A stretch of DNA of 64,000 bases from contig CAJOJG010000008.1 in NCBI GenBank assembly GCA_905234655.1, positions 2,205 to 66,204 of the forward strand, given 5' to 3'. Of this stretch, positions 1 through 64,000 are shown piece after piece. This DNA is from an uncultured Bacteroidales bacterium. GTDB taxonomy: Bacteria > Bacteroidota > Bacteroidia > Bacteroidales > UBA3824. Under the pieces are notes generated by a model. The model ran no database searches. It had not been told where the DNA came from and saw only the letters and a program-made list of their open reading frames with translations. The first letter of the stretch is position 1; each line of letters begins with the position of its first letter. The position numbers were made by a program, and so were the translations under genes.

Positions 1-384
1 GTTGTTGAACTCGCCGGGGCCTGTAAGCCTCACGCGCGTTATGCCCATTACAAGCGCGGAAATCGAGCCGTCCGGCATTTCGAAAATCCTCGCGACCCTC
101 GACACCGTGCCGTATTCCATCAAGTCCTCGACCGTGGGGTTGTTCTTGTTGGGGTCGGACTGCGTGACGACGGCGAAAAGCATGTTCTTTTCGTTGGAGA
201 GTTTTAGGAGGTCGGCGGACGTCGCCCTGTTCGCCTGGATTGGCAGGACGCTGTTGGGCAGCAGCGCGTTGTTCTTCAACGGCAAGACCGGGATTTCGTC
301 GCCGATTTTTTGCCAGTCGATTTTTTCGGGTTTTGCGCCGATTGGAATTTGGATTATGTGGGATGATATTGCGTCGTTTGTCAT
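1..384 (-). CDS. lon: Lon protease, N-terminal substrate-binding domain (partial; runs off window start)
   Basis: Not in ORF track. Manual translation from ATG at 384: MTNDAISSHIIQIPIGAKPEKIDWQKIGDEIPVLPLKNNALLPNSVLPIQANR...LMEYGTVSRVARIFEMPDGSISALVMGITRVRL, matching the LON N-domain pattern (LPL..LP....P; GT...I....PDG....V.G..R). Frame is open to position 1. Confidence 0.8.
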   Translation of the reverse strand, partial: MTNDAISSHIIQIPIGAKPEKIDWQKIGDEIPVLPLKNNALLPNSVLPIQANRATSADLLKLSNEKNMLFAVVTQSDPNKNNPTVEDLMEYGTVSRVARIFEMPDGSISALVMGITRVRLTGPGEFNN

Positions 385-393
385 TTTGTGGGA

Positions 394-1590
394 TTAAAGG
401 TGTTTCCTGAGTTCCTGAGTATCTTCGTAGACGTGTGTGAGTATTGCGGTTTCGGTTTCGTCGAGGTCTATGCCGCGCCGTGCCATCATTATCTGGGCTG
501 TCGTGAGCGCGTTCTTAAGCGGGTATGGCTCGTATCCGGAGTCCGCGCCGCCCCAGGAGAACGACGGCACAAAGTTGCGCGGGAATCCAGTTCCGAAAAT
601 GTTACAACTTACGCCGACGACCGTGCCGGTGTTGAACATGGTGTTTATGCTGCTCTTTGAATGGTCGCCCATAATCAGGCCGCAGAATTGCAGCCCCGTC
701 TTGACGAACCTGTGGGTGGCGTATGACCAAAGTTTGACTTCGGCGTAGTTGTTCTTGAGGTTTGAGTTGTTAGTGTCCGCGCCGAGGTTGCACCATTGAC
801 CGAGGACGGAGTTGCCGAGGAATCCGTCGTGGCCTTTGTTCGAGTAGCCCCAAATGACGGAGTTGTTGACCTCGCCGCCGCATTTGGAGTGCGGGCCCAT
901 CGTGGTCGGGCCGTATATTTTTGCACTGATTTTGACGCATGAGTGTTCGCAAAGCGCGAGCGAGCCGTGGATTACGGCGTTTTCCATAATCTCACTGTCC
1001 TTGCCGAGGTACACGTATCCGCCGGCGGGGTTAATTATCGAGAACTCGGCTTTTGCACCTTCTTCGACGAATATCCTTTCGGGTTGGAGACAACGGTTTG
1101 TGTCCGAGAGCGGCGCGCTCTTCCTGCCGTCGGTCAGGATGTGGAAGTCGCGCTCTATCTCTTGACCGTTAAGGGAAAAGATGTCCCATGTGTGGTTGAT
1201 GCGCGACGGCGGGGTTATGCTTTTAGTCCTGAGCGACAAGGACTTGCGGTCGGCATAGAACTTCATCGTGTCTTCGGCGTCGAGTCGTGTGGCGATGAGT
1301 ATGCCGTCGGCTTCCAAGGCTTCGCCTTTCTGTAGCGCGAGGGCTTCTTTCACAAACTCGGCGGTCGGCAGTATCCTCGAGTCGACAACGATGTTGTCGT
1401 TTTCGATGGCAGGTTTGTATTTTGAACGGAGGTAGTCGTCGCCCAACAGTGTCACTTGGGAGTCAGTCAGCCGTTGCCATTTTTCTTGGATTGTGAGAAT
1501 GCCAATTCGCAGGTCGCCCGCCGGACGTGTGAATGTCAGCGGCAGGAGATCCATTCTATTTTCGATGTCGTCGGACAGGATGATGTTCAT
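394..1590 (-). CDS. GlmU-like putative sugar nucleotidyltransferase with left-handed beta-helix (Bacteroidota family)
   Basis: 398 aa. N-terminal LLPLTFTRP..DLRIGILTI.EKW and hexapeptide-repeat region GGEVNNSVI..YSNKGHDGFLGNSVLGQWCNLGADTNNSNLKNNY. Confidence 0.85.
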   Translation of the reverse strand: MNIILSDDIENRMDLLPLTFTRPAGDLRIGILTIQEKWQRLTDSQVTLLGDDYLRSKYKPAIENDNIVVDSRILPTAEFVKEALALQKGEALEADGILIATRLDAEDTMKFYADRKSLSLRTKSITPPSRINHTWDIFSLNGQEIERDFHILTDGRKSAPLSDTNRCLQPERIFVEEGAKAEFSIINPAGGYVYLGKDSEIMENAVIHGSLALCEHSCVKISAKIYGPTTMGPHSKCGGEVNNSVIWGYSNKGHDGFLGNSVLGQWCNLGADTNNSNLKNNYAEVKLWSYATHRFVKTGLQFCGLIMGDHSKSSINTMFNTGTVVGVSCNIFGTGFPRNFVPSFSWGGADSGYEPYPLKNALTTAQIMMARRGIDLDETETAILTHVYEDTQELRKHL

Positions 1591-1679
1591 GGAGTTTTTG
1601 GAGTTTTAAGGTGAAAAAAAATTTTTGAGTGTCCTTACGGACTGATTTCTCGCGTAGCGACAAAAACATTTATACACGC

Positions 1680-1727
1680 AAACCAAAAAAGCCCATCGGT
1701 ATCTTACCACGGGCTTCTTTGGTTTTT
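1680..1727 (-). terminator. Intrinsic terminator downstream of rpmE2
   Basis: Imperfect inverted repeat AAACCAAAAAAGCCC...GGGCTTCTTTGGTTT about 55 nt after the rpmE2 stop. Confidence 0.6.
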
Positions 1728-1781
1728 GATGAGGCGTGCTCGACGCCCACGCCAAGTTCGAAGAGTTCGGCTGCCTTATTA

Positions 1782-2048
1782 TTAAAGGCCACTCTTTGAT
1801 ACGTATGACTTCTCGTATCTCTTCTTGAACTTGTCCACGCGACCTGCTGTGTCCACGAGCTTCATCTTTCCAGTGAAGAATGGGTGGGAGGTGCTGGAGA
1901 TTTCGAGCTTCACGAGCGGAAGTGTCTCGCCGTCGATCTCAATAGTGTCCTTTGTGTTGACAGTACTCTTAGTGATGAAAGTGCTGTCGTTGCTCATATC
2001 TTTAAAAACCACAAGGCGATATGATTCAGGATGTGTGTTCTTTTTCAT
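1782..2048 (-). CDS. rpmE2: 50S ribosomal protein L31 type B
   Basis: [17 protein letters not shown]...[30 protein letters not shown]; no Zn-ribbon cysteines. Confidence 0.95.
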
Positions 2049-2086
2049 TTGTGCTGTATGTAATTTTTTCGTATTTTTTCAGACTG

Positions 2087-2094
2087 CAAAGTTA
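2087..2094 (-). promoter_or_regulatory. Bacteroidota -7 promoter box (TAACTTTG) for rpmE2
   Basis: CAAAGTTA on + strand = TAACTTTG, matching the TAnnTTTG consensus, about 40 nt upstream of ATG. Confidence 0.6.
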
Positions 2095-2265
2095 GAAAGT
2101 ATAATTTGATATTGCAAATTTTTTTATGGAAAATTTTTCGAGATAATTTTAAAGGAGTGTTTTTTCGGATTGTCAGTGTTTCCCGCAGGAGGTCTACGTA
2201 AACGACGTATGTAATTTTTGGCTTAAATACGTTTTTTCGTTAGTTCCAGTCTGAAAACTTATTCA

Positions 2266-2273
2266 TATCTTTG
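2266..2273 (+). promoter_or_regulatory. Bacteroidota -7 promoter box (TATCTTTG) for GSIII
   Basis: TATCTTTG upstream of ATG 2321. It makes the ORF-track TTG start at 2279 unlikely. Confidence 0.6.
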
Positions 2274-2320
2274 CATCGTTGAACAAGAAATATAAACCTC
2301 ACATAAAACGAAAACCAAAA

Positions 2321-4516
2321 ATGAGTGGATTAAGATTTCAAGTAGTTGGCGCGGCGTTCAGCAAGTCGCCGTTGCCCGTGGAAACACCCAAGGAACCCAC
2401 GTCGGCGTATTTCGGCAAGTACGTCTTCGGACGCGAGCAGATGTTGAAGTACCTGTCTAAGGACACCCTGAGGAAGTTTGACGACATCACCCGCAACGGC
2501 AAGCCCCTCGACCGTGGACTTGCAGACCACATCGCAGCCGGCATTAAGCAGTGGGCGATTGAGCACGGCGCGACACACTACACCCACTGGTTCCAGCCGT
2601 TGACAGACGGCACGGCAGAAAAGCACGACTCCTTCATCGAGTACGCCGGAAAGCCCGGCGAGGGCGTTATAGAGGAGTTCTCCGGCAAACTCCTCGCGCA
2701 GCAGGAGCCGGACGCATCGAGCTTCCCCTCGGGCGGCCTGCGCAACACATTCGAGGCGCGTGGCTACTCCGCATGGGACCCGACGTCGCCAGCCTTCATC
2801 GTCGACGACACGCTCTGCATCCCGACTATCTTCATATCATACACCGGCGAGAGCCTCGACTACAAAGCACCGTTGCTCAAGGCGTTATTGGCTGTCGACA
2901 AGGCGGCGACCGGCGTATGCAAGTATTTCGACGAGAATGTCAACAAAGTATACTCGTACCTCGGCTGGGAGCAGGAGTACTTCCTCGTTGACGAAGGACT
3001 GTACGCCACACGCCCCGACCTTCTGATGACCGGGCGCACGCTCATTGGCCACGAATCCGCCAAGAACCAGCAGCTCGAAGACCACTACTTCGGCGCAATC
3101 CCCGAGCGCGTCCAGGCTTACATGAAGGAAGTCGAGTTCGAGGCTTACAAATACGGAATCCCCTGCAAGACACGTCACAACGAGGTCGCGCCCAACCAGT
3201 TCGAACTCGCGCCCATCTTCGGCGAGACAAACCTTGCAAACGACCAGAACCTCCTCATAATGTCAATCATGAAACGTGTGGCGCGTAAGCACGGCTTCCG
3301 TGTCCTCCTGCACGAAAAGCCCTTCGCCGGAATCAACGGTTCAGGCAAGCACAACAACTGGTCGCTCGGCACAGACACTGGCGTTGGACTGTTCACGCCA
3401 GGAAAGACACCCGAAGAGAACCTCCAGTTCGTCACCTTCATCGTCAACATCCTCATGGCGGTATATAAGAACAACGCGCTCCTTAAAGCGTCCGTCATGA
3501 CCGCCATGAACGCACACCGTCTCGGCGCAAACGAGGCACCGCCAGCCATCATTTCCGTATTCCTCGGAACCCAGCTCTCGTCGCTCCTTGACAAAATTGA
3601 GAACTCGACATCGGAGGAGGGCATAACCCTCGACGACAAGAAGAAAATGGCACTCGGCATCGGCAGCATTCCCGAAGTGTTGATAGACAACACGGACCGC
3701 AACCGCACATCGCCATTCGCCTTCACCGGCAACAGGTTCGAGTTCCGCGCCGTCGGCTCGTCCGCTAACTGCGCATCGGCAATGATAGCCGTCAACACAG
3801 CCGTAGCCGCACAACTCGAGGAGTTCAAGGCCACTGTCGACGCCAAAATAGCCGCTGGAACTTCAAAGGAACACGCCATCTTCGAGGTCATCAAGCAGTA
3901 CATCAAGGAATCGAAGGCTATCCGCTTCGACGGCAACGGCTATTCCGACGCTTGGAAGGCCGAAGCCGCACAACGCGGGCTTGACTGTGAGACCTCCGTG
4001 CCGAAGATTTACGACGCGTACACAAAGCCCGAGACAGTGAAGATGTTCGAGAAACTCGGCGTGTTCACCGCCAAGGAGCTCGCCGCAAGGAACGAGGTGA
4101 AGTGGGACATCTACACCAAGAAAATCCAAATCGAGGCGCGCGTACTCGGCGACTTGGTGCTGAGCTCGATAGTGCCGGTAGCCACAAAGTACCAGGGCAT
4201 ACTCCTCGACAGCGCGAACAAGATGGTTTCTGTATTCGGTCAGGACAAGGCGGCTAAACTCGGCTCGCAGACCCTGAAGACCATCGAGCAAATCTCCGGT
4301 TACATCGACAGCCTCAAGACTAATGTCGAGGCCATGGTCGACGCCCGCCGCAAGGCAAACCGCATCGAGTCCGAACAGGAGAAGGCAATCGCCTACCACG
4401 ACACCGTCCTGCCATTCTTCGACGAAATCCGCGACAAAGTGGACCGTCTCGAACTCATAGTCGACGACGAGATGTGGCCGCTGCCCAAATACAGAGAATT
4501 GCTATTTATCAGATAG
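2321..4516 (+). CDS. glnN: Glutamine synthetase type III
   Basis: GATHYTHWFQPLT..TAEKHDSF, QEPDASSFPSGGLRNTFEARGYSAWD, GWEQEYFL, HNEVAPNQFE, HEKPFAGINGSGKHNNWS, DRNRTSPFAFTGNRFEFR, WPLPKYRELLF. Confidence 0.95.
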   Translation: MSGLRFQVVGAAFSKSPLPVETPKEPTSAYFGKYVFGREQMLKYLSKDTLRKFDDITRNGKPLDRGLADHIAAGIKQWAIEHGATHYTHWFQPLTDGTAEKHDSFIEYAGKPGEGVIEEFSGKLLAQQEPDASSFPSGGLRNTFEARGYSAWDPTSPAFIVDDTLCIPTIFISYTGESLDYKAPLLKALLAVDKAATGVCKYFDENVNKVYSYLGWEQEYFLVDEGLYATRPDLLMTGRTLIGHESAKNQQLEDHYFGAIPERVQAYMKEVEFEAYKYGIPCKTRHNEVAPNQFELAPIFGETNLANDQNLLIMSIMKRVARKHGFRVLLHEKPFAGINGSGKHNNWSLGTDTGVGLFTPGKTPEENLQFVTFIVNILMAVYKNNALLKASVMTAMNAHRLGANEAPPAIISVFLGTQLSSLLDKIENSTSEEGITLDDKKKMALGIGSIPEVLIDNTDRNRTSPFAFTGNRFEFRAVGSSANCASAMIAVNTAVAAQLEEFKATVDAKIAAGTSKEHAIFEVIKQYIKESKAIRFDGNGYSDAWKAEAAQRGLDCETSVPKIYDAYTKPETVKMFEKLGVFTAKELAARNEVKWDIYTKKIQIEARVLGDLVLSSIVPVATKYQGILLDSANKMVSVFGQDKAAKLGSQTLKTIEQISGYIDSLKTNVEAMVDARRKANRIESEQEKAIAYHDTVLPFFDEIRDKVDRLELIVDDEMWPLPKYRELLFIR

Positions 4517-4547
4517 TTGCCGTTTGATTTCCGTAAGTATGTTTTTG

Positions 4548-4592
4548 ACCGCCATGACGCGCACAGGAAGTGCGTCGGGCGGTTTTTTTTTA
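4548..4592 (+). terminator. Intrinsic terminator after GSIII
   Basis: ACCGCC..GACGCGCAC-AGGAA-GTGCGTCGGGCGGT followed by a long T run. Confidence 0.75.
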
Positions 4593-4684
4593 TGCACAAA
4601 CTGAAATTATGTGGCGATTTTCCGAAAAACTTTTTTATCTTTGGCGCGGCTTTTAAAAAAACACATTAATATATATAGTAAATC

Positions 4685-5332
4685 ATGCTACATTGTTTGG
4701 AAAGTACAGCGTCGCCGGTAAGTAATTGGATTGTGCAGTTGCGCGACGTTGAGATACAGAAAGATTCGGCGCGGTTCCGCAATAATATCCGCCGCATATC
4801 ACGTGCGCTTGCATACGAAATTGGCAAGACGCTGGAGTATAAGACAGTGGACGTGACCACGCCGCTTGCCGTGGCGAAGTCCCAGGTGACAGCCGACAAG
4901 GTCGTCATCGCCAGCATCCTCCGCGCCGCGCTGCCGATGCACGAGGGATTCCTGGACGTGTATGACGATGCTGAAAACGCATTTCTGTCGGAGTACCGCA
5001 GCTACCGTGACGACGGCACTTTCGAGATAAAGTTCGAGTACATGGCGTGTCCCAATATTGACGGCAAGGTGCTGCTGCTCGTCGACCCGATGTTGGCTAC
5101 CGGCGCAAGCATCGTGACGGCTGTCGACGGCCTCCTGCGCAACGGCAAGCCCAAGAAAATCCATTTTGCCTCGGTAATCAGCAGCCGCAAGGGTGTCGAT
5201 GTCCTTCAAAAGCACTTCGGCGACGATTGCGAGATTTGGACGGCTGTCTGCGACCCCAAAATCAACGACCACGGCTACATTGTGCCGGGGCTTGGCGACG
5301 CGGGCGACTTATGCTTCGGTCAAAAGTTGTAA
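4685..5332 (+). CDS. upp: Uracil phosphoribosyltransferase
   Basis: SILRAALPM, LVDPMLATGAS, GYIVPGLGDAGDLCFG; TATCTTTG box at 4636-4643. Confidence 0.95.
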   Translation: MLHCLESTASPVSNWIVQLRDVEIQKDSARFRNNIRRISRALAYEIGKTLEYKTVDVTTPLAVAKSQVTADKVVIASILRAALPMHEGFLDVYDDAENAFLSEYRSYRDDGTFEIKFEYMACPNIDGKVLLLVDPMLATGASIVTAVDGLLRNGKPKKIHFASVISSRKGVDVLQKHFGDDCEIWTAVCDPKINDHGYIVPGLGDAGDLCFGQKL

Positions 5333-6208
5333 GATTTCGTCCTCGTCCTCCGTGGGGTTGTACCACTTGTTCCCGATGGTCTTGGAGAACCATGTAATCT
5401 GCTTCTTGGCGTAGCGACGGGTGTTCCGTTTTATGAGCTCCACGGCGGTGTCGATGTCGGTCTTGCCGTCGAAATAGTCGAATAACTCCTTGTAGCCGAC
5501 GGTGTTGAGTGGTGTAGTACCACGGTATCGCATAAGTTTTTCAGCCTCATTTGCCAATCCGTCGTCCATCATGGAGTCCACGCGCCGGTTTATGCGCTCG
5601 TGCAGGATCTCGCGCGGGAGGTTGATGCCGATTTTGACGATTTGGAAGTCGCGCGTTTTTTTTGTGCCGGTTCTGAAACTTGAATATGGCTTGCCGGTCT
5701 GTATGCAGACTTCCAAAGCCTTTATGACGCGGGTGTGGTTCTTGAGGTCGCACTCCTCGTAGTATTTTGGGTCGAGTTGTTTAAGCAGGACTTTAAGCGG
5801 CTCGAGCCCGTCGCTCTCGTACTGTTGCCACAGAGCCATCCTCAGTGCCTCGTCGCGGTCGGGCGCATAGTCTATGCCGTTACATACCGCGTCGATGTAG
5901 AGCATCGAGCCGCCGCACATGACCGCGACATCCTTGCGCCTGAATATGTCGTCCTTTAAAATCCCGATGGCCTCCTGTTCATACTTGTAGACATTGTAAT
6001 ATTCTGTCACAGAATGGGTTTGGATAAGGTGGTGCTTGACCTTCCTGAGCGTCTCGGCATCAGGGACGGCCGTGCCAATGGTCATCTCCTTGTAAATCTG
6101 GCGCGAGTCTGCGGACACGATTTCAGTGTCGAGCCTTTGCGCGATTTTCACAGCCAAATCCGTCTTCCCCGATGCCGTCGGGCCGAGTATGATGATGAGT
6201 TTTTTCAT
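5309..6208 (-). CDS. miaA: tRNA dimethylallyltransferase
   Basis: GPTASGKT, SADSRQIYKEMTIGTA, GGSMLY, TVGYKE, TRRYAKKQITWF. Start taken at MKKLIII (6208). The 3' end overlaps convergent upp by 24 nt. Confidence 0.95.
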   Translation of the reverse strand: MKKLIIILGPTASGKTDLAVKIAQRLDTEIVSADSRQIYKEMTIGTAVPDAETLRKVKHHLIQTHSVTEYYNVYKYEQEAIGILKDDIFRRKDVAVMCGGSMLYIDAVCNGIDYAPDRDEALRMALWQQYESDGLEPLKVLLKQLDPKYYEECDLKNHTRVIKALEVCIQTGKPYSSFRTGTKKTRDFQIVKIGINLPREILHERINRRVDSMMDDGLANEAEKLMRYRGTTPLNTVGYKELFDYFDGKTDIDTAVELIKRNTRRYAKKQITWFSKTIGNKWYNPTEDEDEILQLLTEA

Positions 6209-6348
6209 TCTATGTGGATTAAAATCATGCAAATAAAGCAAAATTAAATCATTTTTTCAAAAAATAATGTCGGCACTAAAAAATTTACCGTAACTTTGCG
6301 GTGAATATTATTCGCAAAGCGAAATATATATAATCCAAAATATTTGAA

Positions 6349-8628
6349 ATGGCAAAGATAACCAAAGAAATGGCGTTGCGCTACCATGAGCAGGGACGCC
6401 CGGGAAAGATTGAAGTGATTCCCACCAAGCCTTACAGAACCCAGACAGACCTTTCGCTGGCATACTCGCCCGGCGTCGCCGAGCCGTGCCTCGAAATCCA
6501 GGCAAACCCCGACAATGCATACCGCTACACCGACAAGGGCAACCTCGTGGCGGTGATTTCCAACGGCACGGCGGTACTCGGCCTTGGCGACATAGGCGCG
6601 GTGTCGGGCAAACCCGTGATGGAAGGCAAAGGCCTGCTGTTCAAGATATACGGCGGCATCGACGTCTTCGACATCGAAGTCAACGAGAAAGACCCCGAAA
6701 AATTCATACAGGCGGTCAAAGCCATATCGCCCACATTCGGCGGCATCAACCTTGAAGACATCAAGGCACCCGAATGTTTCGAGATAGAACGCCGCCTTAA
6801 AGAGGAACTCGACATACCCGTGATGCACGACGACCAGCACGGCACGGCGATCATATCCTCCGCCGGGCTCGTCAACGCCCTCGAAGTGGCTGGCAAAGAC
6901 ATCGCCGACGTAAAAATAGTTGTAAACGGAGCGGGCGCGGCCGCCATAAGCTGCACAAAACTCTACGTGGCACTCGGCGCAAAGAAGGAAAACATCGTGA
7001 TGCTCGATTCAAAAGGCGTGATAACCGACGACCGCCCCAACCTCACCCCCGAGAAAAAACTATTCGCAACCTCGCGCCGCGACATCCACTCGCTCGAGGA
7101 GGCTGTGAAAGGCGCGGACGTGTTCCTCGGACTTTCCAAGGGCAACGTCCTCACGCAAGACATGGTGCGCTCCATGGCAGCCACGCCCATCGTGTTCGCC
7201 CTCGCCAACCCCGTGCCAGAAATCACATACGAGGACGCAATGGCGTCGCGCCCCGACGTGCTTATGTCAACCGGCCGCAGCGACTACCCCAACCAAATCA
7301 ACAACGTAATCGGATTCCCCTATATATTTAGAGGCGCGCTCGATGTGGCAGCCACCGCAATCAACGAGGAGATGAAAATGGCGGCCGTAAAAGCCATCGC
7401 CGCCCTCGCAAAGCAGCCCGTGCCGGATGTTGTCAACAAAGCATACAACGTCAACAACCTGAGTTTCGGCCCATCGTACTTCATACCCAAGCCCGTGGAT
7501 CCGAGGCTGATAACAGAAGTGTCCACCGCCGTGGCAAAAGCCGCCATCGAGTCAGGCGTCGCCCGCAAGAAAATCGACGACTGGGACGCCTACCAACGCC
7601 ACCTCAAACAGCTCATGGGCTACGAGTCAAAACTGTCGTCGCAGCTCCGCGACCTCGCGCACTCCAACCCGCAGCGCGTTGTATTCGCCGAGGGAATCCA
7701 CCCCAACATGCTCAAAGCCGCCGTGGAGGCCAAGAACGAAGGCATCTGCTACCCGATAATCCTCGGCAACACCGAGAAAATCAAAGCCATAGCCGCAGAG
7801 ATGGAACTCAGCCTCGACGGAATCGAAATCATAAACCTCCGCGCCGACCACGAGGCGCCGCGCCGCGAGCGTTTCGCCAAAATCCTCGCCGAAAAGCGCG
7901 CCCGCCTCGGCATGACATGCCAGGAGGCCAACGACAAGATGTTCGACCGCAACTACTTTGGAATGATGATGGTGGAGACCGGCGAGGCCGACGCATTCCT
8001 CACCGGCGTATACACAAAGTACCGCGACACAATCCAGATTGCGAAGGACGTAATCGGCATACGCCACGGCTACAACCACTTCGGCACGATGCACATCCTG
8101 AACTCCGAGAAAGGCACATTCTTCCTCGCCGACACCTTGATTAACCGCCACCCCGACACCGAGACCCTCGTGGACACAGCGAAGCTCGCCGCAGAGACCG
8201 TCCGTTTCTTCAACAACGAGCCTGTGGTTGCCATGCTGTCGTACTCCAACTTCGGCGCGGACGAGGTGGGCAGCCCGGCCATTGTCCACAAGGCGGTGGA
8301 CATCTTGCAGAGCGAATGTCCCGGCCTCCAGCTCGACGGCGAGATGCAAGTCAACTTCGCCATCGACGACGAACTCCGTGACAAGACTTTCCCCTTCAAC
8401 AAACTCAAAGGCAAGGTAGTCAACACATTGGTATTCCCCAACCTTAGCAGCGCGAACTCCGGCTACAAGCTCCTCGCCGCCATGAGCAAAAGCGCGGAGC
8501 TCATCGGCCCGATACAGATGGGGCTCAACAAGCCTATCCACTTCACCGACTTCGAGTCGTCCGTGGAGGACATCGTTAACATCGTGGCGGTGGCGGTCAT
8601 CGACGCCATCGTGGAAAAAAGCAAATAA
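6349..8628 (+). CDS. maeB: NADP-dependent malic enzyme (malic enzyme-PTA fusion)
   Basis: [49 protein letters not shown] plus C-terminal PTA-like domain (RVVFAEG, LSYSNFG, DGEMQ, LVFPNL); TAACTTTG at 6291-6298. Confidence 0.95.
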
Positions 8629-8776
8629 AAAAAAGCAAATTGGGTATTTTTTTAGCAAAAAAAATTTTGCAATGCTAAAAAAATACCCTAACTTTGCAAC
8701 CCGAAAAGCATAACGATGGTCGTGCTTTCCAAAAAGTAAAAAAATAGTTACAAAATCTTTAATACATAAAAGCAAA

Positions 8777-8941
8777 ATGAAACGCACATTCCAGCCTTCT
8801 ATCAAGAAGCGCAAACACAAACACGGTTTTAGAGAGCGCATGAAGACTGCCAACGGACGCAAGGTATTGGCAGCACGCCGCAGGAAAGGCAGAAAAAAAC
8901 TTACAGTATCATCTGAGGCAACATGCCAGGGCCACTATTAG
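8777..8941 (+). CDS. rpmH: 50S ribosomal protein L34
   Basis: Not in ORF track (54 aa). Manual translation [54 protein letters not shown]; TAACTTTG at 8689-8696. Confidence 0.97.
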
Positions 8942-8976
8942 GATCGAGCCCCGTGCAATCTTCGTCTAAGAGATTC

Positions 8977-9012
8977 GAAAGCCCTCAATTCGTAGCGGGA
9001 TTGGGGTTTTTT
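8977..9012 (+). terminator. Possible terminator after rpmH
   Basis: AAAGCCCTCAATT...GATTGGGGTTTTTT imperfect hairpin with T tail. Confidence 0.45.
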
Positions 9013-9064
9013 GATTTGTACTAATCCTATTATTGAGAACATAACAAAACACAGATAACCAATA

Positions 9065-11176
9065 ATGGCAGCACTATCATCCATAAGGAGCAGGGGCAAG
9101 CTGATCGCTATTTGCGTGGGCGGTGCTCTGCTTGCTTTTGTTCTCGGCGATTTCATCTCGTCCGGCGCCACGATTTTCGGGGCTGCCCAGACTAAGATGG
9201 GTGAAATCGACGGCAATTCGATTGACTACATGCAATTCCAGCAGCAGGTAGAGGCCAGGGAGGCTTTCGTCAAGCTCGCCTCCAACCGGAGCACCCTCGA
9301 TGCGGCGACTTCAGACGACATCAGGGAATATTGTTGGCAGCAGGCTGTTAGGCAGAACACAATACTGAAGAACGCCGAAAATCAGGGCGTCATCGTCACC
9401 GACGCCGAAATAGCCAACCTCATTCAGACTGGCACGGATCTTACTCCCAATATCCGCCAGTCGTTCACAGACCCACAGACCGGCGCATACAACCCGGCAT
9501 ACGCCAGCGAGTTTATCCGCCAGGGCAGTGACAATGGAACATACCGTTTCCTCTGGCAGACCATGGAGGACGAACTCCGCGAAAACCGCCAGCTCGTCAA
9601 GTACCTCAACATGATAAATGCTGGCCTTTATGTAACGACGGCGGAAGTGGAGCGTGAGTTTGCCCAAAGGACACAGCTCGCCGACATAAAGTATGTTTCC
9701 ATTCCGTACTCCGACATTAAGGACGAGGAAGTTTCGGTTACCGACGACAAACTCCAGCGTTTTTACAAGGAAAACGTTAAGCGTTACGAGTCCACGACCG
9801 AGACACGCGACCTTTCATACGTAGTTTTCGACATCATCCCCACACAGAAGGACAGCGCATCGGCTTTGGACATCGCCAACTCCATTAAAGGCGGACTTGA
9901 ATCTGCATCTAAGGCAGAAGTTCCGTCATACATCGACTCAAAGTCCGACGTTCCATACGTTGACTACCACTATTCAAGGGGCGACTTCGACAATCCCGCC
10001 CTTGATGAGGCAGTGTTCGCTGAGGAGCCTGGATACGTGTATGGCCCGTATGTTGACGGCGAGTTTTACAGCCTTGCCCGTGTAATCGAGAGGGTTGTAC
10101 GCCCGGATTCCGTCGAGGTTTCGCACCTCCTGCTTACATTCAACAATCCCGCCGACTCGCTTACCGTAAAGGCAAAGGCCGACAGCCTTTTGGGTGTCTA
10201 CAACTCCGGCATTAACTTCGGCGCATTGGCTTATCAGTTCTCTCAGGACAACGGCTCGGCTGCCGATTCCGGAAAGTTGGGTTGGATAACAGAGAGGACA
10301 CCGTTCATTTCCGAATTTAAGAACGCTTGTTTCGCCACTGCAAAGGGCAAGACAAACATCGTAAAGACTGCATACGGCTACCACATCATCAAGGTCACGA
10401 ACACGACATCGCCCAAGCAGAAAGTTTCTGTCGGCATCGCGTCCGTCGACATCCGCCCGAGCAACCAGACCCGCCAGACCGCTTACTCTGCGGCAAGCGA
10501 GTTCGCAGGCCGTAACAGGACACGCCAGCAGTTCGAGCAGGCGGCTAAGGAGCAGAATCTTGTTGCCCGCGTTGCACCGAGGCTCACTTCAAACACCGCA
10601 CAAATCCCCGGCATCGAAAATTCGCGCGAGATTATCCGTGACGCATTCAACGAGGACAAGTCCAAGGAAGTTTCCGGCGTATACGAAATGGGCGACAGGT
10701 TCATCGTTTCGGTCGTAACCGGCATTCACCCCGCAGGCGTTCAGAAACTTGCCGAGGTTAAGAACGAAGTTACACGCCTTGCGACTAACGACGCAAAGGG
10801 CGATGCCATCATCAGCAAAATCGGCTCGGTGTCGTCTGTTGACGAGGTTGCCGGCAAGATGGGCAAGTCGGTTCAGGAAGCATCTTCGGTTCATTTGGAC
10901 ATGATTCAGATTCCTGGAATCGGTTTCGAACCCAAAGTCATCGCCACAGCGTCCTCGCTCCAGCAAGGTCAGGTTTCAGCCCCAGTGAAAGGCGAGAATG
11001 GTGTTTATGTATTGCAGAACACATCGTTCACCCCCGCCCAGGCTATCCAGCCGCTTAATGTCACGACCGACAGGCGCATGATGGAGGCTGACCTCGCTAA
11101 CAGGGCTTCTTACCAGGTTTACCAAGCGATTTTGGACAAGGCTAAGATCACCGACCTGCGTGTGAAATTCTTCTAA
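9065..11176 (+). CDS. Membrane-anchored SurA N-terminal / rotamase-domain chaperone (PpiD-like peptidylprolyl isomerase)
   Basis: MAALSSIRSRGKLIAICVGGALLAFVLGD TM anchor; parvulin motifs VSHLL...FGALAYQFSQDNGSA..SGKLGW...VKTAYGYHII; C-terminal ITDLRVKFF. Confidence 0.85.
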   Translation: MAALSSIRSRGKLIAICVGGALLAFVLGDFISSGATIFGAAQTKMGEIDGNSIDYMQFQQQVEAREAFVKLASNRSTLDAATSDDIREYCWQQAVRQNTILKNAENQGVIVTDAEIANLIQTGTDLTPNIRQSFTDPQTGAYNPAYASEFIRQGSDNGTYRFLWQTMEDELRENRQLVKYLNMINAGLYVTTAEVEREFAQRTQLADIKYVSIPYSDIKDEEVSVTDDKLQRFYKENVKRYESTTETRDLSYVVFDIIPTQKDSASALDIANSIKGGLESASKAEVPSYIDSKSDVPYVDYHYSRGDFDNPALDEAVFAEEPGYVYGPYVDGEFYSLARVIERVVRPDSVEVSHLLLTFNNPADSLTVKAKADSLLGVYNSGINFGALAYQFSQDNGSAADSGKLGWITERTPFISEFKNACFATAKGKTNIVKTAYGYHIIKVTNTTSPKQKVSVGIASVDIRPSNQTRQTAYSAASEFAGRNRTRQQFEQAAKEQNLVARVAPRLTSNTAQIPGIENSREIIRDAFNEDKSKEVSGVYEMGDRFIVSVVTGIHPAGVQKLAEVKNEVTRLATNDAKGDAIISKIGSVSSVDEVAGKMGKSVQEASSVHLDMIQIPGIGFEPKVIATASSLQQGQVSAPVKGENGVYVLQNTSFTPAQAIQPLNVTTDRRMMEADLANRASYQVYQAILDKAKITDLRVKFF

Positions 11177-11205
11177 GACTCATTTATAATAATTAATATA
11201 TTTAA

Positions 11206-11243
11206 GAAAGGCGCGACGTCGAGATGACATTGCGCCTTTTTTT
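11206..11243 (+). terminator. Intrinsic terminator
   Basis: AAAGGCGCGACGTC-GAGAT-GACATTGCGCCTTTTTTT. Confidence 0.7.
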
Positions 11244-11323
11244 ATTTTCGATGCTTTTCGATTTCCATTTCCGAAAAAAATGTGCTAACTTTGCGCATCA
11301 AACGAAAATCATCTGTATATAAA

Positions 11324-12082
11324 ATGGAAAACATCATAAAGGCCAACGGCGTTGATGTGCGATGCAAGACTATCGGCGAGGGCGACGACGTGTTGCTGTT
11401 GCACGGGTGGGGATGCAGCCTCGACATCTGGAAGGCCATCCAAAGCGGCCTTGAAACGAACCACAGGGTAACTTCAATCGACTTCCCCGGATTTGGGCAG
11501 AGCCAAGAGCCGCCCGAAGTGTGGGGCGTGGAAGAATACACGCGCTGCACCGAAGACCTGATAGCAAAACTTGGGCTTAAAAATCCAACGCTCGTCGGAC
11601 ACTCATTCGGCGGCAGGGTGTCGATTTTGCTGTCGTCAAGAAATAGTTATGTAAGTAAAGTAATATTGACAGACGCGGCGGGCGTCAAGCCGCAGAGCAC
11701 CAAGATTTCGGTGTCGAGGATTTTCTCAAAAATCAAGAAGGCGACCGCAAAGGTAATCGGCGAGGCTGCGACGGAAAAGTTAGTGAAGCCGTTTGTAAAT
11801 TCCCTTGCGTCAGAGGATTACAAAAATGCATCGGGAATGATGAAAGAAATCCTCAAAAAGGTTGTTGACGAAGACTTGCAGCACGTGATGCCGTCGATAA
11901 AAGCCCCTACGCTACTCATCTGGGGCGCAAACGACACCGCGACACCCGTCGCCGACGCGCAGATTATGGAACGCCTGATTCCTGACGCGGGGCTCGTCGT
12001 GATGCCCGGCTGCACACATTTCGCGTTCTTGGAAAACCCGCAGTTTTTCCTCACCGTCGCCGAAAATTTCCTTAAAAGTTGA
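11324..12082 (+). CDS. Alpha/beta-fold hydrolase
   Basis: LLHGWG, DFPGFGQS, nucleophile elbow GHSFGG, IWGANDTATP, catalytic His in CTHFAFLE; TAACTTTG at 11286-11293. Confidence 0.9.
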   Translation: MENIIKANGVDVRCKTIGEGDDVLLLHGWGCSLDIWKAIQSGLETNHRVTSIDFPGFGQSQEPPEVWGVEEYTRCTEDLIAKLGLKNPTLVGHSFGGRVSILLSSRNSYVSKVILTDAAGVKPQSTKISVSRIFSKIKKATAKVIGEAATEKLVKPFVNSLASEDYKNASGMMKEILKKVVDEDLQHVMPSIKAPTLLIWGANDTATPVADAQIMERLIPDAGLVVMPGCTHFAFLENPQFFLTVAENFLKS

Positions 12083-12087
12083 TAATA

Positions 12088-13656
12088 ATGGAAACAATAT
12101 TGACAATAATATTTGCGGTAATAGCCGCCGTGTGGGTCTGCGTAAAACTCGGATACGAGTTGCAGATGTTCCAACAAAACAGTTACCGCAACGAGCGGTA
12201 TTTCAAGTGGTTCGGCAAAAATTACGCCTCGTTGGACCGCATCGTGGAACTATCGGCGATGGTAGCCATAGCAATCGTCTGGCTCGCCGGCATCAGCAAG
12301 ATGTGGCTCGCCGTGCCGTCGCTGATGCAGTTGGCGTTGACGTACAAGACATTGACGAGGAAATCGAAGGTGAAACTCAAATTCACTTCCCGCGCCAAGA
12401 GGCTGTATTTCACGTCGTTGGCGATAATAGTGATTGGCATTGCCGCCAATGTCTATTACAACGGACTGATGGGCGGGCTTCTAACGGCTGCCATCGACGG
12501 CGTATTGACGTGCATAATCCTGCCGCTCGCCAACATCATCATGAAGCCCGTCGAAAACCACATCAACCAATGGTACATCAACGACGCCAAGCGAATCCTC
12601 AACGAGCATCCCGACTTGATAATCGTCGGAATAACAGGCAGTTACGGCAAGACAAGCACCAAACATTTCCTCGAAACAATCCTTTCGCAGAAGTACAACG
12701 TGCTGATGACGCCGGGCAGCTTCAACACCACGATGGGCGTAGTGCGCACCATCCGTGAGTACCTGAAACCCACCCACCAGGTGTTCATCTGCGAGATGGG
12801 CGCGAAACAGATTGGCGACATCAAGGAAATCTGCGACCTCGTCCACCCGAAATTCGGCATCCTGACTTCCGTCGCCGAACAGCACCTCGACACGTTCAAA
12901 AACATCGAAAACGTCCGCAAGACCAAGTTTGAACTCGTTGACTCGCTGCCCGCCGACGGTTGCGCTTTCCTCAACGCCGACTACGAAATCATCCGCACGA
13001 CCAACCACGGCAAGCCCGCCAAGTATTATTCGACGACCGACAAGTCCGCGAATTACTATGTCGATATGGAAAAACTTGCCTATTCGCAGGACGGGACGGA
13101 TTTTGGCGTCATTATCGACGGCAATAGTCCGCTCGCGATGCGCACCCCGCTACTCGGCGACTACAACATCAGCAATATCCTCGCGTGTGTGGCTTGCGCC
13201 CGGGAACTCGGACTTTCCGACGAGCAAATTTCGTTTGGCGTCCACAAACTTCGCCCCGTAGAACACCGCATGGAAATCAAGCCCAACGCGGCGGGCGTGG
13301 TAATCATCGATGACGCCTTCAATTCCAACCCCAAGGGCGCGAAGATGGCGTTGGAAGTGCTGTCGGGCTTTCAGGGTCGGCGGTTTGTGATAACACCCGG
13401 CATCATCGAGCTCGGCGACAAGCAATATTTTTACAACGAGCAACTTGGCGAACAAATTGCCGACTGCGTGGACTACGCAATCCTCGTCGGCGCAAAACAG
13501 ACCGCACCCATCCACGACGGCCTCTTGAAAAAACAATTCCCCGCCGACAAGACCTACATCGCCCAAAACCTCAACGACGCGGCGCAGTGGGCGTTTGCTC
13601 GCGCCAATCCGGGCGATGTGGTGCTGTTCGAGAACGATTTGCCGGACTTGTTCTGA
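12088..13656 (+). CDS. murF: MurF-like Mur ligase with N-terminal transmembrane domain
   Basis: GITGSYGKTSTK P-loop, TPGSFNTTMGV, CEMGA, IIDDAFNSNPKG, ITPGIIELG, FENDLPD; about 150 hydrophobic N-terminal residues. Confidence 0.75.
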   Translation: METILTIIFAVIAAVWVCVKLGYELQMFQQNSYRNERYFKWFGKNYASLDRIVELSAMVAIAIVWLAGISKMWLAVPSLMQLALTYKTLTRKSKVKLKFTSRAKRLYFTSLAIIVIGIAANVYYNGLMGGLLTAAIDGVLTCIILPLANIIMKPVENHINQWYINDAKRILNEHPDLIIVGITGSYGKTSTKHFLETILSQKYNVLMTPGSFNTTMGVVRTIREYLKPTHQVFICEMGAKQIGDIKEICDLVHPKFGILTSVAEQHLDTFKNIENVRKTKFELVDSLPADGCAFLNADYEIIRTTNHGKPAKYYSTTDKSANYYVDMEKLAYSQDGTDFGVIIDGNSPLAMRTPLLGDYNISNILACVACARELGLSDEQISFGVHKLRPVEHRMEIKPNAAGVVIIDDAFNSNPKGAKMALEVLSGFQGRRFVITPGIIELGDKQYFYNEQLGEQIADCVDYAILVGAKQTAPIHDGLLKKQFPADKTYIAQNLNDAAQWAFARANPGDVVLFENDLPDLF

Positions 13657-13661
13657 GAGGT

Positions 13662-14543
13662 TTAGCCCCTCAATTCCTCCGGAATCTTCGGCATCGCGCC
13701 TTTCTGCGTGCAGACAAAGGCGGATACTTTCACCGCCAAGGCGTGGGCTTCATTGATTGACTTGCCGCTGAGGATAGCCGCACAGAACGCCCCCGTGAAC
13801 GAATCGCCCGCGCCCACCGTGTCGGCAACCTCAACCTGGGGTGTCTCTTGAAAACTCTGGCCCTCGGCGGTGAAAACATACGAGCCATTGACACCGCACG
13901 TCAAAACCAACATGTCAAGACCGTAGTTTTTGAGCAACATACGGCACTCCGACCGCAAGTCCAAATCCTGAAACTCAAACAGACGACCGATTACAATCAG
14001 TTCCTCATCGTTGATTTTCAAGATGTTGCAACGGCGAAGCGAGTTCTCGATAATTTCCTTGGTGTAGAAATTTTGACGGAGGTTGATGTCGAAAATTTTA
14101 AGGCAATCACCGGGCGTTGAATCAAGGAACGCATTGATTGTCTGCCGCGAGACCACGTTGCGCTGCGCCAAAGAGCCGAAACATACCGCACGGCAATTCT
14201 TGGCGATGTCCTTGATTTCGGCAGTGAGCGGAATGTTGTCCCACGCCACGTTTTCCTTGATGTCGTAGGTCGGAACGCCGTACTTGTCGAGGCTCACCTG
14301 AACCGTGCCGGTTGGATATTCGACCCTCGGCATCAAGAAGTTGAGGTTGTGGCTTTTGAGGTTGTCGATTGCCTCGTCAGCCAGCGAATCGTCGCCGACG
14401 GCACTAACCGCGATTGTGGCGTCGCTGCCCAAAAACTGTCCTGCATGATAGGCGAAATTTGCCGGCGCGCCGCCGATTTCCTTGCCTTCGGGAAGCATGT
14501 CCCACAACACTTCGCCAAGGCCTACTATGTATCTCTTTTCCAT
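13662..14543 (-). CDS. PfkB-family carbohydrate kinase (probable fructokinase)
   Basis: GLGEVLWD, GGAPANFAYH, FDINLR, KINDEEL, DTVGAGDSF; start at MEKRY. Operon context with GH32. Confidence 0.9.
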   Translation of the reverse strand: MEKRYIVGLGEVLWDMLPEGKEIGGAPANFAYHAGQFLGSDATIAVSAVGDDSLADEAIDNLKSHNLNFLMPRVEYPTGTVQVSLDKYGVPTYDIKENVAWDNIPLTAEIKDIAKNCRAVCFGSLAQRNVVSRQTINAFLDSTPGDCLKIFDINLRQNFYTKEIIENSLRRCNILKINDEELIVIGRLFEFQDLDLRSECRMLLKNYGLDMLVLTCGVNGSYVFTAEGQSFQETPQVEVADTVGAGDSFTGAFCAAILSGKSINEAHALAVKVSAFVCTQKGAMPKIPEELRG

Positions 14544-14577
14544 GATGTTATATGTTTGTATTTTTAATATTTTTTTG

Positions 14578-14631
14578 ACACGGAATACACTGAAAACACG
14601 AAAATTTCTGTGTATTCCGTGTTTTCCGTGA
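14578..14631. repeat. Palindromic element of 3+3 inverted 9-bp units (ACACGGAAW-like)
   Basis: ACACGGAAT ACACTGAAA ACACGAAAA TTTCTGTGT ATTCCGTGT TTTCCGTGA. Confidence 0.8.
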
Positions 14632-14640
14632 CCCAAAAAG

Positions 14641-15789
14641 TTACTTAACCCGTGTCGTGAACCACAGCAGGTATGCCACGCCGACGGCGATTACAGCCAC
14701 TGCACCGCTTTGTCCGCAAACATCTGAGGCAAAGCCCATTAGCAGCGGAAAAACCGTGCCGCCGAACAAACCCATTATCATCAGACCCGACACTTCGTTC
14801 TGCTTTTCGGGCATCGAGGTCAGGGCTTGGGCAAAGCAAATCGAGAAAATGTTAGAGTTGCCGTAGCCCGCAAGCGCAATCGCGACAAACAGCACCGCCT
14901 TGCCTGTGCCGAAAAAAAGTCCGCACACCGATACCGCCATCATCAAAAGACAGATTGCGTAAAACGTCCTTGTCTTCGTTATCCTGAGAAAAAACGAACC
15001 TGTCAGGCAGCCGATTGTGCGGAAAATAAAGTACAAACTCGTGGCAAACGCCGCCTCGTTGAGTGTCATGGAGAGCCTTTCCATCAGGATTTTAGGCGCG
15101 GTGGTGTTTATACCGACATCGATTCCGACATGGCACATGATGCCGAAAAACGTCAGCAGGACGGCGGGGATTTTCAAGAGCGAAATGCACTGCAAAACCG
15201 TCGTCGCCTTGTCCTCGGATTTCTGTTCCTCGACGGGCGTAACTTTCAGCATGACAGCCGAAAACACGCTCATCACAAAGTAGAGCAGGAACAATATTTT
15301 CCACGAAAAACCAAAGTCGGGAATGGCTTTCGTTGCGCCCCACATTGCGATATAAGGTGCTGAAAACGAGGCTATTGCCTTAACGAATTGACCGAAAGTG
15401 AGCGTAGAGGCAAGGTTCTTGTCGCCCAAGACGGTGGAAACCAGCGGGTTGAGCGATGTCTGCATCAGGGCGTTGCCGATTCCGAGCAGCGAAAACGCAG
15501 TCAGCATAACGCCGAAAGAGTCGCCAAAAAGCGGAATCATCAGCGACAACGCCGTGATAATCAGGGATAAAAGCACCGTGTTTTTCCTGCCGATACGGTT
15601 CATCAGCATTGATGTCGGCACCGAGAAAATCAGGAACCAGAAAAACACCAGCGATGGAAAGATATTTGCCTGAGAATCAGTGAGATTCAAGTCTTGTTTA
15701 ACGTAGTTTGATGCAATGCCCACCAAATCCACGAACCCCATGCAGAAAAAACACAGCATCACGGGGATTAAAGTTAATTTCTTTGACAT
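14641..15789 (-). CDS. MFS sugar transporter (probable fructose permease)
   Basis: 382 aa, about 12 hydrophobic segments, FFCMGFVDLVGI, MNRIGRKNT, LMQTSLNP; lies between GH32 and PfkB. Confidence 0.85.
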   Translation of the reverse strand: MSKKLTLIPVMLCFFCMGFVDLVGIASNYVKQDLNLTDSQANIFPSLVFFWFLIFSVPTSMLMNRIGRKNTVLLSLIITALSLMIPLFGDSFGVMLTAFSLLGIGNALMQTSLNPLVSTVLGDKNLASTLTFGQFVKAIASFSAPYIAMWGATKAIPDFGFSWKILFLLYFVMSVFSAVMLKVTPVEEQKSEDKATTVLQCISLLKIPAVLLTFFGIMCHVGIDVGINTTAPKILMERLSMTLNEAAFATSLYFIFRTIGCLTGSFFLRITKTRTFYAICLLMMAVSVCGLFFGTGKAVLFVAIALAGYGNSNIFSICFAQALTSMPEKQNEVSGLMIMGLFGGTVFPLLMGFASDVCGQSGAVAVIAVGVAYLLWFTTRVK

Positions 15790-15813
15790 GATTATTCAAA
15801 TTTTTTTGGGGGG

Positions 15814-15951
15814 ACACGGAAAGCACTGAAATCACTGAATTTTTTTCGTGTGTTCCGTGTTTTCCGTGGTTATTTTTTTAACCACGAAAAGCACTAAAAA
15901 ACACTAAAATTTTCAATATGTTTTTTCGTGTTTTTCGTGTTTTTCGTAGTT
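15814..15951. repeat. Two tandem copies of the 9-bp-unit palindromic element
   Basis: 15814-15870 ACACGGAAA GCACTGAAA TCACTGAAT...TTTCGTGT GTTCCGTGT TTTCCGTGG; 15880-15951 CCACGAAAA GCACTAAAA...TTTTCGTGT TTTTCGTGT TTTTCGTAG. Confidence 0.8.
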
Positions 15952-15955
15952 ATTA

Positions 15956-17635
15956 TTATTTATTCAGTTGATAAATCGTTGTTTTGCAGCCGGTTGAGGT
16001 GATTTGAGAGTAACTCTCGGCGGGGAAGACGAGGTTTGTCATCACCGCTTTGCCCTCAGAATCAAACACTTCCACGCTGCATTTGTCGATAAAAATCCTC
16101 AATGCTTTTGACCCGCCGGGGACTTTTACGGAGGTTTCGGCGGCAAAATCACGGCTGAATTGGACGTTGCCGCTTTGACGGCGGTCGAATTTCAGAACTT
16201 TGGATTTTTGGTCGTAACTGATTGTTACACACTCGTTTTTGGTGTTTGACAGCGAGATTTTCGTATCACCTTTGATTGTGGCGAGGATTTCGCAGGCCTC
16301 TGTCGGCTGCTTGATAATTGCGCCGCGAAGCCTCAATAGTTCTTCCGAGGGTTTTGAGCCGCAAAATTTGTCGCCGTCAGCCTCAAAGATAAAAAGGTTT
16401 CTCGGCACAGAGTTTGACGAGCGGAACTGCTTGGTTGGCACGTCGTTGGCGTATTGCCAGTTGCTCATCCAAGCGAGGGCTACTCGGCGGTTTTGTGGCG
16501 CGTTAAAGAACGTTACGGTGGCGTAATGGTCTTTGCCGTAGTCGAGCCATTTGGCAGTTTTTTGGGTGCTGACAAAGCGTTTGCCGTCAAAATCGCCAAT
16601 AAAATACTGTGTCGCGCTGCCGCCGAAAACGCCGCCCGGGTTGATGTTGCAGATTAACAGCCACTTGTCGCCAATTTTCATCAGGTCGGGACATTCCCAA
16701 ACCCCGTCGTGGCAACCGTAACCGCTGCCGAAACTGCTCTCGAATGTCCAGTTCTTGAGGTCTTGGGACGAGTAGATTTTCATTTCCTGACCGGCGGCAA
16801 GAATCATGTTCCACCTGCCAAAGTCCTCATTATAAAAGACTTTCGGGTCGCGGAAATCACGGCTTTCGTCCGTCAAAATCGGATTGCCGGAAAACTTTAC
16901 GAAAGTTTTGCCGCCGTCGGTGGAATACGCCATTGATTGTGTCTGGTTGCGTCCCGCCGAGGTGTAGAAGGCGACGACGGCGTTTTTGCCGAAGCCTGCG
17001 GAATTGTTTTTGTCAACGACACACGAGCCTGAAAAAATCGCGCCGAGGCCGTCGGGCAGGATTGCGGGCTGCTCGGGCGTCCAACTCACGAGGTCTTTGG
17101 ACGTAGAGTGTCCCCAAGTCATATTTTCCCACTGCGAGCCATACGGATTCCACTGATAATAAAGGTGATACACGCCGTCGAGGTAGAACATTCCGTTGGG
17201 GTCGTTCATCCAGCCGTAAGCGGGCGAATGGTGGTACGCGGGACGGAAACGCTCGCGGTTTTGGGTGTCGAAACTCTCTGACTGGCGGATTTTTGTCCAA
17301 CAAAGGTAGTTTTTGACCTCTGAGGTAGACTTTTCGCCGCCCCAAAACTCAATGTCGAAAACAAGGTTCTGTCCGCCGAACTCCTCGATGTCGAGCGGCA
17401 CGAAATAGTCCACCCTGTCGGCGGCGAGTTTGACGTTGAGCGACTTGACAGTCAGGTTGTTGCAAATTACCTGAATGTTTGCGCCGTCCCTGTCTTCCTG
17501 AACGGGCAAAAGCAGGTACTTTTTCTGCGCCTTGTCTTTTACCATGACGTGTCCGCCGCCGGTAAAGAAGGTCTGCTGCGCCATGGCGGTCATCATCATA
17601 CACGCCGTGGCAACGGTTAAAAATAATCTTTTCAT
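15956..17635 (-). CDS. GH32 beta-fructofuranosidase/levanase with signal peptide and DUF4980-like N-terminal domain
   Basis: WMNDPNG, WGH, FSGS, FRDPKV, WECPD catalytic motifs; DYGKDHYA; AWMSNWQYA. Confidence 0.92.
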   Translation of the reverse strand: MKRLFLTVATACMMMTAMAQQTFFTGGGHVMVKDKAQKKYLLLPVQEDRDGANIQVICNNLTVKSLNVKLAADRVDYFVPLDIEEFGGQNLVFDIEFWGGEKSTSEVKNYLCWTKIRQSESFDTQNRERFRPAYHHSPAYGWMNDPNGMFYLDGVYHLYYQWNPYGSQWENMTWGHSTSKDLVSWTPEQPAILPDGLGAIFSGSCVVDKNNSAGFGKNAVVAFYTSAGRNQTQSMAYSTDGGKTFVKFSGNPILTDESRDFRDPKVFYNEDFGRWNMILAAGQEMKIYSSQDLKNWTFESSFGSGYGCHDGVWECPDLMKIGDKWLLICNINPGGVFGGSATQYFIGDFDGKRFVSTQKTAKWLDYGKDHYATVTFFNAPQNRRVALAWMSNWQYANDVPTKQFRSSNSVPRNLFIFEADGDKFCGSKPSEELLRLRGAIIKQPTEACEILATIKGDTKISLSNTKNECVTISYDQKSKVLKFDRRQSGNVQFSRDFAAETSVKVPGGSKALRIFIDKCSVEVFDSEGKAVMTNLVFPAESYSQITSTGCKTTIYQLNK

Positions 17636-17801
17636 ATTTAGGACGTTTTGATTAAAAATTTCTGACGGCTAAATTACGCTAAAACGCATTTGCGAGGTAT
17701 AAAAAATCGTTCAAAGGCGATAAAATTTGTTACAATGAAACAAAATTGAAAGGAATGAACGAAAAATGATGATGTTTTTGGTGAAAGTAAACGCAGACTT
17801 C

Positions 17802-18485
17802 TTAACCCTGGATATTGTCGACATAAACCTCGTCAAAACCGGCGATGAGGTCGGATATGCGCTTGTCGTACTCCTTGCGGCTAATCTTGACATCCAAGGA
17901 GATGACATAAATCTTAACGTCGTCCTTATGTGAGATTTCGATATTGTAAGTGTCGATGCTAAAGCCAGCGGACTTCAACTTGTCAATAATAGAGTTGACC
18001 TCGTAGCGCGAACGGGCGGTTATGGCGAGCGAAACTGTCTTCTTGCCCATCTTGCCGAGCACAAAACTGAAAATCTCCAGGCACAACAGCACAAGCACCG
18101 TCGTCGCGACCGACAGGGCATAATGACCCGCGCCACACGCCATGCCGATAGCCGCCGTAACCCAGATGCCGGCGGCGGTGGTTATGCCGCGCACAGTGTG
18201 CTTTTGAAAGATGATAGTGCCGGCACCGATAAAGCCTATGCCGGTAACAATATTGGCGGCGATACGCGCCGGGTCGAGGGAATAGTTGGACTTGTCGAGC
18301 AGCGGCAGGTCAGTGTCAAATCCATGAATAGAAATTATCATAAAAATCGCGCTGCCCAACGCCACCAGGAAATGAGTCCTGAAGCCTGCCATCTTCGAGC
18401 GGTAGGCGCGCTCGAGACCAATCACGCCGCCAAGCATCGCTGCGGCAAATATCCTTAACAAATGTTCGTAGTTAATCAGTTCCAT
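17802..18485 (-). CDS. MgtC/SapB family membrane protein
   Basis: GGVIGLER...AGFRTHFLVALGSA, DPARIAANIVTGIGFIGAGTI, GITTAAGIW; start at MELINY. Confidence 0.92.
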   Translation of the reverse strand: MELINYEHLLRIFAAAMLGGVIGLERAYRSKMAGFRTHFLVALGSAIFMIISIHGFDTDLPLLDKSNYSLDPARIAANIVTGIGFIGAGTIIFQKHTVRGITTAAGIWVTAAIGMACGAGHYALSVATTVLVLLCLEIFSFVLGKMGKKTVSLAITARSRYEVNSIIDKLKSAGFSIDTYNIEISHKDDVKIYVISLDVKISRKEYDKRISDLIAGFDEVYVDNIQG

Positions 18486-18507
18486 TTTCCAGTGTTTTTT
18501 TAAGTGG

Positions 18508-19947
18508 TTAGAAAGATGACTTAAAGCCGACACCGACATACGTGCCGCCCTGGATATTATGTGTCACAAACGCCGAAAGCACTCGGTCATAGTACGTTAC
18601 CAAGTCTACGCCAATCCCGAGCGCGCCGAGGAATGTGTCGCTCATGTCGTTCTTACAAAGCACATCGTCAGTCTTCGGCGTCGTGTAGCCCGCATTGGCA
18701 AACGCATTGAGGTACACGGCGTAATGAATCTTGTTGAACTTTTCGAGCGGCAGCCACTTGAGGTGGACAATATGCTGGCGTATGAGCTCAAACTTGTACG
18801 ACGACTTTACGTAACTTACACACCTGCCGGAAATCATGTTGTGTTCGTACCCGGGGACAATGTTGGGCTTATAGCCGATGGCCTCCATCAGGTAGAACGG
18901 CGTGGAGTAACTGCTCATGCTCCCGTAAAACTGCACCGCGAAATACTGGCGAGGAAAGAGCGGGATGTACTTCCGGGCATCGAGAGTGAGTTTGTAAGTG
19001 TCGATTGAATTGCTCAAGATTCCTTGCTTTTGGATTCGCGTCGAGAGCCACGAGCCGACCAACGGGTAATAACTTGAGTTGCGCTTGTCGAGCCGGAACT
19101 CGTATGACAGCACCAGGCCAGATATGTGGGTGCGTCCGCCGCCGAAGAAATTCGGGTTCAATATCGCCACAGAATCATGCACCGAAGTGGACTCGTAGCC
19201 TATGGAGAAAAGATTGGACATGTCGATAGTCGGCCTATGGCGGTATGAAATTTCATAACTATAACCATGCAGAGCCTTCGTCTCGTCCTCAAAATCACGG
19301 TATTTAGCCTTGTTGTCCTCGGTACGGAGCATGACGGTGTTCTGCCTTTGGATCGAGGTGTAGAAACTCAGTAAATGCTTGTGCTGCTTGTCGATGGCCA
19401 CATTGTCGTAGCTCAGTTGGATTACATTGTTAAATCCCACTCTGGCCATTATGCCCACGGACTGCCTGCGCCCGAGGAAGTTATACCGCTTTACGCCAAT
19501 CAGGAAGTCAATCATGCTAAAATCAGGGTTGGCGAACCACTCGTTGAGGTTTCCATTATGGGGCGTTACGTCGAACATCGGCCACGTGTACCAACACTCT
19601 TCGACATTGATGCTGACGGAGATGCTGTTAGTCCCGGCTTTGATAGAGTCGCCATACGTGTAGTAGTCAATGGTCACATAATTGAAAATCGAAGTTTTCT
19701 GAAGGTTGATGCGGCTCTTTTCCAAGACCTCGGGAAGGCGGCGGAACGACACAGTGTCGCCCTGCCCAAACTCCAGTTCGCACAATATGATTTTCTGCTT
19801 TGTCTTCTTGTTGCCTGTGATTTTAATGTCGTTAACCAGGCATATTGTGTCGCTGTTTTGGGCATACGCGCCGACGGTCGCCGTCATCATCACGGCGAAC
19901 ATGATGGCCGCTAAGGTAGCGGTGTATTTTCTGAATATGCCTGTCAT
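18508..19947 (-). CDS. Single-POTRA Omp85 (BamA/TamA)-like outer-membrane protein
   Basis: Signal peptide; IKITGNKKTKQKIILCEL POTRA start, VEECWYTWP, NFLGR, DKRNSSYYPLVG, C-terminal aromatic beta-strand ending in F. Confidence 0.75.
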   Translation of the reverse strand: MTGIFRKYTATLAAIMFAVMMTATVGAYAQNSDTICLVNDIKITGNKKTKQKIILCELEFGQGDTVSFRRLPEVLEKSRINLQKTSIFNYVTIDYYTYGDSIKAGTNSISVSINVEECWYTWPMFDVTPHNGNLNEWFANPDFSMIDFLIGVKRYNFLGRRQSVGIMARVGFNNVIQLSYDNVAIDKQHKHLLSFYTSIQRQNTVMLRTEDNKAKYRDFEDETKALHGYSYEISYRHRPTIDMSNLFSIGYESTSVHDSVAILNPNFFGGGRTHISGLVLSYEFRLDKRNSSYYPLVGSWLSTRIQKQGILSNSIDTYKLTLDARKYIPLFPRQYFAVQFYGSMSSYSTPFYLMEAIGYKPNIVPGYEHNMISGRCVSYVKSSYKFELIRQHIVHLKWLPLEKFNKIHYAVYLNAFANAGYTTPKTDDVLCKNDMSDTFLGALGIGVDLVTYYDRVLSAFVTHNIQGGTYVGVGFKSSF

Positions 19948-19980
19948 TTTTTTTGAGTGTTTGTTTTTGGTTACTTTTTG

Positions 19981-20742
19981 CTAAGCCGACTTCTCATCGG
20001 CAGCCCTGAATATCTTGCTCTTGTAAATCCCTGTCTTTGCCAAAAAATATTTCACCGATGTCGCCAAAACCCCGAGGCCATACTTGCAGCTCCGCCTGAA
20101 GTTAATCGAAGAAGCCTCCTTGAAATATTTTGTCGGGCATGTGATTTCGGCGATTTCGTACCCGGCGTAGAATATCTGCGCAATCATCTGGTTGTCAAAC
20201 ACAAAATCGTCGCTGTCGGCCTCCAGGTTCAACGCCCTGATGACCTCGGCGGAGAATGCGCGGTAGCCCGTGTGGTACTCGCTGAGCTTCTGGTTCATCA
20301 GGAAATTCTGTGTCAGGGTCAACATCCTGTTAGCCACATACTTGTACAGCGGCATTCCTCCCTTCCGCGCGCCCTTTCCAAGTATGCGTGAGGCTATCAC
20401 TACCGGGTACACGCCGTCTGCAATGGTGTAGCACATCGACCGAATCAGTTTTGGCGTGTACTGGTAGTCGGGGTGGAGCATTACCACGATGTCGCACCCG
20501 AGCTCCAACGCCTTTTTGTAACAAGTCTTTTGGTTTGCGCCGTAGCCCTTGTTAATCTCATGGATTGTGATGTGGCGTATGCCGAGCCTGCGCGCAAGCC
20601 CCGCCGTGTCGTCAGTGCTGTGGTCGTCGGTCAGGATAAGCTCGTCGACAATATCCTTCGGAATCTCCGCCACAGTCTGCGCCAGCGTCTGCTCGGCATT
20701 GTACGCCGGCATGACCACGCCTATCTTTTTGCCCTCTATCAT
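19981..20742 (-). CDS. GT2 glycosyltransferase (DPM1-like)
   Basis: VVMPAYNAE, LTDDHSTD, NKGYGANQK, HPDYQY, SEYHTGYRAFS; start MIEGKK overlaps the hisB stop (ATGA). Confidence 0.9.
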   Translation of the reverse strand: MIEGKKIGVVMPAYNAEQTLAQTVAEIPKDIVDELILTDDHSTDDTAGLARRLGIRHITIHEINKGYGANQKTCYKKALELGCDIVVMLHPDYQYTPKLIRSMCYTIADGVYPVVIASRILGKGARKGGMPLYKYVANRMLTLTQNFLMNQKLSEYHTGYRAFSAEVIRALNLEADSDDFVFDNQMIAQIFYAGYEIAEITCPTKYFKEASSINFRRSCKYGLGVLATSVKYFLAKTGIYKSKIFRAADEKSA

Positions 20743-21854
20743 AACGTGCCTTTGCTGCTTGGTATTGTCTGCAAGGTAAAATCGTAACTCAACGCCTGCT
20801 TGAGGCATTTGGCGAGTGCCTTGAAAGTCCCTTCGAGCTTGTGGTGCTCGTTGTCGCCCTCGGCGATGATGCTGAGGTTGCACTTGGCATTGTCGGCGAA
20901 GCTCTTGAAGAAATGGTAAATCATCTCCGTCGGGAAGTCGCCAATCTTCTCGCGCCGCCATTCTGCCTCCATCATCAGCCATGGCCTTCCGCCGAAGTCC
21001 ACCGCCACTTGCGCCAGGCAGTCGTCCATCGGCAGGACAAATGCGTATCGGTTGATGAGTTTGCGCTCGCGCCATAGTTTTTCGACAGCCGTTCCGAGCG
21101 CGATGGCTACGTCCTCGATCGTGTGGTGTTCATCGACCTCTATATCGCCCTTGCACGTCAGGTCAAGCCCGAAACACCCATGCACCGGCAACTGCATCAG
21201 CATGTGGTCGAAGAACTTGACCCCAGTGTCGACATGGCGGATTTCAGGATTGCCGGGGTAAATGGTCAGGTCAATCTTAGTCTCGGCGGTGTAGCGCGAG
21301 AGCGTGATTTTGTTGTTGTAGGAGATTATAGCGCGCTCCGCCTCCGTCCATTCTGCGGCGTACAGCAGGCAGTATGGGTCGAGTTCCTCGCCAAGTTTCT
21401 CCTCGCCAAGGTAGATGGCCTTGCAGCCGAGGTTTTTGGCGAGCATGACATCTGTCTTCCTGTCGCCGACGACGAGCGACTGCGACAGGTCGTAGTCCGG
21501 GTCGTCGATGTACTTATGCATCATGCCGGTGTTCGGCTTGCGGTTAGGGCTGTTGTCGGACTCGAATGACGGGTCTATAAGCACGTCGTCAAACTCCACG
21601 CCCACGCTTTTCAACGCCTGAACCATGAGGTTTTGGTACGGCCAAAAGTCCTTCTCGGGGAACGAGTCCGTGCCAAGTCCGTCCTGATTGGACGCCATGA
21701 CAAACTCGAAGTCGGTGTACTTGCGGATTTTGGACAGCGAGGTCAATGCGCCGTCCACAAACGCAAATTTCTCCAACTTGTCTATCTGGTAGTCGACCGG
21801 CGGCTCGGCGAGTATTGTGCCGTCGCGGTCGATGAATAATATCCTTTTTTTCAT
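20739..21854 (-). CDS. hisB: Bifunctional histidinol-phosphatase / imidazoleglycerol-phosphate dehydratase
   Basis: HAD motif FIDRDGT, SNQDGLG, RKP, VGDRKTD; IGPD motifs FFDHML, DEHHTIED, NEHHKLEG, PSSKG. Start could alternatively be 21881. Confidence 0.95.
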   Translation of the reverse strand: MKKRILFIDRDGTILAEPPVDYQIDKLEKFAFVDGALTSLSKIRKYTDFEFVMASNQDGLGTDSFPEKDFWPYQNLMVQALKSVGVEFDDVLIDPSFESDNSPNRKPNTGMMHKYIDDPDYDLSQSLVVGDRKTDVMLAKNLGCKAIYLGEEKLGEELDPYCLLYAAEWTEAERAIISYNNKITLSRYTAETKIDLTIYPGNPEIRHVDTGVKFFDHMLMQLPVHGCFGLDLTCKGDIEVDEHHTIEDVAIALGTAVEKLWRERKLINRYAFVLPMDDCLAQVAVDFGGRPWLMMEAEWRREKIGDFPTEMIYHFFKSFADNAKCNLSIIAEGDNEHHKLEGTFKALAKCLKQALSYDFTLQTIPSSKGTL

Positions 21855-21861
21855 TGTCGCT

Positions 21862-23349
21862 TTATTTAATTCGTTTTCCATTGTAGAATTTCACGATGAA
21901 AGCGTCGTTATAACCCTTCGAGCGGACGACCTTGAGTGTCTGCTGACATTCCGCCTCGTTCTTGAAGCTACCGGCGGTGTACTTGTAGGTATTATTGTCG
22001 GTGTAAAAGTCGACACCGCTTATGCCGTTGAACTCTTTTGCGCCGGCAGGGAGTTTTTTCCAGCTGACGAGGAACTGCACCTTATATACAGTGTCCTTCG
22101 TGAATGTAATCGGCTTGTCGGGCATGGTGGTCTTCGTAGCCGCCGCTGTAGACGGCGCGTTCGGGTCTTTCCTGACGCACGACATCAGCACAGACTCGTT
22201 GAGCTGGGAGGCATAGCCAATCTGGAACGGCAGCGGGTCGCAGCCCTCCAACGCTTCCTTGAGGTCGTCCTGCCTGAATATCGAGAAGACTTTCAACGGT
22301 CTTGTGTACGTGCCGTAAAGCTTTACGTCATAATCCTTTATCAACCTTCCGTATGCCAAGCCCGACTCGTCCTGGAGAATCCTGTCGAACTGGTCAAGGA
22401 CAAGTTTCCTTATAACGCCAAACTCTACGCTCTGCATAAGGTATGACGCTGATTTCATGTAGCATATCTTGTTCTTAATGGAGTTCAGGAAGAACGGGAA
22501 CTCCATCTGGCCTTTCATCATCTGGTCGGAAAGATCCATGCGGAGGTACTTAATAGAGCGCGTGCGCGGGTCGCCGGGCTTACGGAACGTCAGCTCCCAG
22601 CCGTAGGGATGCTTTTGGGGCTTTCCGTCCGAAGTCTGCACCTCGCCATGGTCGTCGATGAAGATATTCCTATGGGAGGTGATTATGCAGTCGTTCATGG
22701 CGAGGGTATAAAGCACGACGTGGATCGTTCCGTCCATGTTCTTGTTGCGGAAGTTGGCAAGCATGTGGCTTGCTACGAAGAACCCGTACTTATTGACATA
22801 CCTCATCGAATATGCCAACGAGTCGAGGTACTGACGGCGTTCAAGGTCTGTGAGCTGGTCGGGCTGGCAGAGGTCGCCCGGATTCTCAAGTCCCATGAGC
22901 ACATAGTCCTTCTCATTGGGGAAGAACGTCATCGCAAAAATCATGTCCGGGCCGCCAAACGGGTACACCAAGCATGTCGTGTCGTTGTGGAAGTCCGGGA
23001 TGTTGGACTTGCACCACGACGCGACTGGGTCAAGGGTGCGCCGCCTCAACTCGTTCCACGTAGCCTGGGAGGACGACGAATAACTTACATAATGCTCCGA
23101 CTTCTGTAGGTCGGCGTAGCGGTCGTCGGACTTTCCGGCGAGGTAGCGCGCAAGGTCATTGGCCTCGCTCGCCGTGCCTTCCTGCTGGTTGAGGTACACG
23201 CCGCCGCCTTCGTTAGCCGCCACAGTATCGCCGTAGGTTATCACTGTGGGCTCGTTTGGATTGGCCTGTGGCACTTTGCCGCCGTTGTCGCTGCAACCCA
23301 TGGCAATGGCGGCCGACATTACCAAAGGTGTCAATATCTGGAATTTCAT
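21862..23349 (-). CDS. Lipoprotein: uncharacterised central domain plus C-terminal SPOR-like domain
   Basis: Lipobox AMG-C; C-terminal YKVQF...YKYTAGSF..EAEC...VRSKGYNDAFIVKFYNGKRI typical of Bacteroidota SPOR-like tails; TACTTTTG box at 23371-23378. Confidence 0.65.
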   Translation of the reverse strand: MKFQILTPLVMSAAIAMGCSDNGGKVPQANPNEPTVITYGDTVAANEGGGVYLNQQEGTASEANDLARYLAGKSDDRYADLQKSEHYVSYSSSSQATWNELRRRTLDPVASWCKSNIPDFHNDTTCLVYPFGGPDMIFAMTFFPNEKDYVLMGLENPGDLCQPDQLTDLERRQYLDSLAYSMRYVNKYGFFVASHMLANFRNKNMDGTIHVVLYTLAMNDCIITSHRNIFIDDHGEVQTSDGKPQKHPYGWELTFRKPGDPRTRSIKYLRMDLSDQMMKGQMEFPFFLNSIKNKICYMKSASYLMQSVEFGVIRKLVLDQFDRILQDESGLAYGRLIKDYDVKLYGTYTRPLKVFSIFRQDDLKEALEGCDPLPFQIGYASQLNESVLMSCVRKDPNAPSTAAATKTTMPDKPITFTKDTVYKVQFLVSWKKLPAGAKEFNGISGVDFYTDNNTYKYTAGSFKNEAECQQTLKVVRSKGYNDAFIVKFYNGKRIK

Positions 23350-23439
23350 AATATTAAAAGTTTTTGATTGCAAAAGTAGTCAAAAAAATCAATAATTTTG
23401 CACATTCAGGGATTATTTATAATTGTATGAAAATTTAAC

Positions 23440-24405
23440 ATGAAATTATTTCTGGCATTATCACTTCAAATCTTGTCCTGCTGCGTCGCAATGGCACAGA
23501 TAGGCGGTGAAGCGACATACTCGTTCCTTAACCTGACCACCTCGAGCGACTACGCCTCTATGGGTGGCGCGTGTCCCTCGATAGATGTCAAGGGCGTCAA
23601 TTCCGTGACCGCCAACCCGGCTCTCGTGGACACGTGCGACAACCGCTACGCCGCGCTCAACATGGTTTCGTACATCGCCGACATCGGGTGCGGCTCGGCA
23701 TTCTACGGAGGGAGAATAGGGCGGTGCATGGTCAGCGGCGGCGCGGAGATGGTCGATTATGGCGAGTTCACGCTCACCGACGAGGCCGCCAACGACCTCG
23801 GTACTTTCACATGCCGCGACTACATGCTGCTCGCGTCGGTTTCGCGTGGCGTTTGGGACGGAATACCGCTGGACGCCGGAGTGTCGCTCAAGACAATAAT
23901 CTCTTCCATGGAGACCTACCACTCCGTCGGCATGGCGTTTGACTTCGGACTGAGGTATTATTTTGAGGGCCAGAAGATTACAGTGGCGCTCGCCGCGCTT
24001 GACCTCGGGTGGCAGCTGACGACATATTCAGGCAGTGAACGTGAAAGGCTGCCCGCCGACCTGCGCATCGGCATCAGCAAGCAGCTCCTTCACGCGCCTT
24101 TGAGGTTTTCGCTGACCGCCCACAGCCTCCAGCATCCCAAACTTGACGACAGTTTCGGGCGGTCGTTTGTCCACCATCTTATTTTCACCGCCGAACTGTT
24201 CCCCGAGGGCGTAGTGTCGCTGCGCACTGGCTTTAATGCAATGGCGCACAACGACCTCTATGTAAGCGACGGAACGGTATTCCCCGGCTTTTCTTTCGGT
24301 ATCGATGTGCGCCTTAAGCGTTTCTCAGTCCAATATTCCCGACAGTGCGTCTCTCCGGCAGCATCTGCCAACATGTTCACCGTCGAAGTGGCGGTAAGGA
24401 GGTAG
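23440..24405 (+). CDS. porQ: Type IX secretion system PorQ-like beta-barrel
   Basis: AQIGGEATYSFLNL..S...SMGG, NPAL, YIADI, DYGEF, AFDFG, ERLPADLRIGISKQLLHAPLRFSLT. Confidence 0.7.
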   Translation: MKLFLALSLQILSCCVAMAQIGGEATYSFLNLTTSSDYASMGGACPSIDVKGVNSVTANPALVDTCDNRYAALNMVSYIADIGCGSAFYGGRIGRCMVSGGAEMVDYGEFTLTDEAANDLGTFTCRDYMLLASVSRGVWDGIPLDAGVSLKTIISSMETYHSVGMAFDFGLRYYFEGQKITVALAALDLGWQLTTYSGSERERLPADLRIGISKQLLHAPLRFSLTAHSLQHPKLDDSFGRSFVHHLIFTAELFPEGVVSLRTGFNAMAHNDLYVSDGTVFPGFSFGIDVRLKRFSVQYSRQCVSPAASANMFTVEVAVRR

Positions 24406-24416
24406 GGAGTCAGTTT

Positions 24417-24761
24417 TTAGCGTATGAAATTCATGAAAGTCGTCTGCTCGCGCTTAGGCGGTTTGGCAGTGCCGGTGGTGAACTGCTGGAGCATGTAGGC
24501 GAGTTGGAAAATCTCGCTCTCGATGCTGTACTTTTTGAGTTGGGACGCTATTTCGGAGAGCAGGGTGAATGTGTTGCCCGCGCGCCGCGGACTGCCGTTT
24601 AGCAATAACACTTTAAGCGGTCGTCCAAGTTGGGCAGCCACGGTCTCGGCGCATGATGCCAATGCTCCCACGCCCGACATGCTTATCGCTGCTGTTGCCG
24701 CCACCATGCCCATTTTCTTGACGGCATCTCGGCGCGTGATGTTGTTTGATTGTTTGTTCAT
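24417..24761 (-). pseudogene. Tat-exported flavodoxin-fold (NADPH-FMN reductase / iron-sulfur flavoprotein) gene with large in-frame internal deletion
   Basis: Twin-Arg ITRRDAVK, N-terminal KVLLLNGSPRRAGNT and family-typical C-terminus ..P.RE...MNFIR are joined after only 87 aa; the central Cys cluster and FMN-binding core are absent. Confidence 0.7.
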
Positions 24762-24846
24762 GATATAAGAGGTGTTTTGGGGGCAAAAGTAAGGAAAAAT
24801 TTTTGAGAAAGCAAAAGAATTGCTATATTTGCAAAAAATTGCAGAG

Positions 24847-25125
24847 ATGAATATTCAGGAAACCATAAAAACGGATTCGTACCTTCATGCAAATACTGCC
24901 GAGGCATTGGATTTTGTGAGGCAACGTCGGCAACCCGTCATCATAACTCAGAATGGCGATGTCAGTGCGGTGTTGATAGACTTGGAATCATACCAGAGTA
25001 TGAAAGATGCAATCAACATGCTCAGACTCATCAAATTTTCGGAAAGCGACATAGCAAAGGGCAATTACAAGCCTGCCGAGGATTTTTTTTCAAGTCTCAA
25101 GGCAAGATACGGAATAAATGGCTGA
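24847..25125 (+). CDS. Phd/YefM-family type II antitoxin (orphan)
   Basis: MNIQETIK...RQPVIITQNG..SAVLIDLESYQSM...SESDIAKG; TATATTTG at 24824-24831. Confidence 0.85.
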   Translation: MNIQETIKTDSYLHANTAEALDFVRQRRQPVIITQNGDVSAVLIDLESYQSMKDAINMLRLIKFSESDIAKGNYKPAEDFFSSLKARYGING

Positions 25126-25308
25126 AATAAAAACACCCGTTCAAAGTCACCCCAACTTTACATTTTACGACAAAACCCTCACGACCGATAAGTAATCCAC
25201 GTACCCAAGGCACTGGGATTTTAAGATTTTCCGTTATTGCACGGCATGGATTGTCGTCGTAACTTTGCAGCGTAAACAGAAACGACAAACATAACAATCA
25301 AAACTGCT

Positions 25309-28300
25309 ATGCAAACGACATTTCCAAATCCCCAGGGGCTTTACAATCCCGAAAACGAGCACGACGCCTGCGGCGTGGGCATGGTGGTCAATATCCACGG
25401 CAACAAGTCGCACGAACTTGTTGACAATGCCCTCAAGGTCCTCGAAAACATGCGCCATCGCGGCGCGGAGGGCTCCGACGGAAAGACCGGCGACGGCGCG
25501 GGGATTTTGTTGCAGATTCCGCACGAGTTCATACTCCTGCAAGGAATCCCAGTGCCGGAAAAAGGCAAATACGGAACCGGACTCGTATTCCTGCCGGGGG
25601 ACACGGCGCGACAAGACGCTATCCTGCAAGTGTTCATCGAGGAAATCGAGCGCGTCGGGCTGACGCTCATGCACCTGCGCACAGTCCCCGTCAACTCCGA
25701 ATGCCTTGGCGACGGCGCACGAGAGACCGAGCCGGACATCAGGCAAATCTTCATCACCGGCATCTCCGACGACCGGCTCCCGGAGTTCGAGTCGATGCTC
25801 TACCGAATCCGTAAACGCGTCGAAAACCGCATTAAGGACAACGACTTCTATATCGTCTCGCTCTCCAGCAAGTCGATTATTTTCAAAGGAATGTTGACCT
25901 CCATGCAACTCCGCGAGTATTTCCTCGACCTCAATAACGAGTACTTCACGTCAGGTCTCGCTCTCGTCCATTCAAGGTTCTCGACAAACACATTCCCCGA
26001 GTGGAAACTCGCACAGCCATTCCGAATGTTGTGCCACAACGGCGAGATAAACACCATACGAGGCAACCGCAACTGGATGAAAGCCCGCGAGTCCGTACTC
26101 TCGTCCGGCAAACTCGGCGACGTGAAGGACATCCGCCCTATTTGCACACCAGGAATGTCAGACTCAGCGTCATTGGACAACGTATTTGAATTTTTCGTGA
26201 TGTCGGGCATGTCGCTGCCACACGCGATGTCGATCCTCGTCCCCGAATCCTTCAACGACAAGAACCCAATCAGCGACGAGTTGAAGGCTTTTTACGAGTA
26301 CCACTCAATCCTCATGGAGCCGTGGGACGGGCCGGCGGCATTGTTGTTCAGCGACGGAAGGTTTGCGGGCGGAATGTTGGACAGAAACGGACTTAGGCCG
26401 TCGCGCTATGTCATCACAAACAACGACATGATGGTCGTAGCGTCAGAGACCGGCGTGATGGACTTCGAGCCGACGGCGATTAAGCAGAAAGGCCGCCTCC
26501 AGCCCGGCAAAATCATAATGATTGACACCCAGGAGGGCAAAATCTACTACGACGGCGACCTCAAGGCACAACTCGCCGCCGAGCATCCATATAAAAAGTG
26601 GCTTAACACGAACCGCATCCAGCTCGAAAACCTCAAGTCCGGGCGCAAAGTCGTGAACGCGGTAGACGATTTTGAGCGCAAACTCATCAACTTCGGCTAC
26701 TCGACAGAGGACGTGGAGCGCACAATAATCCCAATGTGCACAAACGGCGCGGAGCCTGTGGCGGCTATGGGCAACGACACTCCATTAGCCGTAATCTCCG
26801 ACCGTCCGCAGATTTTCTTCAACTATTTCCGCCAGCAGTTTGCGCAGGTCACAAACCCCGCCATCGACCCGATACGCGAGGAACTCGTCATGTCGCTCAC
26901 GGAATATATCGGCTCGGTCGGCACAGACATATTGACCCCCGACGAGTCCAACTGCAAGATGGTGCGCCTACCTCACCCTGTCCTTAACAACACAAGGCTC
27001 GACATCCTCTGCAATATCCGTTACAAGGGCTTCAACACCACAAAACTCCCGCTCCTCTACGACCCGGCTAAGGGCGAGACCGCGCTTAAGAACGCACTCG
27101 ACGACCTTTGTAAGAAGGCAGAGGAATCCGTCGAGAATGGCATTAACTACATAATCCTCACCGACCGCGACCTTGACAAGTCAAAAGCCGTCATCCCGTC
27201 GCTCTTGGCAGTGTCGGCTGTCCACCATTACCTCATCAGCGTCGGCAAGCGTGTCCAGACCGCGCTCATCGTCGAGTCGGGCGAAATCCGCGAAGTCATG
27301 CACGCAGCATTGCTGTTGGGCTACGGCGCATCGGCAATATGCCCGTACATGACGTTTGCGGTAATCGACGACCTCGTTACACGCCACAAAATCCAGGAGG
27401 ACTACGAGACCGCCGAGAAAAACTACATCAAAGCCGTCTGCAAAGGCTTGTTCAAGATAATGTCGAAGATGGGCATCTCCACAATCCGCTCGTACCGTGG
27501 CGCGAAGATTTTCGAGTCTATCGGATTGGGCGAGGACTTGCTGAGGACATATTTTGGAACGGAAACCTCCACAATCGGCGGCATAGGACTCCGCCACATC
27601 GCCGCCGACGCAAAGGCTCTCCACGAACAGGCTTACGGGCCAGTGGACACGCCGGAGTTCCCTGGCAATCCCGGTCTGTTCTCCTTCCGCAAGGACGGAA
27701 TAACACACGCCTGGGCTCCCGAAACTATCGCAACTCTCCAAATTGCCACACGCACTGGCAGTTATGACAAATACAAGCAATTCACATCTCTCGTCGACAA
27801 CAAGCCGAAGCCGATTTTTATCCGTGACTTCATGGATTTCGAGACTGGCAAACGCGCCATCCCAGTTGACGAGGTAGAGCCGGTGGAAAACATCGTAAAG
27901 CACTTTGTCACAGGCGCAATGTCATTCGGCGCATTGTCCATAGAGGCGCACGAGGCTATCGCGCTGGCGATGAACCGGCTCGGCACGCGCTCGAACACCG
28001 GCGAGGGCGGCGAGGACAACAAACGCTACCATGAGACCGTCGACGGCGTTTCGTTGGCTTCAAAGACAAAACAAATCGCTTCCGGCCGTTTCGGTGTCAC
28101 TGCCGAATACCTCGTCAACGGCGAGGAAATCCAAATCAAGGTCGCACAAGGCGCAAAACCCGGCGAGGGCGGTCAGTTGCCCGGCTTCAAGGTCAACGAA
28201 ATCATCGCAAAGACCCGCAACTCGATTCCTGGAATCTCGCTCATCTCGCCGCCGCCGCACCACGACATCTACTCCATCGAGGACTTGGCGCAGTTGATTT

Positions 28301-29799
28301 TTGACCTCAAGAACATCAACCCCAAGGCCGCCGTCTCCGTAAAACTCGTCGCAGAATCCGGCGTAGGCACTATCGCCGCCGGTGTCGCAAAGGCAAAGGC
28401 GGACCTCATCGTCGTCTCCGGCGCGGAAGGCGGCACGGGAGCGTCACCAGCCTCATCTATGCGCTTTGCGGGCATAAGCCCCGAAATCGGACTTGCAGAA
28501 ACCCAACAGACCCTCTCGCTCAACGGCCTGCGCGCCCAAGTCCGCCTTCAGACCGACGGTCAACTCAAGACTGGCCGCGATGTAATACTGATGGCGATGC
28601 TCGGTGCGGACGAGTTTGCGTTCGGAACATTGCCGCTCATAGTCCTCGGCTGCGTCATGATGCGTAAGTGCAACACTAACAACTGTCCTGTGGGTGTCGC
28701 AACCCAAGACCCGGCGTTCCGCGAGAAGTTCCGTGGCAAGTCCGACTATGTCGTCAACTACTTCACATTCCTTGCCCAGGAAGTCCGCGAATACCTTGCG
28801 GCGATGGGATTCAAGAAACTCTCCGACATCATCGGCCGCACCGACCTCATCAAGATAAAGCCCACAGCCGACGGCAGCAAGGCCTCGACGCTCGATTTCT
28901 CAAGGCTTTTGCACAAAATCGACGGCCAGTTGCACTGGGACGGACGCTCGTTTACCGAAGTCCAGGGTGTAAAGGACTTGACGATAATAGAAAGTTGCAA
29001 GGCCGCCATAGAGCAGGGGCGCGAAGTCCACTTGGACTACACTATTTGCAACACCGACCGCGCTTGTGGCACAATGCTTTCGGGCGTGATTGCTAAGAAA
29101 TACGGCGAGGACGGACTTCCCGACGGCACAATAAATGTCAAGTTCAAAGGCTCCGCCGGTCAAAGTTTTGGCGCGTTCCTGACTAAGGGTGTCAACTTCA
29201 GGCTCGAAGGCGAGACTAACGACTATTTTGGCAAAGGGCTTTCGGGCGGACGTATCTGCATACTGCCGCCATTGTCGAGCAACTTCGACGCGGAGAAGAA
29301 CATAATCGCCGGCAACACTGGACTTTACGGCGCGACAAGCGGCGAGTGTTACATCAATGGTTGTGTCGGCGAGCGTTTTGGAGTAAGGAACTCCGGCGCG
29401 ATAGCCGTCATCGAAGGCACTGGCGACCATTGTTGCGAGTACATGACAGGCGGACGTGTCGTCGTCCTCGGAAAGACCGGCAGGAACTTCGGCGCGGGAA
29501 TGTCGGGCGGCGTGGCATACGTATGGGACCCGGACAGGACTTTCGACTATTTCTGCAACCCCGACATGGTGGAACTCTCCCTCGTGGAAGAAAACACATA
29601 CCGCAAGGAACTCCACGAACTCCTGCTCCGCCATTGGAGTTACACAGGCAGCAAGCTCGCCCGGGCCCTCCTCGACGACTGGAACCGTTCCGTCCAGGAC
29701 TTCATACAAGTCGTCCCGATAGAGTACAAGAAAGTCCTCCACGAGGAACAACTCCAAAAACTCCGCAACAAAATCGCTGACATTCAGAGAGATTATTAA
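25309..29799 (+). CDS. gltB: Glutamate synthase large subunit
   Basis: EHDACGVG, HSRFSTNTFP, EPWDGPA, TGAMSFG, SNTGEGGE, KVAQGAKPGEGGQLPG, CVMMRKC..NNCPVG, GXGXG domain; TAACTTTG at 25260-25267. Confidence 0.97.
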   Translation: MQTTFPNPQGLYNPENEHDACGVGMVVNIHGNKSHELVDNALKVLENMRHRGAEGSDGKTGDGAGILLQIPHEFILLQGIPVPEKGKYGTGLVFLPGDTARQDAILQVFIEEIERVGLTLMHLRTVPVNSECLGDGARETEPDIRQIFITGISDDRLPEFESMLYRIRKRVENRIKDNDFYIVSLSSKSIIFKGMLTSMQLREYFLDLNNEYFTSGLALVHSRFSTNTFPEWKLAQPFRMLCHNGEINTIRGNRNWMKARESVLSSGKLGDVKDIRPICTPGMSDSASLDNVFEFFVMSGMSLPHAMSILVPESFNDKNPISDELKAFYEYHSILMEPWDGPAALLFSDGRFAGGMLDRNGLRPSRYVITNNDMMVVASETGVMDFEPTAIKQKGRLQPGKIIMIDTQEGKIYYDGDLKAQLAAEHPYKKWLNTNRIQLENLKSGRKVVNAVDDFERKLINFGYSTEDVERTIIPMCTNGAEPVAAMGNDTPLAVISDRPQIFFNYFRQQFAQVTNPAIDPIREELVMSLTEYIGSVGTDILTPDESNCKMVRLPHPVLNNTRLDILCNIRYKGFNTTKLPLLYDPAKGETALKNALDDLCKKAEESVENGINYIILTDRDLDKSKAVIPSLLAVSAVHHYLISVGKRVQTALIVESGEIREVMHAALLLGYGASAICPYMTFAVIDDLVTRHKIQEDYETAEKNYIKAVCKGLFKIMSKMGISTIRSYRGAKIFESIGLGEDLLRTYFGTETSTIGGIGLRHIAADAKALHEQAYGPVDTPEFPGNPGLFSFRKDGITHAWAPETIATLQIATRTGSYDKYKQFTSLVDNKPKPIFIRDFMDFETGKRAIPVDEVEPVENIVKHFVTGAMSFGALSIEAHEAIALAMNRLGTRSNTGEGGEDNKRYHETVDGVSLASKTKQIASGRFGVTAEYLVNGEEIQIKVAQGAKPGEGGQLPGFKVNEIIAKTRNSIPGISLISPPPHHDIYSIEDLAQLIFDLKNINPKAAVSVKLVAESGVGTIAAGVAKAKADLIVVSGAEGGTGASPASSMRFAGISPEIGLAETQQTLSLNGLRAQVRLQTDGQLKTGRDVILMAMLGADEFAFGTLPLIVLGCVMMRKCNTNNCPVGVATQDPAFREKFRGKSDYVVNYFTFLAQEVREYLAAMGFKKLSDIIGRTDLIKIKPTADGSKASTLDFSRLLHKIDGQLHWDGRSFTEVQGVKDLTIIESCKAAIEQGREVHLDYTICNTDRACGTMLSGVIAKKYGEDGLPDGTINVKFKGSAGQSFGAFLTKGVNFRLEGETNDYFGKGLSGGRICILPPLSSNFDAEKNIIAGNTGLYGATSGECYINGCVGERFGVRNSGAIAVIEGTGDHCCEYMTGGRVVVLGKTGRNFGAGMSGGVAYVWDPDRTFDYFCNPDMVELSLVEENTYRKELHELLLRHWSYTGSKLARALLDDWNRSVQDFIQVVPIEYKKVLHEEQLQKLRNKIADIQRDY

Positions 29800-29804
29800 C
29801 ATAC

Positions 29805-29981
29805 AATGCATAATTCATAATGCATAATTCATAATTGGGCGTCCGCATGATGAAATTAAAAAGCGGCTACCGAACAATGCTTGAATTATCAATTACGAAA
29901 TTTTCGACCGCCGGATGGCAATTATGAAATCTTGCGGCCGCCGGATGGCAATTATGAATTATGCATTATGAATTATGAATT
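29805..29981. repeat. 7-bp-periodic (AATTATG) 33-bp inverted repeat with internal 21-bp direct repeat between gltB and gltD
   Basis: 29805-29837 AATGCATAATTCATAATGCATAATTCATAATTG versus 29949-29981 CAATTATGAATTATGCATTATGAATTATGAATT (1 mismatch); CCGCCGGATGGCAATTATGAA at 29908 and 29938. Confidence 0.85.
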
Positions 29982-29991
29982 AAGAAAAATC

Positions 29992-31332
29992 ATGGGAATA
30001 CCGAGAGCATTTTTGACTGTTCCACGTAAGGACGCCGGGCATAGGCCGGTGGAGGAGCGCATACACGACTTCTCCGAGATGGAACAGACCCTAAATACAA
30101 AAGACCGCCAGGCACAGGCGTCAAGGTGCATGGATTGTGGCGTGCCGTTCTGCCACTGGGCGTGTCCCCTTGGCAACAAGCAGCCCGAATGGAACGACGC
30201 ACTCTGCAAGGGCGACTGGGAACTTGCATACAAACTCCTGAGCAAGACAAACGACTTCCCCGAGTTCACGGGAAGGATTTGTCCGGCGTTGTGCGAGAAG
30301 TCATGCGTCCTTAACCTCACAATGGGCGAGGCCGTGACATGCCGCGAGAACGAGTGCGCAATCATTGAACGCGCTTTCCAGGAGAGTTACATCGTCCCCG
30401 ACAAGAACATCCGCCGCAACGGAAAGAAAGTACTCGTCATCGGCGCAGGCCCGGCAGGTCTCGCCGCTGCAAACCAGTTGAACCACAAAGGCTTCCTCGT
30501 CACAGTCTACGAGAAGAACGAGGCGGCTGGCGGATTGGTAAGGTTTGGAATCCCAAATTTCAAACTGTCCAAGAGCGTCATCGACCGCAGAATCCGGCTC
30601 ATGACGGAAGAAGGCATCGTCTTCGAGTACAACAAGACCGTCGACTACGCCCAATTGCCTGAAGGCTACGACGCTTACGTCATCGCCACCGGCACGCCAC
30701 AAGCCCGCGACCTGAAAGTCGAAGGCCGCGAACTTAAAGGCGTATATTTTGCGCTCGAAATGTTGAGCCAGCAGAACCGAATCCTCGCCGGCGTGTCATA
30801 CCCGCCCGACGAACTTGTCACCGCCAAAAACAAGCGCGTCCTCGTCATCGGCGGCGGCGACACCGGCAGCGACTGCATCGGCACGTCTCACCGTCAAGGC
30901 GCATTGTCGGTAACTCAAATCGAGATAATGCCAAAGCCGCCCGAGGGTCATAACCCCGCCACGCCTTGGCCTTATTGGCCTCAAATCCTCAAGACGACAA
31001 CATCGCACGAGGAGGGCTGCGACCGCCGTTGGCTGTTGAACACAAACCGTTTCATCGGCAAAGACGGCGTATTGACCGGGGCGGAAGTCGAGGAAGTAGA
31101 ATGGATTCCAAACCCCGACGGCGGCCGTCCGACGATGAATCCGACCGGAAAGAAGGAGATAATCGAATGTGACATGGCGCTCCTCGCGATGGGATTCCTC
31201 AAGCAGCAACTGCCCGAACTGCCCGAAAATGTGTTCGTAGCAGGCGACGCAGCCTCCGGCGCATCCCTCGTCGTCCGCGCAATCGCCTCCGGCCGCGATG
31301 TCGCCAACAAAGTTGAAAAGTTTTTAAAATAA
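29992..31332 (+). CDS. gltD: Glutamate synthase small subunit
   Basis: RCMDCGVPFCHWACP, FPEFTGRICPALCE, GAGPAGLAAA, IGGGDTGSDC, GDAASGASLVVRAI. True start MGIPRAFL; the upstream ORF extension is repeat-derived. Confidence 0.96.
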   Translation: MGIPRAFLTVPRKDAGHRPVEERIHDFSEMEQTLNTKDRQAQASRCMDCGVPFCHWACPLGNKQPEWNDALCKGDWELAYKLLSKTNDFPEFTGRICPALCEKSCVLNLTMGEAVTCRENECAIIERAFQESYIVPDKNIRRNGKKVLVIGAGPAGLAAANQLNHKGFLVTVYEKNEAAGGLVRFGIPNFKLSKSVIDRRIRLMTEEGIVFEYNKTVDYAQLPEGYDAYVIATGTPQARDLKVEGRELKGVYFALEMLSQQNRILAGVSYPPDELVTAKNKRVLVIGGGDTGSDCIGTSHRQGALSVTQIEIMPKPPEGHNPATPWPYWPQILKTTTSHEEGCDRRWLLNTNRFIGKDGVLTGAEVEEVEWIPNPDGGRPTMNPTGKKEIIECDMALLAMGFLKQQLPELPENVFVAGDAASGASLVVRAIASGRDVANKVEKFLK

Positions 31333-31337
31333 GAATT

Positions 31338-33002
31338 ATGTGTGGAATTGTTGGAATATTCAATATAAAGTCGCAGCCTGAGAAACTTAGGCAGCGCGCC
31401 CTGTCCCAATCGAGCAAAATCCGTCACCGTGGACCCGATTGGTCAGGAATCTACGTCGGCAAGACGGCTATCCTGGCGCATGAAAGGCTCTCTATCGTGG
31501 ACCCGCAGTCGGGCAGCCAGCCACTGAAGACGAAGGAGGGCGACGTGATTTTGGCTGTGAACGGTGAAATATATAACCACCGCGAAATCCGTCAGCAGTT
31601 CGAGGGCAAATACGAGTTCCAGACCGGCTCGGACTGTGAGGTAATACTCGCACTCTACAAACAGAAGGGCATCGACTTCTTGGAAGATTTGTCGGGAATC
31701 TTTGCATTCGCGCTCTACGACGAGGCGGCGGACGAGTACCTGATTGCCCGCGACCCGGTTGGCGTGATACCTCTCTACATCGGCCACGACACGGACGGTC
31801 ATCTGTGCGTCGCGTCGGAGTTGAAGGCGTTGGAAGGCTTTTGCGCCGAGTACGAGGTCTTCCTGCCCGGTCACTACTATTCGAGCCGCACTGGGAAGAT
31901 GGAACGGTGGTACAAGCGCGACTGGAAGGATTATGACGCTGTTAAGGACAGCCAAATCAACGGCGAGGACATCCGGCAGGCCCTCATGTCCGCCGTCCAA
32001 CGCCAACTGATGAGCGACGTGCCATACGGCGTGCTGCTCTCCGGCGGTTTGGACTCGTCGATTGTCAGTGCCATTGCCAAGAAATTCGCCGCAAAGCGTA
32101 TTGAGACCGATAGCAAGCATGATGCCTGGTGGCCACAGTTGCACTCTTTTGCGGTTGGGCTTAAGGATTCGCCCGACCTCGCCGCAGCGCGTAAGGTCGC
32201 CGAGTATATCGGCACTGTCCACCATGAAATAAACTACACAATCCAGGAAGGCCTCGACGCAATCCGCGATGTGATTTATTATATTGAGACATACGACGTT
32301 ACGACCGTCAGGGCAAGCACTCCGATGTACCTCTTGGCGCGTGTCATAAAGAGCATGGGCATTAAGATGGTATTGTCGGGCGAGGGCGCGGACGAGATTT
32401 TCGGCGGCTACTTGTACTTCCACAAGGCTCCCGACGCTAAGGCGTTCCACGAGGAGACCGTCCGCAAACTTTCCAAGCTCTACCTCTACGACTGTCTCCG
32501 CGCCAACAAGTCGCTCGCCGCATGGGGCGTCGAAGGGCGTGTGCCGTTCTTGGACAAGGAGTTCCTCGATGTCGCCATGCGCCTCGACCCCGAAAAGAAG
32601 ATGGCGACGGACGGCAAGATTGAGAAGCACATCCTCCGCAAGGCGTTTGAGGACATGTTGCCCGAGAGCGTGTGCTGGCGTCAGAAGGAGCAATTCTCGG
32701 ACGGCGTGGGCTACGGCTGGATCGACACGTTGAAGAAGATAACGTCGGAGGCGGTTTCTGACGAGATGATGGCCCACGTCAAGGAGCGTTTCCCGGTCAA
32801 CCCGCCGATGAACAAGGAGGAGTACTATTACAGGTCTATTTTTGAGGAGCATTTCCCGTCGCGCTCCGCCGCCTTGACCGTGCCAAGTATCCCGTCAGTG
32901 GCTTGCAGCACCGCCGAGGCCCTCGCCTGGGACGCTTCCTTCCGCAAACTCAACGACCCCTCCGGCCGCGCCGTCAGCGGTGTCCACCAAAAAGGATATT
33001 GA
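31338..33002 (+). CDS. asnB: Asparagine synthetase B
   Basis: MCGIVG, RHRGPDWSG, HERLSIVD, NGEIYNH, LLSGGLDSS, SGEGADEIFGGY, RQKEQFSDGVG. Confidence 0.97.
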   Translation: MCGIVGIFNIKSQPEKLRQRALSQSSKIRHRGPDWSGIYVGKTAILAHERLSIVDPQSGSQPLKTKEGDVILAVNGEIYNHREIRQQFEGKYEFQTGSDCEVILALYKQKGIDFLEDLSGIFAFALYDEAADEYLIARDPVGVIPLYIGHDTDGHLCVASELKALEGFCAEYEVFLPGHYYSSRTGKMERWYKRDWKDYDAVKDSQINGEDIRQALMSAVQRQLMSDVPYGVLLSGGLDSSIVSAIAKKFAAKRIETDSKHDAWWPQLHSFAVGLKDSPDLAAARKVAEYIGTVHHEINYTIQEGLDAIRDVIYYIETYDVTTVRASTPMYLLARVIKSMGIKMVLSGEGADEIFGGYLYFHKAPDAKAFHEETVRKLSKLYLYDCLRANKSLAAWGVEGRVPFLDKEFLDVAMRLDPEKKMATDGKIEKHILRKAFEDMLPESVCWRQKEQFSDGVGYGWIDTLKKITSEAVSDEMMAHVKERFPVNPPMNKEEYYYRSIFEEHFPSRSAALTVPSIPSVACSTAEALAWDASFRKLNDPSGRAVSGVHQKGY

Positions 33003-33027
33003 TGTTTTTTTGTATAGCAGCAAGAAG

Positions 33028-33071
33028 GAAAGGCCATCCGGCAGAACGCAAGTTTCTAATGGATGGCCTTT
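33028..33071. terminator. Hairpin between convergent asnB and SEL1 gene (likely bidirectional terminator)
   Basis: AAAGGCCATCC...GGATGGCCTTT 11-bp perfect stem. Confidence 0.6.
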
Positions 33072-33097
33072 CTGAATGTTGGGGGGGGGCGGTATTA

Positions 33098-34522
33098 CTA
33101 TTTCTTTTTTCCAAGTGGTGCATCGGACACAATCGTCAAAACAAGGTCGTGGCTTTCTTCGGAAATAACAACGTCCAATATGGCTTTTGCCTTGGCTGCC
33201 TCGCTACTCTCAATTTGTATACTAATTGTAGCACCTAACAATTGCGAAAGAATCTGTTTGTTGGAACGCAATATTTTGTCGTCAAAACGAGAAGGTATGT
33301 TGCTTTTGGTGAAAAAATCAAGGCTTCCTTTCTTGACTGTAATTTTGCTGATGTTAAATGGTGTTTTATTTACTAATACAACGTCGTCTTGCAGTTTCAG
33401 TTTATATGGGACAATGCGCGAAATATTATACACAGTGGCGGTTTTGGCATCAAGTTCTGCAAGGGCTTTCTTGGCTTGTTCATAACCCTGATTAGCCGAC
33501 TGCTGATACCATTCCTTTGCTTTTTCAATATCTTTTTGACAGCCCAATCCATATTCGTATAAAATGCCGACCAAAAATTGCGCCTGATCATGCCCTTGCG
33601 CTGCGCTTTTCAGTGCCCATTTCATAGCGTTGTCATAATCTTTTGCCACACCCTCTCCATTGTAATATCGTACTGCCAAATTATATTGTGCGTTTGAATT
33701 TCCCTGTTCGGCAGCTTTCGTAAATAACTTCAATCCTTCTTGTTCATTTTTTTCTACGCCATCACCTTGGAAGTAACATATAGCCAACTTGTTTTGGGCA
33801 GGTGCATATCCTTGTACCGCTGATTTTTTGAACCAGAATATGGCTTGTTGCAAATCTTTTTTAATACCGTAGCCTTCATCGTAGCATCTTCCCAACATGT
33901 ATTGTCCCTCGGCATTGCCCCATTCAGCTGCAATCTTGAAACACTTAACTGCCTGTTGTCTTCTGTCGTAACTTTTACCTTGCGAGTAATTATAGCCTAA
34001 ATCGACCATCTTTTTTCCGTCCTTACTTTGCATTGCAGCAGCGAAGGCTTCTCCGTTGACACAACGATCATCGCCATTGTCTTTGCCTTTCCTGTACCAT
34101 TTCAACGCCTCTGTGTAATTTTTCATTTGCACATAGCACTCTCCCAACTGGAAGTTGGCATCGTAGCCTTGAGCGGCAGCCTTCTTATACCATACCAACG
34201 CCTGTTGCACATTTTCCTTTACGCCCGTTCCATACTGGTTGCACATTCCAAAACCGAATTGTGCATCGGCATTACCGAGTTCTGCTGCCGCTTTATAGCA
34301 TTTGGCCATTTCTTCTAATTTATTTATTTCGGCGCAATCCAATGCCATCATAAGCAACGCATCGGCATCCTTGTCTTGCTTGGCTTTGGCGAATTGCGCC
34401 TCAAAATCACCTGCATCCCAAGAATTTCCCTCGTGAACCGTGGCCGTTACAACAGGTGCTTGTCCCAGCACGTTCACCACTGCCATTACCATCATCACCA
34501 ATACGATTGCAAACTTTTTCAT
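33098..34522 (-). CDS. Secreted SEL1-like repeat protein
   Basis: Signal peptide; about 7 Sel1 repeats (AAELGNADAQFGFG, AQYNLAVRYYNGEGV..DYDNAMKW); AT-richer than neighbours (about 42% GC in a 120-nt sample). Confidence 0.9.
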   Translation of the reverse strand: MKKFAIVLVMMVMAVVNVLGQAPVVTATVHEGNSWDAGDFEAQFAKAKQDKDADALLMMALDCAEINKLEEMAKCYKAAAELGNADAQFGFGMCNQYGTGVKENVQQALVWYKKAAAQGYDANFQLGECYVQMKNYTEALKWYRKGKDNGDDRCVNGEAFAAAMQSKDGKKMVDLGYNYSQGKSYDRRQQAVKCFKIAAEWGNAEGQYMLGRCYDEGYGIKKDLQQAIFWFKKSAVQGYAPAQNKLAICYFQGDGVEKNEQEGLKLFTKAAEQGNSNAQYNLAVRYYNGEGVAKDYDNAMKWALKSAAQGHDQAQFLVGILYEYGLGCQKDIEKAKEWYQQSANQGYEQAKKALAELDAKTATVYNISRIVPYKLKLQDDVVLVNKTPFNISKITVKKGSLDFFTKSNIPSRFDDKILRSNKQILSQLLGATISIQIESSEAAKAKAILDVVISEESHDLVLTIVSDAPLGKKK

Positions 34523-34580
34523 AGTACTTTCCTCCTTGTTTTGACACCGCCCTCATCAAAAAGCTATGAAAACAAAATCA

Positions 34581-34799
34581 GCGTAAACCGTATCATAACT
34601 TTTTTCTGTTGAGGTTCTGGACTACCTGGGTTAGTAATAAAGTACGATACGGTTCACGCCAATGGTATTTAAGCGTGAACCTACCGCGCTGTTCTATACT
34701 AACCCTTGAAATTGTCCAGATTTCAACAGAAAAGAATCAGGCGTTGAGATTAATATTTATGTTAGCTATACACGTGGATTGCTCCACGGCGCAAATATA
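34581..34799 (-). promoter_or_regulatory. -7 box (34792-34799) followed by a long structured 5' leader with mutually exclusive helices
   Basis: Pairings 34602-34612/34723-34733, 34616-34622/34714-34720, 34628-34636/34697-34705. Segment 34646-34659 can pair either with 34673-34681 or with 34581-34594. Confidence 0.6.
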
Positions 34800-34918
34800 G
34801 AACTATCTTGTTTCGTTTCCAAACTTTTTTAGGTTTTTTAGGAAAATAGTCAACCTCCTGTTGCGTCTTTGTGCGCCAAAATAAGGCTGTGAGTATTTCT
34901 GCGAATAACTGTTACGAT

Positions 34919-35119
34919 TCATGCGCTCGACAATGGCAAAATATCGAACATTGCCCTCACATCGTAATCGTCACCATTGAACCAAATTACATCCTTCTCA
35001 CCAGCGAAAAGTTGCTGAAGAACCGTAGATTTTCCTGTTTGGCGAGCACCAACAATGATGATTGCCTTGCCCTTACCACATTGATTTCGAATTATATTCG
35101 CTAACTCTCTGTTTATCAT
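34919..35119 (-). pseudogene. Truncated AAA ATPase (AAA_14/DUF4143-type) N-terminus
   Basis: MINREL...KAIIIVGARQTGKST Walker A, then a stop at 66 aa before Walker B. Confidence 0.8.
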
Positions 35120-35160
35120 GGTTTTTGTACATTAACATTGCATTACAACAATGCAAATGT

Positions 35161-35224
35161 ACAACTTTTTTGGAATTGAATCCAAAAAAGTTACGACTTT
35201 TTCGGAATTGAATCCAAAAAAGTC
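35161..35224. repeat. Two tandem 32-bp palindromes abutting the AAA-gene promoter
   Basis: ACAACTTTTTTGGAATTGAATCCAAAAAAGTT then ACGACTTTTTCGGAATTGAATCCAAAAAAGTC; -7 box TACATTTG on - strand at 35154-35161. Confidence 0.85.
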
Positions 35225-35233
35225 GTTTGATTA

Positions 35234-35715
35234 TCATAACCTCACTCGGTACAGGCGGTTATCAATCTTATGATAATACGTCACAATCTTTTCGAGTGCT
35301 TCGGCGACGGGGAGGTCAATTTCGAAAGATGAAATTGCGCGGGAGTCGAGTTGACGCTGGACTTAGTTCCCACGACGAGGCGAGGATGAGCGGTTTGCCC
35401 GCCGTAAATTCCACGCTGTCAACGAGTTGCTCGGCAACGTAGCCGTCTTCAACAAAGTCAACGTCGATGCTCACGCCGTCGGAAATGTTGTTCTTGAAAT
35501 ATTCTGCAATCGCCGGGCGGAACTTCTCGGGCGTATTGTCGGTGGAAACCGTTTTCAAAGGTCAGCATCGCAGTAGTTTTCAGCTGGCAGCCCGGCGAAC
35601 AGTTTGCAATCGGCGCCGCGCCCTTGATGGCGACGACCGTGTTTGTGGCGCCCACAGCGCAGGCGTATCTTACATCGGATATTACCGAAGATTTTTTCTT
35701 CTTGATTTCGCTCAT
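35234..35715 (-). pseudogene. Collapsed remnant of a nitrogenase-like operon (component-1 N- and C-terminal fragments plus NifX/NifB-like tail)
   Basis: Frame 1: RYACAVGA..TVVAIKGAAPIANCSPGC...FENGF. Frame 2: TDNTPEKFRPAI...DVDFVEDG...LILASSWE. Third piece (35234-35362): VQRQLDSRAISSFEIDLPVAEALEKIVTYY. TACCTTTG box at 35749-35756. Confidence 0.6.
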
Positions 35716-35860
35716 TTTTTTGATGTTTGTTATGATTTATTTACGGCACAAAGGTACGATGATAGGAATCTTTAACCAAAAGAAAATAAAAATTTGGAAT
35801 AAATATCCATAGCAACAGCGTATTTGAGAATTATAATCATTACTTTGTTTTAATCAACAC

Positions 35861-35900
35861 AAAAAAACGCCCGGAACCATCATCTGATTCCGGGCGTTTT
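35861..35900 (-). terminator. Intrinsic terminator after barrel gene
   Basis: AAAAAAACGCCCGGAA...TTCCGGGCGTTTT; gives a T7 tail on the - strand. Confidence 0.8.
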
Positions 35901-35933
35901 ATTCTCGTGAGTTTCTAACCCAATTGTTGTCGA

Positions 35934-36779
35934 TTAGTTCAAGTACTTAGGACGTGCAACGTGCTTAACACCACAGGGAGTGAAAGTGTAGCCGAAGGTA
36001 ATCATAGCAGTCGTGTACTGATCCCAGTGGTCGCCACCGCGAACCGAACCGCTCTTGAAGTTACCCCTTGCTGCGCTCTGGAGCCTGCCGAAAGTGCTGT
36101 TAGAAGGTGTGCCACCTACAGGGTTACTTGTTACATTGTCGAGGTAGTCGGTGAAGGCGATGTGCTGCAACAACTCAACACCCCAGTTGAACTTCTTGTT
36201 GACTTGGTACTTGAAGCCGAGACCGTAGGGAAGGGTCAAGGTAGTACCATCGTACCAACGACGAGCCTCTGCGCCGACGTGGCGGGTCCTGTACCAGATA
36301 GCTGCGTTGTGGTCGTTCCTGATGCTGGACATCGGCTCGTAGAATGCGCCGCCGAAACCAACAGTGATGTAGCCAGACCACTTCTGACCGAATGTAGACT
36401 CAGGAGTTACATCTTTGGGCTTGAGGAAGTAGAAGTTGAGCATTGCGTTGATGTCGAACACCCATGTGCGGAAGTTCAAACCACGTTTCTTTGCATAGTC
36501 AACATCTGAATCAGCGTCAAAACCCTGCAATCTCGAAAGGAGAAGGTTAGCCCTCCAGCTGAATCTCTCAGCGAACCTGTTCTCATAACCGAGTTGAAGC
36601 GAACCATTGATTGTCTTAAAAGGAATCTTGTGACCATCAACAGGACATACATCAGCCTCAGTTACATTGCCACCGATGCCCCAGTAGAGACTGTGACGGG
36701 CGGACTTCCATGATGCCTGTGCAAAGACACCACTTACTGTGAATAATGCCACTACAATAAAGGCGATTACTTTTTTCAT
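35934..36779 (-). CDS. Outer-membrane beta-barrel protein, DUF6089-like (paralog 2)
   Basis: Signal peptide; RGLNF, LPYGLGFKY, FTDYLDNV, RG...DQYTT; aligns by eye with 37001-37924; own -7 box at 36883-36890. Confidence 0.7.
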   Translation of the reverse strand: MKKVIAFIVVALFTVSGVFAQASWKSARHSLYWGIGGNVTEADVCPVDGHKIPFKTINGSLQLGYENRFAERFSWRANLLLSRLQGFDADSDVDYAKKRGLNFRTWVFDINAMLNFYFLKPKDVTPESTFGQKWSGYITVGFGGAFYEPMSSIRNDHNAAIWYRTRHVGAEARRWYDGTTLTLPYGLGFKYQVNKKFNWGVELLQHIAFTDYLDNVTSNPVGGTPSNSTFGRLQSAARGNFKSGSVRGGDHWDQYTTAMITFGYTFTPCGVKHVARPKYLN

Positions 36780-37000
36780 AACTTTTATAATAATTAATAT
36801 TTATTGATTTAATTCTAAGTTTTTAATTAGTAAACCAATGCGGTTGTTATGTCAGCCTCGATTTTACCATCGAAAACTTGTGCAAATATATAAAGAAATT
36901 CAATACGCAGCAAAAAAAATCAAAAAAAAAATCAATTTTTTGAAACATATTTGTATCATATTGTTTATCAACGAATTACAAAGAGTGATTTTTGCCACTT

Positions 37001-37924
37001 TTACTTCAAAAAGCGATAATGGACAGTGAACGCCGTGGTAAAATATGTGTCGTTATAGCCCGAGTTGCCGCGTTTGGAGCCGGTAGTGGCGCTGGACGCG
37101 CCGGGGACGCTGCCCCTGCGGTCGGCGAAGATGGTGGTCATCTCGCTCGGCGGGGTGATGTCGGGGAAGTCGTTGTAGTTGAAGTAATAGGACGAGCAGT
37201 CGTCGATGTAGTCCGTGGTCGTGAAATGCTGGACAAACTCGATGCCGAGGGAGACGTCGCGTGTCACCTGGTACTTAAAGCCAACGCCGACAGGGATGCT
37301 GATGGCTGTGAGTTTGTACTGGTCGGCGGCGGCGACTACGTACTCGTTGCCACCTTCGGAGACAGAGAACTCAACGCCAGTGCCTTGTCCTTCGGTGCAC
37401 AACGGCTGAAGTTCGTACCAATGTCCTTCGTACTTGCCCATCGGGTTGAAGTGGAGCAGCGAGAGGCCGACGGTGAAATATCCCGACCATTTTTTCCAAA
37501 AGTTGCCTTCGGAGCTGTACCTCGGGATTTCCTTCTCGCGCAGGAAGTAGTAGTCCATGCCGATGCCGAACTCCGCAAGGTTGCTTTTGAAATTAAGGTT
37601 ACGGGCGCGGCGAGCCGGATTGGTGGCGTTTGCGTCGTCAGCCGCGACTTTAGAGAACGTGAAGGTGAACTTTGCGCCAAGGCGGTCCGCCAGCCTATAT
37701 TTATAGCCCAACATCGTCGAAATCTTGAAGAATCCCGGGTCTAAGTCCTTGAAGTTGAAGAAATGGCCGCCATTCTCGTCGCCGCCGCCAAGGTCGCCCA
37801 TGAATATATTGCCGCCGATGCCCGCGACAACAGAGTGCCGAGCGTTTTTCCATGCCTGTTGAGCGTCCGCCGCACCGGCAAACGCCAGCGCATACACTAT
37901 TATTAATAGGAGTATGTTTTTCAT
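37001..37924 (-). CDS. Outer-membrane beta-barrel protein, DUF6089-like (paralog 1)
   Basis: FMGDLGG, RNLNFKS, HFNP, LQPLCTEGQG, IPVGVGFKY, TDYIDD, RGN...NDTY; position downstream of NAD kinase is typical in Bacteroidota. Confidence 0.75.
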   Translation of the reverse strand: MKNILLLIIVYALAFAGAADAQQAWKNARHSVVAGIGGNIFMGDLGGGDENGGHFFNFKDLDPGFFKISTMLGYKYRLADRLGAKFTFTFSKVAADDANATNPARRARNLNFKSNLAEFGIGMDYYFLREKEIPRYSSEGNFWKKWSGYFTVGLSLLHFNPMGKYEGHWYELQPLCTEGQGTGVEFSVSEGGNEYVVAAADQYKLTAISIPVGVGFKYQVTRDVSLGIEFVQHFTTTDYIDDCSSYYFNYNDFPDITPPSEMTTIFADRRGSVPGASSATTGSKRGNSGYNDTYFTTAFTVHYRFLK

Positions 37925-37977
37925 AACAATGTTTTTTTATATTAACGAATTAAAATATGGTTTTATTTTGGATGTGG

Positions 37978-38026
37978 GTGGAGACGTTTCATGAAACGTC
38001 TCTACAAACGAAACGTCTCTACAAAC
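37978..38026. repeat. REP-like palindrome (GTAG-type) with partial tandem duplication
   Basis: GTGGAGACGTTTCATGAAACGTCTCTAC (28-bp palindrome, 1 mismatch); GAAACGTCTCTACAAAC repeated at 37993 and 38010. Confidence 0.75.
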
Positions 38027-38050
38027 ATCCATACAAACAATATACCATGT

Positions 38051-38932
38051 CTAATTTCTCTTGTCGACACCCCACAGCAATTTATTTCGCAGGGTGGAGA
38101 AAAAGCTTGTGTTGGAAAGGCGGAGGAGTTTGAGTTTTTTTGTGGATTTCTTGATTGTGAGTTCTTCCTCAAAGGGTAGGCACGCCTGCCGGTAGTCCAA
38201 GGAGACGAGGAAGTTGTTTTCGCGGCCGTCGGCTTTTATTCTCAGGACGTTATCGTCACTGATGACCATCGGGCGCACGGACAGCGTGTGTGGCGATACG
38301 GGCGTCAAGACAAAATTGCCACTGCCGGGCAGGATTATCGGCCCGCCCGCGCTGAGCGAATAGGCGGTGCTGCCGGTGGGCGTGGCTATTATAAGGCCGT
38401 CCGCCCAATATGTGTTCAAGTATTCGTCGTTAAGGAATACCTTGATGCTTATCATGGAACTTGTGTTGACCCTCATGATAGTCAACTCGTTAAGGGCAAT
38501 GTTAAGATTGCCGAACCGCTCGGAGGAGCTTGCGGTCTCGATGAGAGTGCGCGACTCTATGTTGGTCTTGCCTTCGAGGATTTCTGTCAAAGAGTCCTGT
38601 AATGTGTTTTCGGACACGTATGTCAGGAATCCGAGCCTGCCACTGTTAATGCCGACGACAGGAATGTCCGCCAAGACTGCGTATGGCACGCTCTCGAGCA
38701 GTGTGCCGTCGCCGCCGATGCTGATAAGCAGGTCGAGGTCGTGCGGCATCTTGAAGCTGTTGATGAATGTGCCGGTTATCTTGGGCGTGAAGTACAGCGT
38801 CTGTTCGATGCTTTGCAGGAACTGCTCGTAGACGTATATCTCACACCCATTGCGGTTAAGCATCTCGAAAATCTTATAGATGCTTTTATGGAAGTCCGGG
38901 CCAAACTTGCGGCCAAAGATGGCGACTTTCAT
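38051..38932 (-). CDS. nadK: NAD kinase
   Basis: IGGDGTLL, GINSGRLGFL, ALNE, ADGLIIATPTGSTAYSLSAGGP, LRNKLLWG. Confidence 0.96.
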   Translation of the reverse strand: MKVAIFGRKFGPDFHKSIYKIFEMLNRNGCEIYVYEQFLQSIEQTLYFTPKITGTFINSFKMPHDLDLLISIGGDGTLLESVPYAVLADIPVVGINSGRLGFLTYVSENTLQDSLTEILEGKTNIESRTLIETASSSERFGNLNIALNELTIMRVNTSSMISIKVFLNDEYLNTYWADGLIIATPTGSTAYSLSAGGPIILPGSGNFVLTPVSPHTLSVRPMVISDDNVLRIKADGRENNFLVSLDYRQACLPFEEELTIKKSTKKLKLLRLSNTSFFSTLRNKLLWGVDKRN

Positions 38933-38934
38933 GC

Positions 38935-39321
38935 TCACTTGTCGAACTTTGCGACCGGAATCAGGTTAAAAGGCATGTTGATAATCTGGCTGAACTCCTC
39001 GCCAAGCCCCTGCATGTCCTCGTCGATTTCTTTGTAATACCAGTTTATGATGACGACGCTCTTGTCCTGGAGGCCTTGGAGGAGCAGGAGAATCTGTATG
39101 AGCTGTTTGCTCGACGCGGTGTTGAAGTATTCGAGCTTCATGTTGAATACGGTCTGCGGGTTGGGCGACTTGCAGTAGTCGGAGACCCACTGTAGTATCG
39201 GAGAGTAGAACTCCACCGCGTCCTCCGGCAGCGACATCCGCGCCAAAGAAAGTGTCCCTTTCCCGGCGTTAAGGCTGACCTCCGGCGTGTCTACTGTTGC
39301 TGTTATTTCGTATGGTTCCAT
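38935..39321 (-). CDS. siaC: SiaC-family regulatory phosphoprotein (DUF1987)
   Basis: TPEV, SLPEDAVEFYSPI, LEYFNTASSK, INWYY...DEDM...GEEF. Confidence 0.85.
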   Translation of the reverse strand: MEPYEITATVDTPEVSLNAGKGTLSLARMSLPEDAVEFYSPILQWVSDYCKSPNPQTVFNMKLEYFNTASSKQLIQILLLLQGLQDKSVVIINWYYKEIDEDMQGLGEEFSQIINMPFNLIPVAKFDK

Positions 39322-39351
39322 TTGTAAGCAGTATGTTTTCTCTTGTTATCG

Positions 39352-40461
39352 TTAGTTGACTTTTTTTACTTCGATGTCCACCATGAAGAAGTCCCGTTCC
39401 TCATTGACTTCCACAATCCAATATTCAATCTTTGAGCCCGACTTCCGCCTTATGTCTATGAACCCGAGGCCGGTGGAGACGGGGTCGTTGTTGAAGTTGA
39501 ACAGGATTTTGTTGTATTCCTTGGCGAGTTCCTTCGAGCCCATGGCGTTTATGCGCTCGATGCGCTGCCTTAACGCTGCGGACTTCGACTTGCTGACGTA
39601 GTTGCCCGCCAGGAGCGAGAACTTGTCCTCGTGTTCCTTTATATAGAACACACCGGCCTTCCACTTGCTGTTTTCGTAGATGTTGTCGGCATGTTTGACG
39701 ATGTTCTGCAAGAGCTCGACCATGACTCCGTACAACTTTATGCGTGTCGTGGTCTCGTCCATGCCGCTCTTCAATATCGACAGCAGCGACAGCAGGTTTT
39801 CCTGGTCAAAGTCGCCCTTGAACGAGAGCGTGTAGTTATTCTCGTTGAAGTTCTCATGGACATCAATCAAATCCTGGATTGTGTAGGGCACGTCGTCGGC
39901 GGCATCCGTGTCGCTGGAGGTGTTAATCTCTGTGGTGAGGTAGAAATATGAATGGGTTTCGTCGACTGGCTTTATGAGGTAGTCAAGCTTGTTACCGGAG
40001 CGTTTGGCCATCTCGATAAGTCCAAGGCTCGCGCCGCCGTCTTCGTTAAATCCAGTGGTCGTGCGGATGTCGCGGCTGAGTTCCTTAAGCCCGTCGGCGT
40101 CGAGGTGGTTGATGGTCTCGAGTTTTTCACGGAGCGCGGCCTCCGCAGAACGTTTCATCAGGTTGCCGGTGGCGATGATGTACTTGTGGCGTTTCTTGTA
40201 TATCACCACAATCGCCGAATTGTCGGGCGATTCGGTGGACACAGCCTGGTGCGCGGTGATGTTTTGAAGCCCCTCGCCCATGATGTAGTATATCCTCGAA
40301 CGCATCTTACGTGTGTCGTCGGCCTTGGCAAGGTTGGACTTCGCCAATTCGAGTATGTTCATGACGAGGTGCGCGGTTACTTCACCACGGTACACGTACT
40401 CCAAATCGTCTTTCGCGATGTCGCGAAAGTGATTGTATATGAACTCAAGCGCCTGATTCAT
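39352..40461 (-). CDS. siaB: SiaB-family protein kinase with two tandem SiaB domains
   Basis: Two copies of the pattern Y/F.G...(E.LQNI..H)...GN...(GLGL/FI...R.SG.K..Y): MGEGLQNITAH/ASLGLIEMAKRSGNKL and MVELLQNIVKH/TGLGFIDIRRKSGSKI. Confidence 0.8.
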   Translation of the reverse strand: MNQALEFIYNHFRDIAKDDLEYVYRGEVTAHLVMNILELAKSNLAKADDTRKMRSRIYYIMGEGLQNITAHQAVSTESPDNSAIVVIYKKRHKYIIATGNLMKRSAEAALREKLETINHLDADGLKELSRDIRTTTGFNEDGGASLGLIEMAKRSGNKLDYLIKPVDETHSYFYLTTEINTSSDTDAADDVPYTIQDLIDVHENFNENNYTLSFKGDFDQENLLSLLSILKSGMDETTTRIKLYGVMVELLQNIVKHADNIYENSKWKAGVFYIKEHEDKFSLLAGNYVSKSKSAALRQRIERINAMGSKELAKEYNKILFNFNNDPVSTGLGFIDIRRKSGSKIEYWIVEVNEERDFFMVDIEVKKVN

Positions 40462-40555
40462 TCTGTTTTACATTGTCGTTATCTGTTACTAATATAAATC
40501 GCCGCCCCTTAGCCTGTGATGCAAAAATCTTGCCACCACGCCACTCCGGGAGCCG

Positions 40556-40876
40556 CTAAGCGTCAGCCGCCGACCCAAAATCAATCGGAATCGTACCGCC
40601 GCCCGCGCCGTCAGTGTTCTTTATGCGGCCGAACCTTTGCTCGTACTTCGACACATTGTCCTGCAACGCCATCAGCAGCCTTTTGGCATGTTCCGGCGCA
40701 AGGATTATGCGGCTGTTGACCTTTGGCCTCCTCATGCCAGGCAGCGCGCCGATGAAGTCCACGATGAACTCCGACGACGAGTGGGTGAGCATGACGAGGT
40801 TGGCGTATGTCCCCTGCGCAACGTCCTCGCTAAGGTCGATGTTAATCTGTCCAGTGTTTGTCTTTTCGTCTTCCAT
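40556..40876 (-). CDS. DUF3467 family protein
   Basis: QINIDLSEDVAQGTYANL..LTHSSSEFIVDF...SRIILAPEHAKRLLMALQDN..KYE..FG.I; start MEDEK; -7 box at 40901-40908. Confidence 0.88.
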   Translation of the reverse strand: MEDEKTNTGQINIDLSEDVAQGTYANLVMLTHSSSEFIVDFIGALPGMRRPKVNSRIILAPEHAKRLLMALQDNVSKYEQRFGRIKNTDGAGGGTIPIDFGSAADA

Positions 40877-40943
40877 GATGTCATCATTTTTTTCCGAGGG
40901 CAAATGTATAAATAAATTTGTAATTTTCCGCAATATTCGCGAA

Positions 40944-43900
40944 TTAATTTTCAATAATCACTTCGCTGCGCGTATTGTCGCCGCTGCATTTGCGGACGAG
41001 GATTTTGGCGTCGATGCGTTCTTCGAGTTCGGGGACGTGGCTGATGATGCCGACCTTGCGGCCTTGCAGGTGAAGTTTTTGCAGCATCGCGAGGACGGAA
41101 TTGAGGCTCTGTTGGTCGAGGGTGCCGAAGCCTTCGTCAATGAAAAGCATCTCGCTGCCGCGCCCGCCCTGCATCATGTCGCTCAGTCCCAACGCCAACG
41201 CCAGCGACACCATGAAACTTTCGCCGCCCGACAATGTTGACACCGGCCGGCGCACGCCCATTTCTAAATCGTCAACCAAAATCGCCAGCGAATCGCCGCC
41301 GCAACACAGGCGGTATTTCCTTGTCAGGCCGGTGAGCCGCTTGTCGGCATTGTGAAGAAGAATCCTCAACGTATGTGTCTGTGCGAGGTTTCTAAGGCGT
41401 TTGCCGTCGCTACTGCCAACGGCGTTGTAGAGCGAGAGCCAGTCGTCGTAATCCTTCTGACGCGCGGCGCGGTCGGCAACCATCTTGTCGTATGCAGCCT
41501 TGGCGTTTTTGAGGTGCTCGATTTTGGAACGCGCCTCGCCAATGCGGGATTTGGCGGCATCGTTTTCGGCTTTGCAGGCGGCGAGGGCGGCGGTGAGGTT
41601 TTCGACGGTCTCTGTGGCGGCGTCCGTTGATGCTGACGACAATTTCGCCTGAGTTTCAGCGATTTGGGCGGCGAGCATCTTGGATTTTTCAAGCAACGAG
41701 GCAAAGATATTTGGCAACTGCGGCAGCGCGACGGTGGCGGTGTGCGGCAGCGGGGAAGCGTCGGGGAACGTCTTTTGCAATTCGCTGACGGCGGCGCAAC
41801 CGTCCAAAATCCGCTGCAAATTTTCGCCGTTTTGGGTCAGGGATTCCAACTTTTTGCCCAGTTCGACGAACTTTTTGGCGGCGAGGTCGCTGTCGGTTTT
41901 GATGTTTTTGAGGACGGCGGTGTCGGTGGCTGTCAATGTCGGGAAAAACTTTTGCAACGACTTCACCAAATTGCTGCGTGTCAAGGCGTTGGACTCGATG
42001 TTGGCGGCGATGTCGGCGAGATTTGCATTCCTGACCGCCAACGCGCTTTCGGTCTTCGATTTGGATTCTTTTGACGAAATGAAGGCGCGGTTTTTCAAGT
42101 CGAAATCGGCGCGGGCAACGTCAAAAAGTTTTTTTAATTGTTGATACTGAGCGTCGAGTGTGTTGGCGCGAAGTTGCATTTCGGCGAGGGCGGCATTGAC
42201 GGCTTCAACCAATTCCGCCTCGTCAAGCCCCGAAAAATCACAGCTCAACTCGCCGCCAAAATATTTGTAAGCCTTCGCCTTGCGTTCCAACGAGTGCTGA
42301 AGGTCGCCTTCGGCTTTTGGAATGTCGGTATTGAGAAGGCGGGCAATCTGCGTATCGCGCTCTTTTGCAGCACCTTGCAACTTTGCGAGACGCTGACGGA
42401 CGGCATCGGTTTCGGCTTTTTTGGCGTCAAGGTTTTCTTTGGCGGATTTCAATACCGCGTCCAATGCCGCCGACGACTGCGACGCATACGGATGCACAAG
42501 GCTTCCGCACAGCGGACACGGCTCATTGTCAACGAGTTGCAGACGAAGTTGCTTGAGGTTGGCGGACGCGGCGAGTAGTTGCTTGTTGTAACTGTCGCTG
42601 AGGGCGTTGTATTCGATTTCGAGACGGCTGGCATCGGCTGAAAGGCTGATTATCAACGAATTGTCGGTAGCGTTGGCGTCCTGCAAATTTTTTAGTTGCA
42701 GATGAAGATTTTCGACGGTCGTACTGCCGCGCCTGATGCCGTCAAAAACGTCTTTCAACATTCCGACGCTGCCGCTGAGTTTGGAATGTCGGGATTTCAA
42801 CGCCGTCAAGCCGTCAATGTCAAAATCGTTGTATTGTTTATCGTTGGTTTTCAGCACGTTGTCGGCAATGGCGAGGGCAGATTCGGCGGCGGTACATTGT
42901 GTTGACATCTGCGAAAATTGCCCTTTGAGTTTTTCGATTTCGGATTTAGTCGCGGCGGATTTTTGGTCAAGGATTTCGGATTTTTGGATGCCGTCGATGA
43001 GCGCGTCGATTTGGGAATCAACGGTCTGGATATTGTCGTAAAGTGGCTTATTTTCAGCGTTTTGGTCGTATTCTTGACGGCAATTTTCGATGTCGGCGGC
43101 ATTGTCGCGGATTTGGGTCTTCAACGATTCCAATAGCGAAAGGCCACGGCAAAATTCAGCGGACGTTGCGGCGAGATCCGACTGGCGTTTTGCCAAAGTT
43201 TCCTGCAATTCGACGACGCGCCTTTTGGCTTCGAGGCGGGCGGTGGCGGCGGCAAGTTTTGCGTCGGAAGTGGCGGATTCGGCGGTGAGTTTTGCGAGAT
43301 TTTCATGTGCGGCGTTGATGTCGTCGTCGGCAACAACTTCCTGATTGGCAATGTTTTGCGTCAGGGCGTTGAGTTCAGCCTTCACCGCAGAAAATTTTTC
43401 AAAAACGCGCTTGGAAATCTTCTCGTAAATGTCGGTGTTGGTGAGCATCTGCAAGATTGCGGACTTTTCGTCGCGGGTGGCAAAGAGGAACTTTGAAAAC
43501 TGGTTTTGCGCCAACATCACCGACCTGATGAACCGATTGAAATCGTAGCCGGTGAGCTGTGGCATCCATTTGGCAAATTCAGTTTTCTTTTCCGTAACAA
43601 TCTCAGTTACACCGTTTTTGTTTCTTTGGCTAAGACTTACATTGTACTCATCCAGTTTGCCATTGGACTTCTTGCGCTTTGCAGACCATTCGGCGATATA
43701 TATATTGCCGTTGTCAGCCAAAAATTCCACCTTCGCCGACGCATCTGACGCGCCTTTGCGGATAATGTTTCGGGCATCTGCGGTCTTGATATTATCGTCA
43801 TTTTCAAAATCCTCGTCCTTCAAGTCGCTGAACCTCGGTGTTTTGCCATAAAAAGCCAGGCAAATTGCGTCAGTGATGGTGGATTTGCCCGCGCCAGTGT

Positions 43901-44009
43901 CGCCGCAAATCAAAAACAACGGCGAATCCACCAACGGCGGCACGGTGAAATCTATCACCGCCTCGGGCAACGACGCAAGGTTTTTTATGCTGATTTTCAG
44001 TATCTTCAT
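40944..44009 (-). CDS. sbcC: SbcC (Rad50-like SMC ATPase)
   Basis: Walker A GDTGAGKS, Q-loop LAQNQF, coiled coils, Zn hook CPLCGS, signature LSGGE, Walker B LFIDEGFGTLD, ISH. Confidence 0.93.
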   Translation of the reverse strand: MKILKISIKNLASLPEAVIDFTVPPLVDSPLFLICGDTGAGKSTITDAICLAFYGKTPRFSDLKDEDFENDDNIKTADARNIIRKGASDASAKVEFLADNGNIYIAEWSAKRKKSNGKLDEYNVSLSQRNKNGVTEIVTEKKTEFAKWMPQLTGYDFNRFIRSVMLAQNQFSKFLFATRDEKSAILQMLTNTDIYEKISKRVFEKFSAVKAELNALTQNIANQEVVADDDINAAHENLAKLTAESATSDAKLAAATARLEAKRRVVELQETLAKRQSDLAATSAEFCRGLSLLESLKTQIRDNAADIENCRQEYDQNAENKPLYDNIQTVDSQIDALIDGIQKSEILDQKSAATKSEIEKLKGQFSQMSTQCTAAESALAIADNVLKTNDKQYNDFDIDGLTALKSRHSKLSGSVGMLKDVFDGIRRGSTTVENLHLQLKNLQDANATDNSLIISLSADASRLEIEYNALSDSYNKQLLAASANLKQLRLQLVDNEPCPLCGSLVHPYASQSSAALDAVLKSAKENLDAKKAETDAVRQRLAKLQGAAKERDTQIARLLNTDIPKAEGDLQHSLERKAKAYKYFGGELSCDFSGLDEAELVEAVNAALAEMQLRANTLDAQYQQLKKLFDVARADFDLKNRAFISSKESKSKTESALAVRNANLADIAANIESNALTRSNLVKSLQKFFPTLTATDTAVLKNIKTDSDLAAKKFVELGKKLESLTQNGENLQRILDGCAAVSELQKTFPDASPLPHTATVALPQLPNIFASLLEKSKMLAAQIAETQAKLSSASTDAATETVENLTAALAACKAENDAAKSRIGEARSKIEHLKNAKAAYDKMVADRAARQKDYDDWLSLYNAVGSSDGKRLRNLAQTHTLRILLHNADKRLTGLTRKYRLCCGGDSLAILVDDLEMGVRRPVSTLSGGESFMVSLALALGLSDMMQGGRGSEMLFIDEGFGTLDQQSLNSVLAMLQKLHLQGRKVGIISHVPELEERIDAKILVRKCSGDNTRSEVIIEN

Positions 44010-44078
44010 AGTTCACAAAAATTATTTTTGGGGTACCGCCTGACGGCGGTTTTTCGTACCATAAATTTAAAGTTTTTC

Positions 44079-44194
44079 TATCCAAAAATTAAAAGAATTG
44101 GGAAAGAATTAAAAGAATTTATTTCTTGATTATCCCCAAAATTTCTGGAAAGTATTTCTTTTAATTCTTTAAAAATTCTTTTAATTTTGGGATA
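44079..44194. repeat. AT-rich periodic 41-bp imperfect inverted repeat between sbcD and sbcC
   Basis: TATCCAAAAATTAAAAGAATTGGGAAAGAATTAAAAGAATT versus ATTTCTTTTAATTCTTTAAAAATTCTTTTAATTTTGGGATA (5 mismatches); unit AATTAAAAG. Confidence 0.75.
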
Positions 44195-44197
44195 AAT

Positions 44198-45409
44198 TCA
44201 TACAGTGATTTCGTCGATTATTGAGCGCAACATTTGGGCGTGGCGGTCGGTGAGAGGCGTGTTCATGCGGGCGCGGTAGATGTCGGCGATGACGGTCATC
44301 GGGTCCATCGCCTGCAACTGTTCCACCGACATCGGGGCATCGTCGCCAATGACGCTCGCACCCGAAATGCCCACGAGTTGGAAGCCGCAGAATTTTGCCT
44401 TTTTGTTTTTTAGCAATTCGTTGATAATCCGCGCCTTGACTTCGGGGCTGCGAAATTCGGGCTTCAATGCGACTTCGATGAACATTTCCTCGTCGTCGGG
44501 CAACTGTTGCAACGCGGCGGCGACCGTTTCGAGGTCTGAAAGGCGGTCGGGAACGCGGCGAAGTTTTACGACGTGCGAAAGTTCAACGGTGTGGATTTCA
44601 GAGAGTTGGCAGCCGTCAAAATCAACAATCGTCAGCGAATTGTGGTATTCCTTTTCGGAAAAAGACATCGGAATCGGCGAACCCGAATACCAAATATTTT
44701 CGCGGTCGCCCGCCCGCTGACGGCGATGGATATGCCCAAGCGCGATGTACGAGTAATCGTCGGGAAAGTCCTGTGGGTCAATGTTTTCGAGGCCGCCAAC
44801 AGCGTCGTCGCGCGTGGCTACAACGGTGGTTTCAACGCCCTTGCTGTACGTCGCGCCGATGGTGGTAAGATGCCCCACGCCAATTATCGGGATGTTTCGC
44901 CCGCCGCGCACTTTGACTGCGGCATCAAGCATCCGCCGATAAAACTCTGACACAGAGGGATTTTCGCCGCCCATCGACATCACGTCGCCACGCCTCAGAT
45001 ACGGCACGGCACACACAATGGCATCGTCAAAATCAAATATCATCTTCTCAAAATCAATCCCGTCATCATTACGAGCAACGCCGCCCACGACCTCGACGTT
45101 GAAATAATGCAAAATTTCCTTTGGCGCGTTGAGGTACGACTGCGAATCGTGGTTGCCCGAAGTAATCACGATTTTGAGCTTTGGAAACTTTGTGTGCAAG
45201 GTTTCGATGAGGTTGTAATACATATTAGCGGCAGCGTTGGACGGCGTGGCACTGTCGAACACGTCGCCCGCAACTATCATCAAATCAGGGGATTCGACTT
45301 CGATTGCATCGATTAATCTTTTGAAAAACACTTCCCACTCGCCAGTGCGGTCGTAGCCGGCGAGGGACTTTCCGATGTGCCAATCGGCGGTGTGTAGAAG
45401 GCGGAACAT
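44198..45409 (-). CDS. sbcD: SbcD (Mre11-like nuclease)
   Basis: HTADWHIG, AGDVFD, SGNHDS, GH, YIALGHIH, YSGSPIPMSFSE. Confidence 0.95.
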   Translation of the reverse strand: MFRLLHTADWHIGKSLAGYDRTGEWEVFFKRLIDAIEVESPDLMIVAGDVFDSATPSNAAANMYYNLIETLHTKFPKLKIVITSGNHDSQSYLNAPKEILHYFNVEVVGGVARNDDGIDFEKMIFDFDDAIVCAVPYLRRGDVMSMGGENPSVSEFYRRMLDAAVKVRGGRNIPIIGVGHLTTIGATYSKGVETTVVATRDDAVGGLENIDPQDFPDDYSYIALGHIHRRQRAGDRENIWYSGSPIPMSFSEKEYHNSLTIVDFDGCQLSEIHTVELSHVVKLRRVPDRLSDLETVAAALQQLPDDEEMFIEVALKPEFRSPEVKARIINELLKNKKAKFCGFQLVGISGASVIGDDAPMSVEQLQAMDPMTVIADIYRARMNTPLTDRHAQMLRSIIDEITV

Positions 45410-45413
45410 AAGG

Positions 45414-46481
45414 CTAATTGTTATCGTGTGAATATGGACTCAAATTAATAAACAAGTTTTTCAAAACTTCTCTGTCAGCGTCGCCAAACTCGCGGAATAC
45501 GTATTCCAATAGTTCCTCTTGACGTGGCTGACCGAGGGTAAGACGGTAGAGCGAGAGAATTATCGACCGAAGAAGCATATATTTTACGAACTCTACCGCA
45601 ATGTTGTGCGCCCAATACATATCGCCGTGCGCACGGTAAAGGCAGACGGCGGGCGAACCCAACACCATATAACTCAGCACGTCGGCAAGGTCGGCGGGCT
45701 GCCGTCCCAACTTTACATTGTTGTAATACACCATATTGCGCAACGTATTATTGTCAGGGTACAGTCCATAATTAACATTGTCAAGCAATTGAGGTGCAGC
45801 CCAATACCAATCCACATCTTGAATTTCCCATGACGAGAAAATCAATGTTTTTGAAAATCCCTCGCTTCCCCGATACACACCGCCAAATTTCTGCATAAAA
45901 GACAGAATGTACGGCGCACTCTTTACGAAATCTACCGTAAATTTTGCCTTGACTTCGGTCTTGTTGATCAATCCGATTGTCTCACGATATGAATTGATGT
46001 CGTTTTCGTTGATTTCCAAGTATTTAGTTTTGGACGAATCGTCGATATAATCAGTGGAATCCATCACCGAAATGCGCTCTGTGCGGCACATGCATATGGA
46101 ATGGATAGGCAGCGGGTGCTCGACGGTGGTTTCAGTCTTGGTCTGCGCGTCCTTGACGGTCTCGAGATATTTTTTGGTCTGGTCCATGTATATCGCGCCG
46201 AGGTACGAGCGGAAACGCATTATCTCGCCCTCTTCCAACGCCTTTTGGACTTCAATATGCACAAGCTGGTGCTTGCCGCTGCGGGTGAGGATTGTGGCGG
46301 AAAAATCCAACTTGAACATCTTCTTGCCGTCGGGCAGCATCGCCGAATATTCGTTGTTGTTCATCTGGATTGACACCACCTTGGTCTTCAAGATGTTGCC
46401 TATCAACACCTTGGCAACCTTCTCGTCCTGCATCAGGTACTTGAACACGGTGTCGTATATGGGGTTTACAACTTGTGCCAT
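45414..46481 (-). pseudogene. Chimeric ORF: Rpn/PD-(D/E)XK-like N-terminus fused in frame to discontinuous fragments of a large helicase-like protein
   Basis: aa 1-129 NPIYDTVFKYLM...LDFSATI...HIEVQK...MRFRSYLG...LPIHSI; then MCRTER, KSAPYILSFM, SKTLIFSSW, LGSPAVC, LYRLTLGQPRQEELL...INLSP. Confidence 0.55.
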
Positions 46482-46547
46482 CTTCTTCGTCTTTTTTGAG
46501 ATTGTCTCGGCAAAGATAACGGATTATTGGCAAATTGCAAAAAAATC

Positions 46548-47093
46548 CTACAATTCTTTCCGCATATAGACCAACTCTTGATACCCCGAAATCCGCGAAT
46601 TGAACCCCATCGGATTGCGACCATATTCTACGAAGCCAAACCGTCGGTATAGGTTCGACGCGGCATGGTTTTGGGCTACACATTCGAGTTCCAACTGCCG
46701 GTAACCCGCCACCCTTGCACATTCGATGCAGGCTCCGGTGAGTGCCTTGCCAATGCCCAGTCCCCAATATTTTTGGTCGATTCCGATGCCAAATTCTGCG
46801 CGGTGCTTTACCTTGCAATGCCGTCCTACTTTTGAAATGCCTGCCGTTCCGACCACTTTGCCGTCGATTTCGGCGAGGATTTCAATCTCATCTTGGCTGT
46901 ATGACTTCTCTTTGAGATAACGCGCCTCGTCCTCGGCAGTGAAAGTGTTTTCGTCGGGGTACGACAACAGGAAATCCGTCTGACTATGGGTCAAAAGGAA
47001 TGTTTCGAGCACCGCCGCGCCGTCGTTGAAGTCGGCGTTTCGCAGGGTGCAGAGAGACGAATTTTTTAGGGTTATGGTCTTGTGATAGCGCAT
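46548..47093 (-). CDS. GNAT N-acetyltransferase
   Basis: HRAEFGIGIDQKYWGLGIGKAL, LEC...NHAASNLYRRFGF. Start may be 47126. Confidence 0.9.
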   Translation of the reverse strand: MRYHKTITLKNSSLCTLRNADFNDGAAVLETFLLTHSQTDFLLSYPDENTFTAEDEARYLKEKSYSQDEIEILAEIDGKVVGTAGISKVGRHCKVKHRAEFGIGIDQKYWGLGIGKALTGACIECARVAGYRQLELECVAQNHAASNLYRRFGFVEYGRNPMGFNSRISGYQELVYMRKEL

Positions 47094-47140
47094 GATTCTG
47101 TCGATATTTAACAAACGAGTTTCCACAAATCTTTGATGTC

Positions 47141-48121
47141 CTATCCGCCGCAGTTTTGGCAGATGGCGGGGCGGGAGGCGCGGTCGGATTCAATGGTGGA
47201 GATAATCTTGCGGGCTTGGGGAGATTTAAGGATTTTGCGCAGGGGGGATTCGCGGAGATTGCCGAGTTTGAGGGATGCGTCCTTGTCGTAGCAGCAGGGG
47301 AGGACGTCCATGTCGATTGTGATGACTGCCGAATTGATAATCCGCTTGCAGAATCCCACGGGATTTTTAAGGCGGTTTTGGTCGTCATAGCGCGAGTAGC
47401 GGTCGATGGTGGTCTTGAAAGTCTCAAAATCCTCGTCATTCTCTATCTGCATCGTCTTGAGGACATGGCGGTCGGCACCGGCTTCCAGGGCGATTTTGCG
47501 CACTGCGTCAAGACCTTTTTCATTAATCTTTGTGACAAGCGTCTGCGCCTCGATGATGGGCGTTTGGGAGTTAAGGCGGCGTTTGGCATCGGCAAGTGTG
47601 CGTATGCCAGTGACGACCTGCGCGAAGTCGCCGCCGACGCGGTACGACGAGTATGTCTCCTGGTCATAGCCGTCGAGCGACACTATTATTTTGTCAATGC
47701 CGGAGGCCACTATGCGCTCCGAAGTCTGCGTGTCGAGGTAGTGGCCATTAGTCGAAGTGGCGGTGAAGATGCCCTTCTCGTGGGCGTAGCGCGCCATCTC
47801 CGCAAAATCCTTGTGGAGTGTGGGTTCGCCCTGGAAGTACAGGAAAAGGTTCATGGCGTATGGCGCGATGCTGTCGACCGCCATACGGTACTCGTCCATG
47901 TCGATGCGGCCGCGCCTACGGCGTATTACGCCAAGCCCGGAGACGCACTCCTTGCATTTGAGGTTACAGATGTCGCATGGCTCTATCGAGTATGACCACG
48001 GCATCCCGATGTTGACGTACCGGCCAGTCATGCGGCTGAGTGCCACGGCTGCCGAGCGCGCCGCTGCGTTCAGAGCCTTTCTTGCTGTCAGTTTGCGTAT
48101 TATGAGCCAAAATTCTTTCAT
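47141..48121 (-). CDS. Radical SAM protein with C-terminal SPASM/Twitch domain
   Basis: CNLKCKEC (CxxxCxxC), YFQGEP, STNG, VSLDG, C-terminal C...PCCYD...GNL...CQNC; start MKEFW; -7 box at 48160-48167. Confidence 0.88.
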   Translation of the reverse strand: MKEFWLIIRKLTARKALNAAARSAAVALSRMTGRYVNIGMPWSYSIEPCDICNLKCKECVSGLGVIRRRRGRIDMDEYRMAVDSIAPYAMNLFLYFQGEPTLHKDFAEMARYAHEKGIFTATSTNGHYLDTQTSERIVASGIDKIIVSLDGYDQETYSSYRVGGDFAQVVTGIRTLADAKRRLNSQTPIIEAQTLVTKINEKGLDAVRKIALEAGADRHVLKTMQIENDEDFETFKTTIDRYSRYDDQNRLKNPVGFCKRIINSAVITIDMDVLPCCYDKDASLKLGNLRESPLRKILKSPQARKIISTIESDRASRPAICQNCGG

Positions 48122-48240
48122 CTGTAGACTTTGTTTGGTATTCTTATGATTTGAAAACGCAAATTTAGCATTAATTTTGGAAAATTTCGCCCAATATTTA
48201 GTATATTTGCGCTGTTTTTTGATAAAACCACTACGCAAAT

Positions 48241-50157
48241 ATGAACAGCACATATCCACTGCTTGACCTTGTGAGCTATCCCGACGACTTGAAGAAGATT
48301 CCGAAGGAGAAGTTGCCGCAATTCTGTAACGAGTTGCGGCAGTATGTCATTGAGGTCATCAGCAAGCATCCAGGGCATTTTGCCGCGACGCTGGGCGTGG
48401 TGGAACTTACTGTGGCGTTGCATTATGTCTATAACACGCCATACGACCAGATTGTGTGGGACGTCGGACACCAGGCGTATGCCCACAAGATTCTTACCGG
48501 CCGTAAGGAAATGTTCAACACTCTCCGTAACTTGCACGGTCTCAGCCCGTTCCCGAACCGTGACGAGAGCGTGTACGATGCCTTTACCGTCGGACACGCC
48601 AGCACGTCAATATCGTCCGCGTTGGGGCTTGCAGTGGCGGCGAGCCAGCTCGGGCATGCCGACCAGCACGTTATCGCTGTGATTGGCGACGGCTCCATGA
48701 CCGGCGGAATGGCGTTTGAGGCACTTAACAATGCTGGAATCCAGCGTTCGGACTTGTTAGTGATTCTTAATGACAACCACATCGCCATCGACCAAAACCG
48801 TGGCGCGTTGAACGACTATCTCCTCGACATAACCACGTCGCGCACCTACAACCGTATTAAGAAGGAAGTTTGGGACACTTTGGGCAAGTTCGAGAGGCTC
48901 GGCCCAAGGGCGAGGAGCTTTATCTCAATGGTCGAGAGCGGCATCAAGCAGTCTGTCATGAAGCGCAGCAACCTTTTCGAGGGCATGGGATTCAGGTATT
49001 TCGGCCCGATAGACGGACATGACGTGACGCATCTCGCCGATGTGCTTACCGAGTTGCGCAACATACGCGGACCGAAGTTGTTGCATGTTTTGACGACGAA
49101 GGGCAAGGGCTATAAGTTCGCCGAGGAGAACCAGACCGAGTGGCACGCGACGAGTGTGGCGTTCGACATCGAGACTGGGCAAAAAGCCCCCACGCCAAAG
49201 CCCCAGGGCCCGAAATATCAGGATGTTTTTGGCATTACGGTCACGGAGCTGGCGCAGGAGAACCCTGACATTGTCGGTGTTACGCCGGCGATGCCTACGG
49301 GCTGTTCGTTGAACATCATGGCTGAGAAGTTCCCCGACCGTGTTTTTGACGTCGGCATTGCCGAGGAACACGCCGTGACATTCTCGGCGGGCATGGCTGC
49401 GCAGGGATTGTTGCCGTACTGCAATATTTATTCGACGTTCATGCAGCGCGCCTACGACCAGATAATCCATGATGTGTGCATTCCACGGCTCCATGTCGTG
49501 CTGTGCCTTGACAGGGCGGGGCTTGTCGGCGCGGACGGTGTGACTCACCAGGGCGCGTTCGACATTTCGTATCTCCGCCATATTCCAAACCTTGTCGTCG
49601 CCGCGCCGATGAATGAGATTGAACTCCGCAACATGCTCTACACGGCTCAACATGCCAAGTGTCCGTTTGCAATCCGCTATCCCCGTGGCAATGGGCATAA
49701 CTCCGACTGGCAAAAGCCTTTCGAGGAAATCGAGATTGGGCGCGGTCGCATGGTCGCTGACGGTGAGAAGGTGGCTATAATCTCCATCGGCACAATCGGT
49801 TATGAGGTCACGAAAGCCATCGGGCTGTTGTCCGGGCGCGGTATCCGTCCGGCGCATTATGACATGAGGTTCGTAAAGCCGCTCGACGAGGGTCTGATGC
49901 ACTGTATCTTGGCGAAGTTCGATAAGATTGTCACTGTCGAGGACAATGCCCTACAAGGCGGTTTTGGCAGCGCGTTGCTTGAGTTTTGCGCTGATAATGG
50001 CTATTATCCCAAAATAAAACGCCTCGGCATACCTGACCGCTTTATTGAGCATGGGACGCCACAAGACCTTTATAAACTTTGTGGCTATGATGCGGAGGCT
50101 ATTGCCGAGGCTGTAGAAAAGCTGACTTATCAGATTTCTCGCGAAGCGATAAAATGA
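48241..50157 (+). CDS. dxs: 1-deoxy-D-xylulose-5-phosphate synthase
   Basis: WDVGHQAYAHKILTGR, GHASTSIS, IGDGSMTGGMAFEALN, LNDN, DVGIAEEHA, YSTFMQRAYDQ, DRAGLVGADG.THQG, IRYPRG. Confidence 0.97.
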   Translation: MNSTYPLLDLVSYPDDLKKIPKEKLPQFCNELRQYVIEVISKHPGHFAATLGVVELTVALHYVYNTPYDQIVWDVGHQAYAHKILTGRKEMFNTLRNLHGLSPFPNRDESVYDAFTVGHASTSISSALGLAVAASQLGHADQHVIAVIGDGSMTGGMAFEALNNAGIQRSDLLVILNDNHIAIDQNRGALNDYLLDITTSRTYNRIKKEVWDTLGKFERLGPRARSFISMVESGIKQSVMKRSNLFEGMGFRYFGPIDGHDVTHLADVLTELRNIRGPKLLHVLTTKGKGYKFAEENQTEWHATSVAFDIETGQKAPTPKPQGPKYQDVFGITVTELAQENPDIVGVTPAMPTGCSLNIMAEKFPDRVFDVGIAEEHAVTFSAGMAAQGLLPYCNIYSTFMQRAYDQIIHDVCIPRLHVVLCLDRAGLVGADGVTHQGAFDISYLRHIPNLVVAAPMNEIELRNMLYTAQHAKCPFAIRYPRGNGHNSDWQKPFEEIEIGRGRMVADGEKVAIISIGTIGYEVTKAIGLLSGRGIRPAHYDMRFVKPLDEGLMHCILAKFDKIVTVEDNALQGGFGSALLEFCADNGYYPKIKRLGIPDRFIEHGTPQDLYKLCGYDAEAIAEAVEKLTYQISREAIK

Positions 50158-50160
50158 CTT

Positions 50161-52437
50161 TTATTCCAAAAATTCTTTCATCGTCTCGCTGTATACCGAG
50201 CCGTAGTTTTGTTGGTTGTAGAGGCTTACGTGCGAGCCTTTTGTGGTCTTGAAAAGTTCGCGGTATAGGTTGTAGACGGTGATGTCCGGGGATTGGTTAA
50301 TCTGGCGGCGGAAGGTGCGGGCAAAGGCGTTTGAGAGATATACGCCAAGCTTAGAGTCGTACATGTCGGCCTTTGAGGTTTCGGCCGGTGTGGCGGCGGT
50401 CAGAACGAGTACGTCGGACAAGCCGTCGAGTGCCTCGCCCCATTTGCCGCTGTAACAGGTCTCTACCGCAAAGAGAATCCGCCGGTACATGTCGTTGTCG
50501 TCCATCTCTTTGACGATGTTGCGAATCCGCTGTGAACCAAAATATTGACGCGCGTCCTCGTTGCCCCAGAGCGGACCGTCCTGGCTGCCGCCGTGTCCTG
50601 ACCAGAAGAACACTACGTCGCTGCCCGATGTTGGGCTGATGACGTGGGGCAGGCGGTCGCTCTTACGCCCAAGCATTATGTCGGCGATGTCGTCTTGGGT
50701 GAGGTCGCTGAAATGGTAATCGACTACGGCGTCAAGGCGGACGTTGTCGTTGGCGAATAGGTTGCTGGTGCTGCCATTGTCGTTGCGTTCTACAAAAATC
50801 TCGCCTGGGTAGATGTTGTGGCTGTCGTCGGCGAGGTTGTCTTCAACGATGAGGACTATGTGGTCGTCGTCGTAGCCGTGGCTGCGCAGGGTCTGGTACA
50901 TGGCGAATGCGTCGGCCTGGTGGCGGTAGTTGGCCCACGTGGTTGAGGGGCTGATTACCACTGCCCAACGGTCGGTGAGGGCGGGCAGGGCGTGGTTGAC
51001 GCTGATGTCGTCGATTTGCTGGTTCCAACGCTTGTCCATTTCCCAAACGAGCGACGTGGACGCTTGTCCAAAAGAGCCTGTTGTGCTGAGGTATGCCATT
51101 GGCCGGCATATACGATTGTTGTTGTCATCGTATGCGTAATCCCAAAACAAGTAGGTGGTGTTGAGGATTTTGGTGGAAGTCTCGCTGTCGAACTTGAGGT
51201 CGCCGGTGGCACCGATCAGGTCGATGTCGCGGCCTTCGAGAATTTCGGAGAAGGCGTATGTAAGACCATCGAGGGTGCATCCTGTCGTCTCCGAGCCATT
51301 TGGGGAAGACACGACGCTGCGGATATGGTCGGTAAGTCCGGGGCCAAAGGGTTTTTCGTTGTAGGAGACCTGGACACCGTTCACAAGGCATGTCTCGCCG
51401 TTGACAATTTGGTGCAACGCGCCGAGGGCTATCAGTTCAAGCGCGTCGTAAATCTGGGCGTAACCAATCTTCGGCATAGAGCCAAACTTAGATTCATACA
51501 TCTGTGGAAATCCGAATGTGGGCGAACCGTATGGCGTTATGCCGTGCGACAGGTGCACATTGTCGTTGCCGATGACGTCGTCGTCGAATGCAACGTCGGA
51601 GCCCATTATTTCGTAGTACATCCAATATTCGTAGTCGCCGTTGTATTCATGGTTCCAGTTTTTCAATTTGTCTGTAAAATCTTCATAGTAGCCGCCGTCG
51701 GAAAGCGCGAGGCATATCATCATGTCTTCGCCGCTGTTTTCGTAGTCGGCTTTTATTGAGTTTAAGAATGACGAGATGTCGGTGCTTTTTTTGTACGCCA
51801 ACATTCCGTCGCCGCATAATTTAAGCTGGTGTTCGGCGGCGTAGTAGCCAAACCAGTCGCGGAAGGACTGTCCGTATTCGTCGTCGCTGTATACGAGGGC
51901 GATTTTTTTGTGGTCGGTGCTTGCCGAGACGGACACCATCATTTCGCACTGCGTGACGTCGCTCTCTGTCAGGAACCATGCGAAAGTGCTTTTTGAATTT
52001 GTCCTTTGGAGTTCCGCGCCGGTGCAGGTGGGCATTATCACCGGCAGGCGGTTGCGGTCGGCGTATCGGAGAATCGTTTTTGCGTTTGAGGAGTGGTAGG
52101 GGCCGATTATGGCGTGGCAGGTGTCGTCGCCTTCCTCGGGGTGGGTGAGGGCGTATGCAAGCTTGTCGATGTCCTCGGTGTCCTCGTCGTGGTAGCGGAG
52201 GTTGAGGACGACTTTGCGGTCGAGGTTCCTCTGTGCGCCTGTTATGTTTTCCATCGCCCAGTCTATCGAGTTGGCCCACGCGGCTTGGATCGACTTGGGG
52301 AGTATCACGTCCACGTTGACGGTGGTTTCCTCGGCGGTTTGGACGGGGGCGGGGGAGGGGGTGTCGTCGTCGTTCTTACAGCCGTATAGTGCCATTATGA
52401 AGGCTGCAAGCAGTATGAGTATTTTATTTCGTTCCAT
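50161..52437 (-). CDS. Lipoprotein: type-I periplasmic-binding (Leu/ANF-receptor-like) domain fused to C13 legumain-like cysteine peptidase
   Basis: Lipobox LYG-C-KNDDD. PBP motifs AIIGPYHS, IALVYSDDEYGQS, AQIYDA, GATGDLKFD. C13 motifs WAVVI...WANYRHQADAFAMYQ, GYDDDHIVLI, catalytic SGHGG and ETCYSG. Confidence 0.85.
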   Translation of the reverse strand: MERNKILILLAAFIMALYGCKNDDDTPSPAPVQTAEETTVNVDVILPKSIQAAWANSIDWAMENITGAQRNLDRKVVLNLRYHDEDTEDIDKLAYALTHPEEGDDTCHAIIGPYHSSNAKTILRYADRNRLPVIMPTCTGAELQRTNSKSTFAWFLTESDVTQCEMMVSVSASTDHKKIALVYSDDEYGQSFRDWFGYYAAEHQLKLCGDGMLAYKKSTDISSFLNSIKADYENSGEDMMICLALSDGGYYEDFTDKLKNWNHEYNGDYEYWMYYEIMGSDVAFDDDVIGNDNVHLSHGITPYGSPTFGFPQMYESKFGSMPKIGYAQIYDALELIALGALHQIVNGETCLVNGVQVSYNEKPFGPGLTDHIRSVVSSPNGSETTGCTLDGLTYAFSEILEGRDIDLIGATGDLKFDSETSTKILNTTYLFWDYAYDDNNNRICRPMAYLSTTGSFGQASTSLVWEMDKRWNQQIDDISVNHALPALTDRWAVVISPSTTWANYRHQADAFAMYQTLRSHGYDDDHIVLIVEDNLADDSHNIYPGEIFVERNDNGSTSNLFANDNVRLDAVVDYHFSDLTQDDIADIMLGRKSDRLPHVISPTSGSDVVFFWSGHGGSQDGPLWGNEDARQYFGSQRIRNIVKEMDDNDMYRRILFAVETCYSGKWGEALDGLSDVLVLTAATPAETSKADMYDSKLGVYLSNAFARTFRRQINQSPDITVYNLYRELFKTTKGSHVSLYNQQNYGSVYSETMKEFLE

Positions 52438-53521
52438 TTAGTTGCGATATTTTGTAGTTGATTATCAGTGTGTCGATGTTGTTGGTGGTGTAGCCGTCCC
52501 AGTCGCCGTGGATTTCGTATGCGGGCATTTCGGACGGCTGGGTCTTGCACCATTTTTTGAGCCAGTTAGTCACCGCCAAGTCAAAGTGGCGGTTAATGCA
52601 GAAGTGTCCCGTCCGCCATGAGCCGTCGGTGTCGAGCATCACGGGCAGGAGCGTGTAATAGTCGTTGCGCCCCATGAGGCTGAATTTTGCCCCGCTGTTC
52701 GACGAGCCGAAGTCCAGTATGCTGAATATGTCGTATGGGTCTTTTTCGGCGCGGCTGAAAAGGCTTTCCGAGCATGTCTTGTAGGCTTCCTGGAACGTGT
52801 TGTATGAGAGTTCGGTGTTGTACAGTCCGCTTTCTTCGCTAAGGATGTGTTCGGCTGGCACGGGCTGGTTGAAGATTTCTTGGAGGGTTTCGGCGATGCT
52901 GTCGCGGTATAGGCCGGTCGCGTCGCCGTAAAGCCGGTATAGGCCGATGTTTTTCTTGTGGCCGGACTGTTTGCAGGTTTCGAGGAAGTCAGTGTAAACT
53001 TTTGCGTAGTAGCGGACTGAGCCGGCCGCTGAAATGTTGAGCCCGTAGACGGGGATTTTGTCGCCTAAGATTTGCGCGGCTTTCTTAATGTCGTCCTCGC
53101 TTGCCTTCAGGAGCAGGACTTCGTCGCCCTGTTTTAGCGAGCCGGTCAGCGTGGAGAACCACTTCGCCATGTAGAGTTCGGTCATTACGAGCAGGCGGCG
53201 GCTGAATGGCGTTCCGTCTTGCGCTACCGTGTATTCCTTCGCCCACCATAGTATCCATTCTTGCAGGGATTCGATGTCGTTTGCCGTTATGTAATCCAAG
53301 CGGATGTTTGCCGTGCTGTCGTTTTCGATGGCGTTTACGCCTTTTAGCACGAGGTCGGCGTATCCCATGTCGCCGAGTTGTCCGGGTGCGAATACGGTCA
53401 GTATGTTGACTTTCGGCGCGGCTTGCGTGTCGGGTTCGGTGGAAGCGTCGTCGTCCTTGTTGCAGGCGGCGAGTAGTAGTAGCGGAACTGCCACTACGAG
53501 CATGAGTTTCAGAATTTTCAT
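52424..53521 (-). CDS. Lipoprotein with degenerate BMP-like (basic membrane protein) solute-binding fold
   Basis: Lipobox LAA-C-NKDDD; APGQLGDMGYADLVLKG resembles the BMP N-terminal GLGD.SFND motif; overlaps the C13 gene start by 14 nt. Confidence 0.55.
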   Translation of the reverse strand: MKILKLMLVVAVPLLLLAACNKDDDASTEPDTQAAPKVNILTVFAPGQLGDMGYADLVLKGVNAIENDSTANIRLDYITANDIESLQEWILWWAKEYTVAQDGTPFSRRLLVMTELYMAKWFSTLTGSLKQGDEVLLLKASEDDIKKAAQILGDKIPVYGLNISAAGSVRYYAKVYTDFLETCKQSGHKKNIGLYRLYGDATGLYRDSIAETLQEIFNQPVPAEHILSEESGLYNTELSYNTFQEAYKTCSESLFSRAEKDPYDIFSILDFGSSNSGAKFSLMGRNDYYTLLPVMLDTDGSWRTGHFCINRHFDLAVTNWLKKWCKTQPSEMPAYEIHGDWDGYTTNNIDTLIINYKISQLNGTK

Positions 53522-53544
53522 ATATCGTGCTGTTTATGTGTAGT

Positions 53545-54795
53545 TTAGTTTTCCGCGTCCGTCAATGGTGAATATTCTATGGTCGTGCCGGAGATTTCCT
53601 GGTCGGCAAAGCGGATTACATTGATTGCGTAGAAATTGGTGCTGTTCCAGTCGCTGTCCTTGACATATTTCTGTTCGCCGGAGCAACATTGTCCGTCGCT
53701 TGTGCAGCCGTTCGGCACGAAGTAATAGGCGCAGTGGCGGTAGTCGTATGCCGGAATCCATGCGTATGAGCCGAACCATGCGTTATATATAATCCGTGCC
53801 CCTGTCGAGCCGGTGTACACCACGTTGGAGTTGTTGTTGAAGCCGCCCGGCATTACGTGCCACAGTTTGCCTGATTTTGTCGGTTTCTTTGTCATTTCGC
53901 CATTGAGGTATTGCTTGATTTTTTTTACCAGTGCTTTTTTTGTGGCGAGGAATCCGATGTAGATGGAACAGTCGAGGACAGAGGCTACGAATCCGTGGTC
54001 GTTGTTGTAGGGTTTCCAACAGCCCTGCTTGTCGCCGTCGAGGTTTATGGTCTCGTCGCCGCCCTTGTCGCCTTCGCACAGGTGGACGAGGAGTCCGTTC
54101 TTAGTACCGTTGGTACTCTGTGACACACATAGGTAGTAGCCGGTGCAATATTTCGGTGATGGCGGGTCGTAGAGCACAAGGTCGCCGACGCGGTACGGGG
54201 TGCCTGATGTCGAGGCATTGTCGCCCCATGCGCTTTCGGGGACAAAATCTATGCGTTCCAACGTCGGTATGCACTTCACGTCTACGTCAATGTATCCGAC
54301 TGATTGTGCGCCGTCGCCTTTGTGGAACGAGAGAGCGCCGAACGACACCTTGTCGCCGTTTGCCAAGAGGGGCATGTCTTTGAGCGTGATTTCCATGCCG
54401 TCGCTTGTGGCGGTCACGAGGGTGTCGGTGTTGACGATGCTGAGGAACATCTTCTGCGCGTCGTCGGCGGTCTCGCACTTTACAGACCTTACAAGCGGCT
54501 TCGCCTCGTCCCTCACCTCGCCGTATGTGGGCTGGTAGGACTTGTCGAGCGGGTTGCCGTTGATGTTGGAGAGGTCGAAGTCGGTGAGGTTAGAGAGGAT
54601 GTTCAATATCGCCTGCTGCTGGTCGAGTAGGTGCTGCTCGTCGTTTGTGAGGCTTGCGGGCGCAATCTTGCCGTCCTCGATTTCCACTCCGTTTTGGCCG
54701 GGTGTTGTGGTGTCGTCCTTGTCGTCGTCTTTGCAGGCGGTGGCCATCACCGCCACAATGGCCATAAGGCACAATAGTTTTGTCGATGTTTTCAT
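53545..54795 (-). CDS. Uncharacterised surface lipoprotein (paralog of 61040-63052 in N-terminal domain)
   Basis: Lipobox ATA-C-KDDDKDD; LERIDFVPESAWGDNAST..PYRVGDLV...YLCV aligns with the paralog; ATGA overlap with upstream MACPF gene. Confidence 0.8.
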   Translation of the reverse strand: MKTSTKLLCLMAIVAVMATACKDDDKDDTTTPGQNGVEIEDGKIAPASLTNDEQHLLDQQQAILNILSNLTDFDLSNINGNPLDKSYQPTYGEVRDEAKPLVRSVKCETADDAQKMFLSIVNTDTLVTATSDGMEITLKDMPLLANGDKVSFGALSFHKGDGAQSVGYIDVDVKCIPTLERIDFVPESAWGDNASTSGTPYRVGDLVLYDPPSPKYCTGYYLCVSQSTNGTKNGLLVHLCEGDKGGDETINLDGDKQGCWKPYNNDHGFVASVLDCSIYIGFLATKKALVKKIKQYLNGEMTKKPTKSGKLWHVMPGGFNNNSNVVYTGSTGARIIYNAWFGSYAWIPAYDYRHCAYYFVPNGCTSDGQCCSGEQKYVKDSDWNSTNFYAINVIRFADQEISGTTIEYSPLTDAEN

Positions 54796-57281
54796 GGTTT
54801 TAAATGTTTTTTTATTGTTGATAATGAAGGATAGTCGTACATATATCCGCGCACTGGGCGCAGTGTGTAGTAGTTTTTGCGCCAGGTGGTCGCGTAGCTT
54901 CCCGAGGTCGTATTGTCGCTGACGAGGTACATGTTGTAGTTTTTGTCCAAAACCATTATGCAGGCGTCGGCGACATTGCTTGAAGATTTTGACGGGATGA
55001 CGCTGACAGTGCCTTTATGGCGCAGTTTGTTGGTGTTGTCGCTGAAATACGCGTTGCCGTTCAATACGTCGGTTTGCCCGTAGTAGCCGTTGAACTCGGC
55101 GTTGAAGCCGGACATCTCGCCTTTGAACAGAGCCTTTGGGTTGAAGCCGAGAAATTTGTAGAGGCCTTGCACCTGCGCGGGTGTAGGCATGTACCACCGC
55201 AAGTTCGGATTGCCTTCGAAGAACGTGTTTGGCTTGTAGCCCCATGTCCATGAGTTGTATAACTTGAACTCGGAGGCGTTGTCGTACTGCGCGCGGACAT
55301 ACATCACGCCGTCATACATCTTTTCGTAATAATCCTCTTCGTCATATACGGTGAACATCATCTCGTGGTCGATGTCGTGGCGCGTCCAGAAGTTTGCGCC
55401 GATTTTGACGATTGGGTGGATGTGGAGCGGGTTGTCGTCGTTGTCCATGAAGAGAATCAGATTGTCGTCCATCACTGTGTGCGTGCGGTTTTTGAGGGCG
55501 TTGATGCCGTAGTTTTTGAGGGACAAGTTGCCGCCGATGTAGTAGATCCGCTTGAGTATCCTGTCCATCGGGAGCGAGTCGATTGGGTAGACGTATGAAT
55601 AGTCGTTGGAAAATCCCACTAAGGCGGGCTGGTTCTGCCCGTCGCCGATGAAAATGCCCTGGTTCATCTTGATTTTGTTGTCGTGGATCGGGTATATCAC
55701 CGTCACGCGGCGGTCTGTGCGGATTTTCGGGACATACTCGGAACATATTTGCACAATCGGCGCGTCGTCGATGTAGAGGATTTTGCAGAGGGTGCCGTCG
55801 TTGGTGAAGTCGGTGAGTTCCCTTTGCGTCAGGTCGATGTCGTATATGTCGATGTGGAGTTTTTCTGCGTCGAACTTGTTGTCGCTCTCGTCCACGAGCG
55901 CGAGGACGGCGTTGAGGTATATGTCGCGGAACTGCTGAGGCAGGAGTTCCCAAATCGGTATCAATTCGAAGTGCACCACGTCGAGGTTGTCGGTTATTTT
56001 CACCTCGGAGTTTGGTGCCGGGTTTATGGTGTTAGCCCAGCGGTTGATGTCGTCGAGGTTGAGTTGCGCGTGTGCGGAGAGTGTGTTTGTCGCGTTTTTG
56101 ATGATGTCGCGTTGGGTTTGGGCGCCGCCGCGGATTGTGATGGCTGATGTCGCGTTCTTGTCAGACGATGGCGTTGACTGGAACTCGGGGGTGCGGTCGT
56201 CGCGTTTCGTGCGGCCGAATGTGTAGTCGATTTCCTCGCGGAGTTCGGCGACAGAGTTTGTCGATGTCTGTTTTGCCATGGAGAAGGTGTAGTCCAGGCG
56301 TCCGCCGAGGTCGGTCTGGATGACGATGTGCGTGCCGTACTCGTTGATTATTTTGTTGACTGTGGCCAGTAGCGCGGACTTGTCGCTGGAGTTTCGTATG
56401 AGTTCTTCTACGCGGAGCGCGAAGTCCGCCGTCCATGGCATTTCGTCTTCTGCCTGGAGGTCGAGCAATGCGCCTCTGTCCATGGATTTCGAGGCGACGG
56501 TCTTGAGTATGCTGCCGCGTGCGAAGTTGTTTTCATGGATGTTGCCGGAGCATAGTTTTTCGACGGTCTTGCAGTCCTCGCGGCAGCCGTTTATGGAAAC
56601 TGAGGATTTTGTCTGCGAATTAGTGAGTTCTTCGGCAAATGCGTATATGCTTGTGCTGACGATGTATTTGCTTTCGGTGCGGGCGAGGCTGCAGTCTTGG
56701 ATTGGGTCGAATCCGAGGTAGCCGGTTTTTTCGCGCAGGCGGTCGAGGTCGATGATTGCTTTTGTCTTCTTGACCGACATGGGGCTTTCGTATGCCTTAA
56801 AAATGTCGTATCCGTAGCCGATGTAGCATACCGATTCGGCATCGCCGCCATTGCTGTCGCTGTCGTATGGGGACAGTTGGGTAAGTGGGATTGAGGCGGT
56901 TTTGGACGACGAGAGTGTCGTGGCGAAATTGAGGGTCGCGGTGCGGCGGCGGTCGTCGTTGTCGGTGGTCGTTATGCTGACTACATTATCGGGCGGTAGT
57001 GTGTCGGTATTGAGGGTGAACCAAGTGTCGCTGGTGGAGACGAGGATTTTGCCGTCGGTGGCGGGGTCGTAGCCTGTGAATGTAACTATAATGCGCTCGT
57101 ATGACGCCCGGGCGGCGAATATAACGTCGCCGTCGTCGTCTGCGCCGAGCGTCACTGCCACGGAAAAGTCGTCAGCAGACGGCATCGGGTCGGGCGTAGG
57201 GACGATGCTGTCGTCCTTGTCCTTGTGGCAGGCGGAGAGGACGAGGAGCGTCAGGATTGATATGTAGAGTAATCGTTTCAT
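54792..57281 (-). CDS. MACPF lipoprotein 3: BACON-like domain + MACPF + shared post-MACPF domain + FISUMP/Fib_succ_major-like C-terminus
   Basis: Start MKRLLY, lipobox LSA-C-HKDKDD; IGYGYD; signature EYGTHIVIQTDLGG; WAN...IPIWEL; C-terminal VKIGANFW...WYMPT...GF.AEFNGYY...LRPVR. Confidence 0.85.
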   Translation of the reverse strand: MKRLLYISILTLLVLSACHKDKDDSIVPTPDPMPSADDFSVAVTLGADDDGDVIFAARASYERIIVTFTGYDPATDGKILVSTSDTWFTLNTDTLPPDNVVSITTTDNDDRRRTATLNFATTLSSSKTASIPLTQLSPYDSDSNGGDAESVCYIGYGYDIFKAYESPMSVKKTKAIIDLDRLREKTGYLGFDPIQDCSLARTESKYIVSTSIYAFAEELTNSQTKSSVSINGCREDCKTVEKLCSGNIHENNFARGSILKTVASKSMDRGALLDLQAEDEMPWTADFALRVEELIRNSSDKSALLATVNKIINEYGTHIVIQTDLGGRLDYTFSMAKQTSTNSVAELREEIDYTFGRTKRDDRTPEFQSTPSSDKNATSAITIRGGAQTQRDIIKNATNTLSAHAQLNLDDINRWANTINPAPNSEVKITDNLDVVHFELIPIWELLPQQFRDIYLNAVLALVDESDNKFDAEKLHIDIYDIDLTQRELTDFTNDGTLCKILYIDDAPIVQICSEYVPKIRTDRRVTVIYPIHDNKIKMNQGIFIGDGQNQPALVGFSNDYSYVYPIDSLPMDRILKRIYYIGGNLSLKNYGINALKNRTHTVMDDNLILFMDNDDNPLHIHPIVKIGANFWTRHDIDHEMMFTVYDEEDYYEKMYDGVMYVRAQYDNASEFKLYNSWTWGYKPNTFFEGNPNLRWYMPTPAQVQGLYKFLGFNPKALFKGEMSGFNAEFNGYYGQTDVLNGNAYFSDNTNKLRHKGTVSVIPSKSSSNVADACIMVLDKNYNMYLVSDNTTSGSYATTWRKNYYTLRPVRGYMYDYPSLSTIKKHLKP

Positions 57282-57292
57282 GGCTAAGGGTT

Positions 57293-59041
57293 TTACTTCA
57301 ATTCGTTGGGGTTGAAGATATATACGTATGTTGAGTCGCGTTTCCACGACGATGAGCCGTTGTCGTATGTCCAGCCTACAATCGGCTTTTCTAACGACGA
57401 CGGCGCGTCGCATAGGAAGTCTTTGCCCGATTTGGTGACTGGGTATGGTGTCGACGAGTAGCCGCCGTCGGGCAGCACGCCGCCGCTGAGTTCGATGTAG
57501 GGGTATGCCGTCGATGGCGAATAGATTATGTCGTCGCGCTTGGTGAGTGTGATTTCGCCCGCGTTGACGTAGAATACAGATGTCTGAGGCACGTCCTCTG
57601 GGGCTAATTCCAATAGGTGGATGTTGCCGTTAATCCACCTGGCACGGTATGCAGTGCCGCTTGTGTCCACGCCGAGGCCGCAGGCGAGGTTTATGACTCC
57701 TTCGTAAATTGGGTATGCGATGGCGAGGTCTAAGCTGTCTATGGTCTCGTGGCATACTGTGGCGACGTACTTGCCGTTTGCGACGATGTTGACTACCGAT
57801 GGGCTGGTTTCTGTGTATGTTTTCCACTCGCCGGTGCTGTGGCGGTACTGGCAGGAGATTTGGGGGTAGTTGACGCTGAACGATGTGCTGAAGAATGTGC
57901 GGTCGCCGAGGAGCGACTGCAGGATGGCGGCGTCTTGGAGTATGGCGGCCTTTACACGTATGGCGACTTCTTCGTCAAGCGGCTCTATGAAACGCCAGAT
58001 GGGCGTTACCTGCATGTTGATGAGTTCCACGTTGGATGCCGCCTCGTTGTCTGGGTCGTATACGAGCGACTGTGTCCAGTGGTCGATAGCGTCGAGGTTG
58101 ATGTCCCGTGAGCCGTCGTACTTGGTGGCGCCGAGTATGTTGCTTAGTGTCGACTGGTCGCCGCCGACGGCGGAGATTTCGACGCGGCTGTTGTCGAGAA
58201 ATTTGAAGAGGGCGGAGTTTTTGCGCTTTTCTTCTCTGTCGGAGTATGCGAATAGGAAGTCTTGCTGCGACCATTCTTCTTCGCTGGCGTCGTCGGAAAA
58301 ACGCCATACATCGTTGTGGATGTCTATTTTTAGTGTTCCGCCAAGCGATGCGTTGGTGATTACGTGTGTTCCATAGACGTTGATGAACGAATCGACGACG
58401 GCGAAGTTTTCCTGTTCTGTGTCGGCGATGTGATAGACGGCGTTTATGAAACTTGTGGTGAGCAACTCTAAGTCGCCGTCGTCGATGGCGGTGATTATGT
58501 TGTCTTCTTCCAGATGCTGATTGCCGAGTTCGCGGTAGTCGTTCCGGACATAGTATATTTTTTGTTGTACGCCGTTTTCTATTACGTATTGTGTCTTGCG
58601 GAATTTGCCGTTGTAGAGGCCGAGGTTGATTTCCTTCTTGGAGTCTATGGTTACGTTGGCCACGTAGTCACGCAGTGAGTAGTAGAAGTTGAATGTCGAT
58701 GAGACTTGTTCCATCTGGTATGAGTGGAAGAGTTTATAAGAGTTGTCTTTCTCGTACTTGCGCAACTCCGAGCGGCTTACGACTTGGCATCTGATGTCTT
58801 TCCAGTTGCAGTATTCCCCCCGTACCGCGTTGTATGAATATCCCACGCCGAAAGTCTTGATGAAGGAGTTTCGCGTGGAGAGGTCTTTCGAGCGCACCCA
58901 TCGGAAGGCTGTGGTGTCGTCGTCGGTTTCGGACACGGATGCTTGCTGTGTGGCTTGAGAAAGCAAGCCGGCATCCTTGTCGCAGGCGGCGAGGGCGAGC
59001 GACAGGGCGATGAGTGATGGTAAGATGCTTATCGTTTTCAT
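57293..59041 (-). CDS. MACPF lipoprotein 2 (short tether, MACPF + post-MACPF domain)
   Basis: Lipobox LAA-C-DKD; GVGYSYN; signature FINVYGTHVITNASLGG; AVGG, W..SL, TPIWRF. Confidence 0.88.
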   Translation of the reverse strand: MKTISILPSLIALSLALAACDKDAGLLSQATQQASVSETDDDTTAFRWVRSKDLSTRNSFIKTFGVGYSYNAVRGEYCNWKDIRCQVVSRSELRKYEKDNSYKLFHSYQMEQVSSTFNFYYSLRDYVANVTIDSKKEINLGLYNGKFRKTQYVIENGVQQKIYYVRNDYRELGNQHLEEDNIITAIDDGDLELLTTSFINAVYHIADTEQENFAVVDSFINVYGTHVITNASLGGTLKIDIHNDVWRFSDDASEEEWSQQDFLFAYSDREEKRKNSALFKFLDNSRVEISAVGGDQSTLSNILGATKYDGSRDINLDAIDHWTQSLVYDPDNEAASNVELINMQVTPIWRFIEPLDEEVAIRVKAAILQDAAILQSLLGDRTFFSTSFSVNYPQISCQYRHSTGEWKTYTETSPSVVNIVANGKYVATVCHETIDSLDLAIAYPIYEGVINLACGLGVDTSGTAYRARWINGNIHLLELAPEDVPQTSVFYVNAGEITLTKRDDIIYSPSTAYPYIELSGGVLPDGGYSSTPYPVTKSGKDFLCDAPSSLEKPIVGWTYDNGSSSWKRDSTYVYIFNPNELK

Positions 59042-59082
59042 TTGTTATTCAGTTTTTATGGTCTGTATATGAGAGCGTCATG

Positions 59083-59242
59083 TTAAAAAAAACTGACAAA
59101 ACGGAACGCTGAAGAAGTCTTGATAGAAAACAAACCACCAGGTTGATATGGTGTAAACAAACAAAGTTAATATACACATTTTCCACGAGGGAAGTCGCGG
59201 AAAATGTGGTATATTTGTCCGTTTTGTCAGTAATTTTTTTAA
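59083..59242 (-). ncRNA. Candidate intercistronic structured RNA / attenuator (multibranch stem)
   Basis: 14-bp perfect outer stem 59092-59105/59218-59231, inner long hairpin about 59170-59214 with a G-U pair only on the - strand, and a U-tract after the outer stem on the - strand. Confidence 0.45.
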
Positions 59243-59287
59243 AAGAGCGTATTAGAATGTGGGCGGGAGAGCAGTCCGCGTTCTGGA

Positions 59288-61021
59288 TTATTCGTCCACA
59301 AACTCGGCTGCGTTGAGGATGTCTTCGACTGACACTTTGTTGCCGGCTGCGATTCCGAGGTAGGTGAGTATGCCGCTGTCCTTGTATTTAAGAATGAAGT
59401 ATTGGCGTGCGTATTCCTGGGTGTATTCGTCGGTGAAGAGGTTCCATATCGGGGTGATGGTGAACGAGATAGGCATTGCTTTGCTTGTCTGGAAGTCGTT
59501 TGATTCCATTGAGCTTACCCATCCTTTGAGGAAGTTCTGTATCTTGGAGTAGTCGTTTGGATTTTTGCTCGTCAAGAGACTGAAGACGCTGTCTGCCACT
59601 TCATTGGCGTTCCCTCCGTAAATCTCGAGGTCGAGTTTCATGTTGTGGAGTATCGTCGAGCCTTTGTCAGAGTATTGCACAGAACCTTGTATGTCCACCA
59701 TGCTCATTATGTCTGCGCCGAGCGATGCGCCGACGCGGGTTTCGCCTTCCAGGTCGTCGTTGTCCACCATCATGTGCATGTTGATGGAGCCGCCCCAGTT
59801 GCCGCCGGAGATGTAGAATGGTCCGTATCCGTCGTCCAGCTGTGCGAGGATTTGGTTTGCGGTTGCGTATTTCTCGTTGTTGACAGCCTCGTAGAGTTTG
59901 AAGTATTTGTCGGCGAAGCCCACGGAGAATACGCCGCCGTATGTGGGCTTTTCGATTTTCTTGTATGCCGCGTCAATCTTCTTTTGCTGCGCTTTGGTGA
60001 GTGTGGAGTCGCCCTTGTTTTTGGGGTTTCTTGCGTTGGCGATTTTGTAGTTGAGTATTTGTTGGTCGATGGCGGCATACTTCTCCTCCATATCTTCAAA
60101 TTCCGCTTCTGAGGCTTCTTCGGCGTATGCCTTGATTACGTCTTCGGAGATGTATGCGTGGTACATCGGCGCGGAACGTTGGATGAAGTAGTCCACGTAT
60201 GTCCTGTTTTCCTTTTTGTCGCCGAAGTAGTCGGCTTTGGCCTGAATTTCGAGGAATCCGAGCGAGACGTTTACCTCGATAGACGCGGCGATTTTCTTGT
60301 CCTGAGTGAGGCATGAGTCGAGGAGCGACACTTCGAGTTTGGAGACTTCCAATGGATCCTCTATGTATGCGTTCTGCTCGATTTTACCATCTTTTACGAG
60401 TTTTTCGATAGCATCGAGGTTGAATACGCAGTTGCCCTTGAAGATTTTTGTGAGGTCGAATTTTTCCTTGTCCTTCTCTTCCATTTCGCCGTTTGCAATC
60501 TTTGCGTCCTGGAGTACGCGGCGTTTCTTGTTTTCCTTTGTGTTGAGCACGTAGTCGTAGTCCGCGCCGTGTCCGAGACCTTTGCCGGCGAATGCCTGTG
60601 CGCTGTTTGCGTCGCTGCCGCGCTGTGAGACGGGGACTTCCATTATCTCGTCGTCGCCGTCCTTGGAGATGTAGATGACGGTCGAGCGGGAGGCGGCGGA
60701 GTAGTTGGGGTCGATGGTTATGACGACGGTCTTGTTGCCGTCGTACTCTACATCGTTGTCGTCGATGGCCGCCCAGTCGCAGTCGGCGTCGATTGCTGCT
60801 GACCATTTGCCGGTGGCGGTTACGGGCAGGGAGTACGACTTGGCGTCGTAGGCTACTTCGATGCCCTTGTTGACGAGGTTCTCGTCGAGGTTGAGCTCGA
60901 CTACGGGGGTGTCGGGCGTTGTGCCGCTGTCCTTCGGGTCGTCGTCGTCCTTGCACGAGGGAAGGGCGAGTGTCGTCGCCAGCATGAGGGCGAGGACGGG
61001 GATTAGTGAATTTTTTTTCAT
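59288..61021 (-). CDS. MACPF lipoprotein 1: BACON-like domain + divergent MACPF, no C-terminal accessory domain
   Basis: Lipobox LPS-C-KDDDD; BACON-like W...CDW...DPN..ASRS...VSQ; GLGHG; variant signature GYGPFYISGGNWGG; IYGG, WVSSM, TPIWNLF. Confidence 0.72.
   Translation of the reverse strand: MKKNSLIPVLALMLATTLALPSCKDDDDPKDSGTTPDTPVVELNLDENLVNKGIEVAYDAKSYSLPVTATGKWSAAIDADCDWAAIDDNDVEYDGNKTVVITIDPNYSAASRSTVIYISKDGDDEIMEVPVSQRGSDANSAQAFAGKGLGHGADYDYVLNTKENKKRRVLQDAKIANGEMEEKDKEKFDLTKIFKGNCVFNLDAIEKLVKDGKIEQNAYIEDPLEVSKLEVSLLDSCLTQDKKIAASIEVNVSLGFLEIQAKADYFGDKKENRTYVDYFIQRSAPMYHAYISEDVIKAYAEEASEAEFEDMEEKYAAIDQQILNYKIANARNPKNKGDSTLTKAQQKKIDAAYKKIEKPTYGGVFSVGFADKYFKLYEAVNNEKYATANQILAQLDDGYGPFYISGGNWGGSINMHMMVDNDDLEGETRVGASLGADIMSMVDIQGSVQYSDKGSTILHNMKLDLEIYGGNANEVADSVFSLLTSKNPNDYSKIQNFLKGWVSSMESNDFQTSKAMPISFTITPIWNLFTDEYTQEYARQYFILKYKDSGILTYLGIAAGNKVSVEDILNAAEFVDE
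60908..61003. repeat. 96-bp perfect direct repeat, copy 1 (signal peptide/lipobox coding region)
   Basis: Identical base-for-base to 62939-63034; encodes IPVLALMLATTLALPSCKDDDDPKDSGTTPDT. Confidence 0.95.
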
Positions 61022-61039
61022 GATTGTTGTTGTTAATTA

Positions 61040-63052
61040 TTAATTATTGGTTGTTATGTTTTGGAATGCCATGAAGGGTCGGACGGGGCGTTCGTCGGTT
61101 GCCTTGACCGTTTCGAAGTCCAGGCTGCCGCCGAATGACATGCCAGCGGTCGAGATTTTAACTCTGATTGGCGTGTAGGTATTGCCGTCTTTCCATAGAG
61201 TACTTGTCCAGAAAGTGATGGTCTCCAAGTCGCCCTTGTCGTAGGATGGGTCTATTGCACGGAACATATTGTGGTAATATTTTGTGATGTAGCCCATTCT
61301 GGTTAGTTCAACGTTCGTGTATATAAATGCCGCTGTTTCTGCTTCATAGAAAAGAGTATTTGGGAACGTTTTTAGAACGTCGCTTGCCGATGGCAAAAAC
61401 CATTGAGTGGTGTCTTGGTCGAAGGCTTGGTAAGCCCAACATTTGATGGCGGCTTCGCTGTTGCCTACTGTACTGTTGGCGAGCCTTCTGCCGTCTGTAG
61501 AACCACTTGATGCGGCTTTGATTTTTTCTAAGTCGGTAACGTCTGTTATTGTCGATACACCAAATTTAGATACGGCTTCTTCGTCCGACCAAGAATCTGG
61601 ATCCAATTCATCGAGTGCCATAGCGAGGTTTTTGCCGCCTATATCGTCAACGTAAACTACGAGTCCGAGTGGGTTGGTGTTGTCGTTTTTGGCGTCGGCG
61701 ATGGTCTTGTAGAATTTTCTGTTTGCGCCGATTACGGAGCCTACAGTGGGCGTGGCCGAGACTGTGATGTCTTTAGCTGCTTGTTGTACTTCGGAGGTGA
61801 GGAGTACGTCGTCAGTGGCGAATGATGCCCGCTTGTCCGGCGCGCCGGTGTATTCCTTGTAGCGGACTGCGACTGCAAATATAGGGCCGATGGTACAATT
61901 GTTTCCGGCGAAGCCGGTCTCTATGTAGTCATTGATGTCGAACTTTGCGTTAGCCATTTTCCATTTGCGTTCGCTTGCCTGCGTGGTGGAGAGGCTGACG
62001 CCGCTGAAAGTGGCCGTCCAGAGTGTCATCGTAACGCCGAATGAGGAGTAGCCGTTGTAGAAAAATGTGAGGGTTTTGTTTTTGGCTTGGGTGCTGAAGT
62101 AGCCCTTCCCGATGGAGCCGGTTACCATGCCCCAAATGTCCCTTTTGTCCCAAAGATTGGCGAGAGCCTTAATATAATCGGGTGTGTAGAGGTCGTTGTC
62201 GAGGTCGCAGAGCCCGTGTTTGCGAACGCCGCCCGTGAACCAGTTGTCCGTGTAGTTGTCGGGGTCGACAAGGACACCGAGGAGCTCGGCGAAGTAGGTG
62301 AGGTTCTCGACGCTGTTGCCGAGTTTTGTTGGTACGACGTGTTTGCCGCGTGAGGATGTCGCCTTGTATGTCTTGAAGTTGTCTGTGGTCATCTGGAGGC
62401 TTACCCAGTGGGAGTGCTTTTTGCCTTTGTTCGCATTCGCGGGGCGTACGCAGACCCAGTAGCAGTTGTCCTTGTCCTTCACGACGTCGCCGTACTCGTA
62501 GTATGGGGTGAATGTAGATGCGTTTTCGCCGAGCTGTGCGGCGGTCACGAAGTTGATTTTCTCGAGCTGGAGCTGCGGGATTTGGATGCTGATTGTGGCG
62601 AATGGGTTGTCTCCGCCTACGGAGAGGGACATCGTTCCTATTCCGTCGTAGTTCCATGAGCCTGATGTGGCTGTCGTGTCGAGGTTCTGTCCTGTGAGGG
62701 AGTTCCATCGTGCGATGACTTGCGCTGCGGTCTCGGCGGCTACGGTCTTTGTCAGCGCGCCGTCTTCGCCGTCCTTGTCGCCGATTGTGGCGGCGAAGGA
62801 TGCTGTCGCCCAGTCGTCGGGCAGGGAGTCGACGCCGGATACTTGGTTGAGGATTCCGTAGAGGGTCATCGCTTTCTCTGTGGCCTTGCCATACGGGTCG
62901 AGGGCCTTGTCTTCGGCGGAGATTTCTTCTGTGCCGGTGGTGTCGGGCGTTGTGCCGCTGTCCTTCGGGTCGTCGTCGTCCTTGCACGAGGGAAGGGCGA
63001 GTGTCGTCGCCAGCATGAGGGCGAGGACGGGGATGAGTTTTGATGTATTCAT
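61040..63052 (-). CDS. Uncharacterised surface lipoprotein with C-terminal DUF1566/C-type-lectin-fold-like domain
   Basis: Lipobox LPS-C-KDDDD; LEKINFV...LGENAST.TPYYEYGDVV...YWVCVRP; C-terminal GLVVYV...LAMAL...WFLPS...FWTST...VRPFMAF. Confidence 0.75.
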   Translation of the reverse strand: MNTSKLIPVLALMLATTLALPSCKDDDDPKDSGTTPDTTGTEEISAEDKALDPYGKATEKAMTLYGILNQVSGVDSLPDDWATASFAATIGDKDGEDGALTKTVAAETAAQVIARWNSLTGQNLDTTATSGSWNYDGIGTMSLSVGGDNPFATISIQIPQLQLEKINFVTAAQLGENASTFTPYYEYGDVVKDKDNCYWVCVRPANANKGKKHSHWVSLQMTTDNFKTYKATSSRGKHVVPTKLGNSVENLTYFAELLGVLVDPDNYTDNWFTGGVRKHGLCDLDNDLYTPDYIKALANLWDKRDIWGMVTGSIGKGYFSTQAKNKTLTFFYNGYSSFGVTMTLWTATFSGVSLSTTQASERKWKMANAKFDINDYIETGFAGNNCTIGPIFAVAVRYKEYTGAPDKRASFATDDVLLTSEVQQAAKDITVSATPTVGSVIGANRKFYKTIADAKNDNTNPLGLVVYVDDIGGKNLAMALDELDPDSWSDEEAVSKFGVSTITDVTDLEKIKAASSGSTDGRRLANSTVGNSEAAIKCWAYQAFDQDTTQWFLPSASDVLKTFPNTLFYEAETAAFIYTNVELTRMGYITKYYHNMFRAIDPSYDKGDLETITFWTSTLWKDGNTYTPIRVKISTAGMSFGGSLDFETVKATDERPVRPFMAFQNITTNN
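62939..63034. repeat. 96-bp perfect direct repeat, copy 2
   Basis: Identical to 60908-61003, 2031 bp apart, same reading frame relative to each ATG. Confidence 0.95.
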
Positions 63053-63086
63053 AGTTATATTATTTTTTTTGTGATTAAAATTTCAT

Positions 63087-63122
63087 AACGAATTAGGCAT
63101 TTCAATACATGCCTAATTCGTT
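63087..63122. other. 14-bp perfect intercistronic hairpin (mRNA stabiliser or weak terminator)
   Basis: AACGAATTAGGCAT-TTCAATAC-ATGCCTAATTCGTT immediately after the upstream stop; no clear U-tract on the - strand. Confidence 0.6.
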
Positions 63123-63126
63123 GGTC

Positions 63127-63999
63127 TTATTTCCACGCCTCTTGCCATGTGGGATGTGAGAAGAGTTTGCCGTCCCAATAGTTGGTTTGTTGATGGCAAC
63201 TGGACCATTCTCCATCCAAGCCTGAGTATGCTGCTTTCACAATGTCAGGAAATTCTGGGTCTTCATCTGCGCCTACATTTACATATGCATCAAGCTGACT
63301 TACGAGGGTGAGGGTGTGTCCGTCAACGGTTTTGGTCGAGTAGCCATGTACGCCACGGTCATATACCGCCGTAACGCGGAACATCAGCACCGGCTCCTGC
63401 CACATATCGGTCGGGTGTTGGTCAGTGTCCCACTTGTTCCACTTGTCGTAGTCGTAGAAATAGTTGGAAATAGTAGTCGCCTGTTTGTCGGGTTTTGAGC
63501 GGAATTTGCGGGTGTTTCCGTTAACGTACCCTTTATATAGCGGCTGATTCGAGTAGAAGTCGGGGGCGTAGGCCTCTACTTTCTGTTCTTGGGCGACATC
63601 TTGCAGATAGATTGGGGCAGTGCTGTATTGTGTCTCCGTGTATGCCTCCGATTTCACGTCGGGTTCGGTTACATAATGCTGCCAATAATATACCGGCGGC
63701 TCTGCATTGCTTAAGTCGATGGGAAACAAGTAACGCAAGAGGGGTTGTCCGTTTGAGGTGGAATTCTTGTCGGGGTCGGAATATGCTATTGTAGCAAGGC
63801 TCGTGGGGTTGCGAGAATCTTTGCTCTTAGCTACTACCGTTTGGTACAATGTGGTGAGGTCCACTCCGGTATGCTCGAAGATATGGGCGGCTATCTTACT
63901 AAAATAACCTCGTCCGTTTAATCCCGCAGCTGAGGTATTCTCCCATATATTGTGGAGGAAAAGATTTGCCCTGACTGTCTGTTGGAGGGTGCCGAGGTT
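63127..63999 (-). CDS. Uncharacterised protein, 3' part only (5' end beyond window); probably another member of the lipoprotein cluster
   Basis: The frame of ORF 63127-63864 remains open to the window edge (NLGTLQQTVRANLFLHNIW...); same strand as the cluster. Confidence 0.7.
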   Translation of the reverse strand, partial: NLGTLQQTVRANLFLHNIWENTSAAGLNGRGYFSKIAAHIFEHTGVDLTTLYQTVVAKSKDSRNPTSLATIAYSDPDKNSTSNGQPLLRYLFPIDLSNAEPPVYYWQHYVTEPDVKSEAYTETQYSTAPIYLQDVAQEQKVEAYAPDFYSNQPLYKGYVNGNTRKFRSKPDKQATTISNYFYDYDKWNKWDTDQHPTDMWQEPVLMFRVTAVYDRGVHGYSTKTVDGHTLTLVSQLDAYVNVGADEDPEFPDIVKAAYSGLDGEWSSCHQQTNYWDGKLFSHPTWQEAWK

Positions 64000-64000
64000 G

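Follow-up and report, generated by a model that had tools for sequence, protein, structure and literature searches.

An invariant linker asparagine marks a candidate cleavage site in surface lipoproteins encoded beside a legumain-like protease in Bacteroidales

To our knowledge, the licensing of Bacteroidales toxins by proteolysis is known so far only for Arg-specific enzymes of peptidase family C11. As described in a recent preprint, the MACPF lipoprotein BSAP-1 is activated by the C11 protease fragipain, which cuts it at R38, while BSAP-3 and BcpT are activated by DpnB and Fab1 is activated by fragipain (bioRxiv 10.64898/2026.08.05.742979). Cleavage of BSAPs by a lipidated clan-CD cysteine protease is reported there to result in membrane release and pore assembly (bioRxiv 10.64898/2026.08.05.742979). 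The enzyme that cuts BSAP-1 belongs to the target cell according to the same source (bioRxiv 10.64898/2026.08.05.742979), unlike the producer-encoded C13 protease proposed herein. A search of the literature outside subscription journals returned no paper linking legumain or C13 enzymes to fragipain, MACPF proteins or Bacteroidales toxins.

The window examined here is a stretch of 64,000 nucleotides from an uncultured Bacteroidales bacterium. It carries a cluster of seven genes on the minus strand (Table 1), and all seven products have a lipoprotein signal and an acidic stretch after the Cys. This arrangement is best explained as an accessory island, operon-like in layout, that belongs to rumen Prevotella-like Bacteroidales. 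It encodes three MACPF pore-former-like proteins and two members of a family we call parN, all of them surface lipoproteins, plus a putative dedicated maturation module comprising lip365 and the PBP-C13 fusion. The gene for lip365 is located directly upstream of the C13 gene, with an overlap of 14 nt.

Table 1. Positions in the window and main features of the seven cluster genes
Gene	Position	Strand	Product and sites
parA	61040..63052	(-)	670-aa surface lipoprotein, parN family; conserved N-domain, invariant N177 (codon 62522-62524), variable C-terminal part
MACPF1	59288..61021	(-)	577-aa lipoprotein; BACON (75-133), linker N139 (codon 60605-60607), MACPF domain
MACPF2	57293..59041	(-)	582-aa lipoprotein, short tether; N58 codon 58868-58870, R57 codon 58871-58873
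MACPF3	54792..57281	(-)	829-aa lipoprotein; Ig/BACON-like beta-sandwich (40-135), linker N144 (codon 56850-56852), MACPF, C-terminal domains
parB	53545..54795	(-)	416-aa lipoprotein, parN family; invariant N193 (codon 54217-54219) opens flexible loop
lip365	52424..53521	(-)	365-aa lipoprotein; Bmp/PnrA-like periplasmic-binding-protein fold as lead
PBP-C13 fusion	50161..52437	(-)	758-aa lipoprotein; H615 codon 50593-50595, C661 codon 50455-50457

A sequence-only reading of this DNA had placed an Asn followed by a small residue at the boundary between tether and effector in five of these proteins. When codons were checked, all five motifs were found at the residues given: DSDSN144-GG in MACPF3 (counting from MKRLLY, start at 57281), LSTRN58-SF in MACPF2, GSDAN139-SA in MACPF1, GEN177-AST in parA and GDN193-AST in parB. 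Such a pattern is weak in a single genome, because Asn accounts for 5-7% of the residues in the cluster proteins and Asn-small dipeptides are common. It is conservation that places the linker Asn above chance, with the qualification that orthologs are kin and the counts given below are not independent of one another.

We lean toward a model in which the co-encoded legumain-like enzyme cuts after the invariant linker Asn, a route that would parallel, with Asn and C13, the Arg/C11 activation of BSAPs by fragipain. The surface-exposed enzyme would be Asn-specific and would cleave the linker with Gly, Ala or Ser at P1′, a position that is occupied in 124 island sequences by Gly (61), Ala (46), Asp (9) or Ser (8), giving 115 of 124 with Gly, Ala or Ser. 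In MACPF1, MACPF3, parA and parB, cleavage would separate the C-terminal effector portion from the N-terminal domain that bears the lipid, and for the MACPF proteins it would probably also lift N-terminal autoinhibition. The predicted new N termini are A194 of parB, A178 of parA, G145 of MACPF3 and S140 of MACPF1.

The proposed enzyme combines an N-terminal type-I PBP domain (ANF_receptor/Peripla_BP_6; PF01094, E 3.3e-13) with a C-terminal C13 legumain-like peptidase (PF01650, residues 490-746, E 1.9e-40, 139.5 bits versus a cut-off of 22.8). It matches 36 C13 sequences of the PDB at E <= 0.001. In its alignment to legumain 4noj (E 2.3e-22), H615 (wsgHGgs) pairs with the ftdHGat His and C661 (vetCysg) with the ieaCesg Cys. 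All of 14 homologs keep N503, R505, H506, H615, E659, C661 and S688, each of which aligns with a legumain residue. The S1 pocket of legumain is described as consisting of Arg44, His45, Ser216 and Asp231 (PMC4357240). At these positions R505, H506 and S688 are identical to legumain, and Asp231 corresponds to N703, which is likewise invariant in the 14 homologs. Judged from these alignments, the fusion belongs to peptidase family C13 and has an intact catalytic apparatus, and it keeps three of the four named S1 residues. We infer Asn specificity, which is not assured because Asp231 is replaced by Asn703 and because family C13 includes the GPI transamidase, whose S1 pocket is reported to accept Ser, Gly, Asn, Ala, Asp and Cys (PMC10491789).

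The partner lipoprotein lip365 has no Pfam match even at E <= 5, and hence none to the PF02608 (Bmp/PnrA) profile. Clusters of the BMP family in the Atlas resemble it with a feature score of 0.93 and a structure TM of 0.63-0.68, and these are leads. The two solute-binding-type domains of the module might permit gating of the protease by a ligand.

Alignments identify parA and parB as members of an undescribed lipoprotein family, parN, with ~1000 clusters. Each member begins with a lipid anchor and a tether, which lead into a conserved N-domain of ~150 residues and the invariant Asn; a small 'GDVV...WxCV' module and variable C-terminal domains come next. The junction motif is Q-x-[GP]-[DE]-N-[GA]. 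Total length ranges from 211 to 1051 aa, the C-terminal parts being highly variable, and tandem arrays contain up to nine paralogs. Neither parA nor parB matches a Pfam or NCBIfam family, their C-terminal parts, like those of MACPF2 and MACPF3, yield nothing usable even at Pfam E <= 5, and a Foldseek comparison of the parB model with the PDB gave no fold match at E <= 0.001. The look-alikes of parB in the Atlas, all scoring <=0.86, are BACON, Big_2 and DUF1566, and these are leads only.

The junction Asn is conserved far above background in this family. N193 of parB is kept in 42/42 aligned neighbours and N177 of parA in 45/47, where one miss is a fragment and the other a misaligned row. Of 197 unique metagenome ORFs collected as homologs with parN seeds, 192 have the Asn; the five misses comprise three fragments and two ORFs in which the Asn is displaced by 2-3 residues. 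All 150 best representatives of parN clusters at 50% identity carry it, at residue 152-182. Only five columns (C21, G92, G153, N193 and G204) are invariant among 32 aligned sequences with a mean identity of 28%, and N193 is the sole invariant polar residue among them. It is also the only one of the 26 Asn residues of parB that is conserved above 45%. Fragments and misalignments aside, no loss was seen in any homolog examined. An N-glycosylation sequon, as which N-A-S-T might be read, was ruled out, since the +2 position is not Ser or Thr in orthologs.

The structural setting of this residue points to an accessible site. In the AlphaFold model of parB, pLDDT falls below 50 at exactly residues 193-197, with confident blocks on either side, and in the alignments length-variable insertions begin immediately after the Asn. 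The model of MACPF3 has pLDDT below 50 at 141-145, again between confident domains, so that both models place the Asn in a loop of low confidence, which is presumably flexible. Complex predictions for the C13 domain (470-758) and parB (47-416) gave run scores of 0.07, 0.55 and 0.01 versus a mark of 0.32, which speak neither for nor against an interaction.

The three MACPF proteins score 45.1, 32.9 and 21.7 bits against the PF01823 profile. All are above the cut-off of 21.5, which MACPF1 (21.7) barely passes; the Pfam E values are 1.8e-11 for MACPF3 and 9.3e-08 for MACPF2. The three belong to the MACPF family by this profile and by its signature, Y-G-T-H...G-G. In the MACPF3 ortholog profile, the corresponding segment YGtHvviqvDlGGr aligns to perforin-1 at E 5.4e-05. 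The BACON-like tether that had been proposed ahead of the site was found in MACPF1 as a Pfam BACON match (E 7.1e-06) preceding the MACPF domain, and in MACPF3 as a modelled beta-sandwich that ends before N144.

N144 of MACPF3 is kept in 20/20 orthologs that cover it, the 21st alignment row being a fragment. For MACPF1, Asn occupies the window protein's own alignment column in only 1/20 rows. When rows are anchored on the first MACPF motif, Asn is found at -9 to -12 in 17/17, mostly as N-G-S-G, and is conserved with a one-residue shift. These 17 are the rows that contain the first motif; two incomplete rows and one (L015) that the pattern missed were left out. Among 174 sequences of a wider BACON-MACPF-Fib_succ family, 144 have Asn at the site, and subclades have in the same place Arg (T-R-A-D in 4, CLTR-GAGG in 2), Lys (1), Asp (6) or Glu (1). 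Conservation of the linker Asn above background, as anticipated for all five proteins, is therefore found for MACPF1, MACPF3, parA and parB, and not for MACPF2.

The expectation that these families and the C13 gene occur together is borne out. Among 42 loci seeded with C13, parN is present in 36, MACPF in 29 and either of the two in 37, which leaves 5 with neither; lip365 is present in 35. When the search is seeded with parN, C13 is encoded in 15 of the 24 metagenome loci of >=15 kb, three more share a contig with a C13-bearing locus, and five have no C13 on the contig. One parN-seeded locus (L142) shows no C13 within 10 kb to either side. In nearly every case parN is encoded close to a Bmp-like lipoprotein and a PBP-C13 fusion. 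Among 25 genomes of the genus, full-length parN occurs in 4, MACPF3 in 3 and the C13 fusion in 8, and every genome with full-length parN or MACPF3 carries the fusion. A genome of another family (G134) encodes MACPF, MACPF, a lip365-like protein and C13 next to each other. Its MACPF was found in G134 alone when 29 genomes of that family were searched, and with this occurrence in 1/29 genomes the island looks to have spread horizontally.

MACPF proteins of genomes in which no C13 fusion was found served as a control. None of 22 has N-[GSA] at -13 to -8 ahead of the first MACPF strand, whereas the same criterion applied to the island clades gives 17/17 and 20/20. Five of the control genomes have no PF01650 match whatsoever. 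For parN, an order-level search of 401 genomes, scoring 2-7 candidates per genome, found the family in the window's genome only (1/401) and so yielded no C13-free case for comparison. The fusion is also encoded in five genomes (G244, G269, G362, G416 and G418) where neither parN nor MACPF was found, which means that the enzyme has to act on other substrates or play other roles.

This last observation, together with the 5/42 C13 loci that lack both families, fits a different explanation, in which the linker Asn is kept for a hinge, turn or domain-junction contact and PBP-C13 serves another purpose, such as processing of peptides or nutrients at the cell surface or the maturation of other proteins. 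The resemblance of lip365 and of the N-terminal domain of PBP-C13 to solute-binding proteins fits it as well, as does the preference of Asn-Gly for tight turns. Moreover, two C13-free genomes (G006 and G355) encode BACON-like-MACPF proteins with Asn at -10/-11, followed by Pro. We nevertheless consider this explanation unlikely. A structural turn should be modelled with confidence, yet both models lose it (pLDDT below 50) exactly at the site, and the loop after the Asn varies in length. The same Asn recurs in families whose N-domains are unrelated (BACON-like and parN) and whose one common factor is the C13 gene nearby, and relatives exchange it for Arg, Lys or Asp, which are P1 residues of clan-CD proteases.

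MACPF2 is the exception among the five proteins. Its N58 is kept in only 2/19 orthologs, and the R57 column contains Arg in 12, His in 6 and Tyr in 1 of them. The R57 residue sits at a BSAP-like position, and an invariant Arg or Lys is located three residues ahead of the first MACPF strand in the orthologs; the protein looks like an Arg-type BSAP. Another Asn, at -2 from the first strand in 17/19 orthologs, was ruled out as a C13 site because this position is Thr in the window protein and a bulky residue comes next. MACPF2 is probably no C13 substrate at N58. Maturation of all five proteins by the C13 enzyme, as the sequence-only reading had it, thus agrees with the in-silico checks for four of them and fails for MACPF2, where N58 is unconserved and its neighbour is a BSAP-like Arg or His.

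For MACPF2, cleavage after R57 by another protease is the favoured reading. Extended to all linkers, this reading holds that they are cut by a C11 clostripain-type enzyme of producer or target, or by rumen proteases, and that Asn is not P1. The window's genome does encode a C11 peptidase (PF03415, E 2.4e-22), and lipoprotein MACPFs of C13-free genomes have R-SAGD ~10 residues ahead of the first MACPF strand. BSAP-1, BSAP-3, BcpT and Fab1 are all described as processed by C11 enzymes (10.64898/2026.08.05.742979). Even so, the extended version seems improbable to us, since ortholog alignments of the MACPF1, MACPF3 and parN linkers reveal no conserved Arg or Lys near the Asn, and the tight linkage is with C13 and not C11. 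Even in MACPF2, the R57 column is not purely Arg, given the His and Tyr residues noted above.

Self-breakage or deamidation at Asn-Gly occurs in some viral capsid proteins, autotransporters and inteins, and the Asn residues of greatest chemical lability are those that precede Gly or Ala in a flexible loop. The predominance of Gly, Ala and Ser at P1′ would suit a protease-free mechanism of this kind (succinimide cyclisation that breaks the chain, or deamidation as a timer), but it is highly improbable, given that N193 has no further invariant polar residue with which to build a catalytic set, that the site is present in unrelated folds, that relatives carry Arg or Lys, neither of which can cyclise, and that linkage to the C13 gene would be unexplained.

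If cleavage after Asn by PBP-C13 is accepted, a more general and tentative proposal can be made. Surface-lipoprotein toxins of Bacteroidales may follow a 'P1 code', whereby the linker residue (Asn versus Arg/Lys) sets which clan-CD protease licenses them, and a dedicated legumain module (Bmp-like lipoprotein plus PBP-C13) matures BACON-MACPF pore formers as well as parN, which would be a large family of polymorphic lipoprotein effectors. If true, a bacterial legumain would for the first time have a physiological role and substrates.

Compared with known systems, PBP-C13 resembles legumain in its peptidase fold, catalytic His and Cys, N-Y-R-H-Q-A-D segment and S1-pocket Ser. In contrast to animal and plant legumains, it is bacterial, lipidated, surface-directed and fused to an N-terminal PBP domain. 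It also differs in the Asn that replaces Asp231 and in having no C-terminal LSAM prodomain, since the protein ends at 758, just past the peptidase domain. The GPI transamidase PIGK/GPI8 matches at a similar level (9ub7_C, E 3e-21). That enzyme works in a complex with partner subunits, and the constant presence of lip365 as a neighbour might suggest the same here. PIGK is described as moving the N-terminal part of a protein onto a GPI anchor and as accepting several small omega-site residues (PMC10491789). The N-terminal parts of the island proteins are already lipidated, so that a PIGK-like transfer would have no evident purpose.

Polymorphic toxins have a conserved N-terminal part, a short junction motif (for example, VENN of CdiA) and variable C-termini. 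The parN family is similar in its shared N-domain and junction motif, variable C-termini and tandem arrays. In contrast, its members are lipoproteins instead of cargo of the T5SS, T6SS or Rhs type, neither a toxin domain nor an immunity gene was identified for them, and a separate protease would make the proposed cut at their junction.

The closest parallel is with the BSAPs. Like BSAPs as described in the preprint, the island MACPFs are surface lipoproteins with a single conserved candidate site N-terminal to the MACPF domain. Unlike in BSAPs, the linkers of MACPF1 and MACPF3 conserve Asn and contain no conserved Arg, the kind of residue that marks a BSAP C11 site, the part to be removed would be a BACON-like domain and not a short peptide, the linked protease is a C13 enzyme encoded in the same operon-like cluster, and a second, non-MACPF family of candidate substrates has the same site. 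If the Asn/C13 route is true, it would represent a second maturation chemistry for Bacteroidales toxins, give bacterial legumains a function and defined substrates, and add a large new lipoprotein family with a precise cleavage site. It would also suggest that a single linker residue tells producer-encoded from target-encoded activation.

The seven genes of the island lie on the minus strand between positions 50161 and 63052 of the window (see table). In gene order from parA to PBP-C13, the intergenic gaps are 18, 246, 11, −4, 23 and −14 nt, the last value being the 14-nt overlap of the lip365 and C13 genes. All seven proteins begin with a lipoprotein signal and carry acidic residues (K-D-D-D, for example) after its Cys. 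In Bacteroidota, an acidic stretch at this position is a surface-export signal. The non-MACPF proteins parA and parB are weakly homologous to each other (156 aligned residues with 28% identity, E 9e-06), and the block around their G[DE]N-AST motif is the best conserved.

Island genes in order from parA to PBP-C13, with window coordinates
Gene	Length	Coordinates	Strand	Families and remarks
parA	670 aa		minus	first in listed order; no Pfam or NCBIfam family
MACPF1	577 aa		minus	Pfam BACON, then MACPF
MACPF2	582 aa		minus	Pfam MACPF
MACPF3	829 aa	start (MKRLLY) at 57281	minus	Pfam MACPF
parB	416 aa		minus	no Pfam or NCBIfam family
lip365	365 aa	52424-53521	minus	no Pfam or NCBIfam family
PBP-C13	758 aa	50161-52437	minus	N-terminal ANF_receptor/Peripla_BP_6, then Peptidase_C13 (Pfam, E 1.9e-40)

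Upstream of parA, an open reading frame that covers 63127-64000 continues past the window and runs off the end of the contig (C8); it encodes at least 556 amino acids and its start is not assembled. It carries a GDVY...RWFVV segment resembling the small module located after the Asn in parA, parB and their relatives, and could thus be the sixth gene of the substrate type. Just past the C13 gene, the other strand carries a 638-aa reading frame (48241-50157) whose translation resembles, by eye, 1-deoxy-D-xylulose-5-phosphate synthase. A Cys-rich minus-strand frame (47141-48259) that overlaps its start resembles a radical SAM enzyme, also by eye.

The sequence-only reading had proposed that an Asn followed by a small residue, in the linkers of five of these lipoproteins, is cut by the co-encoded C13 protease. 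All five motifs are present at the residues named (MACPF3 N144, MACPF2 N58, MACPF1 N139, parA N177 and parB N193). Asn makes up 5-7% of the residues in these proteins, so five motifs in a single genome mean little, and relatives were therefore collected. The Asn is conserved in parB (42/42), in parA (45/47, the two misses being one fragment and one misaligned row) and in MACPF3 (all 20 covering rows). In MACPF3, Q135, S137 and D140 are likewise invariant, and the residues between them are variable. For MACPF1, the window's own column holds Asn in only 1 of 20 rows because of a one-residue indel; all 17 rows with the first MACPF motif have the Asn at −9 to −12 counted from that motif, mostly as P-T-N-G-S-G. 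N58 of MACPF2 is conserved in only 2 of 19 sequences. The other 17 have an Asn two residues ahead of the first strand, at a position that is Thr in the window protein, and the R57 column reads R 12, H 6 and Y 1 (n = 19). Thus, the observation holds for four of the five proteins and fails for MACPF2 N58. Across 124 island sequences, the residue after the linker Asn is G in 61, A in 46, D in 9 and S in 8.

The proteins parA and parB are members of a new, large family, here called parN. Among 1.84 billion cluster representatives, a profile search matched 996 proteins at E ≤ 0.001; 721 of these also passed E ≤ 1e-10, and 474 passed E ≤ 1e-30. Members start with a lipobox and a tether; the conserved N-domain comes next, then the Asn (residue 152-200), a loop of variable length, a small module ([YP]Y..GD[VI]...YW[IV]CV) and divergent C-terminal parts. 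Only five columns are invariant in an alignment of 32 sequences whose identity averages 28%: the lipobox Cys, G92, G153, N193 and G204. Among the best 150 of the 996 representatives, the domain is always N-terminal in proteins of 211-1051 aa, 141 have a lipobox-like start, and all 150 have the Asn, followed by G (86), A (46), S (6), T (4) or another residue (8). A metagenome scan that used parN and not C13 as its seed yielded 76 loci with 197 unique parN reading frames, and 192 of these carry the Asn; the misses are three fragments and two sequences in which it is shifted by 2-3 residues. These alignments confirm the Asn observation for parN far more strongly than the sequence-only reading could know. 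In ∼800-aa members (P0121-P0155), the small module is repeated at about residues 460-515 in the form [AY]YY.xGDVV...W[IF]CV, and a second copy occurs in 28 of the best 150 representatives. The module is therefore an independent, repeatable unit, which places the Asn at a genuine boundary between domains.

The parN paralogs occur in tandem, with up to nine copies. Arrays of six to nine, differing in their C-terminal parts, are found at four loci (L115, L119, L135 and L147). Their layout is reminiscent of polymorphic effector cassettes, and neither a toxin domain nor an immunity domain was identified in these four arrays.

Site exposure was judged from the confidence of AlphaFold2 models built from ortholog alignments (mean pLDDT 75.7 for parB and 77.6 for MACPF3). 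Segments with pLDDT below 50 are 1-46 (the tether), 193-197 and 244-254 in parB, and 1-36, 141-145, 464-476, 644-650 and 687-690 in MACPF3. The invariant Asn thus opens (parB) or lies within (MACPF3) a short low-confidence loop between confident elements; in MACPF3 a beta-sandwich (40-135) precedes this loop and the MACPF domain follows it. The first alternative to be considered is that the conserved Asn has a non-proteolytic role, which we regard as unlikely. An Asn that stays invariant when the rest of its flexible loop varies speaks for recognition more than for packing.

The C-terminal domain of PBP-C13 aligns with legumain (E 2.3e-22) and PIGK (E 3e-21). Seven of its residues (N503, R505, H506, H615, E659, C661 and S688) align with conserved positions of legumain, and none of the seven varies across 14 homologs. 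A review gives Arg44, His45, Ser216 and Asp231 as the S1 residues of legumain (PMC4357240); three of these are identical in PBP-C13, and Asp231 is replaced by Asn703. PIGK uses a similar pocket, in which Ser, Gly, Asn, Ala, Asp and Cys are all accepted (PMC10491789). Because of this replacement and the breadth of PIGK, Asn specificity of PBP-C13 is plausible rather than established. PBP-C13 also differs from legumain in having no C-terminal prodomain. Both lip365 and the N-terminal half of PBP-C13 resemble solute-binding proteins, which suggests that the pair might be a ligand-gated or scaffolded protease. The Bmp-like fold of lip365 is an Atlas lead only, and a role of this protein and the PBP domain in regulation or in the docking of substrates is speculative.

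Searching species genomes with a profile built from 14 PBP-C13 homologs gave 42 loci, nearly all of them in records titled as rumen Prevotella or Bacteroidales MAGs. The gene order MACPF1-MACPF3-parB-MACPF2-lip365-C13, or a variant of it, recurs among them. A parA/parB relative is present in 36 of the 42 loci, a MACPF in 29 and either in 37; lip365 forms a fixed pair with PBP-C13 in 35, with two or three pairs in tandem in some (L015-L055). Among the parN-seeded loci, 24 span 15 kb or more; 15 of these contain a C13 gene, three more share a contig with a C13-bearing locus, and five are without one. Within the window's genus, 8 of 25 genomes encode the fusion, three encode MACPF3, and four (G000, G406, G408 and G414) have full-length parN matches; a parN tally of nine includes five genomes matching only profile positions 1-80, the signal peptide and tether. 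Every genome of the genus that has full-length parN or MACPF3 also encodes the fusion. In an evenly drawn order-level sample of 401 genomes, the fusion occurs in six and a MACPF in 19 (3/6 fusion genomes versus 16/395 others), and parN occurs in the window's genome only; absences here are soft because only 2-7 candidates were scored per genome. In G134, from another family, MACPF, MACPF, lip365-like and C13 genes adjoin one another.

The window's own genome contains further loci (L002, L003, L009 and L061): another pair of lip365 and C13 genes, accompanied by a parN-like gene (contig C98), a C13 fragment (contig C115), and more parA paralogs at the end of contig C33, with 75% identity to parA over residues 8-428. 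A complete Bacteroidales-type island (L049) is titled Oribacterium sp., a Firmicute, which is probably a MAG binning error rather than gene transfer.

The controls were 22 MACPFs that have a recognizable first-strand motif and come from genomes in which no fusion was found; five control genomes, 99-100% complete, gave zero PF01650 matches. N-[GSA] at −13 to −8 occurs in 0/22 controls versus 17/17 and 20/20 in the island clades, with the caveat that in two C13-free genomes, G006 and G355, the BACON-like-MACPF proteins carry Q-[DE]-A-N-P, with Asn at −10/−11 and then Pro. Some Asn at −13 to −8 is found in 9 of the 22. Lipoprotein MACPFs of G132 and G376 have R-SAGD about ten residues ahead of the strand, which is the architecture expected of Arg-type BSAPs. 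A MACPF of the same type in G020 does not adjoin that genome's C13 gene.

Relatives of the G134 MACPF make up a BACON-MACPF-Fib_succ (PF09603) family of roughly 400 proteins. The motif is present in 174 of 180 sequences, and in these the linker column reads N 144 (N-A in 118), T 12, G 7 and D 6, with Q, M, K, E and a gap once each. Four of the 12 T rows read T-R-A-D and, without gaps, place Arg where the others have Asn (...E-N-A-D versus ...T-R-A-D). Two further rows have CLTR-GAGG, and one close pair differs as ...P-T-N-A-D versus ...P-A-K-A-D. Arg or Lys stands exactly at the linker-Asn position in P0324, P0325, P0346, P0347, P0349, P0350 and P0353. C13 enzymes use Asn and Asp as P1 residues, and C11/C25 enzymes use Arg and Lys. 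The N/D versus R/K swaps match these preferences, which is consistent with a processing site at which the P1 residue changes with the protease that is used. On this reading, R-type proteins would be predicted to lack a neighboring C13 gene.

In relatives P0272-P0333, PF09603 (Fib_succ_major/TIGR02145) follows the MACPF domain. The C-terminal part of MACPF3 (window 54792-55900) has a similar W-Y-M-P-T-P...L-Y-K-F-L-G stretch and no Pfam match at E ≤ 5; it may be a receptor-binding part.

That another protease cuts the linker is a second alternative, to which we give a small chance overall and which is the favored reading for MACPF2. The window's genome encodes a C11 clostripain-family peptidase (contig C30:3981-4565, L070; PF03415 E 2.4e-22), belonging to the family that activates BSAP-type toxins in gut Bacteroides. 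This enzyme could serve MACPF2. Self-cleavage or deamidation at the Asn is very improbable. The best available interpretation, which we infer with moderate confidence, is that the co-encoded C13 enzyme cuts at the linker Asn, and the N-termini it predicts make this reading directly testable.

A 2026 preprint shows that BSAP-1, a lipoprotein MACPF toxin, depends on cleavage by the C11 protease fragipain at R38, a residue of the toxin's N-terminal region (10.64898/2026.08.05.742979). The cut site is conserved among BSAPs; cleavage takes place on the target cell, takes the toxin off vesicles and leads to pore formation. C11 processing of BSAP-3, BcpT and Fab1 is also cited there. In the literature searched, none of the papers connects legumain or C13 with toxins of this kind. 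By analogy, the cluster would work like the BSAP-1/fragipain system with three differences: It has Asn where BSAP-1 has Arg, it encodes its own C13 enzyme where that system has a chromosomal C11 enzyme, and it includes a second, non-MACPF family of candidate substrates.
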